Assembly (NCBI GenBank): GCA_963803275.1
Contig: CAWDLS010000001.1
Coordinates: 17,487 to 81,486, forward strand
Source: an uncultured Gammaproteobacteria bacterium
GTDB taxonomy: Bacteria; Pseudomonadota; Gammaproteobacteria; UBA9214
Direction of reading: 5' to 3'
Length of the DNA: 64,000 bases
A program made the position numbers and the translations under genes. Below, piece after piece: positions 1 to 64,000 of the stretch. The notes beneath the pieces were generated by a model. That model had not been told where the DNA came from. It was given only the letters and a program-made list of their open reading frames with translations, and did no database searches. How positions within the stretch are numbered: the stretch's first letter is position 1; every line of letters begins with the position of its first letter.

Positions 1-1097
1 TCGCGCCCGGCCGCGACGTCGTTGACCTTGATATAGGCGAGTCCCTGCGCGCCGTACTTGCCGACGAGCGCGGTGTAGTCGTCGATGTCCTTGCGGCTGA
101 TCGCGCCGCCACCCGGCACGCGCAGCGCCGCGACGCGCCCGTCGGCGTCGTTCGCCGGGCCGGCGAACACCTTGAAATCCACCTGTCTGCATCAGGTCGC
201 CGAGATCGACCAGCTCGAGCGGGATGCGCAGGTCGGGACGATCGGTGCCGAAGCGGCGCATGGCCTCGTGCGTAGGTCATGCGCGGAAACGGGTCCGGCA
301 GATCGACGTTCAGCACGTCGCGAACAGCTCGCGCATCATGGTCTCCATGAGGTCCATGATGCCGTCTTCGTCCAGGAACGAGGTCTCGATATCGAGCTGG
401 GTGAACTCCGGCTGGCGGTCGGCGCGCAGGTCCTCGTCGCGGAAACAGCGCGCGACCTGGTAGTAGCGGTCCACGCCGCCCATCATCAGCAGCTGCTTGA
501 ACAGCTGCGGCGACTGCGGCAGGGCGAAGAACTCGCCCGGGTGCGTGCGGCTCGGCACCAGGTAGTCGCGCGCGCCTTCCGGCGTCGAGCGGGTCAGGAT
601 CGGCGTCTCGACGTCGATGAAGCCGTGCGCATCCAGGAAGCCGCGCAGGGCGCGCGTGATGCGTGCGCGCAGGCGCAGCCGGTCCTGCATCTCCGGCCGG
701 CGCAGGTCGATGTAGCGGTAGCGCAGCCGGCTCTCCTCGCTGACATCGTCGTCGTCGAGCTGGAACGGCGGCGGTCTCGGCGGCATTCAGCACCTCGAGC
801 GCCTGGCCGCAGCACCTCGACCTCTCCGGTCGGCAGCTCGCGGATTGACGCGTGCCCTCGGGACGGCGCCGCACCCGGCCGCGTCACCTGCAGCACGTAT
901 TCGTTGCGCACGCGCTCGGCGGTGGCGAAGGCCTCCGGCGTGTCGGGATCGAACACCACCTGCACCAGGCCGCGCGTGATCGCGCAGGTCGATGAAGATC
1001 ACGCCGCCGTGGTCGCGCCGGCGGTGCACCCAGCCACACAGGGTCACCTCCTGGTCGAGGTGGGCTGTGTCAGTTCACCACAGTAGAGGCTGCGCAT
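1..1097 (-). CDS. aspS: Aspartate--tRNA ligase, 5' part (runs off window; several indel frameshifts)
   Basis: Fragments across frames: [98 protein letters not shown] at 1097. Confidence 0.95.
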
Positions 1098-1149
1098 GGC
1101 TGGTTCCGGTCGACGGCATTGGAAAACGTAAAATGGTACGGGCTTGGGT

Positions 1150-1485
1150 GAGGGGGTGCAATATCGGCCTGAACCTGCTCACCTTTTGGTCTTGGTATCC
1201 TTGACCGGGCCGGTCGCGGCAGCCGGCTTGCCGGAGTCGCCCTTGTCCGGCTTGCCGGCGGCGCCCTTGTCCGTCTTGTCGCCCTGGACGACATTTTTTC
1301 TCTGCCGGTCTTGAAGTCGGTCTCATACCAGCCGCCGCCCTTGAGGCGAAAGGCGGATGGCGAAACCAGCTTCTTGAGTGTCTCGGCCCCGCACTCCGGG
1401 CAGTGGGTCAGCGGGGCCTCATTGACCTTCTGCAGGTTATCAAGGTATACCCGCAGGCACTGCACCGGTATTCATAGATTGGCAT
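1150..1485 (-). CDS. FmdB-family zinc-ribbon protein (frameshifted; 3' end approximate)
   Basis: ATG at 1485 gives MPIYEYRCSACG; the adjacent frame gives PLTHCPECG...AFRLKGGGWYETDFK. Usual position upstream of aspS. Confidence 0.88.
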
Positions 1486-1641
1486 GCGTATATCCCGTCA
1501 ATGGACCTGATTTCCGGGCCGGCGCATTATACAGGCCGCGCGGCCTGAATACAGTGTCATGGTGCCGCGGCCGCGGACCCGGTACCGCCTGCGCGCCGAT
1601 TCTGTGACAATAGGGTGCTCCGTTTCCAGGCGAACCCCGTC

Positions 1642-3466
1642 ATGCACATACCGCCGACCGACATGCCCGGCAACGCCGGCCACGACATCAGGACACTGCG
1701 CTCCCTGGTGCCGTTTCTGTGGGCATACCGCGGCCGCGTGCTGCTGGCGCTCGGTTTCCTGGTGCTGGCGAAGGTGGCCAATGTGGGCATCCCGCTGGTG
1801 CTGAAGCAAATCGTCGACAGTCTGGATGCCGGCAAGCACGCCACCCTGGCGCTGCCGCTGGTCCTGCTGCTGATCGGCTACGGCGCCCTCAAGCTGACCA
1901 GTTCGCTGTTCAACGAACTGCGTGATTCCGTGTTCGCGCGCGTGCGCCACGGCGCCATGCGCCAGGTCTCGGTGAAGGTGCTGGAACACCTGCACCGGCT
2001 GTCGCTGCGCTTCCACCTGGAGCGCAAGACCGGCGGGCTGTCGCGCGACATCGAGCGCGGCACGCGCAGCGTCAGCTCGCTGCTGAACTACATGGTGTTC
2101 AGCATCCTGCCCACGCTGGTGGAGATTACCATGATCGCCGGCATCCTGCTGGCGCGCTACGAGGCCTGGTTCGCCGTGATCACCTTCGTCGCGGTGGTCG
2201 TCTACATCGCGTTCACCATGTTCGATCACCGAATGGCGCATGAAGTACCGCGTCACCATGAATGCCTTCGATTCCAGGGCCAATACCCAGGCCATCGACA
2301 GCCTGCTGAACTACGAGACCGTAAAATACTTCGGCAACGAAGACCACGAACTGCGGCGCTACGAGAGACAGCCTGCACAGCTGGGAGGCCGCGGCGGTCA
2401 AGAGCCAGACCTCGCTGTCGGCACTCAATTTCGGCCAGGCGGCGATCATCGCCGCGGCTGTGACGCTGATCATGATCCTGGCGGCGCAGGGCGTGGTCGC
2501 AGGCCACATGACACTGGGCGACCTGGTGCTGGTCAACGCCTTCCTGCTGCAGCTGTTCATCCCGCTCAATTTCCTCGGCGTGGTGTACAGCCAGCTGAAA
2601 CATTCGCTCGCCGACATGCACCTGATGTTCGAGGTACTGGAGCGCGGGCCGGAAATCACCGACCTGCCGGACGCACCCGCACTGGATGCCGGGCATGGCG
2701 AGATCCGCTTCGAACACGTCTCGTTCGCCTACGAACCCGCGCGCGCCATCCTGCACAACATCAGTCTCGACCGTGCGGCCGGGGCAGAAAGTGGCGGTGG
2801 TGGGCCCGAGCGGGGCCGGCAAGTCGACCATGGCCCGCCTGCTGTTCCGTTTCTACGACGTCACGGCCGGAAGCATCCTGATCAACGGCCAGGATATTCG
2901 CGCGGTCACCCAGGACAGCCTGCGCCGCGCCATCGGCATCGTGCCGCAGGACACGGTGCTGTTCAACGACACGCTGTACTACAACATCGCCTATGCGCGA
3001 CCCGGAGGCGAAGCCGGCGCAGGTATCGAGCGGGCGGCACGCTGGCAAACATGCACGATTTCATCATCGCCCTGCCGCAAGGCTACGACACGGTGGTCGG
3101 CGAACGCGGGCTGAAACTGTCCGGCGGCGAAAAGCAGCGCGTCGCCATTGCCCGCGCCATCCTGAAGAATCCCGCGCATCCTGGTGTTCGACGAGGCCAC
3201 CTCGAGCCTGGATTCACAGTCCGAGCAGCTGATCCTGGAAGCGCTGCGCAAGGCGGCCGCGCATCACACCACGCCTGGTCATCGCCCACCGCCTGTCGAC
3301 CATCGTCGATGCCGACCATATCCTGGTCATGGAGGCCGGCCGCATCATCGAGTCCGGCGTGCACCAGGCGCTGCTGGTGCACAACGGCGTGTACGCCAAA
3401 CTCTGGGCATTGCAGCAGGAGGAACAGCAGCAACTGGAGACGGCACGCGTGACCGGTTCGCTCTGA
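1642..3466 (+). CDS. ABCB/ATM1-like ABC transporter, fused permease-ATPase (frameshifted)
   Basis: TM domain with [24 protein letters not shown] and [13 protein letters not shown]; Walker [10 protein letters not shown]; signature [14 protein letters not shown]; Walker [11 protein letters not shown]. Confidence 0.9.
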
Positions 3467-3490
3467 GGCGGTGTTTTTCACGGGCCGGAA

Positions 3491-3522
3491 ACCGGGAACC
3501 CGCCGGCCGGCGGGTTCCCGGT
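3491..3522. terminator. Perfect 32-bp palindrome between convergent genes, probable terminator or stability hairpin
   Basis: ACCGGGAACCCGCCGGCCGGCGGGTTCCCGGT equals its own reverse complement; no clear U-tract. Confidence 0.55.
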
Positions 3523-3540
3523 ACCGCATTTCAGGTGGAA

Positions 3541-4132
3541 TTACAGATCCATGCGCAGGCCGAGGAAGAGTTCATTATCATCATCGTCACGGAAGTGCTG
3601 TACGCTGCCGGTCAGCGACAGGTCCCTGGTGATACCGACGACGCCCCCGATGCCGTAACCGAAGTCGCCTTCACCGTCCTGGTGCACGCTGGAGACGGTG
3701 GCGTTCACCTCCAGCGACTTGCTCAGCATGGCGCGCAGCGCCGGCCTCGGCCAGGTAGCCGTCATCGCCGTAAGCCGGCACGCCGTTGGTGACCTCGGTG
3801 TCGACGTAGCTGAGGGCACCCAGGACATCGATGGTGTCCGTGATGGCGAAGTGCGCGCCGCCGCCGATCTGGAAGTGGTCGGCGTCGGCATCCGCGGAAA
3901 TGGTCTGGAAGTCGAGAAAGAGCCTGGAATAACCCGCCTTGATGAAGAGGTGATCTGTCATGCCATAGGAGATGTTCACACCGACGCCATTCGCCTTGAC
4001 CATATAGCTGTCGGTGTAGATATAGCCGATCTCGGCATAGGTATATTCAGGTCCCTTGGCGCCGCCGCCTGCTGGGCAGCCGCCGGCAAACACGATGCCC
4101 GCCAGTATGGCTGTCAATCGCTTGTTGATCAT
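3541..4132 (-). CDS. Outer-membrane beta-barrel protein (frameshifted)
   Basis: Signal peptide MINKRLTAILAGIVFA, YTYAEIGY, alternating beta-strand pattern, C-terminal LFLGLRMDL; split over two ORFs. Confidence 0.7.
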
Positions 4133-4334
4133 AACTCCCCTCCTGAAGGTACATGGTAACCCGTATGCGGCGGATGATTCTTTATGAATAACGGAGATAC
4201 TAAGGAATGCCTACCCTGCACACAAGCCTTTTCACCCGCGACGCCCCGCGCGCCGTTGCGATCAGCCCCCTCGCATGGCCGGGATTTTTATGGATAATCA
4301 GATGCCTCGTCACGACAACCCGGCAACCGAACAC

Positions 4335-5160
4335 ATGCACGACAAGACCATCCTGATCACCGGTTGCTCCTCCGGCATCGGACTGTGCGTGGCCCGGGCT
4401 GCAGGCGCGCGGCTACCGGGTATTTGCGACTGCCCGCCGGCAGGAGGACGTGGCCGAGCTCGCCGGCGAGGGACTCGAAAGTCTGCGGCTGGATCTGGCC
4501 GATATGCCTCCATCGCCGCGGCAGTCGACGAGGTTCTCGTCGCGCACCGGCGGCCGGCTCTACGCCCTGTTCAACAACGGAGCCTACGGTCAGCCCGGCG
4601 CGGTAGAGGACCTGTCACGCGAGGTGCTGCGCCTGACAGTTCGAGACCAACCTGTTTGGCTGGCATGAACTGACCAACCGGGTGCTGCCGGTGATGCGCC
4701 GGCAGGGTAACGGGCGGATCATCCATAACAGCTCCGTGCTGGGGTTCGTGGCGCTGCCGTTTCGCGGCGCCTACACCGCCAGCAAGTATGCCCTGGAAGG
4801 ACTGACTGATACCCTGCGCCTGGAATTGCGCGGCACCGGCATCCATGTTGTGCTGATCGAACCCGGACCGATCGAAAGCCGTTTCCGGCAGAATGCCTAT
4901 GCCGCCTACCAGCGCCACATCGATCCGCGATCGAGCGTCCACCGCGGCCGTTATCTGAAAATGGAACAGCGCCTGCTCAAGGAAGGACCGGTCGCGCCCT
5001 TTACCCTGCCGCCGGAGGCGGTATTGAAAAAGGTCATGCATGCACTTGAAAGCCGCCGTCCCCGGGCGCGCTATTACGTCACATTCCCCACCTGGCTGTT
5101 TGCCGTGCTGAAACGGGTATTGACGCAGCAGATGCTGGACAGGGTGCTGTCCGGGTGTAA
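4335..5160 (+). CDS. Short-chain dehydrogenase/reductase (YbbO-like; frameshifted; end approximate)
   Basis: [27 protein letters not shown], catalytic [15 protein letters not shown]. Confidence 0.88.
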
Positions 5161-5256
5161 ACGAAGAAAAGGGGTCTGGAGTCAATTACGTGAACGCATC
5201 GGGAAGATTGGCCGGGATGGTTGCCGTAATCGACTCCGACCCCTGATCCTGGATTC

Positions 5257-7938
<2,682 letters not shown>

Positions 7939-7979
7939 GAATGAGTGCCTCCGCGGCTAGTCATCGGTATATACCACCC

Positions 7980-8010
7980 AGATTGGGTGGTGATTGGCAG
8001 CAAATTCAAG
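7980..8010 (-). promoter_or_regulatory. Candidate sigma-32 promoter of clpB
   Basis: Minus strand CTTGAA-N16-ACCCAATCT resembles the RpoH consensus CTTGAA-N13-17-CCCCATNT, upstream of a heat-shock gene. Confidence 0.5.
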
Positions 8011-8034
8011 CCCGGCGCAACGTCATGCTGCCGG

Positions 8035-8820
8035 TCAGTGCAGGGTCGAATGGGTGACGTAGATCAATAACACGCCGACGGCGATCAACACGATCTGCTG
8101 GACCGCGGCCTTGCCCTCGGTGCGCTGGTGCAGGTTGGGAATGAGATCGGCCACGGCAATGTAGATGAAGCTCGATGCGGCCACGGCCAGTATGTACGGC
8201 AACACCGCTTGCATCTCCTGCAGCGCGAGCCAGGCCAGTACGCCGCCGAACACCGTGGTCAGGCTGGAAAGCATGTTGTAGAGGAAGGCGCGGCGGCGTT
8301 CGAAACCGCTGTGCAACAGTACCGCGAAATCCCCCACCTCCTGCGGAATCTCGTGCGCCGTGACGGCCAGGCTGGTGACCATGCCGAGATGGACATCGGT
8401 CAGAAAGGCGCCGGCGATCAGGATACCGTCGAGAAAGTTGTGCAGGCTGTCACCGATCAGGATCATCATCCCGGCCGATCGCTGGCGTGCAAGATTGTGC
8501 TGATCGGGCACGTGCACCTCGCAGCGCTCGGCATGGCAGTGTCGCCACAACACCAGCTTCTCCAGCAGAAAGAAGCCCAGCAGTCCCAGCAGTACAGCCA
8601 GCGGAATCGCGTGGGTGTCGCTGCCGGCGACGCCCTCCAGGGCATGCGGCAACAAGCCCAGCAGCGCCGCGCCCAGCAGCGTGCCGGTGGCAAAGCTGAC
8701 CAGGTGCGGTAACAGGTGATTGCGCAGCGATTCGCTGAGTACCAGGAACAGCGCGGCGGCCAGTACGCTGAGCACCCCGCCCAGCAGGCAGAACAGGACG
8801 ATCCAGGTAATCAGTGACAT
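8035..8820 (-). CDS. ZIP-family divalent metal transporter
   Basis: Multiple TM segments; GDSLHNFLDG and AHEIPQEVGDF metal-binding helices; His/Cys loop WRHCHAERCEVH. Confidence 0.93.
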   Translation of the reverse strand: MSLITWIVLFCLLGGVLSVLAAALFLVLSESLRNHLLPHLVSFATGTLLGAALLGLLPHALEGVAGSDTHAIPLAVLLGLLGFFLLEKLVLWRHCHAERCEVHVPDQHNLARQRSAGMMILIGDSLHNFLDGILIAGAFLTDVHLGMVTSLAVTAHEIPQEVGDFAVLLHSGFERRRAFLYNMLSSLTTVFGGVLAWLALQEMQAVLPYILAVAASSFIYIAVADLIPNLHQRTEGKAAVQQIVLIAVGVLLIYVTHSTLH

Positions 8821-8865
8821 GGGCTGGCTTCACGCGCTCGGGAGGCGGTCATGATACGCACGCGC

Positions 8866-9606
8866 TCACGGCCCCGCCAGCCACACCAGTGTCGCCATGC
8901 GCCCGGTGATCCCGTCACGGCGATAGGAATAGAAGCGCTCGCTATCCCGGAACGTGCAGCCGCCGCCGCCGTACACCGCCGTCACCCCGCAGGCCGCCAG
9001 CCGCTGCCGTGCCAGGCGGTAGAGGTCGGCAAACCAGCGCGCATCTGCGCCTGGCGTGAAGGCGCTTGCCGCCCGTGCATCCTGTGCCACGAAGGTATCG
9101 CGCACCTCCGCGCCCACCTCGAAAGCCGCCGGGCCGATGGCCGGACCCAGCCACGCCAGCAGTTGCTGTGCCGGCGCCGGCACGTGCCTGACCGTCGCCT
9201 CCAGCACACCGGCCGCCAGTCCGCGCCAGCCGGCGTGCGCCACCGCCACGCAGCACCCGGTGCGATCGGCAAGCAACACCGGCAGGCAGTCCGCCGTCAG
9301 TACCGCGCAGACGATACCGGGCTGTGCACTCCAGGCGGCATCGGCCCGTGGCCTGCCACCGGCCCGCGCCGCGTCGATCACCTCGATACCGTGGACCTGT
9401 TGCAACCAGACCGGCTCCGCCGGGAGCGCCAGTGCACTGTGCAGCCGGGCACGGTTGGCTGCCACGGCGGCGGCATCGTCCCCGACATGATCGGCCGGGT
9501 TCATGCTGCGCCAGGGTCCGCGGCTGACCCCGCCGTGCCGCGTGGTGGTCACCGCGCGCACCCCGCGCGGCGCCGGCCAGTCCGGCACAAGCCAGTCATG
9601 CACCAT
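8866..9606 (-). CDS. pgeF: Peptidoglycan editing factor PgeF (YfiH)
   Basis: WLQQVHG, VLTADCLPVL, AHAGWRGL, FYSYRRDGITGRMA; downstream of rluD. Confidence 0.95.
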   Translation of the reverse strand: MVHDWLVPDWPAPRGVRAVTTTRHGGVSRGPWRSMNPADHVGDDAAAVAANRARLHSALALPAEPVWLQQVHGIEVIDAARAGGRPRADAAWSAQPGIVCAVLTADCLPVLLADRTGCCVAVAHAGWRGLAAGVLEATVRHVPAPAQQLLAWLGPAIGPAAFEVGAEVRDTFVAQDARAASAFTPGADARWFADLYRLARQRLAACGVTAVYGGGGCTFRDSERFYSYRRDGITGRMATLVWLAGP

Positions 9607-9692
9607 AAGAAAATACCTCCATATAAGCGCGCAATACGTTGATTAACCTTGCATAATCATCCGACGATCCGGCATTCCTGCTGACCGTCCCG

Positions 9693-10661
9693 TCACACCC
9701 CATCAGGCGATCCCTCAGCATCCTCGCGCAACACGTTGACAAGACAAGCCATATCGTCAGGCAGCCCGGCCTCCCAGCCGACCGTCTCGCCGCTGGCCGG
9801 ATGCTGCAGTTCCAGTCGTGTTGCATGCAGCGCCTGGCGTTTGAATGCGGCCAGTGCCGCCCGCAGATCGGGGCTGGCGCCGGCCGGCAGGCGCAGGCGT
9901 CCACCGTACACCGGATCACCGGTGACCGGTGTGTGGTTGTATGCCATGTGGACGCGTATCTGGTGGGTACGGCCGGTTGCCAGGCTGACGCGCACCAGCG
10001 TGTGCGCACGGTAGCGTTCCTCCACCCGGAAGTGCGTCACCGCTTCCTTGCCACCCGGGGTTACCGCCATGCGCTTGCGGTCCACCGGATGCCGGCCGAC
10101 GGGGACATCGATGGTGCCACCGCCGGTCAGTACTGTGTTGACCACGGCCAGGTACTCGCGCCGGACGCGGCGCGCCTGCAGTGCATCGACCAGCCGTTTG
10201 TGGGCGGTCAGGTTGCGCGCGACCACCATGAGGCCGCTGGTACCCTTGTCGAGCCGGTGCACGATGCCCGCACGCGGCAACGCGGCCAGCGCAGGGTCGT
10301 GGTGCAGCAGGGCGTTCAGCAGGGTGCCGGCGGGATTGCCGGCCGCCGGGTGCACCACCAGCCCGGCCGGCTTGTTGATCACGAGCAGGTCGGCATCGGC
10401 ATGGCGCACGTCCAGCGCGATCGGCTGCGGCTCGGCGCCGGTTTGCTCAATGAGCTCCGCCTCGATCCGCACAACCTCGCCGCCGCTGACCTTTTCCCTG
10501 ACCTGCGCCACCCGCTCGTCCAGTGTCACCTGTCCGGCCCGGATCCACTGCTGCAGGCGCGAGCGCGAGTATTCCGGGACCAGTTCGGCCAGCACCAGGT
10601 CGAGGCGGCGACCGCGCAGGGTATCCGGGATGGTCACTTGCAGCTGTACAGTCGGCATCAT
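9693..10661 (-). CDS. rluD: 23S rRNA pseudouridine synthase RluD
   Basis: S4 domain, INKPAGLVVHP, GIVHRLDKGTSG, TGRTHQIRVH, RQALHA. Confidence 0.96.
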   Translation of the reverse strand: MMPTVQLQVTIPDTLRGRRLDLVLAELVPEYSRSRLQQWIRAGQVTLDERVAQVREKVSGGEVVRIEAELIEQTGAEPQPIALDVRHADADLLVINKPAGLVVHPAAGNPAGTLLNALLHHDPALAALPRAGIVHRLDKGTSGLMVVARNLTAHKRLVDALQARRVRREYLAVVNTVLTGGGTIDVPVGRHPVDRKRMAVTPGGKEAVTHFRVEERYRAHTLVRVSLATGRTHQIRVHMAYNHTPVTGDPVYGGRLRLPAGASPDLRAALAAFKRQALHATRLELQHPASGETVGWEAGLPDDMACLVNVLREDAEGSPDGV

Positions 10662-10741
10662 GCAATCATCGAGATTGGGTTATACTCTCGCGGCGCCGGT
10701 AGCGGCGCCCGCTCCCGGAACATTTTGACACATCACAAGCA

Positions 10742-11554
10742 ATGCGATTGACGAGTTTAATCCTGGCCGCCCTGCTGCTGGTTTCCGGCGGGTGCTCCCT
10801 GCTCCCCGACCAGGTCGACAAGACCAAGGACTGGTCCGCCAACCAGCTCTACAGTGCGGCCAAGGATGAGCTGACGCAAAAGAACTACGAACAGGCGATC
10901 AAGTACTTCGAAAGCCTCGAGTCCCGCTACCCGTTCGGCAAGTTTGCCCAGCAGGCACAGCTGGAGATCGCCTACGCCTATTACAAGTTTGATGAACCCG
11001 ACCTGGCACTGGCGGCGGCTGACCGCTTCATCAAGATCTATCCGCGTCACCAGAACGTGGATTATGCCTGGTACCTGAAAGGACTGGTCAACTACAGCCG
11101 CGGGAAGTCGGTGGTCGACCGGTTGCTGCCGCAGGACCCCACCGAGCGCGACACCGTCACCATGCGCACGGCCTATGATGACTTCAACCAGCTCTTGCAA
11201 CGCTACCCGGACAGCATCTACGCCAGGGACGCCGCCCAGCGCATGATTTACCTGCGTAACAGCATGGCGGAGTACGAACTGCATGTGGCCGACTATTACA
11301 TGCGGCGCAAGGCCTATGTCGCGGTCGTCAACCGCTGCAAGTACGTGATCGAGAATTTCCAGCGCACCCCGTCCGTGCCAAACGCACTGGTGTACATGGT
11401 ACGCGCCTACCGGATACTCGGCGCCGATGACATGGCCGCGGATGCACTGAAGGTACTGCGTCTCAACTACCCGCAAAGCCCCGACCTTGCCCTGCTGGAC
11501 GCACCCGGTGGCTACCCGGCCGATCAGTCACCCTCGATCTGGAAGTTCTGGTAG
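10742..11554 (+). CDS. bamD: Outer membrane assembly lipoprotein BamD
   Basis: Lipobox LVSGGC, YPFGKFAQQAQLEIAYAYYK, ADYYMRRKAYVAVVNR; divergent from rluD. Confidence 0.95.
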   Translation: MRLTSLILAALLLVSGGCSLLPDQVDKTKDWSANQLYSAAKDELTQKNYEQAIKYFESLESRYPFGKFAQQAQLEIAYAYYKFDEPDLALAAADRFIKIYPRHQNVDYAWYLKGLVNYSRGKSVVDRLLPQDPTERDTVTMRTAYDDFNQLLQRYPDSIYARDAAQRMIYLRNSMAEYELHVADYYMRRKAYVAVVNRCKYVIENFQRTPSVPNALVYMVRAYRILGADDMAADALKVLRLNYPQSPDLALLDAPGGYPADQSPSIWKFW

Positions 11555-13182
11555 CCGCTGGTGATCGGGTAGCGCCGGTCACGGCCGAATGCGCGCCGCG
11601 AAATGCGTACCCCCGGTGGTGCCTGGCGGCGCTTGTATTCGTTGCGGTCGACCATACCGGCGACACGCGCCACCACCGCGGCATCGAAGCCTTCCGCCAC
11701 GATGCGCTCGACGCTCATGTCCCGCTCGATATAGCGCTCCAGGATCGGGTCCAGCACCTCGTAGGGCGGCAGGCTGTCGGCATCCTTCTGGTCCGGCGCC
11801 AGTTCCGCTGACGGCGGGCGCGCCAGCACGCGTTGCGGTATCACGTCACCCAGGCCGTTGCGGTAGCGTGACAGGCGGTATACCAGCAGTTTCGGTACAT
11901 CCTTGAGCGGTGCGAAGCCGCCCGCCATATCGCCGTACAGGGTGGCGTAGCCGACCGACATCTCGCTCTTGTTGCCCGTCGTCAGCAGGATGCGGCGCTG
12001 CTTGTTCGAGATCGCCATCAGGATGATGCCGCGACAACGGGCCTGGATATTTTCCTCGGTGGTGTCCACGGCACAGCCCTGAAAGACCGGCGCCAGCACC
12101 TCGAGAAAACTGTTGAACGGCCCCTCGATGGAAATTTCCCGGCAGTGCACGCCCAGCGCCGCCGCCTCCGCACGCGCATCCGCGAGACTCATCGCCGCGG
12201 TGTAGCGCGATGGCATCATCACCGCCTCCACCTGCCCCGCCCCGATGGCGTCCACCGCCAGCGCCAGGGTCAACGCCGAATCAATGCCGCCGGACAGGCC
12301 CAGCACCGCGCCCTCGAAGCCGTTCTTGCGGATGTAGTCGCGCACGCCCAGCACCAGCACGTCATAGACCGCCGCCTCCAGCGTCAGGCGCGGTGCACAG
12401 TCGGCGACAGCCGGCTTCGCCTGTTCGCCGGCCGCGATGTCGACGGCATACAGGCCCTCGACGCAGGCCGGCGCATGCTGCGTCAGCTCGCCGTGCCGGT
12501 CAACCACAAACGAACCGCCGTCGAACACCAGTTCATCCTGGCCGCCGACCAGGTTGACGTAAAGAATGGGCAGGTCGTTCTCGCACGCACGCTGCGCCAG
12601 CAACTGCTCGCGTTCGGAACGCTTGCCGGCATGGAACGGCGAGGCGTTGAGATTAACCAGCAGGCGGGCACCCGCCGCCGCCGCCTGCTGCGCCGGGCCG
12701 GCTTGCCAGATGTCCTCGCAGATGGTTATGCCGACCGGGATATCACCGAGCTGCACGACACAAGGCTGGTCGCCAGCGGAAAAATAGCGCTTTTCGTCGA
12801 ACACGCTGTAGTTGGGCAGCAGCTGTTTCCGGTACAGCGCGATGATGCGGCCGTCGCGGATCACCAGCGCGGCGTTGAACAACAGCCCCCCCTCCTGCAG
12901 CGGACTGCCGACGATCGCCGTGATGCCGCTGATCGTGCGACACAGGCGACCAATCGCGACCTGCACGTGTTCCATGAAATGCGGCCTGAACAGCAGGTCC
13001 TCCGGCGGGTAACCGGTCAGCGCCAGCTCCGGGAACACCACGACGGCGGCCCCGAGTCCGTCGCGCGCCTGCACGCAGGCATCGAGTATCCGGTCGGTAT
13101 TGGCCGGGATGGCGCCGACCAGGAAGTCGAGCTGGGCCATGACGATGCGGAGGCCCGGAGTTTGTTGTTTTGTTGGGGTCAT
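11524..13182 (-). CDS. nadE: Glutamine-dependent NAD+ synthetase
   Basis: Nitrilase domain (FPELALTGYPPEDL, LPNYSVFDEKRYF, ICEDIW) plus synthetase domain (GLSGGIDS, ENIQAR, TTGNKSE, NEYKRRQAPPG). Confidence 0.96.
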   Translation of the reverse strand: MTPTKQQTPGLRIVMAQLDFLVGAIPANTDRILDACVQARDGLGAAVVVFPELALTGYPPEDLLFRPHFMEHVQVAIGRLCRTISGITAIVGSPLQEGGLLFNAALVIRDGRIIALYRKQLLPNYSVFDEKRYFSAGDQPCVVQLGDIPVGITICEDIWQAGPAQQAAAAGARLLVNLNASPFHAGKRSEREQLLAQRACENDLPILYVNLVGGQDELVFDGGSFVVDRHGELTQHAPACVEGLYAVDIAAGEQAKPAVADCAPRLTLEAAVYDVLVLGVRDYIRKNGFEGAVLGLSGGIDSALTLALAVDAIGAGQVEAVMMPSRYTAAMSLADARAEAAALGVHCREISIEGPFNSFLEVLAPVFQGCAVDTTEENIQARCRGIILMAISNKQRRILLTTGNKSEMSVGYATLYGDMAGGFAPLKDVPKLLVYRLSRYRNGLGDVIPQRVLARPPSAELAPDQKDADSLPPYEVLDPILERYIERDMSVERIVAEGFDAAVVARVAGMVDRNEYKRRQAPPGVRISRRAFGRDRRYPITSGYQNFQIEGD

Positions 13183-13239
13183 GGTTTATGAGTCCTACAG
13201 CTATAAGGGACTTCATAATTTCGTGATGAACCATCTTTA

Positions 13240-13748
13240 CAGGTTTCGCCCGTGCGGGCGAGGTACTTTCTCTTGCGTGCCCAAGAGAAAGTACCCAAAG
13301 AGAAGGGCACCCGATGCCCGCGCCGGCTAACGCCGGTGCCCTGCGTTCCTCGCCAGGCCGGGGGCGCGCACAACTCGGAGCCGGAACGGGATTGGCTAAT
13401 TCCGTTCCGGCTTGCCTCGAACAGGGTGCGCGCCTTCATCCCGGCCTAGCTGCGGTACTCGGCACGGGCTACGGGGCGAGGGGTGTCAGCGTTTGGTCCC
13501 GTCAGGCGCCGCCGAGCATCGCAGGCGGTTTGGGATGAAGCGAGCCGCCGTGTCGAGCTGGATTTGCTAGCCGCAAGGCGCGGCAAATCCTGCGAGTTCG
13601 GCGAGCGCCCAAACCGGCGAGAAGCGCAGGGAACCCGGTCGGTCATCGCAGATGACCGACCGGGCAAGCCTTCGGGTCCGCCTTTCTTTTGGGTACTTTT
13701 CTTTGGCGGAGCAAAGAAAAGTACCTCGCCCAAGCGAGGCGAAATCTG
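13240..13748. repeat. Structured non-coding inverted doublet: unit A 13240-13476, unit B 13497-13748 in opposite orientation (MITE-like or structured RNA/ssDNA element)
   Basis: The reverse complement of B aligns with A over its full length (CAG.TTTCGCC...GGGCGAGGTACTTT...GTACCCAAA...ACCCG...CCCTGCG.T.CTCGCC...AACTCG...CTCGA...TTCATCCC...CTGCG.T.CTCGGC...ACGGG), with compensatory changes in stems. AT-rich flanks. Confidence 0.88.
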
Positions 13749-13792
13749 CAACAAAATAATAAAATTTGAATAATTCAACTGTTGAAAAAGTA

Positions 13793-14665
13793 TCAACCCA
13801 CCAGTGCCCGCTGCATGGCGACACCGATCTCCGCGGGCGAACGCGCCACGGTGACACCCGCGGCCTCGAGTGCGGCGATCTTCGCCGCCGCCGTACCCTG
13901 GCCGCCGCTGATGATGGCGCCGGCATGACCCATGCGCTTGCCGGGCGGTGCCGTCACGCCGGCGATGTAGGCAACCACCGGCTTGCTGACCCGCGAGCGC
14001 ACGAACTCCGCGGCACGCTCCTCGTCGCTGCCGCCGATCTCGCCGATCATGACGATGCCGCGGGTATCCGGATCGGCCTCGAACAATTGCAGGCAATCGA
14101 TAAAGCCCATGCCGCGGATCGGGTCGCCGCCGATGCCGATACAGGTGCTCTGGCCAAAGCCGCAGCGGCTGGTCTGGAACACCGCCTCGTAGGTCAGCGT
14201 GCCGGAGCGCGACACGATGCCGATGCTGCCGGGCGTGTGGATGACGCCCGGCATGATGCCGATCTTGCAGGCGCCCGGGGTGATGATGCCCGGGCAGTTG
14301 GGCCCGATGAGCCGCGCATGTGTTTCACGCAGTACCGCCTTCACGCGCAGCATATCCAGCACCGGGATGCCTTCCGTGATGCACACGATCAGGCCGATGC
14401 CGGCAGCGGCTGCCTCCAGGATCGCATCGGCCGCGAACGCCGCCGGCACGTAGATCATGGTGGCATCCGCACCCGTTGCACTGACTGCATCCTTCACGGT
14501 ATTGAACACCGGCAACCCGAGATGGGTCTGTCCACCCTTGCCCGGTGTCACGCCGCCGACGAGGCGCGTACCGTAATCCAGCGCCTGTTGCGAATGAAAG
14601 CTGCCCTGCGCGCCGGTGATACCCTGGCAGATAACCCGGGTGTCACTGTCGATGAGCACGCTCAT
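13793..14665 (-). CDS. sucD: Succinyl-CoA synthetase alpha subunit
   Basis: [42 protein letters not shown]. Confidence 0.97.
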
Positions 14666-15831
14666 GCGACGCCAGCACCCTGCGCCGCGGCAACCACCTT
14701 GTCTGCCGCCTCGGCCAGGTCGCTGGCGGTCTCCACCGACAGACTGGAGTGCTCGATCAGCGCGAGACCGGCCGCGGCATTGGTACCTTCCAGGCGCACT
14801 ACCACGGGCACGTTGACGTCGACTTCTCCGATGGCCCGCAGGATACCCTCGGCGATCAGGTCGCAGCGCACGATACCGCCGAAGATGTTGACCAGGATGG
14901 CCTCGACCTGGGGATCGGACAGGATGATCTTGAACGCCTCGGCGACCTTGTCCGCGGTCGCGCCACCGCCGACGTCAAGGAAATTGGCCGGCGCGCCCCC
15001 GTGCAGCTTGATAATGTCCATGGTCGCCATGGCAAGGCCGGCACCGTTCACCATGCAGGCGATGTTGCCGGTCAGGCGTATGTAATTCAGTCCGTGCTGC
15101 TGGGCGATGTTTTCACGCGCGTCCTGCTGACTGGCATCGCGCAGCGACGCGAGTTCCGCATGACGGAACAGGGCGTTGTCATCGATATCGACCTTGGCAT
15201 CCAGCGCCAGCAGTTCCCCGTCCCCGGTCACGACCAGCGGGTTGATCTCCAGCAGGCCGGCATCGCTGGCCTGCACCAGCCGGCAGGCGGCATCGAGCAG
15301 CCGGGCAAAGGCACCGATCTGCCTGCCCTCCAGCCCGAGACCAAAGGCGAGATTGCGGCACTGGTAGCCCTGCAGGCCGACCGCGGGATTGACGGTCTCG
15401 GTGAGTATCGCACCCGGATCGGTGGCAGCGACCTCCTCGATATTCATGCCGCCGGCAGCGGAGGCCATCAGGATGATGCGTTCCTGCGTGCGATCCACCA
15501 GGATGCTGAAATAGATTTCGCGCGCGATGTCGACGGTCTGTTCTACCAGCACACTGTTGACCGGCAGGCCTGTTTCATCGGTTTGTCCGGTTACCAGCCG
15601 GCTGCCGAGCAACTCCCCGACCGCGCCGGCAAGCGCGGCACGATCCTGCACCAGTCGTACACCGCCAGCCTTGCCACGTCCACCGGCATGCACTTGCGCC
15701 TTCACGACCCAGGCACCGGGACCGGCTGCGACTGCATCGATGTCCGCGCTGCTACGGACCAGCTGGCCGACCGGGACAGGTATGCCGTATTCGGCAAACA
15801 GTTGCTTGGCCTGATATTCGTGCAGGTGCAT
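14662..15831 (-). CDS. sucC: Succinyl-CoA synthetase beta subunit
   Basis: [55 protein letters not shown]. Confidence 0.97.
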
Positions 15832-15970
15832 GGGCGAAGTGTGTCAAACCTTGCTGGCATTGATCAAGTGATACCTTGTCGGCATTGCGCGCCACCGGTT
15901 TAAAGGTAGTATCATCTTCCGAACCCTCTCACGCGGCATGGCAGACATCCAGGCGACCCGAACCGATCCA

Positions 15971-16192
15971 ATGCGCACCCTGCTCATCTTCATCGCACTT
16001 GCCCTGATTTTCATGATCGGCAAGCGACTGGTGCAAAAGCCGCGCGCTGAAAAACGCACACAGCCCCTGTCGGGCAAGATGGTCCGGTGCGCGCACTGCG
16101 GAATCTACATACCTGAGAACGAGGCCTTCGAGCAGGCTGGTCACTCCTATTGCTCCAGGGAGCACCGCGACGCGGGGCATAAACAGACATGA
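15971..16192 (+). CDS. PP0621-family small membrane protein
   Basis: N-terminal TM, MVRCAHCGIYIP...YCSREH; directly upstream of pilS. Confidence 0.85.
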   Translation: MRTLLIFIALALIFMIGKRLVQKPRAEKRTQPLSGKMVRCAHCGIYIPENEAFEQAGHSYCSREHRDAGHKQT

Positions 16193-17864
16193 CCGTACCC
16201 ACCGGTGCTGTCGATCTGCAGGAAAACGTCGCCGGTGAGGGTAACGGGGCCGACAGGCGCGATGAGCCGGCATGGAAGCCACTGCGCCTGCTGACATTCT
16301 ACCGTCTGATACTCGCGGGACTGCTGACGGTCCTGTACTTCTCCATCAGCGGAGATACGTCGCTCGGCATGCTGGCGCCGGGAATGTACGGGCTTACCTG
16401 TATCGGTTACCTGCTGTTCAGCCTGCTTGCGGGTTTTGCCGCGCGCCTGCGCTGGCCCGGCTATGAATTGCAGGCCATCAGCCAGGTATTCATCGATATC
16501 GGCGTCATCACGGTCCTGATCCATGCCAGCGGCGGCCTGGCGAGCGGGCTCGGCATCCTGCTGATCATCTCGGTTGCCACCGGCAGCATCCTGTTGCCGG
16601 GGCGGATGGCTTTCATGTTCGCGGCGGTGGCTGCCCTGGCGGTGATGGGCGAGCACTTTTACAGTTCCCTGTTGCTGGACATGCCCAGAACCACCGGGTT
16701 CACACAGGTCGGGTTGCTGGGCACCGCGCTGTTCGCAAGCGCGGGGCTGACCTACCTGCTGGCGCGCAGGATCAAGGAGAGCGAGGCACTGGCACAACGG
16801 CGCGGCGTCGATATCGCCAACCTCGCCATGCTCAACGCCCGTATCGTGCAGCGGCTGCAGGCCGGCATCATTGTCACCGATCATCACCACAACATCCTCC
16901 TGATCAACGACACCGCGCGCAAGCTCCTCAATGCACCCGGCGCGCAGACGGAACAGCCGCTGGCGAGTCTGTCACCCGCACTGTTCAAAAAACTGCTGGA
17001 CTGGCAGCTTGCGCCGTCACGGCAGTCGACACTGCTGAAAAGTGAAGCGAATGCAACCAGCATACTGCCGCAGTTTACCCGCCTGGGTTCCTCGAACGGC
17101 CTGGGTGCGCTGATATTCCTGGAAGACATGGCGGCGATGGAGAAACAGGCCCAGCAGTTCAAGCTGGCCTCGCTGGGCCGCCTGACCGCCAGCATCGCCC
17201 ACGAGATCAGGAATCCGCTCGGGGCAATCAGTCACGCCGCGCAGTTGCTGAGCGAACAAAACGTACTGGGCGAGGAAGACCGCCGCCTGATGACCATCAT
17301 CGGTGACAACACATCCAGGGTTAATGTCATCGTCGAGAACATACTGCAGCTGTCACGGCCCAACTCGTCGATCCCGCGGATCCTGCGCCTCGCCGGATGG
17401 GTGGAGAATTTTACCGGGGAATTTTCACACAGCGGCATCTGCCTGCCGGCCCAGATCAGCTGCTCGGTTGCGCCCGCGGATATCGAGATCTACATGGATC
17501 CAAGCCTGCTGCACCAGGTCGTGTGGAACCTGTGCCAGAATGCAATCCATCACGGCCGCGCATCGGCGGCAACACGACTGCAGCTGATCGGCGGTCTGAC
17601 GGCTACCCCGGACGCGGCGCATCTTGATATCATCGACAACGGCCCCGGCATCGACCCTGACATGACTGACAAGATATTCGAGCCCTTCTTCACCACGCAC
17701 AGCAGCGGCACCGGACTCGGCCTGTACATCGCGCGCGAGATCTGTGAAAGCAATGGTGCCCACCTCGAATACCGCCCCGCTGCGCAAGGCGGCAGCTGTT
17801 TTCGCATCACCTTCCCGGTCGGCACCGGGATGCCCGCCGCCCTGCCGACGGCGCGACACGCGTC

Positions 17865-17868
<4 letters not shown>
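16189..17868 (+). CDS. pilS: Sensor histidine kinase PilS
   Basis: About 6 TM segments, PAS-like region, H-box IAHEIRNPLGAI, DNGPGI, FEPFFTT, GTGLGL; paired with pilR. Confidence 0.93.
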
Positions 17869-19220
<1,352 letters not shown>

Positions 19221-19232
19221 CGCGCAGAAACT

Positions 19233-19267
19233 GCGTCATAAAGTGACGCGCGGCGTCACAATCTGAC
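19233..19267. promoter_or_regulatory. Tandem dyads, candidate PilR enhancer sites
   Basis: GCGTCA-N5-TGACGC (19233-19249) and GCGTCA-N5-TGAC (19253-19267), 20 bp apart, about 170-200 bp upstream of the sigma-54 motif. Confidence 0.55.
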
Positions 19268-19432
19268 TTGACCTGTGAGGCACGTCGCAGTATTTCCAGG
19301 TCAGAATGATGTCACCGTCGTCGGGCGGGGACCCCGGAATACACGGACCTGGCCGATGCGTAAATTATAACTATATGTTTTATCTTATTATTGTTAGTAT
19401 TGCATCCAATCCGGCCGGTACAGTCCACGGAG

Positions 19433-19459
19433 TGGCAAAAAACTGGCACGGAATGTGAA
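19433..19459 (+). promoter_or_regulatory. Sigma-54 (-24/-12) promoter of pilA
   Basis: Overlapping TGGCAAAAAACTGGCA (GG-N10-GC) and TGGCACGGAATGTGAA; AT-rich, IHF-like tract at 19360-19400. Confidence 0.65.
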
Positions 19460-19574
19460 TAAGCTATTCCAGCCAAAGGATCCGGGCAATCGACCGATAC
19501 AAGGCTGTCAGGTGGCTCGGACCGGGCACCCAAGCAACTCGTAACCACTGTTCAAGTACATGAGAGGAAACACC

Positions 19575-20009
19575 ATGAAACTGCAAAAGGGCTTTACACT
19601 GATCGAACTTATGATCGTTATCGCGATCATCGGCATCCTGGCGGCCATCGCTATCCCGGCCTACCAGGATTACACCATCCGCACCAAGGTGGGTGAGGGT
19701 CTGAACCTGGCCGGCGCCGCCAAGCTGGCCGTGTCCGAGACCTACGACAGCACCGGTACCCTGCCGGCCAGCTATATCAGCTACGGTCTTCCGGCGGCCG
19801 CCAGCATCGTGGGTACCTACGTGTCCTCGGTCGGCGTTACCGGTGGCGTGATCACCATCACCTACAAGAACAACCTGGGTGGTAACCCGCCGGCCAACGG
19901 CACGACCATGGTGCTGACCCCGACCACGGCCAATGCAGGGTCCATCGTGTGGGACTGCAAGACCGGCGACACCACGCCGAGCAAGTACCGTCCGGCCAAC
20001 TGCCGTTAA
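19575..20009 (+). CDS. pilA: Type IVa major pilin
   Basis: [33 protein letters not shown] prepilin motif; C-terminal disulfide loop WDC...ANCR; RBS GAGGA. Confidence 0.97.
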
Positions 20010-20034
20010 TCGCAACCCGGTTTGTACTTAAGAC

Positions 20035-20063
20035 AAAACGCCCCGGTCCCCGGGGCGTTTTTT
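20035..20063 (+). terminator. Intrinsic terminator after pilA
   Basis: AAAACGCCCCGG-tcc-CCGGGGCGTTTTTT. Confidence 0.88.
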
Positions 20064-20144
20064 ATTTTCAACACGGCCGCATCGACAGTACACTGACACC
20101 CATGACCGGATCACAGCCCATACTGCAGGTGTTTCCCTGTCTCC

Positions 20145-22142
20145 ATGCCAAACCTGCCCGTAGATAACGACCTTGTGAGCAGTGCAGGACACCTGAAAAA
20201 TCCCGCCGGATGGCTGTTTGTCCTGCTCTGCCTGCTGACAGTCATGGTCTACTTTCCCGGCCTGTCGGGCGACTACATGTTCGATGATCGCCCCAACCTG
20301 CTGGAGAACCCGCGGCTGGACATGGCCGCGCTGGACATGGACAGCCTGCTGGGCGCGGCCGTCTCCACGGGTTCCGGTACCTTGCGACGGCCGGTCAGCA
20401 TGGCGAGCTTTGCCCTGAACCGCTATTTCTTCGGCATCGCCCCCTGGTCATACAAGGTCATCAACCTGGGCATCCACCTGCTGACCGGCCTGTGCCTGTG
20501 GCTGCTGGGCGGCCTGATCATGCGCAGCTATGTGCGCCATCGTAATCCCGAGTTCCCCGCCGCAGCGGCGTACTGGCTGCCTGCACTGGCTGCCGGCCTG
20601 TGGCTGGTGCACCCGCTGAACCTCACCACCGTGTTGTACATCGTGCAACGCATGGCCAGCCTGTCGGCGCTGTTCAGCGTGGCCGGCCTGTGCCTATACC
20701 TGCTGGGGCGGCTGCGCATGCGCGCGGGCAGGCCGGGGCTGGTGTACATATTCACCGGGCTGCTGGTGTTTGGCACGCTGGCCGTGCTCAGCAAGGAAAA
20801 CGGCATCCTGCTGCCGGTATTCATGCTGGTGCTGGAGTTTTCCCTGTTCCGTTTCAGGGACAGCAACGGGCAGATCGATAAACGGATAGCCGGACTCTTT
20901 GTGCTGGTCGTTGCATTGCCCGCCGCGCTGACCGTGCTTGTCCTGCTGTTCGAGCCCGGCAAGCTGGTCAATTACAGCGACAAGTCCTACACCCCCGGGG
21001 AACACCTGCTGACCGAGGCAAGGGTGCTGATGTTCTACCTCAGGATGATCGTCATGCCCTCGATCAACGAACTGGGACTCTACCATGACGACATCCCGCT
21101 CTCGCAGGGGCTGCTGGACCCGCCCACGACACTGCTGTCGCTGCTGGCCATTGCCGGGCTGCTGGCCACGGCGCTGGCACTGCCTGCACGGCATGCGCTG
21201 GTGGGCCTGGGCATTCTCTGGTTCTTTGCCGGCCACCTGCTGGAATCAACCCTCATACCCCTGGAGATCGCCCACGAGCACCGCAATTACCTGGCCGATT
21301 ACGGGATACTGCTGGCGGCCTGCGCATTTGCCAGTCAGCTCAGGATGCAGCAGTACGCCGGTATCATCCGGATCGGCAGCGCTGCGCTGTTCATGCTGCT
21401 GTTCTCCTACACGACCTGGCTCAGGGCCGGGCAATGGTCGGACAATATACAACAAGCCATCTACGAGGCCACGCATCACCCCCGTTCGCCACGCGCCGTG
21501 TTTTCAGCCGGGCGGATCTACGCGCGCCTGACGTTGAATGGAATGGCAGACAGCGAGGCGGAGGCGTTCAGCTACCTGGAACAGGCTCGCCAGCTCGACA
21601 CGAGCAGCATCATGCCGGATGTCACCCTGGTCATGCTCAGCTATTACCTCGGCCGGCCGGTCGACCCCGCCAGCTTTGCCGAGATCAGGCGCAAGCTGAA
21701 AGTGAATCCGCTGTCGACCTCGGATATCAGCAGCCTGCAAAGGCTGGCCGAATGCTTCGGTGAGCGCTGCGATATCCCCGCCGACGTGATGGAGGAGTTT
21801 TTCAAGCTCGCACTCGGCAACAGCAAGACGCCGCAGCTGTTGACGCTTTACGGCTACTTCCGTATCAACAAGCTGGGTGATTTCACGACCGGACTCGGGA
21901 TATTCCGTGAGGTGGTCGACAGGTTTCCCGGCGAATCCCAGCACTGGGTCAACCTGATCAATCTGCTGATCGTCATGGAACGCTACGACGATGCGGAACG
22001 GCAACTGGAACGACTCAGAAACACCAGCAGCTACGGGGGCACCACCGCGCTCTTTGAAATGCTGGAACACGAAATCAATACGGCCCGCACGGTAAACACG
22101 GCCCAGACACGTCAGGAAGCACCGCACGAGATACTCCAATGA
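20145..22142 (+). CDS. TMTC-like GT-C membrane glycosyltransferase with C-terminal TPR-like domain
   Basis: About 11 TM segments; YMFDDRPNLLENP, RRPVSMASFALN, INLGIH, LWLVHPLN, YIVQR, LSKENGILLP, EHRNYL, then a helical TPR-like tail. Confidence 0.72.
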   Translation: MPNLPVDNDLVSSAGHLKNPAGWLFVLLCLLTVMVYFPGLSGDYMFDDRPNLLENPRLDMAALDMDSLLGAAVSTGSGTLRRPVSMASFALNRYFFGIAPWSYKVINLGIHLLTGLCLWLLGGLIMRSYVRHRNPEFPAAAAYWLPALAAGLWLVHPLNLTTVLYIVQRMASLSALFSVAGLCLYLLGRLRMRAGRPGLVYIFTGLLVFGTLAVLSKENGILLPVFMLVLEFSLFRFRDSNGQIDKRIAGLFVLVVALPAALTVLVLLFEPGKLVNYSDKSYTPGEHLLTEARVLMFYLRMIVMPSINELGLYHDDIPLSQGLLDPPTTLLSLLAIAGLLATALALPARHALVGLGILWFFAGHLLESTLIPLEIAHEHRNYLADYGILLAACAFASQLRMQQYAGIIRIGSAALFMLLFSYTTWLRAGQWSDNIQQAIYEATHHPRSPRAVFSAGRIYARLTLNGMADSEAEAFSYLEQARQLDTSSIMPDVTLVMLSYYLGRPVDPASFAEIRRKLKVNPLSTSDISSLQRLAECFGERCDIPADVMEEFFKLALGNSKTPQLLTLYGYFRINKLGDFTTGLGIFREVVDRFPGESQHWVNLINLLIVMERYDDAERQLERLRNTSSYGGTTALFEMLEHEINTARTVNTAQTRQEAPHEILQ

Positions 22143-23026
22143 GCATGGACACAAGCATCATCCTGCCCGCCAAGAACGAGGCCGACAGCCTGAGAACGCT
22201 GCTCCCGGCACTGAAGGAAAGGTTTCCGGCAGCCGAGATTATCGTCGTCGATGACGGTTCGACCGACGACACGGGCGATGTCTGCAGAAACAACGGCGTG
22301 CGCATGATCTCGCACGTCTATTCCATGGGCAACGGGGCAGCCATCAAGACGGGGGCACGCAATGCCGAGGGCAATATTCTGGTATTCATGGATGCCGACG
22401 GGCAGCATGACCCCGACGACATCCAGCCACTGATCGACGGTGTTAACCAGGGCTACGATATGATGGTCGGTGCGCGCCACCTCGACAGCCATGCGTCGCT
22501 GACTCGGCGTATCGGCAATACCGTCTACAACAGGCTTGCCTCGTGGATGACCGGCTACCCCATCCTGGACCTGACATCGGGTTTGCGTGCCGCGCGGGCG
22601 CGTCACTTCAAGAAGTTCCTGTACCTGCTTCCCAATCGGTTTTCCTACCCGACCACCAGCACCATGGCGTTTTTCAGGTCCGGACTACCGGTTGGTTATA
22701 TACCGATCCGGGCCAGGACACGCACCACTGAAACCAGAAGTCACATACGGCTGTTCCACGACGGCTTCCGTTTCCTGATCATCATCGTAAAGATCGGTGC
22801 ACTGTTCTCGCCGATGCGTTTCTTCCTGCCCATCAGCGGGGCACTGCTGGCATCCGGGCTGTGCTACTACGCCTACACCTATTTTTCCTGGGGTCGGCTG
22901 ACGAACATGAGCGCCGTCCTGTTCCTGTCCTCGCTGTTCACGTTCCTGATCGGCGTCGTTTCTGAACAGGTGTCGGCCCTGCATTACAAGGACATCGTGG
23001 AGACCCGCCGCCGCACGGAACGGTGA
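22139..23026 (+). CDS. GT2 glycosyltransferase, DPM1/GtrB-like (polyprenol-phosphate sugar synthase type)
   Basis: SIILPAKNE, VVDDGSTD, MDADGQHDP, DLTSGLRA, two C-terminal TM helices; ATGA overlap with the upstream gene. Confidence 0.85.
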   Translation: MSMDTSIILPAKNEADSLRTLLPALKERFPAAEIIVVDDGSTDDTGDVCRNNGVRMISHVYSMGNGAAIKTGARNAEGNILVFMDADGQHDPDDIQPLIDGVNQGYDMMVGARHLDSHASLTRRIGNTVYNRLASWMTGYPILDLTSGLRAARARHFKKFLYLLPNRFSYPTTSTMAFFRSGLPVGYIPIRARTRTTETRSHIRLFHDGFRFLIIIVKIGALFSPMRFFLPISGALLASGLCYYAYTYFSWGRLTNMSAVLFLSSLFTFLIGVVSEQVSALHYKDIVETRRRTER

Positions 23027-24226
23027 CTACCGCTGCACACGCGCCGTCGACGCAACGGTATCTATGATCTCGCCAAGCCGGTTGCTGAATTCCGCGATAC
23101 CCCATGCCGCCGACCTGGCAGCACCCCTGTCACGCAACCGCTGGCACAGCGCTTCATCAGACCACAGCGCCGCCATGACAGCAGACACCTCGTCCACCGA
23201 GCGCGGATCGAAATACAGCGCCGCATCGCCCAGCTGTTCGGGCATGCCGTAGATCCGTGACACCGCCACCGGACAGCCACAGGCCATTGCCTCGAGCGGC
23301 GGAATATTGGTCGGACCATAGAAGGTGGGCATCAGCAACGCACGGGCGCAGTGATACATGGTTGCCATGTCATCGTCGGGGATGTAACCGATAATCTGTA
23401 CCCTGTCGAGCAGACCGGCATCCCTGACCAGCCCTGCTACGATGTCATAGTTGTTCTTCTTTCCACCACAGAACACCAGCCGCATGTCGGGATGCCCGGC
23501 AAGGTTTCTTTGCAGCCCGCGCAGCAGCAGCTCGTGATTCTTGTGCTTCCAGAATTGTGCGGGATAGAAGAAAAATTTCTCCGGTAGCAGGTACCGCTCG
23601 CGCAGCGACCGCCTGTCTCCATCGGTGACGGGACGGTAGATATAGTCCGGAGGAATGAATGGCAGGGCGTGGATCCTGCTTCTGTCGCTATTGTATGACT
23701 CGGCCACATGATCGGCACCGGTAGACGAGTCGACCAGGACTCCTGCACACCACCTGGCCAGGTTACCGTAGTTGAACTCCCGGTAGCTGAATTCCGCAGG
23801 AGAAGCAGACTCCTCGAACTCCGGTTCGTACCTGTGCATGAGATCGTGTATGGCGCATATGGAAGTGACCGGGATCCAGTACGCCATGCTGTCCTGGGAA
23901 GGGAAGATCCAGACATCGCAGCCCTGCCGGATGAAGATCCTCGTCACCGGGTGCCAGAATGGTGCCAGCGCGCGCCACAGCGATACCGGCAGACGCAACC
24001 TGCCCCACAGTTCCGCGCTGGCCCTGCTGACCACCGCGCGGCCCAGCCGGACGTGAACAAGGTTGCAGCCATGCAGTCTTTTTTGCCAGTAGTCGCCGCT
24101 GCTGGCAACAAGAACCTGGTAGCGATCACGGGGCAGCAATCTGGCCGCCGCCAGCAGCCCCAGATTGTATTGCAGTGTGCCCCCCATCTCCTCCCGTGCA
24201 CGCAGGAAAATACCGACTCTCAGCAT
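23027..24226 (-). CDS. GT4 glycosyltransferase
   Basis: AIHDLMHR, FYPAQFWKHKNH, GPTNIPPLEAMACGCPV; likely start MLRVGIF at 24226. Confidence 0.88.
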   Translation of the reverse strand: MLRVGIFLRAREEMGGTLQYNLGLLAAARLLPRDRYQVLVASSGDYWQKRLHGCNLVHVRLGRAVVSRASAELWGRLRLPVSLWRALAPFWHPVTRIFIRQGCDVWIFPSQDSMAYWIPVTSICAIHDLMHRYEPEFEESASPAEFSYREFNYGNLARWCAGVLVDSSTGADHVAESYNSDRSRIHALPFIPPDYIYRPVTDGDRRSLRERYLLPEKFFFYPAQFWKHKNHELLLRGLQRNLAGHPDMRLVFCGGKKNNYDIVAGLVRDAGLLDRVQIIGYIPDDDMATMYHCARALLMPTFYGPTNIPPLEAMACGCPVAVSRIYGMPEQLGDAALYFDPRSVDEVSAVMAALWSDEALCQRLRDRGAARSAAWGIAEFSNRLGEIIDTVASTARVQR

Positions 24227-24990
24227 TTGCGGGCGACGTGGCAGACGTTCCAGGTGCCGGTTCCGGGCCTGTTTCCGCTCAGCCATTCCTCGGTGGTCTC
24301 CAGGGAGAGTCCGCACTGCTGCAGGAAATAATCGACTTCAGGCGAAAACAGGTAGCGCATCCTGTGCAATTCATGAAACCGTTCCCGTGCACCCGATGCC
24401 TTTTCGCGCACCGTCACGTTGAAATGCACATCGACAATGTCACTGTCAGGCCAGAGTTCAGGTGTTGTTTCCCTGACGATCTCAAGCGCCTCGTTCTCGG
24501 CGGACTTCATCCTGTGTTCCGGTTGCTCGGTCAGCACCGCCGGACCGTACCAGCAATCGAAGATGAAGAGACCGCCGGTCTCAAGGTGGGCTGCGGCATT
24601 ACGGAATGTCGAGATGATGTCGCCATTGGTGGTCTGGTAGCAGACGACATGAAACAGCGCCATGACCACATCGAAGCTACGGTCTGCCCGGTAGTCGCGG
24701 ATATCGCCCTGGTTGAAGGACACTGCAGCGGCCGTGCCGGCGTCACTGTCATGCTGTCTTTCCCGCGCGATGTGTACCATGTCTGCACTCAAATCGACGC
24801 AGTGCAGGGAATATCCTTTTTGCGCAAGCAGCAGGGCATGCCTTCCCGTGCCGGACCCGAGCTCCAGGATGTGGCGCGAACCGGGTCCGTACCGGTGCAC
24901 CAGACTGTCAATATATTCCGCTTCCGCAGTGTAATCCTTGTCCCTGTACAGCAGGTCGTAGTAGCCGGCGTATTTCCTGAAATTGCTCAT
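24220..24990 (-). CDS. Class I SAM methyltransferase, resembling amino-sugar N-methyltransferases
   Basis: YAGYYDLLYRDKDYTAEAEY, LELGSGTGRH, GDIRDY, GGLFIFD. Confidence 0.82.
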   Translation of the reverse strand: MSNFRKYAGYYDLLYRDKDYTAEAEYIDSLVHRYGPGSRHILELGSGTGRHALLLAQKGYSLHCVDLSADMVHIARERQHDSDAGTAAAVSFNQGDIRDYRADRSFDVVMALFHVVCYQTTNGDIISTFRNAAAHLETGGLFIFDCWYGPAVLTEQPEHRMKSAENEALEIVRETTPELWPDSDIVDVHFNVTVREKASGARERFHELHRMRYLFSPEVDYFLQQCGLSLETTEEWLSGNRPGTGTWNVCHVARKC

Positions 24991-26105
24991 GCAAACAGTT
25001 TCACCACGGTATCCGCCACCCGGTCGACCTGCTCGTCGGTCATGGCCAGTCCGCTCGGTATGTAGAATCCACGCACGGCGATGCGCTCCGCAACCGGACA
25101 GCTGATGCCGTCGAACAGCCCCATCTTCCTGAACACCGGCTGCCGGTGCATCGGGTAGAAAAACGGCCGGGTCCCGATGCCGACCCTGCCCAGTTCCTGC
25201 ATCGCATCCCGTGCCGTCATCGCCAGGCCGTCATCGAGAACCAGCCCGTAGACCCAGTACATGTTATCCGCATAGCCCGTGCTCGCGCGGGGCAGGGTCA
25301 GGACATCAATACCGCCCAGCCGTTCATTGTAGCGATGGCCGATCTCGATCTTCCTGGCCAGGTGTGCATCCAGCCGGTGCAGTTGCCCCACGCCGAGCGC
25401 AGCCTGCAGGTTGGTCATGCGCATGTTCCAGCCCATCTCCTCGTGCACGAACCTGGCTTCGGGCATGAAACAGAGGTTGCGCAGACCGCGGCAGCGCTCG
25501 GCCAGCGCCGGCGAATCCGTCACGATCATGCCGCCTTCACCGGTTGTCACCAGCTTGTTGGGATAGAAACTGAACACGCTGATATCGCCGAAGCTGCCGC
25601 ATGGCCGGCACCGGCAGGTCTGGCCGATCGCCTCCGCGGCATCCTCGATGACCAGCAAACCGTGCCTGCGTGCCAGTTCCATGAGCGCATCCATATCGAC
25701 AGACAGTCCGTAGATATGCACCGCCATGATGGCGCGGGTACGGGGTGTGATCAGTGCCTCGATAGCGGCAACATCCATGTTCCAGGTATCGGGGTCAGCA
25801 TCGACCACCACGGGGATGGCCCCTGCCCTGACAATTGCCGTTGCACAGGAGATGATGGTAAACGCCGGCATAATGATCTCATCACCCGCCCCGAGACCGA
25901 GCGCCACGACAGCGGCCTCGAGGGCCATGGAGCCATTGGCGACGGCGATACCGTATTGCCTGCCGACCCGTTTGGAAAATTCGGTCTCGAACTGCCCGAC
26001 ATACGGCCCTTCCGACGATATCCAGCCAGTCTCCAGGCAATCGGCGATGTAGTCCTTCTCTTCCTGACCAATCAGTGGCTCGTTGACCGGGATGAAGTCA
26101 TTCAT
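24987..26105 (-). CDS. DegT/DnrJ/EryC1/StrS sugar aminotransferase (perosamine synthase-like)
   Basis: GWISSEGPYV, IEDAAEA, FSFYPNKLVTTGEGG (PLP lysine), GIGTRPFF. Confidence 0.92.
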   Translation of the reverse strand: MNDFIPVNEPLIGQEEKDYIADCLETGWISSEGPYVGQFETEFSKRVGRQYGIAVANGSMALEAAVVALGLGAGDEIIMPAFTIISCATAIVRAGAIPVVVDADPDTWNMDVAAIEALITPRTRAIMAVHIYGLSVDMDALMELARRHGLLVIEDAAEAIGQTCRCRPCGSFGDISVFSFYPNKLVTTGEGGMIVTDSPALAERCRGLRNLCFMPEARFVHEEMGWNMRMTNLQAALGVGQLHRLDAHLARKIEIGHRYNERLGGIDVLTLPRASTGYADNMYWVYGLVLDDGLAMTARDAMQELGRVGIGTRPFFYPMHRQPVFRKMGLFDGISCPVAERIAVRGFYIPSGLAMTDEQVDRVADTVVKLFA

Positions 26106-26548
26106 AACGGATTCTTGATAGTGATGCCTTCCTGCGCGACGGGATCGAAGCGGGTCTTGTCCCTGTCATCCGTATAGGGGCCCTGTTTCACCTCGACCAT
26201 CCTCAGATCCTCGATGACCTCGAACCCGTGCCCGCCCGATACCAGCAGTATCACATCTCCCGCGCCGAGCAGGCGACTCTCGAGATACACCCTGTTGTCG
26301 TCGTAAAAATCCACGCGCAACCTGCCGCTCTTGATGAACAGTGCTTCCTGCGTGTAGAACACCTCCCTTGGTACCGGGTTGTGAACGTGTGCATCGATGA
26401 CCTTGCCCTTGTGGTGGGTCATGTGGGCAACCTGCTGCGAAAGCTCGCTGGGCGTGAAGAAGTTGACCCCGGGCGCGTTATACGAGTCATAAATGATGAC
26501 GGCCAGCAACTTGCCGTTACATAATATTTTCTCGAATCCCTCACTCAT
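26102..26548 (-). CDS. Cupin-fold protein (sugar isomerase-like)
   Basis: AHVHN...TQEALF...GGHGFEV...EVKQGPY cupin motifs. Confidence 0.78.
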   Translation of the reverse strand: MSEGFEKILCNGKLLAVIIYDSYNAPGVNFFTPSELSQQVAHMTHHKGKVIDAHVHNPVPREVFYTQEALFIKSGRLRVDFYDDNRVYLESRLLGAGDVILLVSGGHGFEVIEDLRMVEVKQGPYTDDRDKTRFDPVAQEGITIKNPL

Positions 26549-27512
26549 GATGTCATCCTCGAATACAGCCTGCGTACGATTAACTCGATCCTCGATGCGG
26601 CAAGCAGCCGCGTCAACTGGTCTGCAATGAATACTAATATCAATGAGATGGCATTACCATGAGCGCTCTCCTCGAAGTAGCCGAACATCATTGCATGCCT
26701 GCACACATAGCGCTGTATCAGCCGGTCTTCGCCGGACCAAGCTTGCGACGCCACTTGTAGAGTGACTCCCTGCGGACACCCGGGGCAAGATTGCCTTTCT
26801 GCCAGGGGCAACTGGTGCCGGAAACGATTCCGGCTGCCGAGTGATGGAAGGACTCGAGCATCCCCTCTTCGAAGGCAATGTCGAGAAATTCACAGATTGC
26901 GGCCACCGTTTCCCGGGATTGCTCCACAAGTGCTTCATAGTGCAGGTGCAAGACCTGCTCCTGGCGCGGGAATTCCAGAACCGCCCCGACACACGTGTCC
27001 CAGAGGTTCGCAAAATCATGCAGTGAGCTGATGTACCTGATCCGGAAATCATCAGGCGCGATTGGCCTGATAGCTGACATGGAGCCGACACACGCCACCG
27101 GGTCCCTGATCACGTTGATTATCCTGGCCTGCGGATAAAAACGTGTGATTGCCGGCAGATGCCTGGCATGCAGCGTGGTCTTCTCTACCCAGCGTGGTTT
27201 GTTGTCGTTGTTGAACGTGCCGAGCAGGCTTTCGAACAAAGACCTGATATCCATTTCAGTATTTTGTTCAAGGAAGGCGGCCGGTAGCTCGATTCCGGTC
27301 ATTTCCAGGAGATCCGCGGCAACCGTCTCCAGGCAGTGCCTGTCGATCCTGGCGCCGGGATCGCTGTACTCGATGCCGAGGCGGGGAATGATCCTGGAGA
27401 AAAAGGATGTCTCGGGCGCACTGAATATCTCACTGTGCGAGGCAAGCATACTCTGCAACAGCGTGGTACCGCTGCGTGGACAACCGACGATGAATATACC
27501 GCTGTTTTTCAT
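26545..27512 (-). CDS. PAPS-dependent sulfotransferase (frameshift near 26722)
   Basis: IFIVGCPRSGTTLL, WVEKT, RDPVACVGSM, HYEALV; the C-terminus continues in another frame to an ATGA overlap with the cupin. Confidence 0.88.
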
Positions 27513-28882
27513 GCGTCAGGAAAAGCGACCCTGAAGTTCATGAACGTGTTAATCCCGGTGCGTTTCCTTGCGAAATACATCATCAGGAAGTTCTGGACTA
27601 TCATCGCGCCGGAGAACACCGCGGCAACACCCAAAATTCCTACGTGAATAGCGGCATATATCGAGGTAACTATAGCAAGCGCACTGGTTATGACACTGAT
27701 TACCATCATTGTGCGCTGATAACCGGTCATGAGCAGCACCATTCCGCAGGGACCGGAAATCACGTTGAACAGCTGGCCCGCACCCAGCACGACGAGAACC
27801 AGGTAACCATTGCTGTAGAATGGGCCGTACAGCAGCTCCAGCAGGGGTTCACCGGCAAGGTAAAAGACCACCAGGACCAGCGCCGAAGGGATGGCTGCCA
27901 GCGTGGTGCCGGTTCTCAGCGTCCGCTCCAGCCGGGCATGCTCCTGCCTGGAATACAGATCGGCGATGAAGGGGGAGACGACGGAATTCAGGATCATCAG
28001 GGAGATCGAGATCGCCAGTATGAGGCGCGTGGCCGCGCCGTACACCGCCACGTCGTCAACAGTCAGGAAACTGCCGATAATCCAGATATCCGCCTGTGTC
28101 AGCAGCAGCAGGGTGATATTGGTCGACCACATCGGCCAGGCAACCGAGATAAGTCCGGACAGATCCATGCGACCGTTCCCGTGCGATGGCAACATTTTAT
28201 TCCTGAGGCGAACAGCGCCCAGCACGGTACTCAGCGCAATCGACCCCGCCAGCAGACCCAGCACCGTTTCGATGCGGCTGGTCCCGGCCAGGCCCCAGAG
28301 AATGAACATGAAGGCAACCGACAGGAGACCGGGCAGCGTCACACCGTAGAGCGTCGCTGCACGCACGTCGTGATAACCACGCAGGCACTCGGCAGTGATG
28401 CCGAGCATCGTCTGTGAAGAGAACCACAGAGCCAGCACCAGCAGCACGTACCTGTCCAGTGACAGGCTGGCGAATATCTCCGGCGGTCTGATAAAAGCAT
28501 AGAACACGCCCAGGCAGGACAGAATCACAACCGCCTTGCCGACGAGCTGCAATGCCAGCATGGCTACGGATGCCGCCTGCTCGCGTCTGTTGTTGCTGAG
28601 CGACTCGGCAATCAGGCGCACCACCGCGATATTCATGCCAAGCTGGGAAACCAGCGACAGGATCGAAACCAGGCTGAAGCAGAGAAAGTAGAAACCCACC
28701 TCGGCGGCGTTCAGCAGGCGCGTGATGAACGCAATCACCAGCAAACCCGACAGCATCGATACAACCCGGCCGGTCAATACCCAGACCACGTCGACAATCA
28801 GCTTGTTACCGGCTAAGTGGCATAATCGGCCGATTGTATACATCACCATGCCGACAAACCAATAGCGGGTGATGTATGACAC
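27509..28882 (-). CDS. Wzx-type oligosaccharide flippase (start uncertain)
   Basis: About 12-14 TM segments; RLLNAAEVGFY, TQADIWIIG, VAVYGAATRL, LLMTGYQR. Confidence 0.87.
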   Translation of the reverse strand: MSYITRYWFVGMVMYTIGRLCHLAGNKLIVDVVWVLTGRVVSMLSGLLVIAFITRLLNAAEVGFYFLCFSLVSILSLVSQLGMNIAVVRLIAESLSNNRREQAASVAMLALQLVGKAVVILSCLGVFYAFIRPPEIFASLSLDRYVLLVLALWFSSQTMLGITAECLRGYHDVRAATLYGVTLPGLLSVAFMFILWGLAGTSRIETVLGLLAGSIALSTVLGAVRLRNKMLPSHGNGRMDLSGLISVAWPMWSTNITLLLLTQADIWIIGSFLTVDDVAVYGAATRLILAISISLMILNSVVSPFIADLYSRQEHARLERTLRTGTTLAAIPSALVLVVFYLAGEPLLELLYGPFYSNGYLVLVVLGAGQLFNVISGPCGMVLLMTGYQRTMMVISVITSALAIVTSIYAAIHVGILGVAAVFSGAMIVQNFLMMYFARKRTGINTFMNFRVAFPDA

Positions 28883-28987
28883 ATGCCTATCGAGTCAGCC
28901 GGCCGGCAGCCGGACTTGCCGGCATGCATTTGGCAACCGGCGCACTTGTGGACATCATACTGTTGTTTCGGTAAAAGTATCGACGCA

Positions 28988-30121
28988 ATGCGCATACTGG
29001 CCATCTCCAAGCGACAGTACATGAGCAAGGACCTGCTCGATGACCGGTATGGCCGTTTCCGGGAAATCCCGCTCGCGCTGGCGCGCCGCGGACACGAGGT
29101 CCGTGGTCTGTGCATCAGCTACCGGCCACGCATGAATATGCAGGCTGTCGATACGGACCTCCGCTCCGGCGCATCGGTCAGCTGGGATTCGGTCAACCTC
29201 GGCAAACTGCTGGCACCGGGCCTGGTCCGGTTCCTGCGAAAAGGCCGGCAACTCGTGCGTGACTTCAGGCCAGACATCATCTGGGCCGGTTCGGACAGCT
29301 TCTATGGTCCTATCGCCCTCTACCTCGGCAAACATTCTGGCAGCCGGGTGGTGTTCGACATCTACGACCACTTCGAGACCTTCGCCTCGACAAAAATCCC
29401 CGGCCTGTTTGCCTTGTATCGCCGGGCATGCCGGGATGCGGACGGCGTCACCAGTTTCAGCGAGGTCATGAGTCGGCATATCGTACAGCAGTATGGACGC
29501 CATGGTCCGTTGCTGACCCTCGTGAATGGCACCGACAGGGATGTATTCCGCCCGCTCGACAAATTCCGCTGTCGCGGCAGATTTGACCTGCCGGAAAGCG
29601 GCCAGCTGCTGGGCATCGCCGGCGCGATCTCGCAGCACCGTGGCATCAAGACCGTGTTCCGCGCGTTTGAAACGCTGGCCGGGACCGATCCCGATATCCA
29701 CCTGGTCATCGCCGGCCCGCGCGACCGGGATCTCGCCATTCCGGCTCATGCCCGCCTGCACGACCTCGGTATGCTGGATCATGCGGATGTCCCCTGCATG
29801 CTGAATGCGCTTGATATCGGCATTGTCCCGCAGCGCGACAGCCCGGCCGGGCGCTTCGGATTCCCCTACAAGGCCTACGAAATGATGGCCTGCGGCCTGC
29901 CCCTGGTCGCGGCCAGGGTCGGCGTCATGAGCGGCCTGCTCGATGACTGTCCCGGGTGTCTGTACGAGCCGGACAACAGCACAGACCTCTGCCGTGCCAT
30001 ACGCTGCCAGCTGGACGCACCCCGTACCACGACAAAGGTTGTCCCCGACTGGGACGATATAGCCGGGGTGTTTGAAGGATTTTTACTGGATCTGGCCAAC
30101 CCGGACTCCCGAACAGGATGA
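28988..30121 (+). CDS. GT4 glycosyltransferase
   Basis: MRILAIS, VVFDIYD, VNGTDRDVF, FPYKAYEMMACGLPLVA. Confidence 0.87.
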   Translation: MRILAISKRQYMSKDLLDDRYGRFREIPLALARRGHEVRGLCISYRPRMNMQAVDTDLRSGASVSWDSVNLGKLLAPGLVRFLRKGRQLVRDFRPDIIWAGSDSFYGPIALYLGKHSGSRVVFDIYDHFETFASTKIPGLFALYRRACRDADGVTSFSEVMSRHIVQQYGRHGPLLTLVNGTDRDVFRPLDKFRCRGRFDLPESGQLLGIAGAISQHRGIKTVFRAFETLAGTDPDIHLVIAGPRDRDLAIPAHARLHDLGMLDHADVPCMLNALDIGIVPQRDSPAGRFGFPYKAYEMMACGLPLVAARVGVMSGLLDDCPGCLYEPDNSTDLCRAIRCQLDAPRTTTKVVPDWDDIAGVFEGFLLDLANPDSRTG

Positions 30122-31005
30122 GCCGGCAGCTTTTTATCATCATTCCGGTGCTCAACCGCTGGGAGCAAACACGCCACTGCCTGAAGCGGCTGATGGCCGG
30201 CAGCGACACCGGTTTCAGCGTGATCGTCGTCGATCACGGCTCGACCGATGACACATGCGACGGTCTGCGCGATGAATTTCCCGGCGTCCTGCGCATTGCC
30301 GGCAACACCGACATGTGGTGGACCGCCGCCACCAACCTGGGCATACGCGAGGCCCTGCAGCGCGGCGCCACCGATATCATGCTCCTCAACAACGACTGCT
30401 ACCTCGAGCGTGACACCATCGCCTGCCTGAAACGGCACCAGGCCAGTGCCGGCGAGGCCGTGATCGCGCCGCTCCAGCGCAGCCTGCAGACCGGCAGGAT
30501 ACTCACCCGCCGCATGACAACCTGCTTTCTGCTGGGATTCCCCACCCTGGTGCTGCCGGGCAGGGACATGTACCGGCCGGAGGAACACTGCCTGCTGCCC
30601 ACGCCCCTGATCATCGGCGGCCGCGGTGTCCTGATACCCGCCGGTGTGTTCGAAAAGACCGGGCTGCTGAACGAAGTGGACCTGCCCCATTACGGGGCCG
30701 ACCACGACTTTTTCCTGCGCTGCAGAAAACGTGGCATACCGCTGTTCATCACTAGCGACGCCGTCGTGGATATCGATGCCACGACAACAACGCTCGCCAC
30801 ACGAACCGGGCAGATGCCGTTCGGGCGGTTCCTGTCAACACTCAGGGAGCGCCGCTCGCACCGTAATCTGCCGGAGCTTGCCGCGCTGTTCAGGTTGCAC
30901 TACCCGATTCCGGGGCTCTACCCGCTCGGTGTGGCACTGAACCTCGTGCGCTACACACTGGTGTATGCGGCTGCCCGGCTCATTCATGCTGGTGGACTGA
31001 AGTGA
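30118..31005 (+). CDS. GT2 glycosyltransferase (rhamnosyltransferase-like subgroup)
   Basis: IIIPVLNR, VVDHGSTD, WWTAATNLG, LLNNDC, HYGADHDF. Confidence 0.87.
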   Translation: MSRQLFIIIPVLNRWEQTRHCLKRLMAGSDTGFSVIVVDHGSTDDTCDGLRDEFPGVLRIAGNTDMWWTAATNLGIREALQRGATDIMLLNNDCYLERDTIACLKRHQASAGEAVIAPLQRSLQTGRILTRRMTTCFLLGFPTLVLPGRDMYRPEEHCLLPTPLIIGGRGVLIPAGVFEKTGLLNEVDLPHYGADHDFFLRCRKRGIPLFITSDAVVDIDATTTTLATRTGQMPFGRFLSTLRERRSHRNLPELAALFRLHYPIPGLYPLGVALNLVRYTLVYAAARLIHAGGLK

Positions 31006-31196
31006 GCATCCGGCGTGCATTGCCGGTAAACTTCGCGCAGGATCCTGCCTACGGCATTCGGCCCGCCGCTTCCGGGATTGATCGGCTTGCGGAGGCATCT
31101 TACCATCCCCGCGTGACACTTCCGGCAGGGCATTCCCGGGAATTTGCCCTGATGCACAGACCAGCTCACCCGTTGCAGGGAGATCGACACCCTTGA
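31002..31196 (+). CDS. Possible 64-aa hypothetical protein
   Basis: GTGA overlap with the upstream GT2 stop and TTGA overlap with the downstream methyltransferase start; no recognisable motif. Confidence 0.3.
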   Translation: MSIRRALPVNFAQDPAYGIRPAASGIDRLAEASYHPRVTLPAGHSREFALMHRPAHPLQGDRHP

Positions 31197-31942
31197 GCAG
31201 AGGATATCAATATGGTTTCTCGGCAGGCAGTCCCTACGTATACGATACAGAGAACCGGGAGAGAAAGGCGCGCACCATGACCGCAGTCCTGGAGGACTTC
31301 CTCCCTGCACCGCTTGACAGCTATGACTTGCTGAACGTGGGTGGTTCTGCCGGCATCATCGACAATTATCTTGCGCAACACTTCCGCAGCGTCACCGGTA
31401 TCGACATCGACAAACCCGCCATAGAGCATGCACAGCAGAATTTCACACGCGACAATCTGGAGTTCAGGGTCGCCGATGCGCTCAGTCTCCCGTTCGGTGA
31501 CGAGTCCTTCGACGTCGTGATCTGTTCGCATGTCTACGAGCATGTCCCGGACCCGGAACGTATGTTCGACGAGATATTCCGTGTGCTGCGCAAGGGTGGA
31601 ATCTGCTATTTCTCGGCAGGCAACCGGCTGATGTGGAACGAGCCCCACTACAACCTGCCGTTGCTGTCAGTACTGCCACGGCCGCTGGCGCATGTCTATA
31701 TCAGGCTCGCCGGCAAGGCGCGCTTCTATCACGAAAAACACCTGAGCTACTGGGGTCTGAAGTCACTGGTGCGCAGGTTCACCGTGAATGACTACACAAA
31801 ACGGCTCGTCGTGGAGCCGAAACGGTTTCACACCGAGTACATGATAAGGCCCGGTAGCGCCAGGGCGAGGATCGCGGGCGCACTGCTCGGGCTCGCATAC
31901 TGGGCCTTCCCCGGCTATATCTGGTTACTGCAAAAGCAGTAG
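31193..31942 (+). CDS. Class I SAM methyltransferase
   Basis: LLNVGGSAG, GIDID, ADALSLPFGDESFDVVICSHVYEHVPD, RVLRKGG. Confidence 0.88.
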   Translation: MSRGYQYGFSAGSPYVYDTENRERKARTMTAVLEDFLPAPLDSYDLLNVGGSAGIIDNYLAQHFRSVTGIDIDKPAIEHAQQNFTRDNLEFRVADALSLPFGDESFDVVICSHVYEHVPDPERMFDEIFRVLRKGGICYFSAGNRLMWNEPHYNLPLLSVLPRPLAHVYIRLAGKARFYHEKHLSYWGLKSLVRRFTVNDYTKRLVVEPKRFHTEYMIRPGSARARIAGALLGLAYWAFPGYIWLLQKQ

Positions 31943-31973
31943 TCACCCCGCAGGGGGCGACAACCCGCAACAG

Positions 31974-33067
31974 ATGAACCTGCTCTTCATTTCAAGATCC
32001 TTCCCCCCGTTACCGGGGGTATCGAAAAACAGAATGCAGAAATTGCCCGGGCACTGACATGCATCTGCAACGTCCGGCTCATCGCAAATCGCAGGGGGAA
32101 ATACCTGCTGCCGCTGTTCCTCCCCTATGCAACGCTGAAGGCACTGCTGATCCTGCGGCGGCAGGACGCCATCTTGCTAGGCGACGGCGTGCTGGGAATC
32201 ACCGGTTTCATCCTCAAGCTGTTCACCAGCAAACCCGTGGTCTGCATCACCCACGGTCTCGACCTGACCTATTCGAGTCGCATCTACCAGCGGCTCTGGG
32301 TACGGATATTCCTGCCGCACATGGACAGGTTGATTGCAGTCGGGAATGCGACGCTGGCACAGGGCGTTCGGCGTGGCATACCGGCGGCACGCTTCGTATT
32401 CATTCCAAACGGTGTCACCGCCCCGGCCCCGCCACGGCGCGACTATTCCAGGGCAGATCTGGCGGCCTTTATCGGTAAAACACCGGGCCGTACGGTACTC
32501 CTGACCCTCGGAAGACTGGTACGGAGAAAGGGAGTAACATGGTTCCTCGAGAATGTCGTTCCATGCCTGGACAACGACATTACCTATATCATCGCCGGCG
32601 CGGGACCCGAACACGCGCGCATCACCGCCGCAATCAGCACTCGAGGGCTGGAAGACCGCGTTGTCCTGGTCGGCAGGGTAACAGAAGCGGAAAAGGAACT
32701 GCTGTTCCATACCGCCGATATCTTCGTCCAGCCCAATATACCGGTCAGCGGTGATATCGAGGGTTTCGGCCTGGTCGTCCTGGAAGCGGCTGCACACGGC
32801 ATGGTGGTGATCGCCTCGGACCTGGAGGGTCTCGGTGATGCGATCAGCGACGGGGCAAACGGCTACCTCGTCAGTCCCGGGAATAGCCGGGCATACTGCA
32901 CCCGGATCGCGGTACTGACGGCTGACCGAGACGGCATGAAGACGTTCGGACAACATGCCAGGGACCACACCATCAGCCACAATGCCTGGTCGCTGATTGC
33001 GCAACGTTACCTCGAGGTCATCAACCAGGCAGGCGACTCGCAAGGCAACTCGGCGAAAACGGGCTAG
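31974..33067 (+). CDS. GT4 glycosyltransferase (one-base frameshift in the C6 run at 32003-32008)
   Basis: MNLLFISRSFPP then, in a shifted frame, VTGGIEKQN; THGLD, IPNGV, LGRLVRRKG, EGFGLVVLEAAAHG. Confidence 0.87.
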
Positions 33068-33376
33068 AGTGACTCGGGCGACGTTATGCTGGCGGCCTTG
33101 GCAGTCTTACGGGCTGTAGGCTAAGCTACCGAATACAAAGGTTAAAGTATCAACAAAATAGGACGAAACAATAGTGACGGGACTGTCAGACCTGATAGTT
33201 AACAGTGACTGGAAAGCGCTTGCCGGGTATGGTGTAATATCGCCCAAGCAACTGTTTATTAATGTAATTTTTTATTACTTTATCGATGCGGCCTGCGCAC
33301 AAACATACCGCTGACAACTGAAAACCGGACCCTGGTCACAGTGAAAATCGCCCAATACCACATCATAACCTGACCC

Positions 33377-35093
33377 ATGGCCACGCCCAATCCGATAGTC
33401 AATCTCAGTGGACTTGCGCGCCGGCTGGTCATGGACGGTCTCATCGATGAATCCGAGGCCACCAAGGCCCACGAGATGGCGCTCAAGAAGCGCACGCATT
33501 TCGTCAGTTACCTGGTTGATAACAAGATCCTGACGAGCCAGGACATCGCCTGGTCAGGCGCACAGGAATTCGGCGTCCCGCTGTTTGACATCGAAGCGAT
33601 GGACATGGAGTTATTACCTATCAGACTGGTCAGCGAAAAGCTGATCAAGCAGCACAATGCCCTGCCGCTGTTCAAACACGCCAACCGGCTTTATGTCGCC
33701 GTATCCGACCCGACCAATCTCGGCGCCATCGATGAATTCAAGTTCCACACCGGTGTCAACACGGAAGCCGTACTGGTCGACGAGAACAAGCTGCGCAAGG
33801 CGATCGACGTCGCCCTGGAATCCATGGACACCACCATGTCCGAGCTCATGGATGCCGATCTCGACAACCTGGATATCGGCTCCGGCGATGATGAAAACAG
33901 GGATGGCGACGTCTCGGAATCCGACATCGACGACACGCCGGTTGTGCGATTCGTCAACAAGGTCCTGCTCGACGCCATCAACACGCGGCGCATCGGACAT
34001 CCATCTCGAGCCTTACGAGAAGGAGTTCCGCGTCCGCTTCCGCAATGACGGCGTGCTCCACGAGATCGCCTCGCCGCCCGTTCACCTGGCGTGCGCATCA
34101 CTGCGCGTCTCAAGGTCATGAGCCGCATGAACATCGCCGAACGTCGCGTGCCGCAGGACGGCCGCATCAAGATGAGCCTGTCCAAGAACCGGGCCATCGA
34201 TTTCCGTGTCAACACCTGCCCGACCCTGTACGGCGAGAAGGTCGTGCTGCGTATCCTGGATCAGCAGCGCGCCCAGCTCGGTGTCGACGCCCTGGGCTTC
34301 GAAGACGGACCAGAAAGAACTGTTCCTCAATGCCATCAACAGCCCTATGGCATGGTACTGGTAACCGGCCCGACCGGTAGCGGCAAGACGGTATCGCTTT
34401 ATACCTGCCTGAATATGCTGAACAAGCCGGACGCAATATCTCCACTGCCGAGGACCCGGTCGAGATCAACGTGGCGGCATCAACCAGGTCAATGTCAACC
34501 CAAGGCGGGACTGACCTTCGCCGACGCTCTGCGCGCCTTCCTGCGCCAGGACCCGGACATCATCATGGTGGGCGAGATCCGCGACCTGGAGACCGCGGAA
34601 ATTGCCATCAAGGCGGCGCAGACCGGCCACATGGTGCTGTCCACCCTGCACACCAACGATGCCCCGCAAACCCTGACCCGGCTGGTCAAACATGGGCGTG
34701 CCACCCTATAACATCGCCTCCGCCGTTCACCTGATCATGGCCCAGCGCTTGCGCGGCGCCTGTGCAATAATTGCAAGAAGGAACGTCGATATCCCGAAGA
34801 AGGCGCTGGTCAAGGCCGGCTTCACGGTGAAGAGAGTGAGGCGGACTGAAAATCTATGGCCCGAGTCGGCTGCGACAATTGCACGGGCGGCTACAAGGGC
34901 GGGTGGGTATTTATCAGGTCATGCCGGTATCGGAGGACGATGGGCCGTATCATCATGGAAGGCGGCAACTCGATGCAGATCGCGGAGCAGGCGACGCCAG
35001 GAAGGCGTCGCCGATCTCGCGGGCATCGGGCCTGAGAAAGGTCGGGCAGGGGTCACCAGCCTGGAAGAAGTCGATCGCGTCACGAAGGAGTAA
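33377..35093 (+). CDS. pilB: Type IV pilus extension ATPase PilB (frameshifted)
   Basis: [79 protein letters not shown]. Confidence 0.95.
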
Positions 35094-35098
35094 GCATC

Positions 35099-36332
35099 AT
35101 GGCGGAACAAAGCGACTCAAGCAGTCCCTTATCTGTGGAGGGTCTGGACCGGCACGGCAAGCGCGGATCAAGGGCGAGACATGCCGGCGGATCGAACCCG
35201 TCACTCATTAAGGCCGACCTGCGAGCCAGGGCATCAAGCCGCTCAAGGTCAAGAAACAGAGCACGCTGTTCCGGCAGCCGAAAGAAGAAGATCATCACCG
35301 CAAAGGACATCGCCGATTTTCTTCCGCCAGCTGGCCACCATGATGACCGCGGGGGTGCCGCTGGTGCAGGCGTTCGACATCATCGGCCGCGGCCATGACA
35401 ACGCCGAGCATGCAGGAGCTGATCCTCGAAGATCAAGGCGACGTGGAATCCGGCACCAGTCTGTCGCGAGGCTCTGCGCAAGCATCCGTTCTATTTCGAT
35501 GACCTGTTGTCAACCTGGTCAATGCCGGCGAGCAGGCGGGCGTACTCGAGGCGCTGCTGGATAAGATCGCCACCTACAAGGAGAAGACCGAGTCATAAAA
35601 GCCAAGATCAAGAAGGCCATGTTCTATCCGACCGCCGTGATCGTCGTGGCATTCATCGTCACAGCGATCCTGCTGATCTTCGTCGTACCGCAGTTCGAAG
35701 CAGCTGTTCACGAGTTTCGGCGCGGACCTGCCGGCCTTCACCCGCTGGTCGTCAATCTGTCCGAATTCATGCAAGCTGGTGGTGGGCGATCTTCGGCGTG
35801 CTGGTCGGCGCGGTCATCGGCTTTTTCAGACCAAGAAACGCTCGCGCAAGATTCGCCGCACGTCCTGGACGGGCTGTTCCTCAAGCATCCCGATCATCGG
35901 CGCCGATCATGCACAAGGCCGCGATGGCCCGCTATGCGCGCACCCTGTCCACCATGTTCGCCGCCGGCGTACCCCTGGTCGAGGCACTGGAATCCGTGGC
36001 CGGCGCTACCGGTAATATCGTCTACTCGGATGCGGTGCTGCTCATGCGCGACCAGCGTGGCCACCGGCCAGCAGCTGCAGTTCGCCATGCAGCCAGACCG
36101 GCCTGTTTCCCAACATGGTCGATGCAGATGGTGGCCATCGGCGAGGAATCCGGCGCACTGGACAGCCATGCTGGGCAAAGTGGCGGATTTCTATGAGCAG
36201 GAGGTGGACGACGCGGTGGACGCGCTGAGCAGCCTGCTGGAGCCGATCATCATGGCCATCCTGGGCGTCCTGATCGGCGGTCTCGTCGTCGCCATGTACC
36301 TGCCTATCTTCAAGATGGGTGCCGCGATCTGA
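35099..36332 (+). CDS. pilC: Type IV pilus platform protein PilC (frameshifted)
   Basis: RQLATMMTAGVPLVQAFDI, RTLSTMFAAGVPLVEAL, MVAIGEESGALD, LSSLLEPIIM, AMYLPIFKMG. Confidence 0.94.
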
Positions 36333-36379
36333 TCGCAGCAAACACTGCAACGCAGCTGCCGGACAGGCTGCCTTAGCCC

Positions 36380-37243
36380 ATGGAACTCCTGCGCCTGTTT
36401 GAGGAATCGGTGGTCCTCTTCGGCATCGCCGGCGGCGTCCTGGGCCTGCTGGTGGGCAGCTTCCTGAACGTGGTGATATACCGGCTGCCGATCATGATCA
36501 ACAGGGCGTGGTCGCTGGAATGCAGGGAATTGCTGGATAATTCCGCTGTCGATGCCGGCGAACAGAAGACCTTCAACCTGGTGATACCACCATCCAGCTG
36601 CCCGCACTGCCAGCGCCCCATTCGCGCAGTAGAAAATATACCGGTACTGAGCTACCTGATTCTCAAGGGTCGCTGCGCCGGCTGCGGCATGGCAATCCCG
36701 CGACGTTATCCGGCAATCGAACTGGTAACAGCCCTGTTGTCGATCGTCGTGACCGTGCACTTCGGTTTCGGTATCGAGGCGCTGGCAGCCCTGGTATTCA
36801 CCTGGGCACTCATCCCCCTGTTCATGATTGACTTCGATCACCAGATCCTGCCCGACTCGATCACCCTGCCACTGTTGTGGGCCGGTCTGCTGTTGAGTCT
36901 GTTTGATGTATTCGTGGACAGCCCAACAAGTATCATCGGGGCAGCGGCCGGTTATCTTTCATTGTGGTCCATCTACCACCTTTTCAAGCTGGCCACGGGC
37001 AAGGAAGGCATGGGCTTTGGTGACTTCAAGCTGCTCGGCGCAATCGGCGCCTGGGTGGGCTGGCAGTTGCTGCCGGTCGTCATCCTGTTTTCTTCGGTGG
37101 TTGGTGCCGCACTCGGCATCGGACTCATCCTGCTCAAGGGTCGTGACCATAATCAGCCTATGCCGTTCGGGCCGTTTCTCGCGGCGGCGGGCTGGTTGAC
37201 ACTCCTGTGGGGACAAGACATCATCAGTGTTTATTTGCACTGA
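36380..37243 (+). CDS. pilD: Prepilin peptidase/N-methyltransferase PilD
   Basis: GSFLNVVIYRLP, CPHC...CAGC, IDFDHQILPD, GMGFGDFKL, PFGPFLA. Confidence 0.96.
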   Translation: MELLRLFEESVVLFGIAGGVLGLLVGSFLNVVIYRLPIMINRAWSLECRELLDNSAVDAGEQKTFNLVIPPSSCPHCQRPIRAVENIPVLSYLILKGRCAGCGMAIPRRYPAIELVTALLSIVVTVHFGFGIEALAALVFTWALIPLFMIDFDHQILPDSITLPLLWAGLLLSLFDVFVDSPTSIIGAAAGYLSLWSIYHLFKLATGKEGMGFGDFKLLGAIGAWVGWQLLPVVILFSSVVGAALGIGLILLKGRDHNQPMPFGPFLAAAGWLTLLWGQDIISVYLH

Positions 37244-37250
37244 TCCGTAT

Positions 37251-37901
37251 GTGACCGTCCCGGACACTCATCCGCAAACACACGACAACACCGGCAGGAA
37301 AACGCTTGTCATCGGCCTGACCGGCGGCATTGGCAGCGGGAAATCCACGGTTGCCGCTGAGTTCGGCAAGCTCGGCGTCCCGGTGATCGATACCGACCAG
37401 TTGGCCCGTGAACTGGTTGCGCCCGGTCGACCGGCACTGGGCGAGATCGTCGCTCATTTCGGTCCGCATGCCCTGCGTGGTAACGGCGAGCTCGACCGTG
37501 ACTACTTGCGTGCGCGAATTTTTTCCGATTCTTCAGATAAACAGGCGCTTGAAGCGATTCTTCATCCCAGGATCAGGCAATGCGTCCGTGAGCGGCTGGC
37601 CACAATCACGGGTCCATACTGTATAGTCGTGATACCCCTGCTGCTGGAGACACGACAAACCGACCTGATCGACCGGATCCTGGTGATTGATGCGCCGGAA
37701 AAAGAACAGCTCAAACGGGTTGCCGCACGCGATGGGCTGTCACACAATGTAGTAGCCGGGATAATGGCAGCGCAAGCAGATCGGGAAACGCGCCTGTCCG
37801 CTGCTGACGATATCATCGTCAATGATGCCGACATGGACTCCCTCGTCGGAAGGATACGGGAATTACATATGTACTTCATGGACATATCGCATGAGCACTA
37901 G
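37251..37901 (+). CDS. coaE: Dephospho-CoA kinase
   Basis: IGLTGGIGSGKST, LEAILHPRI, IPLLLE; after pilD. Confidence 0.95.
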   Translation: MTVPDTHPQTHDNTGRKTLVIGLTGGIGSGKSTVAAEFGKLGVPVIDTDQLARELVAPGRPALGEIVAHFGPHALRGNGELDRDYLRARIFSDSSDKQALEAILHPRIRQCVRERLATITGPYCIVVIPLLLETRQTDLIDRILVIDAPEKEQLKRVAARDGLSHNVVAGIMAAQADRETRLSAADDIIVNDADMDSLVGRIRELHMYFMDISHEH

Positions 37902-38760
37902 CTCCAACAAGCAATTTGTCAACCACGGCAGCGCGAGTGACGGCAACGCTTCCGGGTCTGGCGCATCCCGGCAGCCGGCTGCAGCACCGGTCGCCGGCAG
38001 GATAGTCTACGAACAACCGCTGAACGAGCGCACCCGAACATTCATGCGGCTCGAATACCTGTTCCGGCAAGCCAGCCATCATCTCGACCACAATTCTGCG
38101 TGGGACAGCCGTGCAACGCTCAACTGCATCCTCGAGATCGTGGATATCTTTGGTAATACCAACCTCAAGTCCGAGGTCATCAAGGAACTGGAGCGGCATT
38201 CAGCCAACCTGAAGCGACTGGGACAGAACCCGGCAGTCGACCATGACCAGCTGGCTCTGCTGCTGGACAAAATCAACAGTCATATCGACAGCATGCATGA
38301 GATCAATGGCCAGATTGCCAGTGAACTGAAGAGTAGCGAGTTCCTGTCCAGTATTCGTCAACGCAACGCGATACCGGGGGGAACCTGTGACTTCGATTTG
38401 CCGGCATTTCATTACTGGTTGCAACAGCCTGCCCCGATGCGCACCCGGGACCTGGTGCGCTGGCTCGGTAATTTCGATGCCATCGGGCAGTCCATCCAGC
38501 TGATCCTGTCGATGACGCGTGACAGCACACCACTGCAACCGGTACAGGCGAAGAACGGCCTGTATCAACGCACGCTGGATCCGAACCTGCCTTGCCAGCT
38601 GGTCAGAATCGCGCTGCCGGCCGGTGTGCCGTACTTTGCCGAACTCAGCGGCGGACGACACCGCTTCACGGCACGGTTCCTGCATTTCTCCGCCGCAGAG
38701 GAACGTGCCAGGCAGACAGATCAGGACATCGACTTCGAACTTGCCTGTTGCGTGATCTAG
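37891..38760 (+). CDS. zapD: Cell division protein ZapD
   Basis: [34 protein letters not shown]. Confidence 0.94.
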
Positions 38761-38770
38761 AAACCGGTTC

Positions 38771-38974
38771 ATGAGTAACGACCGACCCCGCCCCGGAACC
38801 GTTAACTGCCCGACTTGCGCTGCCATTGTAGAATGGAGCACGGCTCAGATCTGGCGGCCGTTCTGTTCGGAACGCTGCCGGTTGATCGACCTGGGCAGCT
38901 GGCTAGACGAGAGCCATCGCATCCCGGCAGAGGAAACCGCGTCGCCGTCCAGCGATGAGACCGCTACGCACTGA
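38771..38974 (+). CDS. yacG: DNA gyrase inhibitor YacG
   Basis: CPTC...[16 protein letters not shown]. Confidence 0.93.
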
Positions 38975-38983
38975 ACTTGCCCG

Positions 38984-40195
38984 TCAGCTACGATATTCCG
39001 CGTTGATCCTCACGTAGTCGTAGGAGAGGTCACAGGTCCAGATCCGTTCGCGACTCTTTCCGCGACCCAGTACCACACGGATCCCGAATTCGCTGCGCGC
39101 CAGCACGCGCTCACCATCCGCCTCCATGTAATCGGCGGCTCGCCCGCCAGCGCGCACGATGCAGACATCGTCGAGGTAAATCTCCACCCCCGCGATATCC
39201 AGGTTTCCGATACCGGCACGACCGACCGCGGCCAGGATGCGGCCCCAGTTCGGATCGCCCGCAAACAGGGCCGTCTTGACAAGCGGCGAATGGGCAATTG
39301 TGTAGGCAACACGCAAACACTCATCGCTGTCAGTGCCCTGCTCGACGGTTATCGTCACGAAGCGTGTCGCGCCCTCGCCATCGCGCACGATCGCCTGTGC
39401 CAGATCGATGCAAACCGTGTCGATCGCCGCGCCAAGTACTGCAAGGCTTGCATCGTCGCCGGTTATCAGGGGCGCGGTCGATTGACCGGTAGCGACCAGT
39501 ACACAGGCATCGTTGGTGGAGGTGTCGCCATCGACGGTTATGCGGTTGAACGACCTGTGCACAGCACCCGACAGACAGCGCTGCAATACGGCGGCGTCTA
39601 CCTTTGCGTCGGTCGCGATGAAGGCCAGCATGGTCGCCATATCCGGGCGAATCATGCCGGAGCCCTTGGCAATACCGGTGACAGTCACCGTGTGTCCGTC
39701 CAGTTCGATGCGCCTGGAAGATCCTTTCGGCACGGTATCGGTCGTCAGTATCCCGGTGGCGGCCGACGCCCACCCGTCTTCCGATAGCTGCGCAAAGGCG
39801 TCCGGGAGGCCGGCGATCAATCTGTCAACCGGCAGCGGCTCGCCGATCACGCCGGTTGAAAACGGCACCACCGCTTCGGGTACGACACTCGCCAGGCCGG
39901 CCGCGGCAACACAGCATCTTCGGGCATCATCCAGCCCTCTGGCACCGGTACCCGCGTTAGCATTGCCGGTATTGACGATAAAACAGGACGGTGGTGCCAT
40001 GCCGAGATGTTCGCGCGCGATGATCACGGGCGCCGCACAGAACTCGTTACGGGTGAACACGGCGGCACATGCCGATCCTTCTGCAAGGACCATGACAACC
40101 AGGTCCGGGCGACCGGGTTTCCTGATGCCGGCGCTGGCGGTGCCCAGCCGGAATCCCGCTACCGGGTGAAGTACAGTCGTTGATTCTTGTTTCAT
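38984..40195 (-). CDS. argJ: Bifunctional ornithine acetyltransferase ArgJ
   Basis: [52 protein letters not shown]. Confidence 0.96.
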
Positions 40196-40369
40196 GGTAT
40201 CCCGACCCGAAATAAACCGGCTCGAAAAGGCCGCGATGGATTCCGGCAGGTGAGCGGCACGGAGGACAGCGTGCAGACCGGTCGTCTGTATCAACCGGCT
40301 TGCGACACTCCGGGTGTCCCGACTGCCGGGTTCAGTGCCTGGCCTGCGCCTTCGCGCCACGCACCGACG

Positions 40370-43072
<2,703 letters not shown>

Positions 43073-43208
43073 GAATTTCAGGAAACGGGGTAGCGCCGAT
43101 AAGACGTGAATCATACCGCATGTGCCCGCAGATTAGCAGGTAGCAGGGGAAAAACAGACAGGGTCGTATCGGGTATGTACCGGTGGCTACGCGACCGCAG
43201 GATCGAGG

Positions 43209-44114
43209 CTATTCGCCGAGATATTTTGCCGGGTTGACCGCCTTGCCGTTGTGCAGCACTTCGAAGTGGACGTGTGGACCGGTAGAGCGTCCGGTGGATC
43301 CCATCAGTGCCAGCTGCTGGCCTTTCCTGACGGTGTCGCCCACCTTCACCAGGTTGCGTTCGTTATGTCCATAGCGCGTGACATAACCATTTCCGTGCGT
43401 GACCTCGACCAGGTTCCCGTAACCCGAGCGCTTGCCGGACCAGCTGACCACGCCATCACCGACAGCCACGACCTCCGCGCCCTTTTTACCGGCGAAATCA
43501 AGACCCTTGTGATATTCCTGCTTGCCTGTGAACGGATCATTGCGCTTGCCAAAGCGCGAGGACAGCCAGCCTTCCTCGACCGGCCGGCCCGCCGGCATCA
43601 CGCGTTCGCTGAGGCTGCGGCTCGTCAGCAGGGATTCAAGCACCGACAGCTTCTGTTCACGGTCATTCATCTCGGAGTCCAGGCTGTCCAGCATCGTAAG
43701 AATGTCGTTGAATCCGACCGAGCTGCCATCGGTATTGCCTTCCGGGCCACCCACGGCCGGCACCGAATCGAAGTCAAATTCGGCCTTGTCCAGATCACCC
43801 TGGCTGACCAGCCGCTCGCCAAGCGCGTTGAGTCGCAGCATCTGGCCCTGCAACTGGCCGATGCGCAGCGTCAGCGCATCGAGGTCGGTTCGTGCCGTGT
43901 TACGCAGTTCCTTGATATCGATGTGCTGGTCATGTACTTCATCACGCCACTCTGCCACGTACTCGAGGCCGTCTTTACCGATGCTCAGTCCGGTGTAGAA
44001 GGCAGCCGTCACGGTCGCCAGCAGCACTGTAAACGTCACCGCGGCAACAAGTCCCGGTCTGAACTCGAAATTCCAGACCTGTCCCCGGCGGTTTGTAAAC
44101 AGTATGATGTTCAT
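43209..44114 (-). CDS. M23-family peptidase
   Basis: TM plus coiled coil; HKGLD, TRYGH, STGPHVHFEV. Confidence 0.92.
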   Translation of the reverse strand: MNIILFTNRRGQVWNFEFRPGLVAAVTFTVLLATVTAAFYTGLSIGKDGLEYVAEWRDEVHDQHIDIKELRNTARTDLDALTLRIGQLQGQMLRLNALGERLVSQGDLDKAEFDFDSVPAVGGPEGNTDGSSVGFNDILTMLDSLDSEMNDREQKLSVLESLLTSRSLSERVMPAGRPVEEGWLSSRFGKRNDPFTGKQEYHKGLDFAGKKGAEVVAVGDGVVSWSGKRSGYGNLVEVTHGNGYVTRYGHNERNLVKVGDTVRKGQQLALMGSTGRSTGPHVHFEVLHNGKAVNPAKYLGE

Positions 44115-44138
44115 GATTGATTCCACGACTAGATATCC

Positions 44139-44462
44139 ATGAATAAGCCTTTGAAAATAAATAAAATAATTGGTGCTGGCGCACAATCCGGACTGTTAGC
44201 CCAGGCCCGGCTGCTGATGGCGCTGGAGTTACAGTTACGGCGTGTACTGCCCGTGCCACTGCAGGACCATTGCCGTCTGCTTGCCATCAACGGTCGGACC
44301 CTGGTGCTCGCAGCAGACTCCCCGGCCTGGGCAGTCAGGCTACGATTCCATACATATCAGTTAGTTAAGCAACTTACACTGCCACGAACAATGAAGTTGC
44401 GGGCTATTCGCATCCGGGTGCGTCCGACCGAAAATACGGCCCTGTCCACGCGCCAGTCGTAA
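44139..44462 (+). CDS. DUF721/DciA-family protein (C-terminus may continue in another frame)
   Basis: LVLAADSPAWAVRLRF motif; position between the M23 gene and lpxC. Confidence 0.78.
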   Translation: MNKPLKINKIIGAGAQSGLLAQARLLMALELQLRRVLPVPLQDHCRLLAINGRTLVLAADSPAWAVRLRFHTYQLVKQLTLPRTMKLRAIRIRVRPTENTALSTRQS

Positions 44463-44618
44463 TTCCACCCCGATGGCAGCTGATGTGGACGGCCCCTCGA
44501 CAAGTCTCCCAGTATGTATCGGATCCTGGAGTGAAAACTGCAGTGTTAAAACTGACCAACCAGTCAGACAGCACCTGGAAACAGGGGTTCAGCGGGACTG
44601 GCGGGGAAGAGAATCAGC

Positions 44619-45530
44619 TCAGCTGGCGGGTACCGGTTGCAGAAACGAGATCGGCGCCTCGCTCACGTCTTCGAAAATCACCTCTTCCCAGGCCGATTCA
44701 TCGGCCACCAGTGCACGCAGCAACTTGTTGTTGAGTGCATGCCCTGACTTGAAGCCCTTGAAGGCGCCAATCAGGCTGTGGCCGAGCAGGTAGAGGTCAC
44801 CAATCGCATCCAGAATCTTGTGCTTTACAAATTCGTCGCGGTAACGCAGTCCGTCTTCATTCAGCACCCGGTAATCATCCAGCACTACGGCGTTGTCGAG
44901 GCTGCCACCCAGTGCCAGCTTCCGCTCGCGCAGCTGCTCGATATCGTGTATGAAGCCGAAGGTACGCGCACGGCTGACCTCTTTCACAAACGAGGTGGTG
45001 GAGAAATCGATCTCGGAGTGCTGCGTATTGGACTTGAAGACCGGATGATCAAATTCTATGGTAAAGCCGACCTTGAAACCGTCAAAGGGCTCGAAGCGGG
45101 CAATCTTGTCACCATCTTCGACCTGCACCGGGTGCTTGATGCGGATAAACCGTTTCGGTGCGTCCTGTTCCTCGATACCGGCCGACTGGATCAGGAATAC
45201 GAACGGTCCGGCGCTGCCGTCCATGATCGGTACCTCGGCGGCGCTGAGGTCGATGTACGCGTTGTCGATCCCCAGACCGGCCATTGCCGACAGCAGGTGT
45301 TCGACCGTGGATATCCGTACGCCGTTACTGACCAGCGTCGTGGACAGACGTGTATCACCCACGTTCTCGGACCGTGCAGGAATCTGCACGATCTGTTCCA
45401 GGTCGACGCGACAGAACACGATACCGGTGTCTGCCGGTGCCGGTCTCAACGTGAGGTAGATTTTCTCGCCAGTGTGCAGACCCACGCCAGTCGCGCGAAT
45501 CACATTCTTGAGAGTACGTTGTCGAATCAT
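44619..45530 (-). CDS. lpxC: UDP-3-O-acyl-GlcNAc deacetylase
   Basis: [31 protein letters not shown]. Confidence 0.97.
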
Positions 45531-45761
45531 GGCTTTGCATTTCCTCTAAAAAATGAGCCGAGTTCTCAGACAAGTACCAGAAAGCCGCTCGCATATTAGC
45601 ACATGCTCATTAACCTGCCTAGAATAAGGTCACATTCTGATGGCCTGACACTATATAAGTTCACTATCAATGAAATTGATCCATGCATCAGTCTGATATA
45701 TAGAGCTGCCATGACGCGCCGTATCCCGGGCACAGTGGCCCGGGACCCGCACCCACACGCG

Positions 45762-46925
45762 CTAGTCGGCTTGCCGGCGCAAAAAGGCCGGGATGTCAAG
45801 ATAGTCCATGTCCTCGGCTGAATTCCCGCCGAGTGCATGGGTACGCTGCGCCGCATTTCTCCGTTTCACGGTCGGTATGTCGTAGTTCTCGGGTTCCTTG
45901 CTTTCACCCTCATCCCGGTTGATCGCCTTCAAATGCAGTCCCTGCGGCTTTTCGGCGGATTTCTTCGGTTGCATGCCGAGGCCTGTCGCGACCACGGTCA
46001 CACGCAGCTCGTCGCGCATGTCAGGATCGATGACGGTACCGACCACCACGGTGGCGTTCTCGGAGGCGAACTGCTTGACTGTGTTACCGACCTCCTCGAA
46101 CTCGCCAATGCCCAGATCCAGTCCGGCGGTAACGTTGACCAGGATGCCGTTGGCCCCCATCAGGTCGATGTCCTCGAGCAGCGGACTGGCCACGGCGGCC
46201 TCGGCGGCCTCGCGTGCGCGATCGTCGCCCTTGGCGGTGCCGGAGCCCATCATGGCCATGCCCATCTCGGACATCACCGTGCGTACGTCTGCGAAGTCGA
46301 CGTTAATCAGGCCCGGGCGGGTAATCAGTTCGGCAATACCCTGCACCGCGCCCAGCAACACGTCATTGGCGGACTTGAAGGCGGCGAGCAGGCTGATCTG
46401 CTTGCCGAGTACCAACTGCAGCTTCTCGTTCGGGATCGTGATCAGTGAATCGCAATACTGGCTCAGCTCCTTGATGCCGTTATGTGCGACATGCAGGCGC
46501 CGGCTGCCTTCAAAGGTAAACGGCTTGGTCACTACCGCGACGGTCAGGATACCCATTTCCTTGGCAATCTGCGCGACCACTGGCGCCGCGCCAGTCCCGG
46601 TCCCACCGCCCATGCCGGCGGTGATAAACAGCATATCGGCGCCCTCGATAACCTCGGCGATACGGTCGCGGTCTTCCAGCGCGGCCTGACGACCGACATC
46701 CGGATTGGCTCCGGCACCGAGCCCCTTGGTGATGGAACCGCCGATCTGTAACGTGGTGCGCGCCGACATGTTCTGCAATGCCTGCGCATCGGTGTTGGCA
46801 CAGATGAACTCCACACCGTCGATATTGGCATCGACCATATGCTGCACGGCGTTGCCGCCGCCACCTCCGACGCCGATCACCTTGATAATTGCACTTTGCC
46901 CGCATGAATCCAGTAATTCAAACAT
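45762..46925 (-). CDS. ftsZ: Cell division protein FtsZ
   Basis: GVGGGGGNA, GMGGGTGTG, INVDFADV, C-terminal DYLDIPAFLRRQAD. Confidence 0.98.
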   Translation of the reverse strand: MFELLDSCGQSAIIKVIGVGGGGGNAVQHMVDANIDGVEFICANTDAQALQNMSARTTLQIGGSITKGLGAGANPDVGRQAALEDRDRIAEVIEGADMLFITAGMGGGTGTGAAPVVAQIAKEMGILTVAVVTKPFTFEGSRRLHVAHNGIKELSQYCDSLITIPNEKLQLVLGKQISLLAAFKSANDVLLGAVQGIAELITRPGLINVDFADVRTVMSEMGMAMMGSGTAKGDDRAREAAEAAVASPLLEDIDLMGANGILVNVTAGLDLGIGEFEEVGNTVKQFASENATVVVGTVIDPDMRDELRVTVVATGLGMQPKKSAEKPQGLHLKAINRDEGESKEPENYDIPTVKRRNAAQRTHALGGNSAEDMDYLDIPAFLRRQAD

Positions 46926-47023
46926 GATGTCTCCTCCTGGCAGAAACAACAAAACAAGCCCTGAAATTGATTAACAATCGTCGTGCCAACCTCTATGAAC
47001 ACGACGGCGGTATTACCCTCGCT

Positions 47024-48259
47024 CTAGAAATTTCCCTGAAACCAGCCCTTCATCCTGTCCAATACCCCGCGTATACCCTTTCCCAAACCGATATCCATGG
47101 ACCGCTGATCACGATTGTTGTGACCGAACAGCAACAACCCGACACCGGTCGCAAATATCGGATTGCGCACCACATCAACGAGACCGGTGACATACTGGGG
47201 AACGCCCAGTCGTACCGGCATGTGAAAGATCTCTTCAGCGAGGTCGACCAGACCCTCGATCTTGGCGCTGCCACCGGTCAGCACGATGCCCGAGGCGACC
47301 AGGTCCTCAAATCCGCTGCGGCGGAGCTCGGTCTGGATCAGCGTAAGCAATTCCTCGTAGCGTGGCTCAACCACCTCGGCCAGTGTGTGGCGCGCCAGTT
47401 GCCGCGGAGGCCGGTCACCGACGCTCGGCACTTCGATGCTTTCATCCGCGCTCGCCATCTGTGCCAGTGCACAGGCGTACTTGATCTTGATCTCCTCGGC
47501 GTGCTGTGTCGGCGTGCGCAGCGCAACGGCGATGTCGTTGGTAACCTGGTCGCCAGCGATCGGGATGACCGCGGTATGACGTATCGCGCCTTCCGTAAAC
47601 ACCGCGATATCGGTAGTGCCGCCGCCGATATCGACGATACAGACACCGAGCTCCTTTTCATCCTCGGTCAGCACCGAGTAACTGGAGGCCAGCTGCTCCA
47701 GAATGATGTCATCGACCTCCAGCCCACAGCGGCGCACGCACTTGATAATGTTTTGTGCAGCACTGACTGCACCGGTCACCATGTGCACCTTGGCCTCCAG
47801 GCGCACGCCCGACATGCCGACCGGTTCACGAATTCCTTCCTGGTTATCGATCACGAAGTCCTGCGGCAGAATATGCAGGATCTTCTGGTCGGCCGGGATC
47901 GCCACGGCGCGCGCCGCATCAATCACGCGTTCGACATCGCCGGGTGTGACCTCCTTGTCACGAATCGCCACGATGCCATGTGAATTCAGGCTGCGAATGT
48001 GACTGCCGGCTATACCGGCATACACCGAGTGAATCTGGCACCCTGCCATGAGTTCCGCTTCTTCCACCGCGCGCTGGATCGAGTGCACCGTGGACTCAAT
48101 GTTGACCACCACACCTTTTTTCAGCCCGCGCGACGGATGCGAGCCAATACCGATAACCTCAAGATCACCGCCCGGCAATACCTCGCCGACAATGGCTACC
48201 ACCTTGGAAGTGCCAATATCCAGACCGACTATCAGATTCTTTTCAGTCTTTTTCGCCAT
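47024..48259 (-). CDS. ftsA: Cell division protein FtsA
   Basis: GLDIGTSKV, VDIGGGTTD, VLTGGSAK, WFQGNF. Confidence 0.97.
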   Translation of the reverse strand: MAKKTEKNLIVGLDIGTSKVVAIVGEVLPGGDLEVIGIGSHPSRGLKKGVVVNIESTVHSIQRAVEEAELMAGCQIHSVYAGIAGSHIRSLNSHGIVAIRDKEVTPGDVERVIDAARAVAIPADQKILHILPQDFVIDNQEGIREPVGMSGVRLEAKVHMVTGAVSAAQNIIKCVRRCGLEVDDIILEQLASSYSVLTEDEKELGVCIVDIGGGTTDIAVFTEGAIRHTAVIPIAGDQVTNDIAVALRTPTQHAEEIKIKYACALAQMASADESIEVPSVGDRPPRQLARHTLAEVVEPRYEELLTLIQTELRRSGFEDLVASGIVLTGGSAKIEGLVDLAEEIFHMPVRLGVPQYVTGLVDVVRNPIFATGVGLLLFGHNNRDQRSMDIGLGKGIRGVLDRMKGWFQGNF

Positions 48260-48276
48260 CCCGTCTCTTTATCCCG

Positions 48277-50907
<2,631 letters not shown>

Positions 50908-50914
50908 TGCGTAA

Positions 50915-52357
50915 TCACCGCGCACCCGTTGCAAGTTCGCCGGCCAGCCGCTGCGCGGCCGCGCCGATATCGCCCGCCCCCAGGGTGAGCAGCAGATCGC
51001 CGTCAGCGAGCAGGTCATCGAGCACGGCCGGCAGGGTTTCCAGATCGTCGACAAACACCGGGTCGACCTGGCCACGCGCACGGATGCCGCGTGCCAGCGC
51101 GCGGCCATCGGCACCGGCAATCGGCGCCTCGCCGGCGGCGTAGACCTCGCAGAGCACCAGTACATCGGCTTCCGACAGCACCTGCGCGAAATCATCGAAC
51201 AGGTCGCGAGTGCGCGTGTAGCGATGCGGCTGAAACACCACGACCAGGCGCCGATCGGGCCAGCCCGCGCGCGCCGCGGCGATGGTCGGCGCCAGTTCGC
51301 GCGGGTGATGCCCGTAATCATCGATCAGCAACACCTTGCCGGCAGGCGTGGTGATCTCGCCGGCGATCTGGAAGCGCCGCCCGATGCCCTGGAAGTCCGT
51401 CAGCGCCTTCTGGATGTCGGTATCGGACACACCCAGTTCGGTGGCCACGGCGATGGCTGCCAGCGCATTCAGTACATTGTGACGACCGGGCAGATTGAGC
51501 GTGATCGACAGCGCATCAGCATGTTCCTTGCGGTGCGCCCTGAAATGGGTCCGGGCACCGACCTGCCGCACGTCGGTGGCATGGACATCGGCCCCTGCAT
51601 CGAGCCCGTAGGTCGTCACCGGGCGCGTGACCTCGTCGAGAATGTCCCTGATAACAGGATCATCCAGGCACAGCACGGCCAGACCGTAGAACGGCAGGTG
51701 ATGCAGGAATTCGATGAACGTGCGGCGCAGCTGTTCGAAATCACCGCCGTAGGTCGACAGGTGGTCGGCGTCGATATTGGTTACCACGGCCATCGACGGT
51801 TGCAGGTAGAGAAACGAAGCATCGCTCTCGTCGGCCTCCGCCACCAGGTAGTAGCCGGCACCGAGTTGTGCATGGCTCGCTGCGCTGTTGAGCAGGCCGC
51901 CGATGACGAAGGTGGGATCCAGGCCGCCCTCGGCCAGCAGGCTGGCGATCAGGCTGGTAGTCGTGGTTTTGCCATGCGTACCGGCGACACCGATGCCGAA
52001 GCGGAAGCGCATCAGTTCGGCCAGCATCTCGGCACGCGGGACCACGGGGATGCGTTGCTCACGTGCCGCCAGGATCTCCGGGTTGCTCTCGCTGATCGCG
52101 GTCGATACCACCACCGCATCGCAGCCCGCCGCGTTCTGCGCAGCATGTCCGATGACGACATGGATGCCCAGTGCCGCAAGCCGGCGCGTTACGGCGCTTT
52201 CGCGCATATCCGATCCGCTCACCTCATAGCCGAGGTTATGCAGCACCTCGGCAATGCCGCTCATGCCGGCACCGCCGATCCCGACAAAATGCACGCGCCG
52301 CACCCGACCCATGCCGTGCGGCTGTGCTGCACGCGTCGGCTGCTCCGCAGTGTTCAT
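50915..52357 (-). CDS. murC: UDP-MurNAc--L-alanine ligase
   Basis: [42 protein letters not shown]. Confidence 0.97.
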
Positions 52358-53475
52358 GCCGTACCCCCGGCCTGCACCCGACCGTCCACGCCGGCGACCT
52401 GCAGGCACAGTTCGGCGACGCGTCGCGCCGCGTCTGGCATCGCCAGTGCCCGCGCATGACAGGCCATCTCCAGCAAAACGCCGCGCCGCCCCGTGAAGTC
52501 AGTCAACAGTCCCGCCAGCACGGCCGGCGTCAGGGCATGCTGCTGCAGCAGGATGGCCGCGCCGGCATCGGCGAGAAATTTCGCGTTGCCGGTCTGGTGG
52601 TCATCGGTGGCATGCGGAAACGGCACCAGGATCGCCGCTATCCCGACCGCCGCCAGTTCCGCCACGGTCAGCGCGCCGGACCGGCAGATCACCAGATCGG
52701 CCCAGGCATAGGCCCTGGCCATGTCCTCGATGAACGGCTCGACGCGCGCATCGATACCGGCCGTGGCATAAGCGGCACACACGCTGTCCAGGTCCTGGCT
52801 GCCGGTCTGGTGATGAAGCCGTGGACATTCGGCCAGCTGCGCGATCGCGGCGGGTACCGCTGAATTCAGCGCCGACGCACCCAGGCTGCCGCCGACCACC
52901 AGTATCCGCAACGGGCCGCTACGTCCGGCGAACCGCTCGGCAGGTGCGGCCAGTCGGGTGATCGCGCCGCGTATCGGGTTGCCGGTATGTACCGGCCGGT
53001 ACTGCTGCGCCAGGCTGTTCGGGAACGCCACCATCACGCAGCGTGCCAGCGGGGCCAGCCAGCGATTGGTGGTACCGGCCACCGAATTCTGTTCGTGAAT
53101 CAGCAGCGGCCGGCGCAACAACCACGCGATCACACCGCCGGGGCCGGCAACAAAGCCGCCCATACCGAGCACGGCCAGCGGGCGCAGCCGCAGTTCGATA
53201 CGCAGTGCCTCGAACAGGGCTATGGTCAGCATCAACGGCGCCGCCAGCAGCCGCAGCATCCCGCGCCCGCGCAGGCCGGACACGTGCATCGTCTCCAGCT
53301 GGTAGCCCGCCTCCGGCACCACCCGTGCCTCCAGTCCGCGCCGTGTCCCCAGCCAGGACACCGACACGCCGCGAGCCGTCAGTTCCTCGGCCACGGCCAG
53401 TGCCGGAAAAACATGCCCGCCGGTGCCGCCCGCCATGATCAGGACCGGCCGGTTCAGCGCGTGCACGGCCATCAT
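52354..53475 (-). CDS. murG: Lipid II GlcNAc transferase MurG
   Basis: [34 protein letters not shown]. Confidence 0.97.
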
Positions 53476-54683
53476 GATGTCACCCGGCGACTGCGCTTCG
53501 CCGCCGCGGTGCCGCTGGCCGGCATACCCTCGAAGGTACCGCGCGTTTCGTAGTCGATGCGCAGCAGCAAGGCCACGGCCACACACATCACGATCATGCT
53601 GGAACCGCCGTAACTCATCAGCGGCAGGGTCAGGCCCTTGGTTGGCAGCAGGCCCATGTTGACCCCGATGTTGATGAAGCTTTGCAGCCCGAACCAGATG
53701 CCGATCCCGTAGGCCAGGCTGGCCGCGAACAGGTTGTCGGCCTGCACGGCCTGCGCCGCGATCACGAAGGCGCGCCACACCAGCACGCTGTAAAGGGCGA
53801 TGACGACGCATACGCCCAGCAGGCCGAGTTCCTCGGCGAGCACGGCAAATACGAAATCGGTATGCGCCTCCGGCAGGTAGAACAGTTTCTGGACGCTGGC
53901 ACCAAGTCCTACGCCGAACCATTCACCGCGGCCGATGGCCATCAGCGACTGGGTCAGCTGGAAGCCCGAATCAAACGGATCGGCCCAGGGATCCAGGAAG
54001 GTCTTCAGCCGATCCATGCGATAGGTCGATGACACCGCAACACCGCCCAGCAGCAGGGCCACCCCGCCCAGTACGCCGGTAAACTGCACGAGTCTCACGC
54101 CGGCCATGAAGATCATGCCCATCACCGTGGCGCCAAGCACCACGGTGGCACCGAAATCCGGCTCCAGTAACAGCATCACGGCAATCGCTGCCAGCAAGCC
54201 AACCGGCTTGAGGAAACCTGACACACGGGTGCGCACACTCTCGCCATGCCGCGACAGGTAGCTGGCGAGGTAGATGACAAAAAACAGCTTGGCAGGTTCC
54301 GACACCTGCAGGCGGAACAGGCCCGCGTTGATCCAGCGCACCGCACCGTTCACCTTCACACCCACGCCGGGCACCAGCACCAGCAGGAGTATCAGGAAGG
54401 CACCCAGCAGCAAGACCATACCCATACGCTCGAGCAGGGCGAGCCGCACACGAAACAGGCCCAGCCCGGCCGCCCCGCCCAGGCCGATAAAGACGGCCTG
54501 GCGCAGCGCGTAGTAGAACGGATGGCCCAGTTCGCGGTCGGCCATGGTGATCGACGCGGATGACACCATCACCAGCCCCAGCATGGCAAGCGCCACCGCA
54601 CAACCCAGCAGGGTATAGTCGAGGCGCGGCAGGCGCACATCGCCCGTCCCGACCAGACGAGCCTGCAGACTCGCACCGGCCAT
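53472..54683 (-). CDS. ftsW: SEDS peptidoglycan polymerase FtsW
   Basis: QVSEPAK, EPDFG, YLPEAHTDF, LPTKGLTLPLMSYGGSS. Confidence 0.96.
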   Translation of the reverse strand: MAGASLQARLVGTGDVRLPRLDYTLLGCAVALAMLGLVMVSSASITMADRELGHPFYYALRQAVFIGLGGAAGLGLFRVRLALLERMGMVLLLGAFLILLLVLVPGVGVKVNGAVRWINAGLFRLQVSEPAKLFFVIYLASYLSRHGESVRTRVSGFLKPVGLLAAIAVMLLLEPDFGATVVLGATVMGMIFMAGVRLVQFTGVLGGVALLLGGVAVSSTYRMDRLKTFLDPWADPFDSGFQLTQSLMAIGRGEWFGVGLGASVQKLFYLPEAHTDFVFAVLAEELGLLGVCVVIALYSVLVWRAFVIAAQAVQADNLFAASLAYGIGIWFGLQSFINIGVNMGLLPTKGLTLPLMSYGGSSMIVMCVAVALLLRIDYETRGTFEGMPASGTAAAKRSRRVTS

Positions 54684-56053
54684 CAGCTGACGTACTCCTG
54701 CACGGCACGCATAAAGAGCTCACCGCGCTCGACATAGTTGCGGTACATATCGGTGCTGGCACAGGCCGGTGACAGCAGCACGGCGTCACCCGGAATCGCC
54801 ATTGCCGCCGCCTGCCGCACGGCCCCGGTCATGTCCGTGGCATGCTGGATCGGCAGTACGTCCGCCAGCACCGCCTCGAGCAGCGGCGCATCCCGGCCGA
54901 TCAACACGCAACCGTGCCCCTTGTCCCTGAGTGCGGCAGCCAGTGGCGCAAAATCCGCCCCCTTGCCGTCGCCGCCCGCGATCAGCACCAGCGGACCCTC
55001 CAGGCCCTCGATCGCGGCCAGCGTGGCGCCGACATTGGTACCCTTGGAATCGTTGTACCAGCGCACACCGTCATGCTCGGTGACAAACTGCATGCGATGC
55101 GGCAACCCCTGGAACTCGGCCAGCGTTTCCAGCATGGCATCCAGCGACAGGCCAACCGCCTCGCCCAGCGCCAGCGCGGCGAGGGCGTTGGCGAGATTGT
55201 GACGACCGGCGAGTCGAATGGCGGTTGCCGGCAACAGCCGATCGCTGCCACGCGCCAGCCAGGTCACGCCGTCCAGCTGCACGAGCCCGTACTCGCCGGC
55301 CGCCGGCGCATGCCGGGTGAAACGAACCAGCGGCCGGGCCGGATCCGCCAGCGCCGTCACGAACGGGTCGTCGGCATTCACTACCTGCAGGTCCGCGCTG
55401 GTATAGATCACCTGCTTGGCTGCAGCGTAGCCGGCCAGGTCTGCGTAGCGATCCATATGGTCTTCGCTGATATTCAGCACGGCAGCGGCCTGCAGGTGCA
55501 GGCTGTGCACCGTCTCCAGCTGGAAGCTCGACAGCTCCAGCACGTACAGTGCCGGCTCGGTATCTCCCAGCAGGTCCAGCGCCGGCGTGCCGATGTTGCC
55601 ACCGGTACGCACGTCGACGCCGGTACGTCGCGCCATGGCACTCAGCAGCGTCACGACCGTACTCTTGCCATTGGACCCGGTGACCGCCACCACGGGGGCA
55701 TGTACCGCCTGTGCAAACAGCTCGATATCGCCGATGACCGGTATCCCGCGCGCCACGGCCGCCGCGACATGCGGTTCGTCCATCGACACACCGGGACTGA
55801 TCACGATCTGCTCGGCACGTTCAAAGGCCTCCTCACTGAACCCGCCGAGGAACAGCGCCACGTCGGCCAGTTCGGCCGTGCGCATCCGCTCCAGCCCGGG
55901 CGGCTGCTCGCGGCTGTCGACGATCGCCACCGACACGCCGCGGCGTGACAGGTAGCGGGCAACCGACAGCCCGGTCTCACCCAGCCCGACCACCAGCGTC
56001 CTGCCCGCCATGTCAAACATTTCCGCCATGATTGATACCGGAACCGCCATCAA
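54683..56053 (-). CDS. murD: UDP-MurNAc-L-Ala--D-Glu ligase
   Basis: GLGETG, TGSNGKST, LELSSFQL, NDSKGTN, LSPACAS. Confidence 0.96.
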   Translation of the reverse strand: MMAVPVSIMAEMFDMAGRTLVVGLGETGLSVARYLSRRGVSVAIVDSREQPPGLERMRTAELADVALFLGGFSEEAFERAEQIVISPGVSMDEPHVAAAVARGIPVIGDIELFAQAVHAPVVAVTGSNGKSTVVTLLSAMARRTGVDVRTGGNIGTPALDLLGDTEPALYVLELSSFQLETVHSLHLQAAAVLNISEDHMDRYADLAGYAAAKQVIYTSADLQVVNADDPFVTALADPARPLVRFTRHAPAAGEYGLVQLDGVTWLARGSDRLLPATAIRLAGRHNLANALAALALGEAVGLSLDAMLETLAEFQGLPHRMQFVTEHDGVRWYNDSKGTNVGATLAAIEGLEGPLVLIAGGDGKGADFAPLAAALRDKGHGCVLIGRDAPLLEAVLADVLPIQHATDMTGAVRQAAAMAIPGDAVLLSPACASTDMYRNYVERGELFMRAVQEYVS

Positions 56054-56123
56054 ATCCCGCTCATTGCAAACAATACCCGTTATGTAGCCTGCTGTACCCG
56101 TAGCATGAGGGCCAGCCCCGATC

Positions 56124-57206
56124 TCAGCGAATCTTCAGTGTGGCCAGGCCGACCAGCACCAGAATCACGGTCACGATCCAGAAGCGCACGATCACGCGCG
56201 GCTCCGGCCACCCCTTCAGCTCAAAATGGTGATGCAGCGGCGCCATGTGGAAGATGCGCCGTCCGGTCAGTTTGTAGGAACCGACCTGCAGGATGACCGA
56301 GACCGTCTCCATCACGAACACGCCGGCCATCACCATGAATACCAGTTCCTGACGTACCAGCACCGCGACGATGCCCAGTGCCGCGCCGAGTGCCAGCGCG
56401 CCCACGTCACCCATGAACACCATGGCGGGATAGGCATTGAACCAGAGAAAGCCGAGCCCCGCGCCAACCAGCGCGCCGCAGAAGATCACGATCTCTGCAG
56501 AATCGCGCACGTAGGGTATACCGAGGTAGACCGCGAACTTGACGTTGCCGGTGGTGTAGGCGAATACCCCCAGTGCGCCGGCGATCAGTACGGTGGGCAG
56601 TATGGCCAGTCCGTCAAGTCCGTCCGTCAGGTTGACTGCGTTGCTTGAACCAACAATGACAAACCAGGACAGCACGATGTAGAACCAGCCGAGGTTGATC
56701 GCGATATCCTTGAAAAAGGGCACGATCAGGGATGTCTCGGCCGGCGAGGTGGAAGTCAGGTAGAGAAATGCCGCGACGGCCAGGGCGATGACGCTCTGCC
56801 AGGCCAGCTTGGAGCCGGCCGAGATGCCGGCCGAGTTTTTCAGCACCAGCTTGCGATAGTCATCAACCCAGCCGATGGCGCCGAAGGATAGCGTTACCAG
56901 CAACACCACCCAGACATAACGGTTCGCCAGGTCTGCCCACAGCAGGGTAGCGATCGCCACAGCGACCAGGATCAGTGCACCACCCATGGTCGGGGTACCT
57001 GCCTTGACCAGATGTGTCTGCGGCCCGTCATTGCGCACCGGCTGGCCGATCTGGTAGCGGCCTAGCCGGCGGATCATCTCCGGTCCGACCAGGAAGGAGA
57101 TTGCCAGCGCGGTCAATACACCCAGGATGGCACGCAGGGTCAGATACTGGAATACATTGAATCCGCTGTAGTACTGACTCAGGTGCTCGGCCAGGAACAG
57201 GAGCAT
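56124..57206 (-). CDS. mraY: Phospho-MurNAc-pentapeptide transferase
   Basis: [37 protein letters not shown]. Confidence 0.97.
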
Positions 57207-58579
57207 CAGTGGGTCTCCCGTGACGGTTGTGCGTTTGCCTGCAGTGTTGCCAGCAAGGCATCGACCACCCGCTCCATGCGCATGCGTCGTGAGCCTTTCA
57301 CCAGGATATGCAGCGGTCCGTGCAGTTCGCCGCGCAAGCCCTCCAGCAACTGCTCAAGTGAATCGAATGCGGCGCCGGGGCCGTCAAAGCCGGCCACCGC
57401 GGCACGCGCCAGTTCGCCCAGTCCGTACACGCGCTTGATACCGGCATTCCGCGCCAGTTCGCCGGCGCGCCGGTGCAGGCCTGCAGCCCCGGCGCCGAGT
57501 TCGCCCATATCGCCGAGCACCAGCCAGGTGTCGCCACGGCTCTGCGCAAGCACCTCCAGCGCCACCTGCAGCGAACCGGGGTTGGCGTTATAGGTGTCGT
57601 CGATCAGCGTGATGCCGCCCGGCAGCCGATGGATGTTGAAGCGCCCGGCGACCGGTGCCAGCGTTGCAAGTCCCTGTCTGATGTCTTCCAGCCCGGCGCC
57701 CGCAACGTGCGCAACAGCACTTGCCGCCAGTGCATTCATCACATTGTGCCGGCCCGGTAACGGCAGTCGCAGGGCGATGCTGCCCTGCGGTGTCGCCAGG
57801 TCTATATCGCAACCGGCGATATCACCACGCCACGCGCGGTGACGTCGGCGCCGGCATCCAGCCCGAATTCGACAACGCGGCAGTGCGCAGCAAGCTCACG
57901 CCACAGTGGTGCATACGTATCATCGGCGTTGATGACGGCGACACCTTCATCTGCCAGCCCTGCAAACAATTCACCCTTGCCGCGTGCCACACCCTGCAGG
58001 TCGCCGAAACCCTCGAGGTGCGCAGGCCCGGCGTTGGTCACCACGCCGATGGTGGGGCGTGCAATACCGGTCAGGTAAGCGATTTCGCCGGGATGATTGG
58101 CACCCATCTCGATCACCGCAAAGCGGTCTGCCGGGTCGAGCTCTGCGAGCGTCAGCGGCAGCCCGATGTCGTTGTTCAGGTTGCCCTGCGTCGCCAGCGC
58201 GCGCCCGCAGCGCGCAGGATCGCCGTGCGTCATGCTACGCACCGTGGTCTTGCCGTTGCTGCCGGTGATGGCGATGACCGGGATATCAAAGCGGTTACGC
58301 CAGTAGGCCGAAAGCGGCCGAGCGCGAGACGGGTGTCGTCGACGCGGATCTGCGGCAGCGGCGATGCGCACGAGTTGCTGACCGCCGCGGCCGCCGCACC
58401 TTGCGCGCGTGCCGCTTCAACGTAGGCATGTCCGTCGAAGTTCGGCCCCTGCAGGGCGAAAAACAGGGCTCCCGGCATGGGCAGCCGGCTGTCGGTACTG
58501 ACACCGCGAATCGCGACGTCGGTTCCGCTCAGCCGACGGACAGTATGCGCGCGGCTTCCGAGAGCTGCATCGCCATCAT
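57206..58579 (-). CDS. murF: MurF ligase (frameshifted)
   Basis: [57 protein letters not shown]. Confidence 0.94.
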
Positions 58580-60110
58580 TGCGTCCATTCCCGTGCCACG
58601 GCCTGCACGCGTTCGCGGTCGCTGAACGGGATCGCCCGGTGGCCCACCAGCTGCACGGATTCATGCCCCTTGCCGGCGATCAGTACGATGTCACCAGGAC
58701 CGGCAGCACGCATCGCCCAGCCGATGGCGTGCGCACGATCGTGTTCGATAGCACCTTGCGCGGCTGCTTGATGCCGGCACAGATATCACTGGCAATCCGG
58801 CACGGATCCTCGGTGCGCGGGTTGTCGTCGGTCAGTACGAGATGATCGGCGTTGACATTCGGCGACTGCGCCCATCTCCGGTCGCTTGCCGCGGTCACGA
58901 TCGCCACCGGCACCGAACACGCACCACAGCTTGCCGTCGCAATGTTCGCGCAGTGACCTGAGCACGGCCTTGAGCGCGGCCGGTGTGTGCGCGTAGTCGA
59001 CCACCACCAGGGGGTGACCGGCGGCGGTCTCGAATGCCTCCATACGTCCGGGCACGGTACGCGTCCGTGCCAGGCGTCGCAGCACCTCGTCGAAGGGCAG
59101 GCCCGACACGCACAGGCTGGCCAGTGCGGCAAGCAGGTTGCTGGCATTGAAACGCCCGAGCAGGGCACAGCGCAGCATGCCGCTGCCCCAGGGCGTGTTC
59201 ACTTCCAGCTGCATCCCGTGCATATTGGTCTGCAGGTTGCGCCCGATCACCCATTGCGCCGGGAAACGCGTGCGGAAAGGCTCGTTTTCGAGCCGGTAAG
59301 CCACCGGCGCAACGCCCGGCGGGATGTCGGCAAGCAGTGCACTGCCAAAGCCGTCATCGGCGTTGATCACGGCATAGCGCAGGCCGTCCGAGTGAAACAG
59401 CTTGCGCTTGGCCTCGGCATAGGCCTCGACATTGCCGTGATAGTCGAGGTGGTCGCGCGTCAGGTTGGTCAGCACGGCAAGGTCAAAATACACACCACGG
59501 ACACGTCCCTGGTCCATGGCGTGTGAGGAAACCTCCGCGACGACGCAGCGGGCGCCACCCTGCTGCATGGACAGCAACGCCTGCTGCGTGGTGAGGGCAT
59601 CCGGCGTGGTGTGCGTTGCCGTCGACAGTTCACCGTACAACCCATAGCCCAGCGTGCCGATCAGACCGCAGCGACGGTCCTCGCTGTCCAGCGCCTGGGC
59701 GATGAAATGACTGCAGGATGTCTTGCCGTCGGTACCGGTCACGCCGATCATGAACAGGCCGCGCGACGGGTGCCCGTAAAAGCGGTCCGCGATCAACCCG
59801 ATCACCTGACCGAGCCCGGGGATCGCCACCACCGGGGCCGGCAACAGTGCCGCCGTCTCGGCCAGCCCGGCATTGCCGCCAACCGGCTCCCATGCCACCG
59901 CCACGGCACCCAGCGCGATGGCCTGGCGCGCATGTTGCAAACCGTGTGTCTGTGTGCCCGCCACGGCCAGGAACAGGTCACCCGACTGGACCTTGCGACT
60001 GTCCAGCGCAGGCCGGTAACCATTATGTCGCGGCGTACCGCCGGCCCGCAAAAGTCCTGCAACAGACTGGCGAGCGTCTGCTCAGTCTGCATTTTATGCG
60101 CCACCATCAT
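58576..60110 (-). CDS. murE: MurE ligase (frameshifted)
   Basis: [48 protein letters not shown]. Confidence 0.94.
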
Positions 60111-61819
60111 GCAGGCCCCTCCCCGTCGGTGCGATTTGTTTGCAGCAGCGGCACATCGTCCGGCGGCACGGCCAGCAGGCGGAGCACCCCGGCCATCACG
60201 CGGGAAAACACCGGCGCGGCCACCTGGCCACCGTAGTACTTGCCACTGCCGGGCTCGTCGACCAACACCACCATGACGACGCGCGGGTCACTGGCGGGCG
60301 CCATGCCGGCAAACACCGACAGGTACTTGCTGTCCGAGTAACCGCCGGCCTCCGCCTTGTGCACGGTGCCGGTCTTGCCGGCCACGCGATAACCCGGTAC
60401 ACGCGCCCCCGGTGCGGTGCCGTCGGGACCGACCGCCTGCTCCAGCATGGCGCGTACCTCACGCGCAATCCCGGCCGGCATGACACGGTGCTCCTCGGCG
60501 GCCCGGACATCGTGCAGAAAGGTGATGGAACGCTTGATGCCGTCGCCGGCCAGCACGGCATAGGCCTGCGCCAGCTGCAGCGGGGTGACTGAAATTCCGT
60601 AACCGAATGCCAGCGTGGCGGTCTCGATGGCATTCCAGCCCGAGTAGTGCGGCAGCAGGCCGGATGCCTCGCCGGGGAAACCGCTGAAGGTCTGCACGCC
60701 GAAACCGACGTCCGACAACTGCGTCCAGATATCCTGCGCGTCCAGCGACAGCGCGATCTTGGAAATACCCACGTTACTGGACTTGCGGATGACGCCGGTC
60801 ACGTCGAGGTCGCCGTAATTGTGCACGTCACGCACCGTGTCTGTTCCCACTCGCAGCCAGCCCGGCGAGGTACTGACGGGCGTGTCCGGCCGGAAGCGCC
60901 CGCTTGCCAGCGCGGTGGCGACGATGAACGGCTTCATGGTGGAGCCCGGTTCGAACACATCCGTTATCGCGCGGTTGCGCATGTCGCTGCTGTGCAGGTT
61001 CTGGCGGTTGTTCGGATTGAACGAGGGCTGGTTCACCATCGCCAGCACCTCGCCGCTCTTTACGTCCAGCACCACGGCGGATGCGGCACGCGCCTTGTTC
61101 TCCTGCATCGCCGCGAGCAGCTCGCGGTAGGCAAGATACTGGATACGCCGGTCGATACTCAGCTGCAGGTCCTTGCCCGGGTGCGGCAGGCTGATGCTCT
61201 CGACGTCCTCGATAATGTGACTCTTGCCATCCTTGATGACACGCTTGGCACCGGGTTCACCCGCCAGCCATTTTTCGTAGGCAAGTTCGAGACCTTCCTG
61301 GCCGACATCGTCTACATTGGTAAAGCCGACCACGTGCGCGGTGACCTCGCCGTCCGGGTAATACCGACGGTACTCGCGCTGCAGGTAGACACCCGGAATG
61401 GCCAGCGCCTCGACCTGTGCCGCTGTCGCCGGGTCGATATGCCGGCGCAGATAGATAAATTCACGGTCCGCGTGGCTTGCCAGCAGACGTTGCACGCTGG
61501 ACTTGTTCAGTGACAGCAGACGGGTCATCTCGGGAATGCGCTGCTGCTCGTTGCCCAGTTCCTGCGGATTCACCCACACCGACTCTACCGGTGTGCTGAT
61601 CGCCAGCGGCTCGCCGTTGCGGTCCTGGATGATGCCGCGATGCGCCGGCAGGGTCACCACACGCAGGTGGCGCGCCTGGCCCTGGGTCAGCAGGAAATCC
61701 TTGTCCAGCACCTGCAGGCACACAGCTCGCCAGACCAGTGCGGCGGCCGCCAGTACCATGCCCAGCAATAGCAATATGCGGCGCCCGGGATAGACTGTTT
61801 TTCTATGTATACGGTTCAT
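60107..61819 (-). CDS. ftsI: PBP3 transpeptidase FtsI
   Basis: RGIIQDRNG, EPGSTMK (SxxK), SSN, KTGT. Confidence 0.96.
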   Translation of the reverse strand: MNRIHRKTVYPGRRILLLLGMVLAAAALVWRAVCLQVLDKDFLLTQGQARHLRVVTLPAHRGIIQDRNGEPLAISTPVESVWVNPQELGNEQQRIPEMTRLLSLNKSSVQRLLASHADREFIYLRRHIDPATAAQVEALAIPGVYLQREYRRYYPDGEVTAHVVGFTNVDDVGQEGLELAYEKWLAGEPGAKRVIKDGKSHIIEDVESISLPHPGKDLQLSIDRRIQYLAYRELLAAMQENKARAASAVVLDVKSGEVLAMVNQPSFNPNNRQNLHSSDMRNRAITDVFEPGSTMKPFIVATALASGRFRPDTPVSTSPGWLRVGTDTVRDVHNYGDLDVTGVIRKSSNVGISKIALSLDAQDIWTQLSDVGFGVQTFSGFPGEASGLLPHYSGWNAIETATLAFGYGISVTPLQLAQAYAVLAGDGIKRSITFLHDVRAAEEHRVMPAGIAREVRAMLEQAVGPDGTAPGARVPGYRVAGKTGTVHKAEAGGYSDSKYLSVFAGMAPASDPRVVMVVLVDEPGSGKYYGGQVAAPVFSRVMAGVLRLLAVPPDDVPLLQTNRTDGEGPA

Positions 61820-62085
61820 GGGTTCACAATGATCGTTGCGTCAGCCCGGAGACTGGTCATGCCAAGCCGGTCACGCGCCACATTCTCGACCTTGCCCTGC
61901 GTGGTCAGCGTGCCCTGTTCCAGTTGCAGCTGACCCCACTCGATATCCATGTTGTCGCGCTGGTTGCCAAGCGCCTGTAGTTCGATAAACAGCTTGCGCC
62001 CCTCGTGCTTGGCATAGATCACAGCGGCCGATGACACGATCACCAGTATCAGCAGGATCAGGACGCCACCCTGCCGCCGGCTCAT
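61816..62085 (-). CDS. ftsL: Cell division protein FtsL
   Basis: TM plus EWGQLQLEQ...ARDRLGM. Confidence 0.93.
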   Translation of the reverse strand: MSRRQGGVLILLILVIVSSAAVIYAKHEGRKLFIELQALGNQRDNMDIEWGQLQLEQGTLTTQGKVENVARDRLGMTSLRADATIIVNP

Positions 62086-63017
62086 TGCAAACGCTCCGCC
62101 ACCCTCAGCACCGCGCTGCGGGCGCGCGGGTTGCGTCGCAGCTCTTCCGCGCCTGCATAGATCGCCTTGCCGACCGGCCTCATGCGCGGGGCATGATCCA
62201 TTCCGGCCAGCGGGAATTCCCGCGGCGGTTGTTCGCCGCGGTACTCGTCACGAATGAAGCGCTTGACGATGCGGTCTTCCAGCGAATGAAAGCCGATCAC
62301 GACAAGGCGGCCGCCCGGCGCCAGCACATCCGGCACCTGCTCCAGCACGGTGCGCAGATCATCCAGTTCATGGTTGATTAAAAGACGAATCGCGAGAAAG
62401 CTGCGCGTGGCCGGATGCTTGTTGTGTTCACGTGTCGGAACGCTCTCGGCAATCAGCCCGGCGAGCCGGAGCGTTGTTTGCAGCGGTGCGGTCTTGCGCG
62501 TGTTGACGATGGCACGCGCGATACGCCCGGCAAAGCGTTCCTCACCCAGCCCGCGCAGCACATCCCTTATCTCGCGCTCGTCCGCCTGCGCCAGCCACTC
62601 CGCGGCACTGATGCCTGCGGACGGATCCATGCGCATGTCGAGAGGACCATCCTCTGAAAAACTGAAACCGCGCGCGGCGTCGTCGAGTTGCGGCGAAGAA
62701 ACACCGAGGTCCAGCAAGAGACCTTTGACACGACCCGTCTGTTGTCGCTGCGCAATCAATTCGCTCAGCATCGTAAATGCACCCTGCACAATTTCAAAAC
62801 GAGGTTCACTTCCAAACCGCATTCTTGCCGACTGCACCGCTTCGGGATCCTTGTCCATGGCGAGCAATCGTCCCGCCGCCCCGAGCCTGTCGAGTATGGC
62901 GGCTGCATGCCCGCCCCGTCCGAACGTGGCATCCACGTACACACCGTCCGGCTGTATCGCCAGCCCGTCCAGCACTTCCGCAAGCAGCACCGGCTGGTGT
63001 GTGTACTGCCCTGCCAC
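62082..63017 (-). CDS. rsmH: 16S rRNA m4C1402 methyltransferase
   Basis: HQPVLL, DATFGRGGH, DLGVSSPQLD, FHSLEDRIVK, NPRARSA. Confidence 0.97.
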   Translation of the reverse strand: MAGQYTHQPVLLAEVLDGLAIQPDGVYVDATFGRGGHAAAILDRLGAAGRLLAMDKDPEAVQSARMRFGSEPRFEIVQGAFTMLSELIAQRQQTGRVKGLLLDLGVSSPQLDDAARGFSFSEDGPLDMRMDPSAGISAAEWLAQADEREIRDVLRGLGEERFAGRIARAIVNTRKTAPLQTTLRLAGLIAESVPTREHNKHPATRSFLAIRLLINHELDDLRTVLEQVPDVLAPGGRLVVIGFHSLEDRIVKRFIRDEYRGEQPPREFPLAGMDHAPRMRPVGKAIYAGAEELRRNPRARSAVLRVAERLQ

Positions 63018-63023
63018 TGACGA

Positions 63024-63476
63024 TCAGATCGTCAGTTCGCGCAGGGCATCGGGCAAATCGGCGCCGTCACCGCTGCCGGACACACAGTCACCCAACTTCT
63101 TCTCCCAGGCGTCTTCATTCCAGATCTCGAACTTGTTGCCCATGCCCAGAAGCATCACGCGTTTTTCGAGGCCGGCAAACTCGCGCAGGCGCGGTGGTAT
63201 CAGCACGCGCCCGTTCTTGTCCAGCTCAAGCTCAGCGGCATTGCCGAACAACATGAGCTGGAGTTCGCGGGTCAGTCTGTTCTGGTTGGGCAGGCGCACG
63301 AGTTTGCGCTCGAGATCATCCCAGTCGGGCTGGGGAAACAGCATCAGGCTGCGGTCGCTGTGAATTGTTACCACAAGACGGCCGTCGCAGCGCTCCATCA
63401 GCTCGCTGCGGTAACGGGTAGGTAGCGCCAGGCGGCCCTTCGCATCCAGGTTGACCGTGCTGCCACCAATGAACAA
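63024..63476 (-). CDS. mraZ: Transcriptional regulator MraZ
   Basis: TTG start at 63476 gives MFIGGSTVNLDAKGR; second repeat LDKNGRVLIP. Confidence 0.95.
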   Translation of the reverse strand: MFIGGSTVNLDAKGRLALPTRYRSELMERCDGRLVVTIHSDRSLMLFPQPDWDDLERKLVRLPNQNRLTRELQLMLFGNAAELELDKNGRVLIPPRLREFAGLEKRVMLLGMGNKFEIWNEDAWEKKLGDCVSGSGDGADLPDALRELTI

Positions 63477-63481
63477 AGCCG

Positions 63482-63564
63482 CCCCCTTTTGCTCCCTTGG
63501 GACCCAGAAATTACCACTGAGCCCCACTTTGCGACACTATAGGGAGGAGGGGTTATTTCGTCAA
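63482..63564 (-). promoter_or_regulatory. Sigma-70 dcw promoter with MraZ-binding repeats
   Basis: -35 TTGACG (63564-63559), 17-bp spacer, -10 TATAGT (63541-63536), then GTGTC/GTGGG/GTGGT/CTGGG/AGGGA/AGGGG at a 10-bp period. Confidence 0.85.
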
Positions 63565-63863
63565 GTGAAATTTGAAAAAAATATCCATTCGGACAGTAAC
63601 TTAGGCTAAATTTCAAAAATTGCCAATCTTTTATGGAACATATAAATTACAAATCAAAAGCTTGCCAAAAATACCTTGAGTAGATTGACAGCTTGGCCCG
63701 ATTCCATGCATTTCCGGATGCCGGACGGACCTGACCTAAGGCTCAAGTGGGTATTATACCTCTGTTCAAAACACAATATATTGGGTACAGGAAGTAATTT
63801 TTTACGTAGATGGTTGATTGGAGCACAGCATCCTGTGCCGTCCACCGGACAAGCACGGACAAC

Positions 63864-63890
63864 AAAAAAGCCTGCATTGCAGGCTTTTTT
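63864..63890. terminator. Bidirectional-type intrinsic terminator
   Basis: AAAAAAGCCTGCA-T-TGCAGGCTTTTTT just downstream of the ssb-like stop. Confidence 0.88.
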
Positions 63891-63917
63891 GATAACGACC
63901 CGGTTTGTCGCGCGGGT

Positions 63918-64000
63918 CTAGAACGGTATGTCATCATCGAATTCGGCTGGGCCTTCCGCAATGGCGGGCGCACGGCTCTCATTGCTTTCACTGGCCGGGA
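63918..64000 (-). CDS. ssb: 3' end of probable single-stranded DNA-binding protein (not in ORF track)
   Basis: Minus strand reads PASESNESRAPAIAEGPAEFDDDIPF*, the canonical SSB acidic tip. Confidence 0.72.
   Translation of the reverse strand, partial: PASESNESRAPAIAEGPAEFDDDIPF

Follow-up and report, generated by a model that had tools for sequence, protein, structure and literature searches.

We judge it probable, at roughly 0.6, that positions 13,240–13,748 of the 64,000-nt stretch of DNA analysed here (the window) hold one member of a dispersed repeat that contains no gene and conserves its structure, namely the "extended TwoAYGGAY" scaffold without its two AYGGAY hairpins. The kind to which it would belong, the extended TwoAYGGAY elements, is known; the points that emerge here are the AYGGAY-less variant, the mirror rule in its 3′ module, the always-divergent pairing of two unit types, and the 28-bp palindrome that accompanies loss.

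Layout and copies of the element

The preliminary description of this DNA had read an inverted doublet of two diverged units in the gap between nadE and sucD, and such a doublet was recovered (Table 1). The two units, A and B, are ~240–250 nt each; the minus-strand reading of A and the plus-strand reading of B are identical at 150 of the 234 positions of their pairwise alignment (64%), and the units lie 21 nt apart. A repeat search gave three collinear inverted-repeat blocks: 13256–13306/13681–13731 (51 nt, 75%), 13335–13380/13590–13635 (46 nt, 74%), and 13434–13463/13511–13540 (30 nt, 73%). The first of these provides terminal inverted repeats, a trait of MITEs. The 3′ end of unit A lies 58 nt upstream of the start codon of nadE, which is encoded on the same strand. 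The motifs named earlier (GCCGAG-nnn-CGCAG, GGCGAG-nnn-CGCAG, the ATGAAG bulge, and the GT(T)CGAG/CGAGTT loop) were located at matching positions of both units, and the stems AGGCCGGG/CCCGGCCT versus CGGTTTGGG/CCCAAACCG, the closing stems, and the GCAA loop are present as they had been described.

Table 1. Features of the doublet and its surroundings (positions in the window)
Feature	Position	Strand	Remark
nadE	11524–13182	minus	flanking gene, Pfam
Whole element	13240–13748		509-bp imperfect palindrome; divergent doublet of two diverged units
Unit A (A-type subfamily)	13240–13476	minus	5′ end 13476, 3′ end 13240
A small GC hairpin and tail AACCTG	13240–13261	minus	left terminus
A 14-bp hairpin	13262–13295	minus	pyrimidine and purine arms
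A pyrimidine tract TTCTCTTT	13297–13304	minus	mirrors A hairpin arm TTTCTCTT
Central spacer	13477–13497		21 nt separating the two 5′ ends
Unit B (B-type subfamily)	13498–13748	plus	3′ end towards sucD stop codon
B closing stem, 5′ strand CCCGTCAGGC	13498–13507	plus	partner 13668–13676, GCCTTCGGG
B conserved motif 1 GCCGAGCATCGCAGG	13511–13525	plus	opposite motif 2, GCGAGAAGCGCAGGG, 13617–13631
B basal stem, 5′ strand CGGTTTGGG	13526–13534	plus	partner 13608–13616, CCCAAACCG
B apical hairpin, GCAA loop	13558–13592	plus	between loop strands GTGTCGAG (13550–13557) and CGAGTT (13593–13598)
B variable hairpin P3	13634–13664	plus	14-bp perfect stem
B pyrimidine tract TTTCTTTT	13683–13690	plus	candidate Hoogsteen third strand
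B 14-bp hairpin	13692–13725	plus	pyrimidine 5′ arm, purine 3′ arm
B small GC hairpin and tail AATCTG	13725–13748	plus	right terminus
Sigma-70-like promoter match	13756–13785	minus	9/12 positions, consensus only; outside the repeat, reading inwards
sucD	13793–14665	minus	flanking gene, Pfam

The window element is one member of a dispersed repeat family and not a one-off, as had been supposed when a repeat with other copies was proposed. The source genome carries five full units and one partial unit, and matches at E ≤ 0.001 were found in 16 of the 24 other genomes of the genus that were sampled. The copies per congener range from 0 to more than 20 matches, and contigs frequently terminate within the repeat. 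Among the genomes of class members from other families, 0 of 16 gave a match; a full-length doublet (E 1e-27 and 3e-20) occurs in L100, which comes from another gammaproteobacterial family. The exact pattern of the 3′ module was found in 28 GTDB stretches: 21 are MAGs of uncultured Gammaproteobacteria or Ectothiorhodospiraceae by title, and the other seven come from Pseudomonas, a Betaproteobacteria MAG, a Clostridiales MAG, and one Peptococcaceae MAG (four stretches). No phage record matched the repeat, and 16 plasmid records matched the hairpin only (query positions 180–243), always in unannotated sequence. In a literature search by terminal strings of 11–13 nt, all of the matches listed were unrelated by title, and neither 13-nt string was present among them.

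Covarying fold and mirrored 3′ module

The folding energy of unit B is −141.1 kcal/mol (z = −7.25); none of 200 shuffles was as stable. In the alignment of the family units, 93.8% of the cells are paired versus 80.7% in shuffles, both-sided changes occur in 25 of the 38 pairs, and the covariation score is 0.364 versus 0.138 for the shuffles, 0 of 500 of which reach the observed value; the slid-register controls gave scores of 0.04–0.09. The basal stem (helix 4), with both-sided changes in 9 of 9 pairs, is the strongest covarying helix; the closing stem (helix 1) has such changes in 4 of its 8 pairs, and one covarying pair (CG 36/UA 22) was found between motif 1 and motif 2. Within the B subfamily, compensatory changes are seen in 27 of 70 pairs. 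Because the stems covary well beyond both the shuffled and the slid controls, a conserved single-strand fold, and not the termini alone, characterizes the family; the structure-level selection assumed in the preliminary description is upheld on this point. Separately, it was seen that the loop of P3 reads CATGGATG in one relative (L065).

When both strands were folded, the sense strand was the more stable in 51 of 62 units, with a mean gain of 4.9 kcal/mol, and the sense-strand reading contains 67 G-U cells versus 26 A-C cells; both figures are drawn from related copies, so that the units are not independent. The question of the strand, on which the first reading was undecided, thereby leans, tentatively, towards the minus strand for A and the plus strand for B. 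Each unit would then be read on the strand that places its 3′ end outwards. The transcript would form a closed multi-helix domain, composed of the closing stem, the facing GCCGAG/GCGAG...GCAGG strands, the covarying basal stem, and a variable apical hairpin, and this domain would be followed by a 3′ module in which the pyrimidine tract is the putative third strand on the 14-bp hairpin, with the small GC hairpin behind it.

The 3′ module follows a rule. In 95 of 97 copies, which comprise six haplotypes and several taxa, the pyrimidine tract is an exact 8/8 mirror of the pyrimidine arm of the hairpin, most of these 95 copies falling into two haplotypes (58 and 30 sources); the exceptions are L002 1757–2047 and a deletion derivative in L114. 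Parallel U-A/C-G matches amount to 97.6% in register versus 65–66% after a slide of one column. Two other accounts of the upstream tract were considered and set aside for the mirror reading: a direct repeat would require a separate offset for each haplotype, and Watson-Crick pairing of the tract leaves 2–4 mismatches. The module of the window is A/T-rich, corresponding to seven T.A-T triples and one C.G-C triple, and the mirror pattern is as expected of an intrastrand triple helix, for which the module is a candidate. The rule would be equally compatible with a DNA triplex on either strand and with an RNA triplex. In our proposal, the selected molecule would be RNA, its 3′ end being capped by a U.A-U/C+.G-C triple helix.

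The ENE, an RNA stability element of PAN and MALAT1, places a U.A-U triple helix of the major-groove type at the 3′ terminus of a noncoding RNA, the third strand being the 3′ A-rich tail, which is clamped by a U-rich loop. The likeness of the window module to the ENE would concern the proposed mode of working only, and not membership; unlike the ENE, the window element would place a 5′ pyrimidine tract on the purine arm of the hairpin.

At the DNA level, the triplex motifs BoxC, PIT, and TMECO (Holder et al. 2015; PMC4666352), a class that the paper links to genome instability, offer another comparison. Judged from its sequence, the window module has the block structure of the intrastrand triplex classes II and IV of that paper, that is, a Watson-Crick hairpin plus a third tract in the Hoogsteen register; its antisense strand would correspond to class II and its sense strand to class IV. 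Like the three motifs, as the paper presents them, the module consists of three consecutive blocks (hairpin plus third strand) and belongs to an intergenic repeat that is abundant and associated with genome rearrangement, and its antisense block order is that of TMECO: pyrimidine arm, loop, purine arm, loop, and purine tract. TMECO differs in being G/C-rich, about 35 nt long, and free-standing, whereas the module in the window is the 3′ part of a 250-nt unit. Neither TTTCTTT nor AAAGAAA appears in the main text of the paper.

Relation to the TwoAYGGAY elements

The preliminary description had left the element unassigned. This no longer holds if, as we consider probable, the scaffold belongs with TwoAYGGAY (RF01731; Weinberg et al. 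2010, PMC2864571) and its extended form, the divergent-doublet layout included. Like the window element, TwoAYGGAY is structured, intergenic, and multi-copy; it occurs in Gammaproteobacteria and Clostridiales. The units of the window were placed with it because the 3′ module (pyrimidine tract, 14-bp hairpin, and small GC hairpin) is common to RF01731-positive units, which carry it on the same strand. In the Pseudomonas stretch L055, the module (792–820) and an RF01731 match that scores above gathering (898–1001) both lie on the minus strand, the module 77 nt downstream of the match. In G323, RF01731 is found above the gathering score at 7 of the 12 hairpin loci, 70–170 nt upstream and on the same strand. 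In addition, an Aeromonas unit that has GGAT-loop hairpins aligned to HMM positions 148–253 (E 3e-16). The sequence HMM reaches Pseudomonas over the 3′ module only; homology of the 5′ domain is suggested by the order of the motifs, as judged by eye, and by the Aeromonas intermediate. The covarying basal stem is present, and the motifs flanking it resemble, again by eye, those of L055 and G323.

The window element itself matched nothing in Rfam at gathering score. RF01731 gave no match in 13100–13900 at E ≤ 10 (its gathering score is 43 bits) and none in the source genome at E ≤ 1, in a search whose positive control was also silent in its 14 genomes; the best Rfam match, rpsB sRNA, with 27.8 bits versus a cut-off of 40, was taken as chance. 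The comparison with Rfam called for earlier thus left the window element without a match of its own, while the 3′ module of its relatives ties it to RF01731. The AYGGAY motif is absent from A and B on either strand, and where the two AYGGAY hairpins would be, the window element has one long apical hairpin; in B it occupies the site of the AYGGAY hairpins in L055 and G323. The hexamer occurs anywhere in 5 of the 62 family units, and in a hairpin loop, by reading, only in L065. For want of GGA loops, this variant would be no Csr/Rsm decoy.

"Extended TwoAYGGAY" RNAs of Pseudomonadota are described in a preprint of September 2026 (bioRxiv 10.64898/2026.09.22.753630), the text of which reports additional hairpins, a lengthened basal stem, a 3′ pseudoknot, an enrichment of divergent doublets (2,164 of 3,166), a mobile-like expansion, and 16,086 TwoAYGGAY matches in Pseudomonas alone; it also cites REP arrays beside TwoAYGGAY in SBW25. 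According to that text, these RNAs and the window repeat have in common the extra 3′ hairpins, the divergent doublets, a copy number that varies widely among relatives, a mobile-like spread with no enzyme identified in either, and perhaps also the long basal stem. The differences are that 68.4% of the doublets are divergent there versus 44 of 44 here, that the spacer has a median of 249 bp there versus about 20 nt here, and that the window element lacks both GGA loops and the 5′ array of GMTBT(T) 5–6-mers, there being only the short spacer between its 5′ ends; its halves, moreover, are two old subtypes. A GMTBT(T) array is visible in L055. The text of the preprint, figures and supplements apart, contains no mention of a triple helix that we could find, and its 3′ pseudoknot may be equivalent to the putative contact of the mirror tract with the hairpin.

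Gain, loss and the rival explanations

All 44 non-identical pairs of units lying no more than 400 bp apart within the genus are divergent and 33 of them combine A with B, some of the 44 being orthologous sites and thus not independent events. The end-to-end distances between the matched parts within the pairs range from −17 to +144 nt. In close congeners the nadE-sucD gap carries a doublet, in both arrangements, and the unit-free gap that it had been proposed to look for in relatives was found in distant congeners, where it measures 40–380 bp. At another site, C6, three relatives carry a doublet, 23 of the 27 anchored loci have neither doublet nor palindrome, and one genome (G000) has only a 28-bp palindrome, TTTCGCCC-GACA-GGGCGAAACCTG; the boundaries of presence and absence are exact and lie at the small terminal hairpin. 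The mobile or unstable behaviour of the DNA that had been suspected is seen as presence and absence at orthologous sites. It was also considered whether the small palindrome is a pre-existing target hairpin, and this was rejected from its distribution at C6. Interior loss was shown to leave the 28-bp palindrome. At the other two loci of the source genome, no clean empty site was found in the five closest congeners, each of which has there either a unit, whole or partial, or a more extensive deletion. Internal-deletion and chimeric derivatives exist among the relatives. We infer that the entire 509-bp doublet is what spreads and persists and that it would be lost by deletion between the two terminal small hairpins. 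The halves may remain diverged since a long perfect palindrome would be lost.

REPINs are inverted pairs of hairpin-bearing repeats that act as the spreading unit; they are intergenic and gene-less, their REPs are about 25 nt long, and their transposases are RAYTs. The window repeat is likewise an inverted pair of gene-less, intergenic, hairpin-bearing repeats, and one may ask whether it is purely a DNA fold-back element, similar to a MITE or a REPIN, whose single-stranded fold would serve recognition by an enzyme of the host or of an IS, or palindrome-mediated gain and loss, RNA being irrelevant. The long inverted termini, the exact boundaries at orthologous sites, the deletion and chimeric derivatives, the variable copy number, the contigs that often end in the repeat, and the lack of any promoter-like site inside the element by consensus matching all agree with this explanation, as does the fit of the mirror tract to an intrastrand DNA triplex of class II or IV (PMC4666352). 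We nevertheless consider it unlikely, since the excess of G-U over A-C cells and the sense-strand advantage point to a strand-specific fold of the RNA type, and relatives bear an Rfam RNA motif on the same strand. The units also differ from REPINs in being about 250 nt long, with covarying internal structure. Moreover, no partner enzyme was found. As had already been noted, there is no transposase among the five neighbouring ORFs scanned and no target-site duplication at the flanks of the window copy, nor was one found at six compared sites. The HUH/RAYT partner suggested at that time could not be maintained: RAYT/Y1_Tnp genes occur at 10 places in the source genome with no unit within 2 kb of any of them, and across 37 congeners Y1_Tnp does not correlate with the repeat, G441 and G012 being repeat-rich with 0 Y1_Tnp matches and repeat-free congeners having 1–3. 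A RAYT/IS200 link is thus ruled out, as is an ISAs1 parent for the genus (PF13808 above cut-off in 0 of 37 genomes), and neither end motifs nor an HMM brought out an autonomous parent in the source genome.

It is highly improbable that the element is a self-cleaving ribozyme, or a retro-mobile RNA that a reverse transcriptase copies and snap-back second-strand synthesis doubles. The 5′-to-5′ layout and the short distances within the pairs are what snap-back copying might give; it would, however, yield identical halves, yet the pairs are mostly A+B with ~64% identity. No Rfam ribozyme family matched at E ≤ 10, and nothing supports the ribozyme or reverse-transcriptase idea of the preliminary description. 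Somewhat less remote, but still improbable, is a cis-acting, two-faced transcription stop or insulator, which would terminate sucCD transcription and keep nadE separate from it. Read inwards, both termini show a GC hairpin and then a T-rich run: terminator-like matches lie at 13243–13264 (plus) and 13745–13723 (minus), and on the minus strand the right terminus, with its hairpin and T-rich arm, resembles an intrinsic terminator 48 nt past the sucD stop codon. It also suits this explanation that in distant congeners no more than 40–110 bp separate sucD from nadE. Nevertheless, the terminator matches are by consensus only (3 found versus 1.3 expected in shuffles), a terminator would need neither a 250-nt covarying structure nor a mirror tract nor A+B pairing, copies also adjoin gene starts, as at the C6 site, and an earlier finding cited in PMC4666352 is that the GC-rich BoxC triplex motif, which differs in sequence, is without terminator activity.

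The RNA reading, if true, would imply discrete outward transcripts with ends near GGGCGAAAC. In five runs recorded as RNA, at most 0.09 of the sampled words were present. Among contigs from RNA libraries (four runs, 85% likeness), the family-like ones cover the element and not its unique flanks; these contigs give no strand or ends, may include DNA, and are not proof of transcription.

More tentatively than the family assignment, we suggest that the part of TwoAYGGAY-type elements conserved across phyla may be the 3′ module rather than the AYGGAY loops, that this module may form a pyrimidine-motif triplex (seven U.A-U and one C+.G-C) maintained by three-way covariation, which might be a 3′ cap that shields a bacterial noncoding RNA against exonucleases or the structure by which a host enzyme recognizes and copies the element, and that the scaffold might spread and be selected without a Csr/Rsm role. 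Few unexplained structured repeats of bacteria are as numerous as the TwoAYGGAY elements, for which the sole functional idea offered so far is that they serve as Csr/Rsm decoys by way of their GGA loops. That one lineage has retained scaffold, divergent pairing, and copy turnover after losing the GGA loops argues that the scaffold itself is selected or copied; if the suggestion above is true, the AYGGAY-less A+B doublets would show its spread and selection without a Csr/Rsm-binding role. The mirror rule supplies a concrete test of the triplex, and the 28-bp palindromes, as a simple marker of former copies, would make it possible to place gains and losses in time on a tree.

The inverted doublet and its conserved fold

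Between the start of nadE (13182) and the stop codon of sucD (13793), both minus-strand genes assigned by Pfam, lies a gap of 610 bp, of which 509 bp (13240-13748) form an imperfect palindrome. A repeat search found three collinear inverted blocks in it (51, 46 and 30 nt), with a complementarity of 73-75%. Its halves, units A and B, are identical at 150 of 234 aligned positions (64%), and all of the motifs named in the preliminary description were found at equivalent positions of both: the inverted structured doublet reported there is real. The calculated fold of unit B has an energy of -141.1 kcal/mol (z = -7.25), which was equalled by 0 of 200 shuffled sequences; the value for its complement is -128.0 kcal/mol (z = -5.05).

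The pairing was examined on an alignment of 62 non-identical full units, on which the family profile was also built. In a 38-pair structure, 93.8% of the cells are paired (80.7% in shuffles), and both sides change in 25 of the 38 pairs. The covariation score was 0.364 against 0.138 in the shuffles and was reached by 0 of 500 of them, while sliding the partners by 1-3 columns gave only 0.04-0.09; as the aligned sequences are related, the shuffle counts are not probabilities, and more weight is due to the slid control. All nine pairs of the basal stem vary, one of them occurring as AU (23), UA (12), GC (11) and CG (3), and in the 36 B-type units compensatory changes occur at 27 of 70 predicted pairs. 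The fold is thus conserved by compensation, as had been proposed from stems that differ in sequence and keep their pairing.

The preliminary description had left the strand undecided. In 51 of the 62 units, the better fold belongs to the strand on which the pyrimidine tract precedes the hairpin (average difference 4.9 kcal/mol). In the B subfamily, 67 G-U cells stand against 26 A-C cells, and the matches to the Rfam TwoAYGGAY motif (RF01731) in relatives lie on this same strand. This evidence, drawn from non-independent copies, favours A on the minus and B on the plus strand. Family-like sequence is carried by assembled RNA-library contigs, but these have neither strand nor ends, may include DNA and demonstrate no transcript.

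A rival explanation is that the element acts as a terminator or insulator. Consistent with it, each terminus read inwards presents a GC hairpin and then a T-rich run, and the sucD-facing one lies 48 nt past the sucD stop codon; these are consensus matches only. A match to the rpsB sRNA (RF01815) at 13216-13326 on the minus strand (27.8 bits, cut-off 40; E 0.0022) covers the 3′ module of unit A and was taken as a chance hairpin resemblance.

Coordinates and sequences of the unit features and related repeats
Feature	Location	Strand	Remark
Unit A	13476 to 13240	minus	half of palindrome; mirror pair: tract TTCTCTTT, hairpin arm TTTCTCTT
Unit B	13498-13748	plus	half of palindrome; mirror pair: tract TTTCTTTT, hairpin arm TTTTCTTT
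Sigma-70-like match	13785 to 13756	minus	just outside the element; consensus match
Own-genome copies	window (pair); contig 3 (second pair); contig 1 (single unit); contig 14 (3′ fragment)
Haplotype TTTTCTTT, TTTCTTTT	Pasteurella record L076; L100
Haplotypes TCTCTTTT, TTTTCTCT and TCTTCTTT, TTTCTTCT	L103
Haplotype CTTTCTTT, TTTCTTTC	L101, L102
nadE-sucD gap stretches	L109, L110, L111, L112		genomes G447, G002, G442, G441, respectively; compared with 13240-13748
Other palindromic families	G000 (own genome) contig 1, 425350-425470; L194, L199, L200

The mirror tract of the 3′ module

Each unit ends in a 3′ module of a pyrimidine tract, a 14-bp pyrimidine/purine hairpin and a small GC hairpin. The tract, a second one lying directly 5′ of the hairpin (pyrimidine arm, loop, purine arm), is a mirror of the pyrimidine arm. 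When it is set parallel to the purine arm, T falls over A and C over G, an arrangement that, judged from sequence, corresponds to the register of a triple helix of the pyrimidine motif. Of all perfect A/T-rich hairpins in the examined sequences, 97 are preceded by an 8-nt pyrimidine tract, which is an exact 8-of-8 mirror in 95 cases, distributed over six haplotypes. With most copies in only two haplotypes, independent evidence has to be counted by haplotype (six) rather than by copy (95). The rule is broken twice, by a unit that looks recombinant (L002 1757-2047) and by a derivative with an internal deletion (L114). In the 62-unit alignment, the parallel matches reach 97.6% in register and 65-66% when slid by one column.

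Intrastrand triplex motifs (BoxC, PIT and TMECO) are a known class of bacterial repeats, and pyrimidine-type, but not purine-type, intrastrand triplexes are possible in RNA (Holder et al. 2015, PMC4666352); by the classes of that paper, the sense strand of the window module corresponds to class IV and the antisense strand to class II. GC-rich ACCCTCTCCCGC...GCGGGAGAGGGT hairpins fit the same hairpin pattern in many Pseudomonadota genomes and in G323 (genus g30), and their arms recall the BoxC/TMECO blocks CCCTCNCCC/GGGNGAGGG of the same source.

Copies, doublets, gain and loss

The element belongs to a family of repeats, of which its own 3.73-Mb genome contains five full units and one partial unit, as found with a profile of A and B. 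Of 24 further genomes sampled from the genus, 16 had matches to unit B at E<=0.001, many of them at contig ends; none was obtained in the 16 genomes searched from other families of the class. The 62-unit profile detected a full-length pair (E 1e-27 and 3e-20) in a genome of another family of the same class (L100), and partial matches in Aeromonas, Pasteurella, Burkholderia, a Betaproteobacteria MAG and others. On a Burkholderia cepacia plasmid (L077 3036-3147), a match to the sRNA candidate Bp1_684 (RF02421, 118.8 bits) begins within the 3′ arm of the pyrimidine/purine hairpin of the family, and this annotated candidate may be part of a related repeat. Distinct repeats also occur in the genus: a high-copy short repeat (50-130 nt, often >90% identical), seen at about 2430-2560 of L003 and as numerous short matches in G441, G442, G445 and G447, and intergenic palindromic families with AAAAGGGGTCAGACCCCTTTT hairpins or ending CCACAGAG...CTCTGTGG.

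Within the genus, all 44 non-identical unit pairs lying within 400 bp are divergent (A+B 33, B+B 2, A+A 1, unclear 8; the same site from different genomes is included), and 13 units are solitary. Since all pairs are divergent and mostly A+B, the complete doublet is apparently the unit of inheritance and spread. The persistence of diverged halves could, as a guess, be owing to the instability of long perfect palindromes.

The sucD-nadE order is kept in all 28 loci, out of 30, in which both genes were seen. This site was compared in relatives, as had been suggested as a search for empty sites: distant congeners have 40-380 bp without a unit, and five close ones hold the doublet, which occurs in both arrangements, the nadE-adjoining half being A-type in the present genome and G447, and B-type in G441, G442 and G002. 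The gap contains several units in G445 and G449, and a collapsed 3′ module only in G446. The left hairpin of G447 is a chimera that combines a pyrimidine arm of A type with a purine arm of B type. Both this hairpin and the two arrangements may result from inversion, or from an exchange, inside the loop of the hairpin.

The present genome was compared at six sites where relatives hold a unit or pair. Two carry only a 28-bp palindrome of two joined termini (TTTCGCCC-GACA-GGGCGAAACCTG on contig 6, and a near-identical one on contig 1), one carries a shorter version, one a half, and two nothing. Among 27 anchored congener loci of the contig-6 site, the pair occurs in 3, the palindrome in the present genome, and neither in 23. 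The palindrome is therefore best read as the remnant of a deletion between the two terminal small hairpins and not as an older target. No target duplication was seen at the compared sites.

The anticipated co-occurring HUH/RAYT or IS200/605 gene did not emerge. No unit lies within 2 kb of the ten Y1_Tnp (IS200/RAYT-type) places of the own genome (contigs 1, 6, 9 and 12), and Y1_Tnp, present in 33 of 37 congeners, does not track the repeat. Several of the ten own-genome matches lie in open frames of 237-255 residues, which exceeds the usual length of an IS200 transposase. The ISAs1-type PF13808 was above cut-off in 0 of 37 genomes, and phage records gave no match to the repeat.

Relation to TwoAYGGAY

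No Rfam family reached its gathering score in the window. The exact 3′-terminal pattern of the unit was found in 28 stretches of GTDB species genomes: 21 are, by title, uncultured Gammaproteobacteria or Ectothiorhodospiraceae MAGs, and the other 7 are from Pseudomonas paraversuta, a Betaproteobacteria MAG, a Clostridiales MAG and one Peptococcaceae MAG (four). At the Pseudomonas locus (L055), the 3′ module lies 77 nt downstream of an above-gathering RF01731 match on the same strand, with short GATCT/GCTGT/GCTTT repeats ahead of the module. In G323, RF01731 scores above gathering 70-170 nt upstream at 7 of 12 scanned hairpin loci. Over its 3′ 105 positions, the profile aligns with an Aeromonas unit whose hairpins have GGAT loops (E 3e-16). 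In the Peptococcaceae MAG (L056, L057, L070, L074), the four copies belong to a 150-250-nt repeat with the family 3′ module; their conservation extends beyond CCTG, and two lie directly upstream of gene starts.

'Extended TwoAYGGAY' RNAs were reported in Pseudomonadota in a preprint of September 2026, which describes three additional hairpins, a longer basal stem, a 3′ pseudoknot, upstream GMTBT(T) repeats, enriched divergent doublets (2,164 of 3,166), highly variable copy number with 'mobile-element-like' expansion, and a proposed Csr/Rsm decoy role of the loops (bioRxiv 10.64898/2026.09.22.753630). The extended form and the divergent pairing are thus already known from that source, and the window pair shares with it the divergent pairing, the 3′ module and the general plan. 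In view of these doublets, and of a 3′ module common to RF01731-positive units, the element can no longer be called unassigned. The '3′ pseudoknot' may be the candidate triplex; a triplex description of the A/T-rich 3′ module was not found in the literature texts searched, among them the text of the preprint.

AYGGAY is absent from A and B on either strand, and a single long GCAA-loop hairpin occupies the place of the two AYGGAY hairpins of TwoAYGGAY. The 62-unit sequence profile gave no match to the 5′ domain of the Pseudomonas units. On these grounds, the element is filed, from sequence, as an AYGGAY-less variant of TwoAYGGAY-type structured repeats and not as a member of RF01731. In the loop of hairpin P3, which may have arisen from an AYGGAY hairpin by decay, one of the 62 units (L065 2147-2433) reads CATGGATG, where others read GCAG, GAAG or GAGG. 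What is noteworthy in this family is the mirror rule, which would point to a triple helix, the 28-bp palindromes as footprints, and the loss of the name-giving AYGGAY loops while the scaffold was retained.

What the first reader, a model, noticed from the sequence alone, without database searches (positions are those of the whole stretch)
13262..13310. Triple-helix pseudoknot signature with three-way covariation (unit A; partner at 13677-13725)
Seen in A (+): GGTAC-TTTCTCTT-G-C-GTGCCC-AAGAGAAA-GTACCC-AAAGAGAA-GGGCAC. Seen in B (-): GGTAC-TTTTCTTT-G-C-TCCGCC-AAAGAAAA-GTACCC-AAAAGAAA-GGCGGA. In both copies the pyrimidine and purine tracts form a perfect stem, and the loop pairs with a downstream hexamer (GTGCCC/GGGCAC versus TCCGCC/GGCGGA), giving an H-type pseudoknot with compensatory changes. 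The linker is the exact mirror of the purine tract (AAGAGAAA/AAAGAGAA versus AAAGAAAA/AAAAGAAA), so all three strands change together. Established: mirror repeats define triplexes. On the complementary strand this is a U-rich loop making U.A-U and C.G-C major-groove triples as in the telomerase RNA pseudoknot; on the written strand it is a purine-motif triplex typical of DNA. Inference: a conserved triplex-pseudoknot cap at the element's outer ends, which could block exonucleases, serve as a recognition or priming structure for a mobilising enzyme, or form H-DNA. In A it lies about 80-130 nt upstream of the nadE start.
Basis: partly seen in the sequence, partly recalled or inferred. Interest (0 to 1): 0.88.

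Follow-up and report, generated by a model that had tools for sequence, protein, structure and literature searches.

The report
Triple-helix pseudoknot capping bacterial repeat RNA
The two flagged 49-base units are the outer ends of a widespread non-coding bacterial repeat, and comparison of about two hundred copies shows that three separate sequence tracts change together as a telomerase-like RNA triple-helix pseudoknot would require; its function has not been tested.

Summary
Units A (13262-13310) and B (13677-13725) end a 509-nt non-coding doublet (13240-13748) between sucD and nadE.

- **Hairpin and mirror tract:** of 195 hairpin places found with a pattern naming only the hairpin, 194 carry a purine tract one base after the stem. 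In 167 it is the exact mirror of the stem's purine arm.
- **Haplotypes:** five 8-nt tract haplotypes, plus 7- and 6-nt ones, all obey the rule. The two ends of one doublet usually differ, yet each keeps its own rule.
- **Pseudoknot:** the loop-to-downstream pairing covaries widely.
- **Topology:** only the complementary, U-rich, outward-reading strand gives a classical H-type pseudoknot. There loop 1 lies in the major groove of stem 2 and can form U.A-U and C+.G-C triples.
- **Family link:** A 2026 preprint reports a 3' pseudoknot and divergent doublets for that family, but no triplex.

I read it as the 3' triple-helix cap of a TwoAYGGAY-related repeat RNA. RNA versus ssDNA, and the function, remain open.

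The parts
13240..13748 (.). Whole non-coding doublet: two about 250-nt arms in inverted orientation, each reading outward from the centre
   Evidence: Inverted repeats I1-I3. Each arm folds with z about -6.9 against shuffles. Homologous doublets occur in many genera.
13262..13310 (-). Unit A, the finding: triple-helix pseudoknot module of the left arm; the functional reading is the - strand
13305..13310 (-). Unit A, pseudoknot stem 1, 5' strand (reads GTGCCC on the - strand)
   Evidence: Pairs with 13277-13282. Covariation at 4 of 6 pairs across 150 units.
13297..13304 (-). Unit A, third strand (loop 1; UUCUCUUU as RNA), parallel to the purine strand of stem 2
13283..13295 (-). Unit A, stem 2, 5' strand on the - strand (GGTAC plus pyrimidine tract)
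13277..13282 (-). Unit A, pseudoknot stem 1, 3' strand, lying in the hairpin loop
13262..13274 (-). Unit A, stem 2, 3' strand on the - strand (purine tract AAGAGAAA plus GTACC); acceptor of the triples
13240..13261 (-). Unit A terminal GC hairpin hp1 (13246-13261) plus tip (13240-13243). In many lineages the tip pairs with the hp1 loop to form a second pseudoknot; in this copy that pairing is weak.
13677..13725 (+). Unit B module of the right arm, functional reading + strand: stem 1 5' strand 13677-13682, third strand 13683-13690, stem 2 13692-13704 with 13713-13725, stem 1 3' strand 13705-13710
13726..13748 (+). Unit B terminal hairpin hp1 (13726-13742) and tip (13745-13748)
13311..13495 (-). 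Body of the left arm: long basal stem enclosing hairpins with UUAGCC loops and a GGGAUGAAGG stretch
   Evidence: Motifs shared with Acidovorax, Methylomonas and Pasteurella copies.
13496..13676 (+). Body of the right arm: hairpin with a GGGAUGAA loop, hairpin with a UAGCC loop, and a perfect 14-bp hairpin at 13634-13664
   Evidence: (I5, I24)
11524..13182 (-). Flanking gene downstream: NAD synthase (nadE)
   Evidence: PF02540 5.5e-69, PF00795 1.5e-28
13793..14665 (-). Flanking gene upstream: succinyl-CoA ligase alpha subunit (sucD)
   Evidence: PF02629 2e-31, PF00549 1.2e-25

Best explanation
**What it is.** Each unit is the 3'-terminal domain of a roughly 250-nt structured, RNA-like repeat unit related to TwoAYGGAY RNA. 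Two such units sit back to back, reading outward.

**The fold, on the outward-reading U-rich strand.**
- It is an H-type pseudoknot: stem 1 (6 bp, variable sequence), loop 1 (an 8-nt pyrimidine tract plus 1 nt), stem 2 (GGUAC plus an 8-nt pyrimidine tract, paired to an 8-nt purine tract plus GUACC), and loop 3 (GC).
- Loop 1 runs parallel to the purine strand in the major groove of stem 2. It can form up to eight Hoogsteen triples: U.A-U with one or two isolated C+.G-C.
- A GC hairpin follows directly. In many lineages the last 4-7 nt pair with that hairpin's loop and form a second pseudoknot.

**Shown by comparison:** both pseudoknot stems, the three-way tract covariation, and the strand.

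**Inferred:**
- that the triples form physically;
- that the molecule is RNA;
- that the module works as a compact 3' cap, fixing and protecting the 3' end of the repeat RNA against 3'-to-5' exonucleases. That would parallel triple-helix stability elements and the role of REP hairpins. I put the cap function at about 0.35.
For: **1. Third-strand rule**
- A collection scan naming only the hairpin gave 195 distinct hairpin places. Of these, 194 have a purine-rich 8-mer one base after the stem, and in 167 it is the exact mirror of the stem purine arm.
- By haplotype: B 81, A 44, C 37, D 5.
- A pattern blind to complementarity, run on 401 genomes of the class, gave 35 matches in 12 genomes and 0 in the reversed-pattern control. 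34 of 35 obey the rule, including a fifth haplotype E.
- On alignment A1 (150 distinct units), the parallel U-A/C-G correspondence is 99.0% against 82.2% in shuffles (0 of 500), and at most 74.7% when the partner is slid by 1-3 columns.

**2. Internal control**
- Of 25 doublets with different haplotypes at the two ends, both ends obey their own rule in 21. In none does an end match its partner's tract instead.

**3. Pseudoknot stems**
- 93.8% of cells paired against 84.3% (0 of 500).
- Stem 1 pairs swap CG/GC (72/67), UA/CG (100/21) and GC/CG/UA (90/37/10).
- The stem 2 base has compensated variants.
- More variants: GATAC/GTATC, GTTAC/GTAAC, GGTGC/GCACC, GGTTCC/GGAACC, and GTGAC/GTCAC and CCTAC/GTAGG in Pasteurella.

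**4. Strand**
- TwoAYGGAY (RF01731) lies just 5' of the module on the U-rich strand in Solimonas (50 bits, two loci) and in Aeromonas caviae (41.5 bits).
- The same holds downstream of RF01731 hits: G104 4 of 4, G173 11 of 11 hits printed (of 17 found), G218 1 of 1.
- Wobble pairs favour this strand, 69 against 41.

**5. Independent ascertainment**
- Modules found through RF01731 rather than through their own sequence include 7-nt and 6-nt tract variants whose loop 1 is again the parallel complement.

**6. Triplex chemistry**
- C residues in the tracts are almost never adjacent: 2 of 201 units have CC.
- This fits the reported destabilisation by consecutive C-G-C triples (PMC7583470, passages read).

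**7. Topology (established knowledge of H-type pseudoknots)**
- Loop 1 crosses the deep groove of stem 2.

**8. Second pseudoknot**
- The longest run pairing the hp1 loop with the tail averages 4.60, against 3.33 +/- 0.07 when tails are swapped among units (136 of the 150 units could be parsed).
Against: - No physical evidence: nothing here shows that triples form, or that a discrete RNA with this 3' end exists.
- RNA-library contigs from four metatranscriptomes contain element-like sequence. They cannot show strand or ends, and they may include DNA.
- Copies are related, so shuffle statistics overstate significance. The independent evidence is the set of about seven haplotypes and the heterotypic doublets.
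- 27 of 195 places are not exact mirrors. They include two type-B units with a type-A third tract, and a compensated stem change (TTTTCCTT/AGGGAAAA) that the third tract does not follow.
- Outer stem 1 pairs are often mismatched: pair 10/43 is unpaired in 105 of 150 units.
- After eight triples, loop 1 has only 1 nt left to bridge the 5-bp GGUAC extension of stem 2. That is plausible across the deep groove but was not modelled.
- hp1 is followed by A-rich sequence, not a U tract, so it is not an obvious terminator on this strand.
- The window's own arms do not match RF01731.
Confidence: 0.6

Rival explanations
1. The same fold forms in single-stranded DNA, as a transposition, replication or repair intermediate. 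It would be the handle by which an unidentified enzyme mobilises or copies the repeat. The triple helix would then be T.A-T/C+.G-C DNA, or a purine-motif triplex on the other strand.
For: - The repeat is multi-copy and patchy: 34 of 54 genomes of the family, up to 23 matches per genome.
- It occurs across several phyla.
- One locus carries it in opposite orientations in different species.
- Solo terminal hairpins look like deletion footprints.
- ORFs sometimes lie between the arms.
- The terminal module is the best-conserved part, as expected of a recognition site.
- The preprint also suggests a mobile-element-like expansion.
Against: - No protein partner was found. Y1 transposases (PF01797) do not track the repeat: G028 and G031 are repeat-rich with no hit, while genus g3 has hits in 5 of 5 genomes and the repeat in 0 of 5.
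- No target-site duplication was seen at 33 doublets.
- The neighbouring TwoAYGGAY motif was rated a probable RNA by its discoverers (PMC2864571, table row read).
- The C+.G-C triples need protonation in DNA as well.
Confidence: 0.2
2. A regulatory switch or terminator rather than a static triple helix. The terminal hairpin plus the following U-rich tract terminates transcripts that enter the doublet. The purine tracts act as alternative pairing partners (anti-terminator and decoy) for the pyrimidine tract.
For: - The consensus scan calls terminator-like sites on the inward-reading strands at both ends (13243-13264 on +, 13745-13723 on -), and one at 13319-13305 (-). That is 3 found against 1.3 +/- 1.1 in shuffles.
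- Divergent gene pairs flank only 1 of 19 callable doublets, against 15 co-directional and 3 convergent (29 doublets examined, 10 not callable).
- In three of the five 8-nt haplotypes (A, B and C; E was not examined), the second purine tract can pair with the pyrimidine tract in a 1-nt shifted register.
Against: - Alternative Watson-Crick pairing predicts a direct repeat of the purine tract. The data give the mirror, and haplotype D would need a 3-nt shift leaving only 5 bp.
- The U tract starts 5-6 nt after the GC stem unless G.U pairs are counted.
- This model does not explain the loop-to-downstream pseudoknot covariation.
Confidence: 0.08
3. An intramolecular purine-motif triplex or H-DNA formed by the mirror repeat in double-stranded, supercoiled DNA.
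For: A homopurine mirror repeat (8 nt, 6-nt spacer, 8 nt) is the classical sequence requirement for H-DNA (established knowledge). It is present in every haplotype.
Against: - H-DNA needs neither the upstream complementary pyrimidine tract on the same strand nor the loop-to-downstream pairing. Both are maintained by compensatory change.
- On the written strand the third tract is loop 3 of the pseudoknot, which crosses the minor groove.
- 8-nt tracts are short for H-DNA.
Confidence: 0.05
4. No tertiary structure at all. The mirror relation would be inherited from a few founder copies and carried along by hitch-hiking or gene conversion.
For: Copies are related. Three haplotypes make up 162 of the 167 exact cases. 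Shuffle tests ignore relatedness.
Against: - At least five 8-nt haplotypes, plus 7- and 6-nt ones, all obey the rule. They occur in taxa from Comamonadaceae to Pasteurella and Megamonas.
- The two ends of one doublet differ, yet each is internally consistent.
- No known mutational mechanism templates a mirror (parallel-complement) copy.
Confidence: 0.03

Closest known systems
TwoAYGGAY RNA (Rfam RF01731; Weinberg et al. 2010, PMC2864571) and its 'extended' Pseudomonadota form (Li et al., bioRxiv 10.64898/2026.09.22.753630, Sept 2026)
   Same: - Multi-copy, intergenic and structured.
- Found in Gammaproteobacteria and gut Clostridia-type bacteria.
- The preprint reports extra hairpins, an elongated basal stem, a 3' pseudoknot, and doublets that are 68.4% divergent (section 8 read).
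- Here the module sits directly 3' of RF01731 matches in Solimonas, Aeromonas, G104, G173 and G218.
   Different: - The window's arms, and this whole genome, give no RF01731 match. Their loops read UUAGCC or GGGAUGAA rather than AYGGAY.
- The preprint's main text has no 'triplex', 'Hoogsteen' or 'major groove'.
- I could not see its figures or supplements, so I cannot say whether its 3' pseudoknot is this module or the terminal-hairpin pseudoknot.
Telomerase RNA pseudoknot triple helix (human TR 3 U-A-U; K. lactis TR 1 C-G-C plus 5 U-A-U; review PMC7583470, passages read)
   Same: - H-type pseudoknot with a U-rich loop 1 in the major groove of stem 2.
- Pyrimidine-motif triples.
- Structure rather than sequence is conserved, and U.A-U and C+.G-C are interchangeable.
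   Different: - Bacterial and multi-copy.
- No template and no reverse transcriptase partner seen.
- Up to eight potential consecutive triples.
- Stem 2 is extended by a conserved GGUAC/GUACC.
- Followed by a second small pseudoknot.
[quoted passage not shown]
   Same: A U-rich strand clamps an A-rich strand at an RNA 3' end. In plants and fungi these elements are carried by repeated or mobile elements. The proposed role is protection from 3'-to-5' decay.
   Different: An ENE is a U-rich internal loop that captures a 3' A-rich tail or poly(A). Here all three strands are internal to an H-type pseudoknot, and the stabilising role is untested.
REP/REPIN, ERIC, Correia and other bacterial intergenic repeats and MITEs (reviews listed; abstracts only)
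   Same: Non-coding, intergenic, palindromic and multi-copy, with inverted arms and patchy distribution. Some stabilise upstream mRNA or terminate transcription.
   Different: - Far larger (about 500 nt as a doublet) and structurally elaborate.
- Conserved across phyla.
- Compensatory covariation including tertiary contacts.
- No target duplication or cognate transposase found.
BRE, the Betaproteobacterial repeat element of about 90 bp (Hot et al. 2011, PMC3110155; section 14 read)
   Same: Repeat of about 90 bp in Polaromonas, Acidovorax, Delftia, Rhodoferax and Bordetella. It is intergenic and overlaps the detected small RNAs BprJ1 and BprJ2.
   Different: BRE averages 69% G+C and occurs in tandem arrays. 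The paper's text gives no sequence and the supplements were closed, so identity with any part of this element is untested.

Membership tests
TwoAYGGAY RNA (RF01731) | Match to the Rfam covariance model at or above 43 bits (two hairpins with AYGGAY loops on a common basal stem) | tested here: not met
   No RF01731 match up to E=10 in window 12500-14500. 0 matches in the whole genome G000.
TwoAYGGAY RNA (RF01731) | Shares its 3' domain with bona fide family members | tested here: met
   The same module follows RF01731 matches on the same strand in Solimonas (50 bits, 2 loci), Aeromonas (41.5 bits), G104 (4 of 4), G173 (11 of 11 hits printed) and G218 (1 of 1). It was not seen after the 5 hits in G153, G155, G121 and G159.
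Extended TwoAYGGAY architecture (Li et al. 2026 preprint) | Basal stem with extra hairpins, a 3' pseudoknot, and divergent doublets | tested here: inconclusive
   The window has two outward-reading arms, each with a long basal stem, hairpins and a 3' pseudoknot. The authors' model, figures and supplements were not available to compare.
Major-groove triple-helix H-type pseudoknot | Two stems in H-type order, each supported by compensatory change | tested here: met
   10 of 19 pairs change on both sides; 93.8% paired against 84.3% in shuffles and at most 57.1% when slid.
Major-groove triple-helix H-type pseudoknot | Loop 1 pyrimidine-rich, parallel to the purine strand of stem 2, with isosteric U.A-U / C.G-C covariation | tested here: met
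Major-groove triple-helix H-type pseudoknot | Hoogsteen triples physically formed | not testable with these tools
   Needs probing, melting, or NMR, crystal or cryo-EM work. No RNA 3D prediction was available.
MITE / non-autonomous transposon | Terminal inverted repeats, target-site duplication, and a cognate transposase elsewhere | tested here: inconclusive
   Inverted arms are present. No duplication was evident at 33 doublets or at sites compared between species. Only PF01797 was tried as a partner, and it did not correlate.
Intrinsic terminator | GC-rich hairpin directly followed by a U tract | tested here: inconclusive
   The consensus scan is positive on inward-reading strands only if G.U pairs extend the stem. 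On the outward strand the hairpin is followed by A-rich sequence.
H-DNA | Homopurine-homopyrimidine mirror repeat in duplex DNA | tested here: inconclusive
   The mirror repeat is present. H-DNA does not account for the same-strand pyrimidine arm or the pseudoknot covariation.

The most novel reading that the evidence does not exclude
A horizontally spread, multi-copy bacterial RNA family, TwoAYGGAY and its relatives, carries at its 3' end a double pseudoknot with the longest natural pyrimidine-motif triple helix known in bacteria (up to eight triples). This cap would do more than stabilise the RNA. It would be the handle through which an unidentified polymerase or reverse-transcriptase-like activity copies and spreads the unit. 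That would be a prokaryotic counterpart both to the telomerase pseudoknot and to the triple-helix elements of eukaryotic transposon RNAs.
Probability: 0.12. Interest if true: 0.92.

Novelty: new variant of a known kind. Interest (0 to 1): 0.72.

Why it matters
- **A rare structure in bacteria.** From recall, natural major-groove RNA triple helices in bacteria are known mainly from riboswitches and group II introns, not from small RNAs or repeats. Comparative evidence here points to an unusually long one.
- **Wide spread.** It appears in hundreds of copies across Beta- and Gammaproteobacteria. It also appears in a Megamonas isolate, and in metagenome-assembled genomes labelled Eubacteriales, Vescimonas, Pseudodesulfovibrio, Spirochaetota and Peregrinibacteria, where mis-binning cannot be excluded.
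- **A feature for an orphan family.** TwoAYGGAY has had no known function since 2010. This gives it a concrete, testable structural feature: a defined 3' domain.
- **Ready-made test material.** The natural haplotypes amount to a rescue series of U.A-U to C+.G-C swaps at four positions, which makes the triplex directly testable.
- **A possible stabiliser.** If the cap protects RNA 3' ends, it is a compact, portable stabiliser for bacterial RNA.
- **Annotation.** These repeats break assemblies and give rise to spurious ORFs, such as window 13483-13773 and L003 1314-1625.

Tried and rejected
- **Early reading dropped.** I first held that the 'three-way covariation' was a single A-versus-B difference plus a shifted direct repeat. 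Haplotypes C, D and E and the shorter tracts contradicted this.
- **Rfam.** There was no family at gathering score over the units in the window or in 15 diverse loci. The only hit in the window was a sub-threshold rpsB sRNA match, 27.8 bits against 40, which I judged to be chance.
- **Y1/HUH transposase as mobiliser.** PF01797 is present in 48 of 54 family genomes and shows no correlation with the repeat.
- **Target-site duplication.** None was found.
- **ORFs between or beside arms.**
  - L079 191 aa and L115 425 aa gave no Pfam or PADLOC hit.
  - L003 143 aa is DpnI-like.
- **Solitary units.** Units lacking a detected partner have 150-800 nt of non-coding DNA inward, not a conserved gene.
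- **RNA evidence.**
  - Seven runs were found, all with small shares of the sampled words.
  - The four runs I laid are contigs only. They contain element-like sequence but show no ends or strand.
  - This is not evidence of expression.
- **Plasmid collection.** It was searched with the Solimonas TwoAYGGAY-plus-module stretch and gave no match.
- **Literature.**
  - Exact-string search for six motif strings: 0 papers.
  - Triple helix + pseudoknot + repeat terms: 0 papers.
- **BRE (Hot et al. 2011).** It could not be compared because the text gives no sequence.
- **Not run.** The protein-complex, structure and homology tools were not relevant to a non-coding element.
Full report
**1. Observation**

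- On the + strand, unit A reads: GGTAC (13262-13266), an 8-nt pyrimidine tract, GC, a hexamer, an 8-nt purine tract complementary to the first tract, GTACC, C, a second 8-nt purine tract, then a hexamer complementary to the loop hexamer (to 13310).
- Unit B has the same layout on the - strand (13677-13725), with different tracts and hexamers.
- The stems are perfect 14-bp inverted repeats.
- A pattern asking only for GGTAC, 8 pyrimidines, a 7-10-nt loop, 8 purines, GTACCC and 8 purines matches the window twice, against none in 100 shuffles.
- The units are the two ends of a 509-nt long imperfect palindrome (13240-13748). It fills the gap between sucD (13793-14665, -) and nadE (11524-13182, -).

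**2. It is a repeat family**

- This genome holds two more copies: one complete but decayed, one truncated.
- 34 of 54 genomes of the family, which is also the whole order, have matches, up to 23 per genome.
- The named records include Acidovorax, Hylemonella, Polaromonas, Vogesella, Methylomonas, Methylocaldum, Solimonas, Rheinheimera and Thiobacillus. There are also Sedimenticolaceae and Ectothiorhodospiraceae MAGs, and, outside Pseudomonadota, Megamonas hypermegale plus MAGs labelled Eubacteriales, Vescimonas, Pseudodesulfovibrio, Spirochaetota and Peregrinibacteria.
- Pasteurella multocida, Aeromonas caviae, Variovorax and Comamonas replicons carry it too.
- Interior motifs are shared between distant carriers, so whole arms are homologous, not only the hairpin.

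**3. The three-way rule**

With A and B alone the 'mirror' equals a direct repeat shifted by one base, because both purine cores are themselves mirror-symmetric. The wider sample removed that doubt.

- Among 195 distinct hairpin places, ascertained without reference to the third tract, 194 have a purine-rich 8-mer one base after the stem. In 167 it is the exact mirror of the stem's purine arm.
- Four haplotypes appear in that set: B 81, A 44, C 37, D 5.
- A pattern blind to complementarity, run on 401 genomes of the class, found 35 matches in 12 genomes and none for the reversed control. It added a fifth haplotype, E. 34 of the 35 obey both rules.
- A direct-repeat model would need offsets of +1, +1, -1 and +3. 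Only the mirror fits every haplotype, which is the same as saying the third tract is the parallel complement of the pyrimidine arm.
- On an alignment of 150 distinct units (A1), the parallel correspondence at the variable columns is 99.0%, against 82.2% in shuffles (0 of 500). It is at most 74.7% when the partner is slid by 1-3 columns.
- Units were chosen for a pure pyrimidine arm, a pure purine arm, at most 2 stem mismatches, an 8-nt loop and at least 7 purines in the third tract. They were never chosen for the mirror.

The two ends of one doublet give a control that does not depend on relatedness. They usually carry different haplotypes: A/B in the window's family, B/C in Acidovorax, Methylomonas and Pasteurella.

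- Of 25 heterotypic doublets, both ends obey their own rule in 21.
- In none does a third tract match the partner's stem instead.

The exceptions are real.

- 27 of 195 places are inexact, mostly by 1-2 bases or a 1-nt register shift.
- Two type-B units carry a type-A third tract.
- One compensated stem change is not followed by the third tract.

**4. The pseudoknot**

- The loop hexamer and the downstream hexamer covary widely. In A1, pair 12/41 is CG 72 and GC 67; pair 11/42 is UA 100 and CG 21; pair 13/40 is GC 90, CG 37 and UA 10.
- The whole two-stem structure is 93.8% paired, against 84.3% in shuffles (0 of 500) and at most 57.1% when slid.
- The outermost pair is usually open: 105 of 150 units.
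- The conserved GGTAC/GTACC base of the hairpin shows compensated variants.
- In many lineages outside the window's family, the terminal GC hairpin's loop pairs with the last 4-7 nt of the unit. The mean longest run is 4.60, against 3.33 +/- 0.07 when tails are swapped (136 of the 150 units could be parsed). This second pseudoknot is weak in the window's two units.

**5. Which strand**

By the standard geometry of H-type pseudoknots (established knowledge), loop 1 crosses the deep groove of stem 2 and loop 3 crosses the shallow groove of stem 1.

- On the written strand, the third tract is loop 3, so a purine-motif major-groove triplex is topologically awkward.
- On the complementary strand, the order is stem 1, a U-rich loop 1, stem 2, stem 1', GC, stem 2'. 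Loop 1 runs parallel to the purine strand and in register from the junction. This is the telomerase-type arrangement.

Independent support comes from the Rfam family TwoAYGGAY, which is strand-specific.

- It lies immediately 5' of the module on this same strand in Solimonas (50 bits at two loci; gathering score 43) and in Aeromonas caviae (41.5 bits).
The module was not seen after the 5 hits in G153, G155, G121 and G159.
- Those modules were found through their neighbour, not their own sequence. They include 7-nt and 6-nt tract variants whose loop 1 is again the parallel complement.
- Wobble pairs modestly favour the same strand, 69 against 41.
- Tract C residues are almost never adjacent: 2 of 201 units. 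This fits the reported cost of consecutive C+.G-C triples (PMC7583470).

**6. What it is**

A September 2026 preprint reports on TwoAYGGAY RNAs of Pseudomonadota (Li et al., 10.64898/2026.09.22.753630). I read the abstract, sections 8 and 42, and discussion passages.

- They occur at a median of 11-23 copies per genome.
- They form doublets that are 68.4% divergent.
- The authors suggest mobile-element-like expansion and possible Csr/Rsm binding.

The window's element has that architecture: two outward-reading arms, each folding into a long basal stem with hairpins and a 3' pseudoknot. Its loops are not AYGGAY, however, and RF01731 does not match the window or this genome.

I therefore class the finding as the 3' domain of a TwoAYGGAY-related repeat unit. 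The preprint's main text does not mention a triplex. Its figures and supplements were not visible to me, so I cannot say whether its 3' pseudoknot is this module.

**7. Mechanism**

Shown by comparison:
- two pseudoknot stems;
- a third strand that tracks stem 2 isosterically;
- the strand;
- the 3'-terminal position of the module in the conserved unit.

Inferred:
- that Hoogsteen triples form;
- that the molecule is RNA;
- that the module is a compact 3' cap that fixes and protects the RNA's end.

Rivals:
- an ssDNA fold used by an unknown mobilising enzyme. This is favoured by the patchy, multi-copy, cross-phylum spread, by opposite orientations at one locus and by solo terminal hairpins. 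It is weakened by the lack of a target duplication or a correlated transposase;
- a terminator or switch;
- H-DNA;
- founder effects.

RNA-library contigs contain element-like sequence, but they cannot show strand or ends.

**8. Novelty**

- The RNA family and the structural class are both known.
- A triple-helix pseudoknot as the conserved 3' domain of this bacterial repeat family is not described in anything I could search.
- The BRE repeat of Hot et al. 2011 occurs in some of the same genera but could not be compared.

Noticed in passing
L003 789-1220 (-) = G000:C1 about 604605-605036, outside the window: A truncated doublet (one arm plus end module) abuts an AT-rich insert that encodes a 143-aa DpnI-like, methyl-directed restriction enzyme (PF06044 7.5e-13; PADLOC mREase_II 3.9e-7).
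   Followed up: partly
G000:C5:195254-195273, C6:29886-29905, C6:49950-49970 (own genome, outside the window): Solo copies of the terminal GC hairpin with both tips, forming perfect palindromes of about 28 nt. At C6:29886, two related species (L021, L025) have a full doublet. The solo therefore looks like a deletion between the two terminal hairpins, or else the ancestral state.
   Followed up: partly
L034 versus L045 and L068 (one orthologous intergenic site in three species): The same locus carries the doublet in opposite orientation: the type-A end on the left in one species, on the right in the other two. This points to independent insertion or in-place inversion. This genome has an empty or different site there (C1 about 339886-339926).
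   Followed up: partly
L079 3931-4506 (-); L115 1809-3086 (-): In a Rheinheimera MAG and a Proteobacteria MAG, the two end modules lie about 1.7 kb apart and enclose an ORF (191 aa and 425 aa) with no Pfam or PADLOC match. It may be cargo or a later insertion.
   Followed up: partly
L092, L115, L118, L174, L186 (Methylomonas-type loci); L145, L171, L198: Inverted repeats continue 13-36 nt beyond the terminal hairpin. In Methylomonas there is a further small hairpin followed by a T-rich run. The unit boundary therefore differs between lineages.
   Followed up: no
window 13243-13264 (+), 13745-13723 (-), 13319-13305 (-): Terminator-like consensus hits: the terminal hairpin followed by the pyrimidine tract on inward-reading strands, and a hairpin using the stem 1 strand followed by the third-strand tract. 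A promoter-like site lies at 13785-13756 (-), between sucD and the doublet.
   Followed up: no
window 13100-13330 (+), 13483-13773 (+), 13179-13439 (-); L003 1314-1625 (-): ORFs of 76-103 aa run across the repeat. They are most likely spurious and the kind of frame that gets annotated as a hypothetical protein.
   Followed up: no
L046 1360-1560 (G051, orthologous nadE-sucD gap): A decayed copy at the same locus as the window. The left module has lost its third tract and downstream hexamer and has a compensated GTGCC/GGCAC stem base. Only the terminal hairpin survives on the right. G034 (L020) and G048 (L037) have intact copies at this locus, so the insertion is old.
   Followed up: partly
window 13228-13760: Contigs from four metatranscriptome libraries (estuary, activated sludge, two sediment) contain element-like sequence. 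The highest summed word depth falls over the two end modules. These are relatives' copies, and DNA carry-over is not excluded.
   Followed up: no

Follow-up and report, generated by a model that had tools for sequence, protein, structure and literature searches.

A GT-C/TPR protein and a lipid-phosphate sugar synthase encoded directly after pilA: a probable pilin O-glycosylation module of the TfpW kind

Organisation of the locus downstream of pilA

The stretch of DNA analysed here (the window, 64,000 nucleotides in length) comes from an uncultured soil bacterium whose genome is 90% complete. Behind the genes for the pilin and its two-component regulators it carries a gene for a 665-aa polytopic protein and a gene for a GT2 glycosyltransferase, and the pilus assembly genes pilB-pilC-pilD close the locus.

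16189-17868, + strand: pilS, sensor kinase (Pfam 6TM_PilS 1.1e-36, HisKA, HATPase_c), context gene
17865-19220, + strand: pilR, sigma-54 activator (Pfam Sigma54_activat 2.3e-69, Response_reg, HTH_8), context gene
19560/19575-20009, + strand: pilA, major type IVa prepilin (Pfam Pilin 1.1e-21, N_methyl 1.4e-10)
20035-20071, + strand: terminator-like hairpin between pilA and the GT-C gene (stem of 12 base pairs including 8 G-C, 3-nt loop, T-run)
20145-22142, + strand: GT-C/TPR gene, 665 aa, intact frame
20145-21440, + strand: predicted GT-C membrane domain, residues 1-432, 11 helices
21441-22142, + strand: predicted periplasmic TPR domain and stop codon, residues about 433-657 (TPR_19, 7e-05, at 578-626)
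22139-23026, + strand: GT2 gene, 295 aa, intact frame
33377-35095, + strand: pilB, 51% identity to PilB of locus L103 (tblastn), frame broken
35109-36335, + strand: pilC, 33% identity to PilC of locus L103 (tblastn), frame broken
36380-37243, + strand: pilD, 59% identity to PilD of locus L103 (tblastn)

The likely start of pilA is the ATG at 19575, chosen because the pilins of relatives begin with MK(L/Q), and the gene is the sole PF00114 match found in the genome (90% complete) by profile search. The G+C-rich hairpin 3' of it, in which the stem is followed by TTATTTTCAA, is terminator-like by sequence; an attenuating terminator at this position has been described for other pilin accessory genes (PMC11841053). 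The translations of pilB and pilC contain stops and garbled stretches. Possibly this strain makes no pilus, or indel errors have entered the assembly; in contigs of a related strain single bases are missing at 9 or more places in pilC, so the frame breaks may indeed be assembly errors.

Between the GT-C/GT2 pair and pilB lies a variable 10-kb glycan island (23027-33067), headed by the pair and holding four glycosyltransferases besides the GT2 named above. Its G+C content is 0.55-0.60, as against 0.62-0.66 upstream. The following genes were assigned by Pfam/NCBIfam.

23027-24316, - strand: GT4
24220-24990, - strand: methyltransferase
24987-26105, - strand: DegT-type sugar aminotransferase
26102-26548, - strand: WbuC-like cupin
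26718-27512, - strand: sulfotransferase
27509-28882, - strand: Wzx-like MOP flippase
28883-30121, + strand: GT4
30118-31005, + strand: second GT2, within the island
31193-31942, + strand: methyltransferase
32174-33067, + strand: GT4

Its position and the similar islands of related loci suggest that the island is linked to the pilin module, and most likely it supplies or elaborates the sugar. The first-pass annotation had described a two-gene module; the pair is present, but since it heads a 10-kb island, this description probably understates the system.

Predicted structure of the GT-C/TPR protein and type of its GT2 partner

The membrane domain of the 665-aa protein had no curated match in Pfam or NCBIfam profile searches, and its family assignment thus rests on the predicted structure. 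We modelled this domain alone with AF2 (pLDDT 93.8, pTM 0.93) and compared the model with known structures by VIA-align. The top match was AglB (3waj, Z 18.4 over 312 aa, rmsd 4.1), followed by Pmt1/2 (6p2r, Z 17.2), Pmt4 (9e61, 16.9) and ArnT (5f15, 16.2), with ALG12 (15.9), STT3 (15.3) and PglB (14.9) lower. All 20 entries at Z 9.4-18.4 were GT-C-fold proteins, while the next row, an unrelated protein, stood at Z 5.0, and the full-length model led to the same GT-C families. By this model the membrane domain has a GT-C fold. The C-terminal tail forms helical repeats over residues 449-657 in the model, and a profile search of the PDB matched it to consensus TPR proteins.

The motifs named in the first-pass annotation are all present and in the order given there: F46-D47-D48, R82-P83, N107..I110-H111, H156-P157, R169, K217-E218 and E378-H379-R380-N381-Y382-L383. 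As to topology, the inside loops carry 12 K+R and 5 D+E, the outside loops 11 K+R and 20 D+E. Of the 23 conserved residues checked, 20 lie in outside loops (among them D47, D48, R82, K217, E218, H314-D316 and E378-Y382), whereas N107, H111 and R169 are placed within helices 2 and 4. The residues of all named motifs were invariant in 35 relatives (52-80% identical). Across 51 representatives (31-53% identical) D47, R82, N107, H111, P157, Q168, R169, K217, P305, D315, E378, H379, R380 and Y382 did not vary, and after the addition of a 19%-identical relative this still held for D47, N107, H111, P157, R169, K217, P305 and Y382. Thus, the GT-C motifs are more than chance occurrences. The proposed distinction from the Wzy_C-type enzymes PglL and TfpO also stands: no Wzy_C, PMT or PMT_2 match to the protein was found in Pfam, and the three Wzy_C genes of the genome lie on other contigs.

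The GT2 gene overlaps the GT-C gene by ATGA and is predicted to be translationally coupled to it through this overlap. Its product matched PF00535 (8.1e-28), and its best full-length NCBIfam match was AglJ (1.3e-33, residues 5-284 of 295), scored at 116.7 bits versus a cut-off of 325; PpgS, a Dol-P-hexose transferase, ArnC and PgfS (6.4e-16) came next, all below their curated cut-offs. The seven best PDB sequence matches were ArnC (8.4e-13), DPMS (1e-12) and GtrB (2e-10), all of them polyprenyl-phosphate sugar synthases. Two hydrophobic stretches can be read in the C-terminus. The GT2 is by these matches a polyprenyl-phosphate sugar synthase of the GtrB/ArnC/DPM1/AglJ type, as had been proposed for it.

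Linkage to pilin genes and divergence among relatives

A link of the pair to pilin had been suggested from this one locus, and we assessed it by neighbourhood statistics in two samples. The first sample was made up of the 80 loci of greatest similarity in species genomes. Of the 69 with a visible flank, 64 had a pilin ORF less than 600 nt upstream of the GT-C gene, and in four of the five misses a pilin gene was still nearby. A GT2 orthologue (55-90% identical) was adjacent in 56/66 and present anywhere in the locus in 63/66; both pilin and GT2 were found in 55 of 61. The second sample comprised 60 genomes picked from an evenly drawn class-wide sample. Here, pilin was upstream in 50/59 and absent from that position in 9/59, the GT2 was adjacent in 40/59 and within 3.5 kb in 49/59, and 42/58 had both. 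These counts are strong evidence that the GT-C/GT2 pair is tightly linked to pilin genes, and the pairing itself is very widespread. The order pilS-pilR-pilA-GT-C-GT2 recurs in many related loci. In a distant branch, whose match to the family profile has E 9e-27, the logic is retained with the genes arranged as pilS-pilR-GT2-GT-C/TPR-PF03706 membrane protein-pilA-pilB-pilC. There are exceptions: one family member, L066, sits among sox genes, and the relative in genome G243 has no pilin linkage.

The GT-C gene is the fastest-evolving gene of the locus, with a median identity of 52% versus 76% for GT2, 76% for PilR and 66% for PilA, and its identity was below that of GT2 in 33/33 loci. Within the protein, the TPR domain (median identity 32%) diverges faster than the membrane domain (47%), being lower in 74/74 loci. 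Such rapid divergence of the GT-C protein and of its TPR domain fits a specificity-determining enzyme. From locus to locus the remainder of the island is entirely different, but the GT-C gene stays directly 3' of pilA.

Interpretation and relation to known glycosylation systems

In our view, the GT-C protein and the GT2 probably act together as a module of the TfpW kind for O-glycosylation of pilin, drawing on a lipid-phosphate sugar as the donor; gene order and analogy point to pilin as the acceptor. The GT2 would work on the cytoplasmic side of the inner membrane, loading undecaprenyl phosphate with a sugar taken from a nucleotide sugar. The lipid-linked sugar would then be flipped to the periplasm, for which the Wzx-like protein of the island and the GT-C protein itself are candidates, the latter role having also been proposed for TfpW. 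The 665-aa enzyme would attach the sugar to PilA at Ser/Thr hydroxyls while the pilin is still anchored in the membrane, ahead of pilus assembly. Its active site would lie in the periplasmic loops (D47/D48, R82, K217/E218, H314-D316 and E378-R380-Y382), and its TPR domain would choose the acceptor. Fold, topology, conserved residues, GT2 type and gene linkage are what the analysis shows, whereas the pilin as acceptor, the flippase and the biological role, like the identity and size of the glycan, are matters that we infer; the module would probably benefit the cell by varying the pilus surface and so countering pilus-specific phages, an effect shown for P. aeruginosa.

Nested within this explanation, and not exclusive of it, is a variant that we find unlikely. 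The GT2 would prime undecaprenyl monophosphate in the manner of AglJ, the cytoplasmic GT4 and GT2 enzymes of the island would extend the sugar and decorate it with amino, methyl and sulfate groups, the Wzx-like protein would flip the lipid-linked oligosaccharide, and the GT-C/TPR protein, as a GT-C-type O-oligosaccharyltransferase, would transfer it en bloc to pilin. AglJ is indeed the best full-length match of the GT2, though far under the cut-off, and the oligosaccharyltransferase AglB is the top structural match of the GT-C domain, though ahead of PMT by 1.2 Z units only. To our knowledge, bacteria offer no precedent for oligosaccharide donors linked through a monophosphate, which counts against this variant. 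The island, with its four transferases and its flippase, contained no priming phosphoglycosyltransferase and no Wzy_C gene in profile searches. Among 41 related loci, the first three genes after GT2 included an extra GT4/GT2 in 22 and a Wzx-like gene in 9, and Bac_transf or Glycos_transf_4 enzymes were found in 0/188 downstream ORFs scanned (E<=1e-12 for 123 of them; E<=1e-15 for 65 of the 67 that remained). However, the priming enzyme is encoded elsewhere for many O-antigen clusters, and such enzymes are present on other contigs of this genome, including its only Bac_transf gene; one Glycos_transf_4 gene lies in the window, at about 56.4-56.9 kb. Moreover, the island may serve a different glycan.

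It is less probable still that the GT-C/TPR protein acts on an acceptor other than pilin, such as LPS/O-antigen (like GtrC or ArnT), a polysaccharide or many envelope proteins (like Pmt or PgtC2), and adjoins pilA only since glycan islands frequently occupy this site. The fold alone names no acceptor, ArnT is among the close matches, the neighbouring island resembles a polysaccharide cluster, and the L066 and G243 relatives and nine of the 59 sampled genomes lack the linkage. Nevertheless, the GT-C gene keeps its place after pilA while the island turns over completely, and the pairing recurs with another gene order in the distant branch. TPRs are described as protein-binding modules in TMTC and TfpW (PMC7801869; 10.1101/2020.04.19.049825), and the TPR domain here is the most variable part of the protein, the pilin being variable too. 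A catalytically inert accessory or scaffold factor of the pilus, or a locus decaying in this strain, is very improbable: the pilB and pilC frames are broken and two sampled genomes (G041 and G148) hold pseudogenised relatives, but both the GT-C and the GT2 gene have intact reading frames, the catalytic-type residues do not vary within the family, soil-metagenome contigs match the GT-C gene with two differences in 969 bases, and the pilC breaks are possible assembly errors.

Returning to the pilin O-glycosylation module, the Wzy_C O-oligosaccharyltransferases TfpO, PglL and PilO also modify pilin, are sometimes encoded directly after pilA and protect against pilus phages, but they are of an unrelated fold and family and use Und-PP-linked donors. 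The Gtr systems, with a GtrA flippase, a GtrB synthase and a GtrC-type GT-C, follow the same logic of synthase, flipping and periplasmic GT-C (PMC11127046); their acceptors, however, are polysaccharides, and no GtrA-type gene was found in the genome (90% complete); in some related loci a PF03706 membrane protein takes its place.

The likeness to TMTC1-4, the animal ER O-mannosyltransferases of cadherins, which the first-pass annotation had put forward, holds in part. By the published motif list (PMC7801869), both combine 11 TM helices with a C-terminal TPR domain on the lumenal or periplasmic side; they share DD in loop 1, KE in loop 3 and the same order of motifs and loops, with counterparts of M1, M2, M4 and M7, to which that paper gives roles in catalysis and in the binding of metal and phosphate. 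The M2 stretch RP-x5-SFxLN of TMTC1 corresponds to RP-x4-SFxLN here, and ERxxY of loop 5 to E-x-R-x-Y. On the other hand, the signature of the TM7-TM8 loop, DUF1736, was undetected by Pfam in the 665-aa protein and occurs in at most 1/51 relatives, M3 lacks the Asp, and M5 has HDD in place of DW. Among solved folds, the nearest are AglB, PMT and ArnT; the host is bacterial, with an undecaprenyl carrier.

The module had also been taken for an uncharacterised kind, a view that the precedents do not support. In Ppm1/Pmt of Actinobacteria (GT39), a polyprenol-phosphate-mannose synthase feeds a GT-C that O-glycosylates secreted proteins, both characterised (PMC5882110). Yeast PMTs are among the best structural matches here, but Pmt has no TPR tail, many protein targets and no pilin linkage. 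In streptococci, GtrB/PgtC2 and PgfS/PgfM1 are biochemically demonstrated pairs of a GT2 Und-P-sugar synthase and a GT-C, acting on envelope proteins in regions rich in Ser/Thr (PMC11092751). Our GT2 has an NCBIfam match to PgfS; these hosts, however, are Gram-positive, their GT-Cs are of the YfhO type without TPR, and the latter modify disordered Ser/Thr tracts in many proteins rather than pilin.

The closest system is TfpW of Pseudomonas (P. aeruginosa group IV, Pa5196/PA7), compared here by its published description (10.1101/2020.04.19.049825): a GT-C/TPR pilin D-arabinofuranosyltransferase encoded immediately after pilA. Its first periplasmic loop bears a DDx motif, its donor is polyprenyl-phosphate-linked, and homologues are encoded alongside pilA in several species. 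Position, topology, DD motif and TPR tail all agree, and Y298-x6-P305 resembles the first half of the TfpW motif YX6PFX7P. A true TfpW orthologue, transferring alpha-1,5-D-arabinofuranose from a polyprenyl-phosphate arabinose donor, is nonetheless highly unlikely. The F and second P of that motif are missing, no TfpX-like gene is present here, and the conserved partner is a nucleotide-sugar-dependent GT2 instead of the PRPP/DprE1/DprE2 arabinose pathway, of which no genes were found; the search for a DprE1-type (ALO-domain) gene in the 90% complete genome gave none, while the control search found one in Corynebacterium. Here, moreover, a variable island follows the module and adds a Wzx-like flippase and more transferases. 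Still, it is not a new kind of system, since TfpW has the same position and architecture, and O-glycosylation by a GT2 and a GT-C has been characterised in actinobacteria and streptococci.

Gene order around pilA and linkage of the module to pilin genes

Along the window, sucD/sucC (minus strand) are followed by pilS, pilR, pilA, a hairpin, a 665-aa ORF and a 295-aa ORF, after which come sugar-metabolism genes on both strands and then pilB, pilC and pilD. The two ORFs form the module considered here, a GT-C/TPR membrane protein and its GT2 partner.

19444-19449: TGGCAC hexamer
19560-20009: pilA, probable start 19575, typical type IVa prepilin (Pfam Pilin, 1.1e-21)
20035-20061: terminator-like hairpin of 12 bp, G+C-rich, with a T-run
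20145-22142 (+): GT-C gene, 665 aa, membrane domain first and TPR tail after it
22139-23026 (+): GT2 gene, 295 aa
23027-33067: island of glycan genes between the GT2 gene and pilB
32174-33067: last GT4 ORF of the island, TTG start, 297 aa
33377-36335: pilB and pilC frames
36380-37243: pilD, intact

The pilA gene is the sole Pilin-family gene found in the genome (90% complete). Its stop codon lies 135 nt before the start of the GT-C gene, whose TGA overlaps the ATG of the GT2 gene as ATGA. The TGGCAC hexamer lies about 125 nt 5' of the pilA start and adjoins the sigma-54 activator gene pilR; judged by sequence, it could serve as the -24 element of a sigma-54 promoter whose -12 element is poor. 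Further downstream, the pilB and pilC frames are broken at several places by in-frame stops and by short garbled stretches after which the frame is regained. Soil-metagenome contigs of a related strain (runs X1 and X2) are without single bases at at least 9 places within 35850-36164, and the broken frames may reflect either indels of the assembly or decay in this strain.

Relatives of the GT-C protein are numerous. A word-indexed search matched 1,454 of 8,000 scored candidates, and an exhaustive search returned 5,336 representative clusters at E<=1e-30 and 25,681 representatives at E<=0.001, the weak end of which may include proteins matched through the TPR alone. With one genome taken per species, 303 stretches encode a relative, and the best 80 of these 303 were kept (related loci carry L numbers and genomes G numbers below). 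Of these best loci, 69 extend at least 700 nt upstream of the GT-C gene, and in 64 of the 69 a pilin ORF of the same orientation ends less than 600 nt before it. Where at least 900 nt lay downstream of the GT-C gene, a GT2 orthologue (55-90% identical) followed directly in 56 of 66 of them and lay anywhere in the locus in 63 of these; pilin and GT2 occurred together in 55/61. Most of the five loci scored as lacking a pilin have one: at L060 a Pfam Pilin ORF exists that the scoring pattern overlooked, at L016 an inserted PMT_2-type GT-C gene separates the family member from its pilin, about 2 kb upstream, at L033 pilins are about 1.5 kb upstream behind a transposase, and at L047 a pilin is 1 kb upstream of a late-starting match. 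L066 is the sole miss in an unrelated (sox) context.

A less similarity-biased view was obtained from 400 genomes drawn evenly from the class, one of which (G217) was left unscored. A family match at E<=1e-5 was found in 140/400, or in 137/397 without the unpublished genomes G037, G115 and G260. Going down the list of 140 matches, we took 60 genomes, leaving out matches near contig ends, matches with internal stops, unpublished genomes and others without a fixed rule, so that this set is not a random sample; in it a pilin lay upstream in 50/59, the GT2 gene was adjacent in 40/59 and within 3.5 kb in 49/59, and both were present in 42/58. Counting neighbourhoods with the pilin gene, as the first-pass annotation had proposed, thus revealed a linkage in both sets, and most family members examined sit directly after a pilin gene, paired with a lipid-sugar synthase. 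Relatives without pilin linkage also exist (G243, L066). A distant branch is represented by G369 (E 9e-27 against the family profile), where the order is pilS-pilR-GT2-GT-C/TPR-PF03706 membrane protein-pilA-pilB-pilC; the association with pilin thus arose or persisted in another arrangement as well, one that includes a possible third component.

Several variations of the module were observed. Eight of the 80 loci (L040, L041, L042, L046, L052, L057, L070 and L073) carry tandem GT-C/TPR paralogues after the pilin gene(s), followed by one GT2 gene, and several sampled genomes have two or three GT-C copies. The second GT-C gene at L016 occupies 4120-5802, between pilA and the GT-C/TPR gene, and at L068 (8411-11287) a 959-aa TPR protein with a GT41 (OGT-like) domain is inserted between the module genes. 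Family members with several stops and frame changes are present as pseudogenes (G041:C1:1406546-1407898; G148:C6:171948-173685). Two genomes, G182 and G323, belong to the same genus as the window: one has the module, with a GT-C 59% identical (L110), and the other is without a match. The GT-C gene is gained, lost or replaced over short evolutionary time scales.

The rate of change was compared at the 33 loci in which the PilR, PilA, GT-C and GT2 genes are all present. Relative to the window, median identity was 76% for PilR, 76% for GT2, 66% for PilA and 52% for GT-C, the latter being less conserved than GT2 and PilR at 33/33 loci each and than PilA at 32/33. Within the GT-C protein, the TPR domain (32%) fell below the membrane domain (47%) in identity at 74/74 loci. 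This pattern is as expected of a specificity-determining enzyme of a diversifying surface structure.

Fold, topology and conserved residues of the 665-aa protein

In Pfam and NCBIfam, the only match in the 665-aa protein was TPR_19 (7e-05). No model of either library matched its membrane domain, the Pfam families listed for 51 relatives gave none for it either apart from a PMT match at 0.002 in one of them, and a profile of 35 relatives compared with PDB sequences returned TPR proteins only. The full-length AlphaFold model (pLDDT 76.3) gave a Foldseek list dominated by TPR proteins; in VIA-align, the best entries for this model, on residues 9-438, were Pmt4 (Z 17.0) and Pmt1/2 (16.6), then ALG12, AglB and ArnT. 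We also modelled residues 1-445 alone from a more diverse alignment of 62 rows, and this domain model reached pLDDT 93.8 and pTM 0.93. Its best VIA-align entry was AglB 3waj (Z 18.4; 312 residues, rmsd 4.1), followed by Pmt1/2 (17.2), Pmt4 (16.9), ArnT (16.2), ALG12 (15.9), STT3 (15.3) and PglB (14.9). All 20 entries at Z 9.4-18.4 are GT-C-fold proteins, as the first-pass annotation had anticipated, and the next row stands at Z 5.0. Foldseek with the domain model named the same GT-C families, none at E<=0.001. The ESM Atlas pointed to bacterial clusters named PMT_2/GT39, which serves as a lead only. On these models, the 665-aa protein is predicted to be a GT-C glycosyltransferase (fold A) with a periplasmic TPR domain.

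The domain model has 11 membrane helices, and the TPR repeats span residues 449-657. Loops assigned to the cytoplasm hold 12 K+R and 5 D+E, and those assigned to the periplasm 11 K+R and 20 D+E. All the motifs listed for this protein in the first-pass annotation were found, in the order it gave. Of 23 conserved polar positions examined, 20 fall in periplasmic loops, including D47, D48, R82, K217, E218, H314-D316 and E378-Y382; the other three, N107, H111 and R169, belong to helices 2 and 4. The outside loop after helix 1 bears D47-D48, the acidic motif expected of GT-C (DD/DE/DxD). D47 is invariant in 62 sequences, one of them 19% identical, and N107, H111, P157, R169, K217, P305 and Y382 likewise remain invariant even with that relative added. 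A complex prediction of the GT-C with the prepilin scored 0.00 in two runs, without controls, and bears neither way.

The GT2 partner, the glycan island and the probable lipid-linked donor

The 295-aa protein has a GT2 domain (PF00535, 8.1e-28). Its best NCBIfam match was AglJ (1.3e-33, nearly full length), then PpgS, Dol-P-hexose transferase, ArnC and PgfS, all NCBIfam scores falling far short of the curated equivalog cut-offs that would identify the sugar (best 116.7 vs 325 bits); its seven best PDB sequence matches were ArnC, DPMS and GtrB. All these enzymes load a sugar onto polyprenyl phosphate. The protein can thus be assigned by sequence to the GT2 polyprenyl-phosphate glycosyltransferase type (GtrB, ArnC, DPM1/DPMS, AglJ). 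A GtrA-family flippase (PF04138) was not found in the genome (90% complete), while a control search matched in 8 genomes. At some related loci a PF03706 (LPG_synthase_TM) membrane protein is encoded beside the GT2 and GT-C genes (L103, 10055-11047; also L015, L033, L054, L063 and L077). Where Wzx and GtrA genes are absent, this protein is a candidate for flipping the lipid-linked sugar; the stretch of the window scanned held no PF03706 gene.

The island behind the GT2 gene encodes three GT4s, a further GT2, two methyltransferases, a DegT-type aminotransferase, a WbuC-like cupin, a sulfotransferase and a Wzx-like flippase. Its G+C content is 0.55-0.60 (window 23000-29000) vs 0.62-0.66 in the flanking pil and suc genes. 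The last GT4 ORF is apparently N-terminally truncated, because its Glyco_transf_4 match starts at profile position 87; contigs of three runs have one extra C after 32002, and this points to a base lost from the window sequence ahead of this ORF. Neither a priming phosphoglycosyltransferase nor a Wzy_C enzyme is encoded in the island. The single Bac_transf gene and the three Wzy_C genes of the genome are on other contigs (Wzy_C on C2 and C10), and the only Glycos_transf_4 gene in the window is at about 56.4-56.9 kb.

At 41 related loci whose sequence continues for at least 4 kb after the GT2 gene, we scanned the first three ORFs behind it (123 ORFs). An extra GT4 or GT2 was among them at 22/41 loci and a Wzx-like gene at 9/41; most remaining loci had sugar-nucleotide, aminotransferase, sulfotransferase or methyltransferase genes, and four (L022, L034, L049 and L074) had no glycan-type gene among these three ORFs. 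Neither Bac_transf nor Glycos_transf_4 occurred in any of the 123 ORFs, nor in 65 of the remaining 67 within about 5 kb, two small ORFs having been left out of that scan. Since no priming enzyme is present in the ORFs scanned, the pair heads variable glycan islands without a primer of their own. Island content differs almost completely between related loci, and the island behaves like a replaceable cassette.

An island without a primer is compatible with an Und-P-monosaccharide as the donor and an unrelated neighbouring cluster. It would also fit a donor of another kind, which we consider unlikely: an oligosaccharide linked through a monophosphate, primed by the GT2, flipped by Wzx and moved en bloc by the GT-C. 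In such a pathway the AglJ-like GT2 would prime undecaprenyl monophosphate, the GT4 and GT2 enzymes of the island together with its aminotransferase, methyltransferases and sulfotransferase would assemble the variable oligosaccharide, the Wzx-like protein would flip it, and the TMTC/TfpW-like GT-C would hand it en bloc to pilin. That the pair is the core of a bacterial pathway paralleling haloarchaeal N-glycosylation and ending in an O-linkage is likewise improbable. If transfer en bloc were true, the GT-C would add a third class to the bacterial O-oligosaccharyltransferases, next to PglL/TfpO and the class named TfpM-type, and, judged by the class sample, a large proportion of Gamma- and Betaproteobacteria would possess such a system.

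Comparison with known glycosylation systems

The fold, the conserved residues and the gene linkage give good support, at the level of models and sequences, to the proposal of the first-pass annotation that a lipid-sugar synthase and a GT-C act together on pilin. Pilins are known to be glycosylated in a few pathogens, in which this alters phage sensitivity and antigenicity. If the module does act in this way, then in many environmental proteobacteria glycosylated type IV pili would be the rule, not the exception; the pair's hypervariable islands would form a large unexplored reservoir of pilin glycans, and the GT-C and GT2 enzymes would be candidates for glyco-engineering with lipid-monophosphate donors. 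In P. aeruginosa, pilin glycosylation protects against pilus phages, according to excerpts of 10.1101/150227 and PMC11841053. Full-text literature, with subscription journals and supplements outside the scope of the search, gave no study of a pilin-modifying GT-C that bears a TPR and is fed by a GT2.

The closest known system is TfpW (AAM52060.1), the pilin D-arabinofuranosyltransferase of P. aeruginosa group IV strains. As described in 10.1101/2020.04.19.049825, TfpW is encoded directly after pilA; its first periplasmic loop bears a DDx motif, 11 helices are predicted, the C-terminus is a TPR domain, and its homologues adjoin pilA in several species. The window gene shares the position after pilA and, so far as this description goes, its product matches TfpW in the DDx of loop 1, the approximately 11 helices and the periplasmic C-terminal TPR. 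The described loop 4 motif YX6PFX7P is, however, incomplete in the window protein: Y298-x6-P305 is conserved, with S306 instead of F and H314 instead of P. The donor routes would also differ, as TfpW uses polyprenyl-phosphate-linked D-arabinofuranose made via DprE1/DprE2-type enzymes, whereas the conserved partner in the window is a GT2. An ALO-domain (DprE1-type) gene was not found in the genome (90% complete), and the control search matched in Corynebacterium. A TfpW orthologue using D-Araf was considered and rejected, its donor pathway (PRPP transferase, DprE1, DprE2 and a GtrA-like protein) not being found in the 90% complete genome (no ALO-domain and no GtrA match).

The animal O-mannosyltransferases TMTC (CAZy GT105) share with the window protein 11 helices and a C-terminal TPR on the non-cytoplasmic side. 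Their motifs were compared by eye with the list printed in PMC7801869 (Eisenhaber et al.), as far as excerpted.

Motifs of TMTC, from the excerpted list in PMC7801869, and their counterparts in the window protein
M1: DD in loop 1; DD
M2: SHKSYRP (continuing ...LCVLTSFRLN), i.e. RP-x5-SFxLN; RP-x4-SFxLN, one residue less
M3: RxD; QR, without the Asp
M4: KE(T/Q)xxT; KE only
M5: DW; HDD
M7: ERxxY; EHRNY

For these printed motifs, loops and order agree. The TMTC signature DUF1736 (PF08409, TM7-TM8 loop) had no match at E<=0.1 in the window protein, and it was absent from the 25 families listed for 51 relatives, with seven single-member families unlisted, so that it occurs in at most 1/51. The resemblance to TMTC is real in architecture and, judged by eye, partial in the motifs, and the TMTC-like label given in the first-pass annotation is supported in part, with its signature domain going undetected. 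We file the protein as a bacterial GT-C with the architecture of PMT/TMTC/TfpW and not as a TMTC member, because the comparison with TMTC was one of printed motifs. No PMT or PMT_2 Pfam match was obtained in the window protein, and PMT matched at 0.002 in 1/51 relatives. The loop between helices 7 and 8 has 58 residues, too short to hold a MIR domain, which is larger.

Two further kinds of system were compared. The three-component Gtr type has GtrA, whereas the 90% complete genome of the window is without a GtrA match; a Wzx-like gene lies in the island. An O-oligosaccharyltransferase of the Wzy_C type (PglL/TfpO/PilO) is rejected, the window protein having no Wzy_C (PF04932) match, and the separation from PglL/TfpO drawn earlier is upheld. 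In excerpts of the respective sources, protein O-glycosylation by a GT2 and a GT-C is characterised for Ppm1/Pmt of actinobacteria (PMC5882110) and for GtrB/PgtC2 and PgfS/PgfM1 of streptococci (PMC11092751). With TfpW and such GT2 and GT-C systems already characterised, the description of the module as a new, eukaryote-style kind of system was overstated. The module is a variant of the TfpW kind, notable for its commonness and for the question of its donor.
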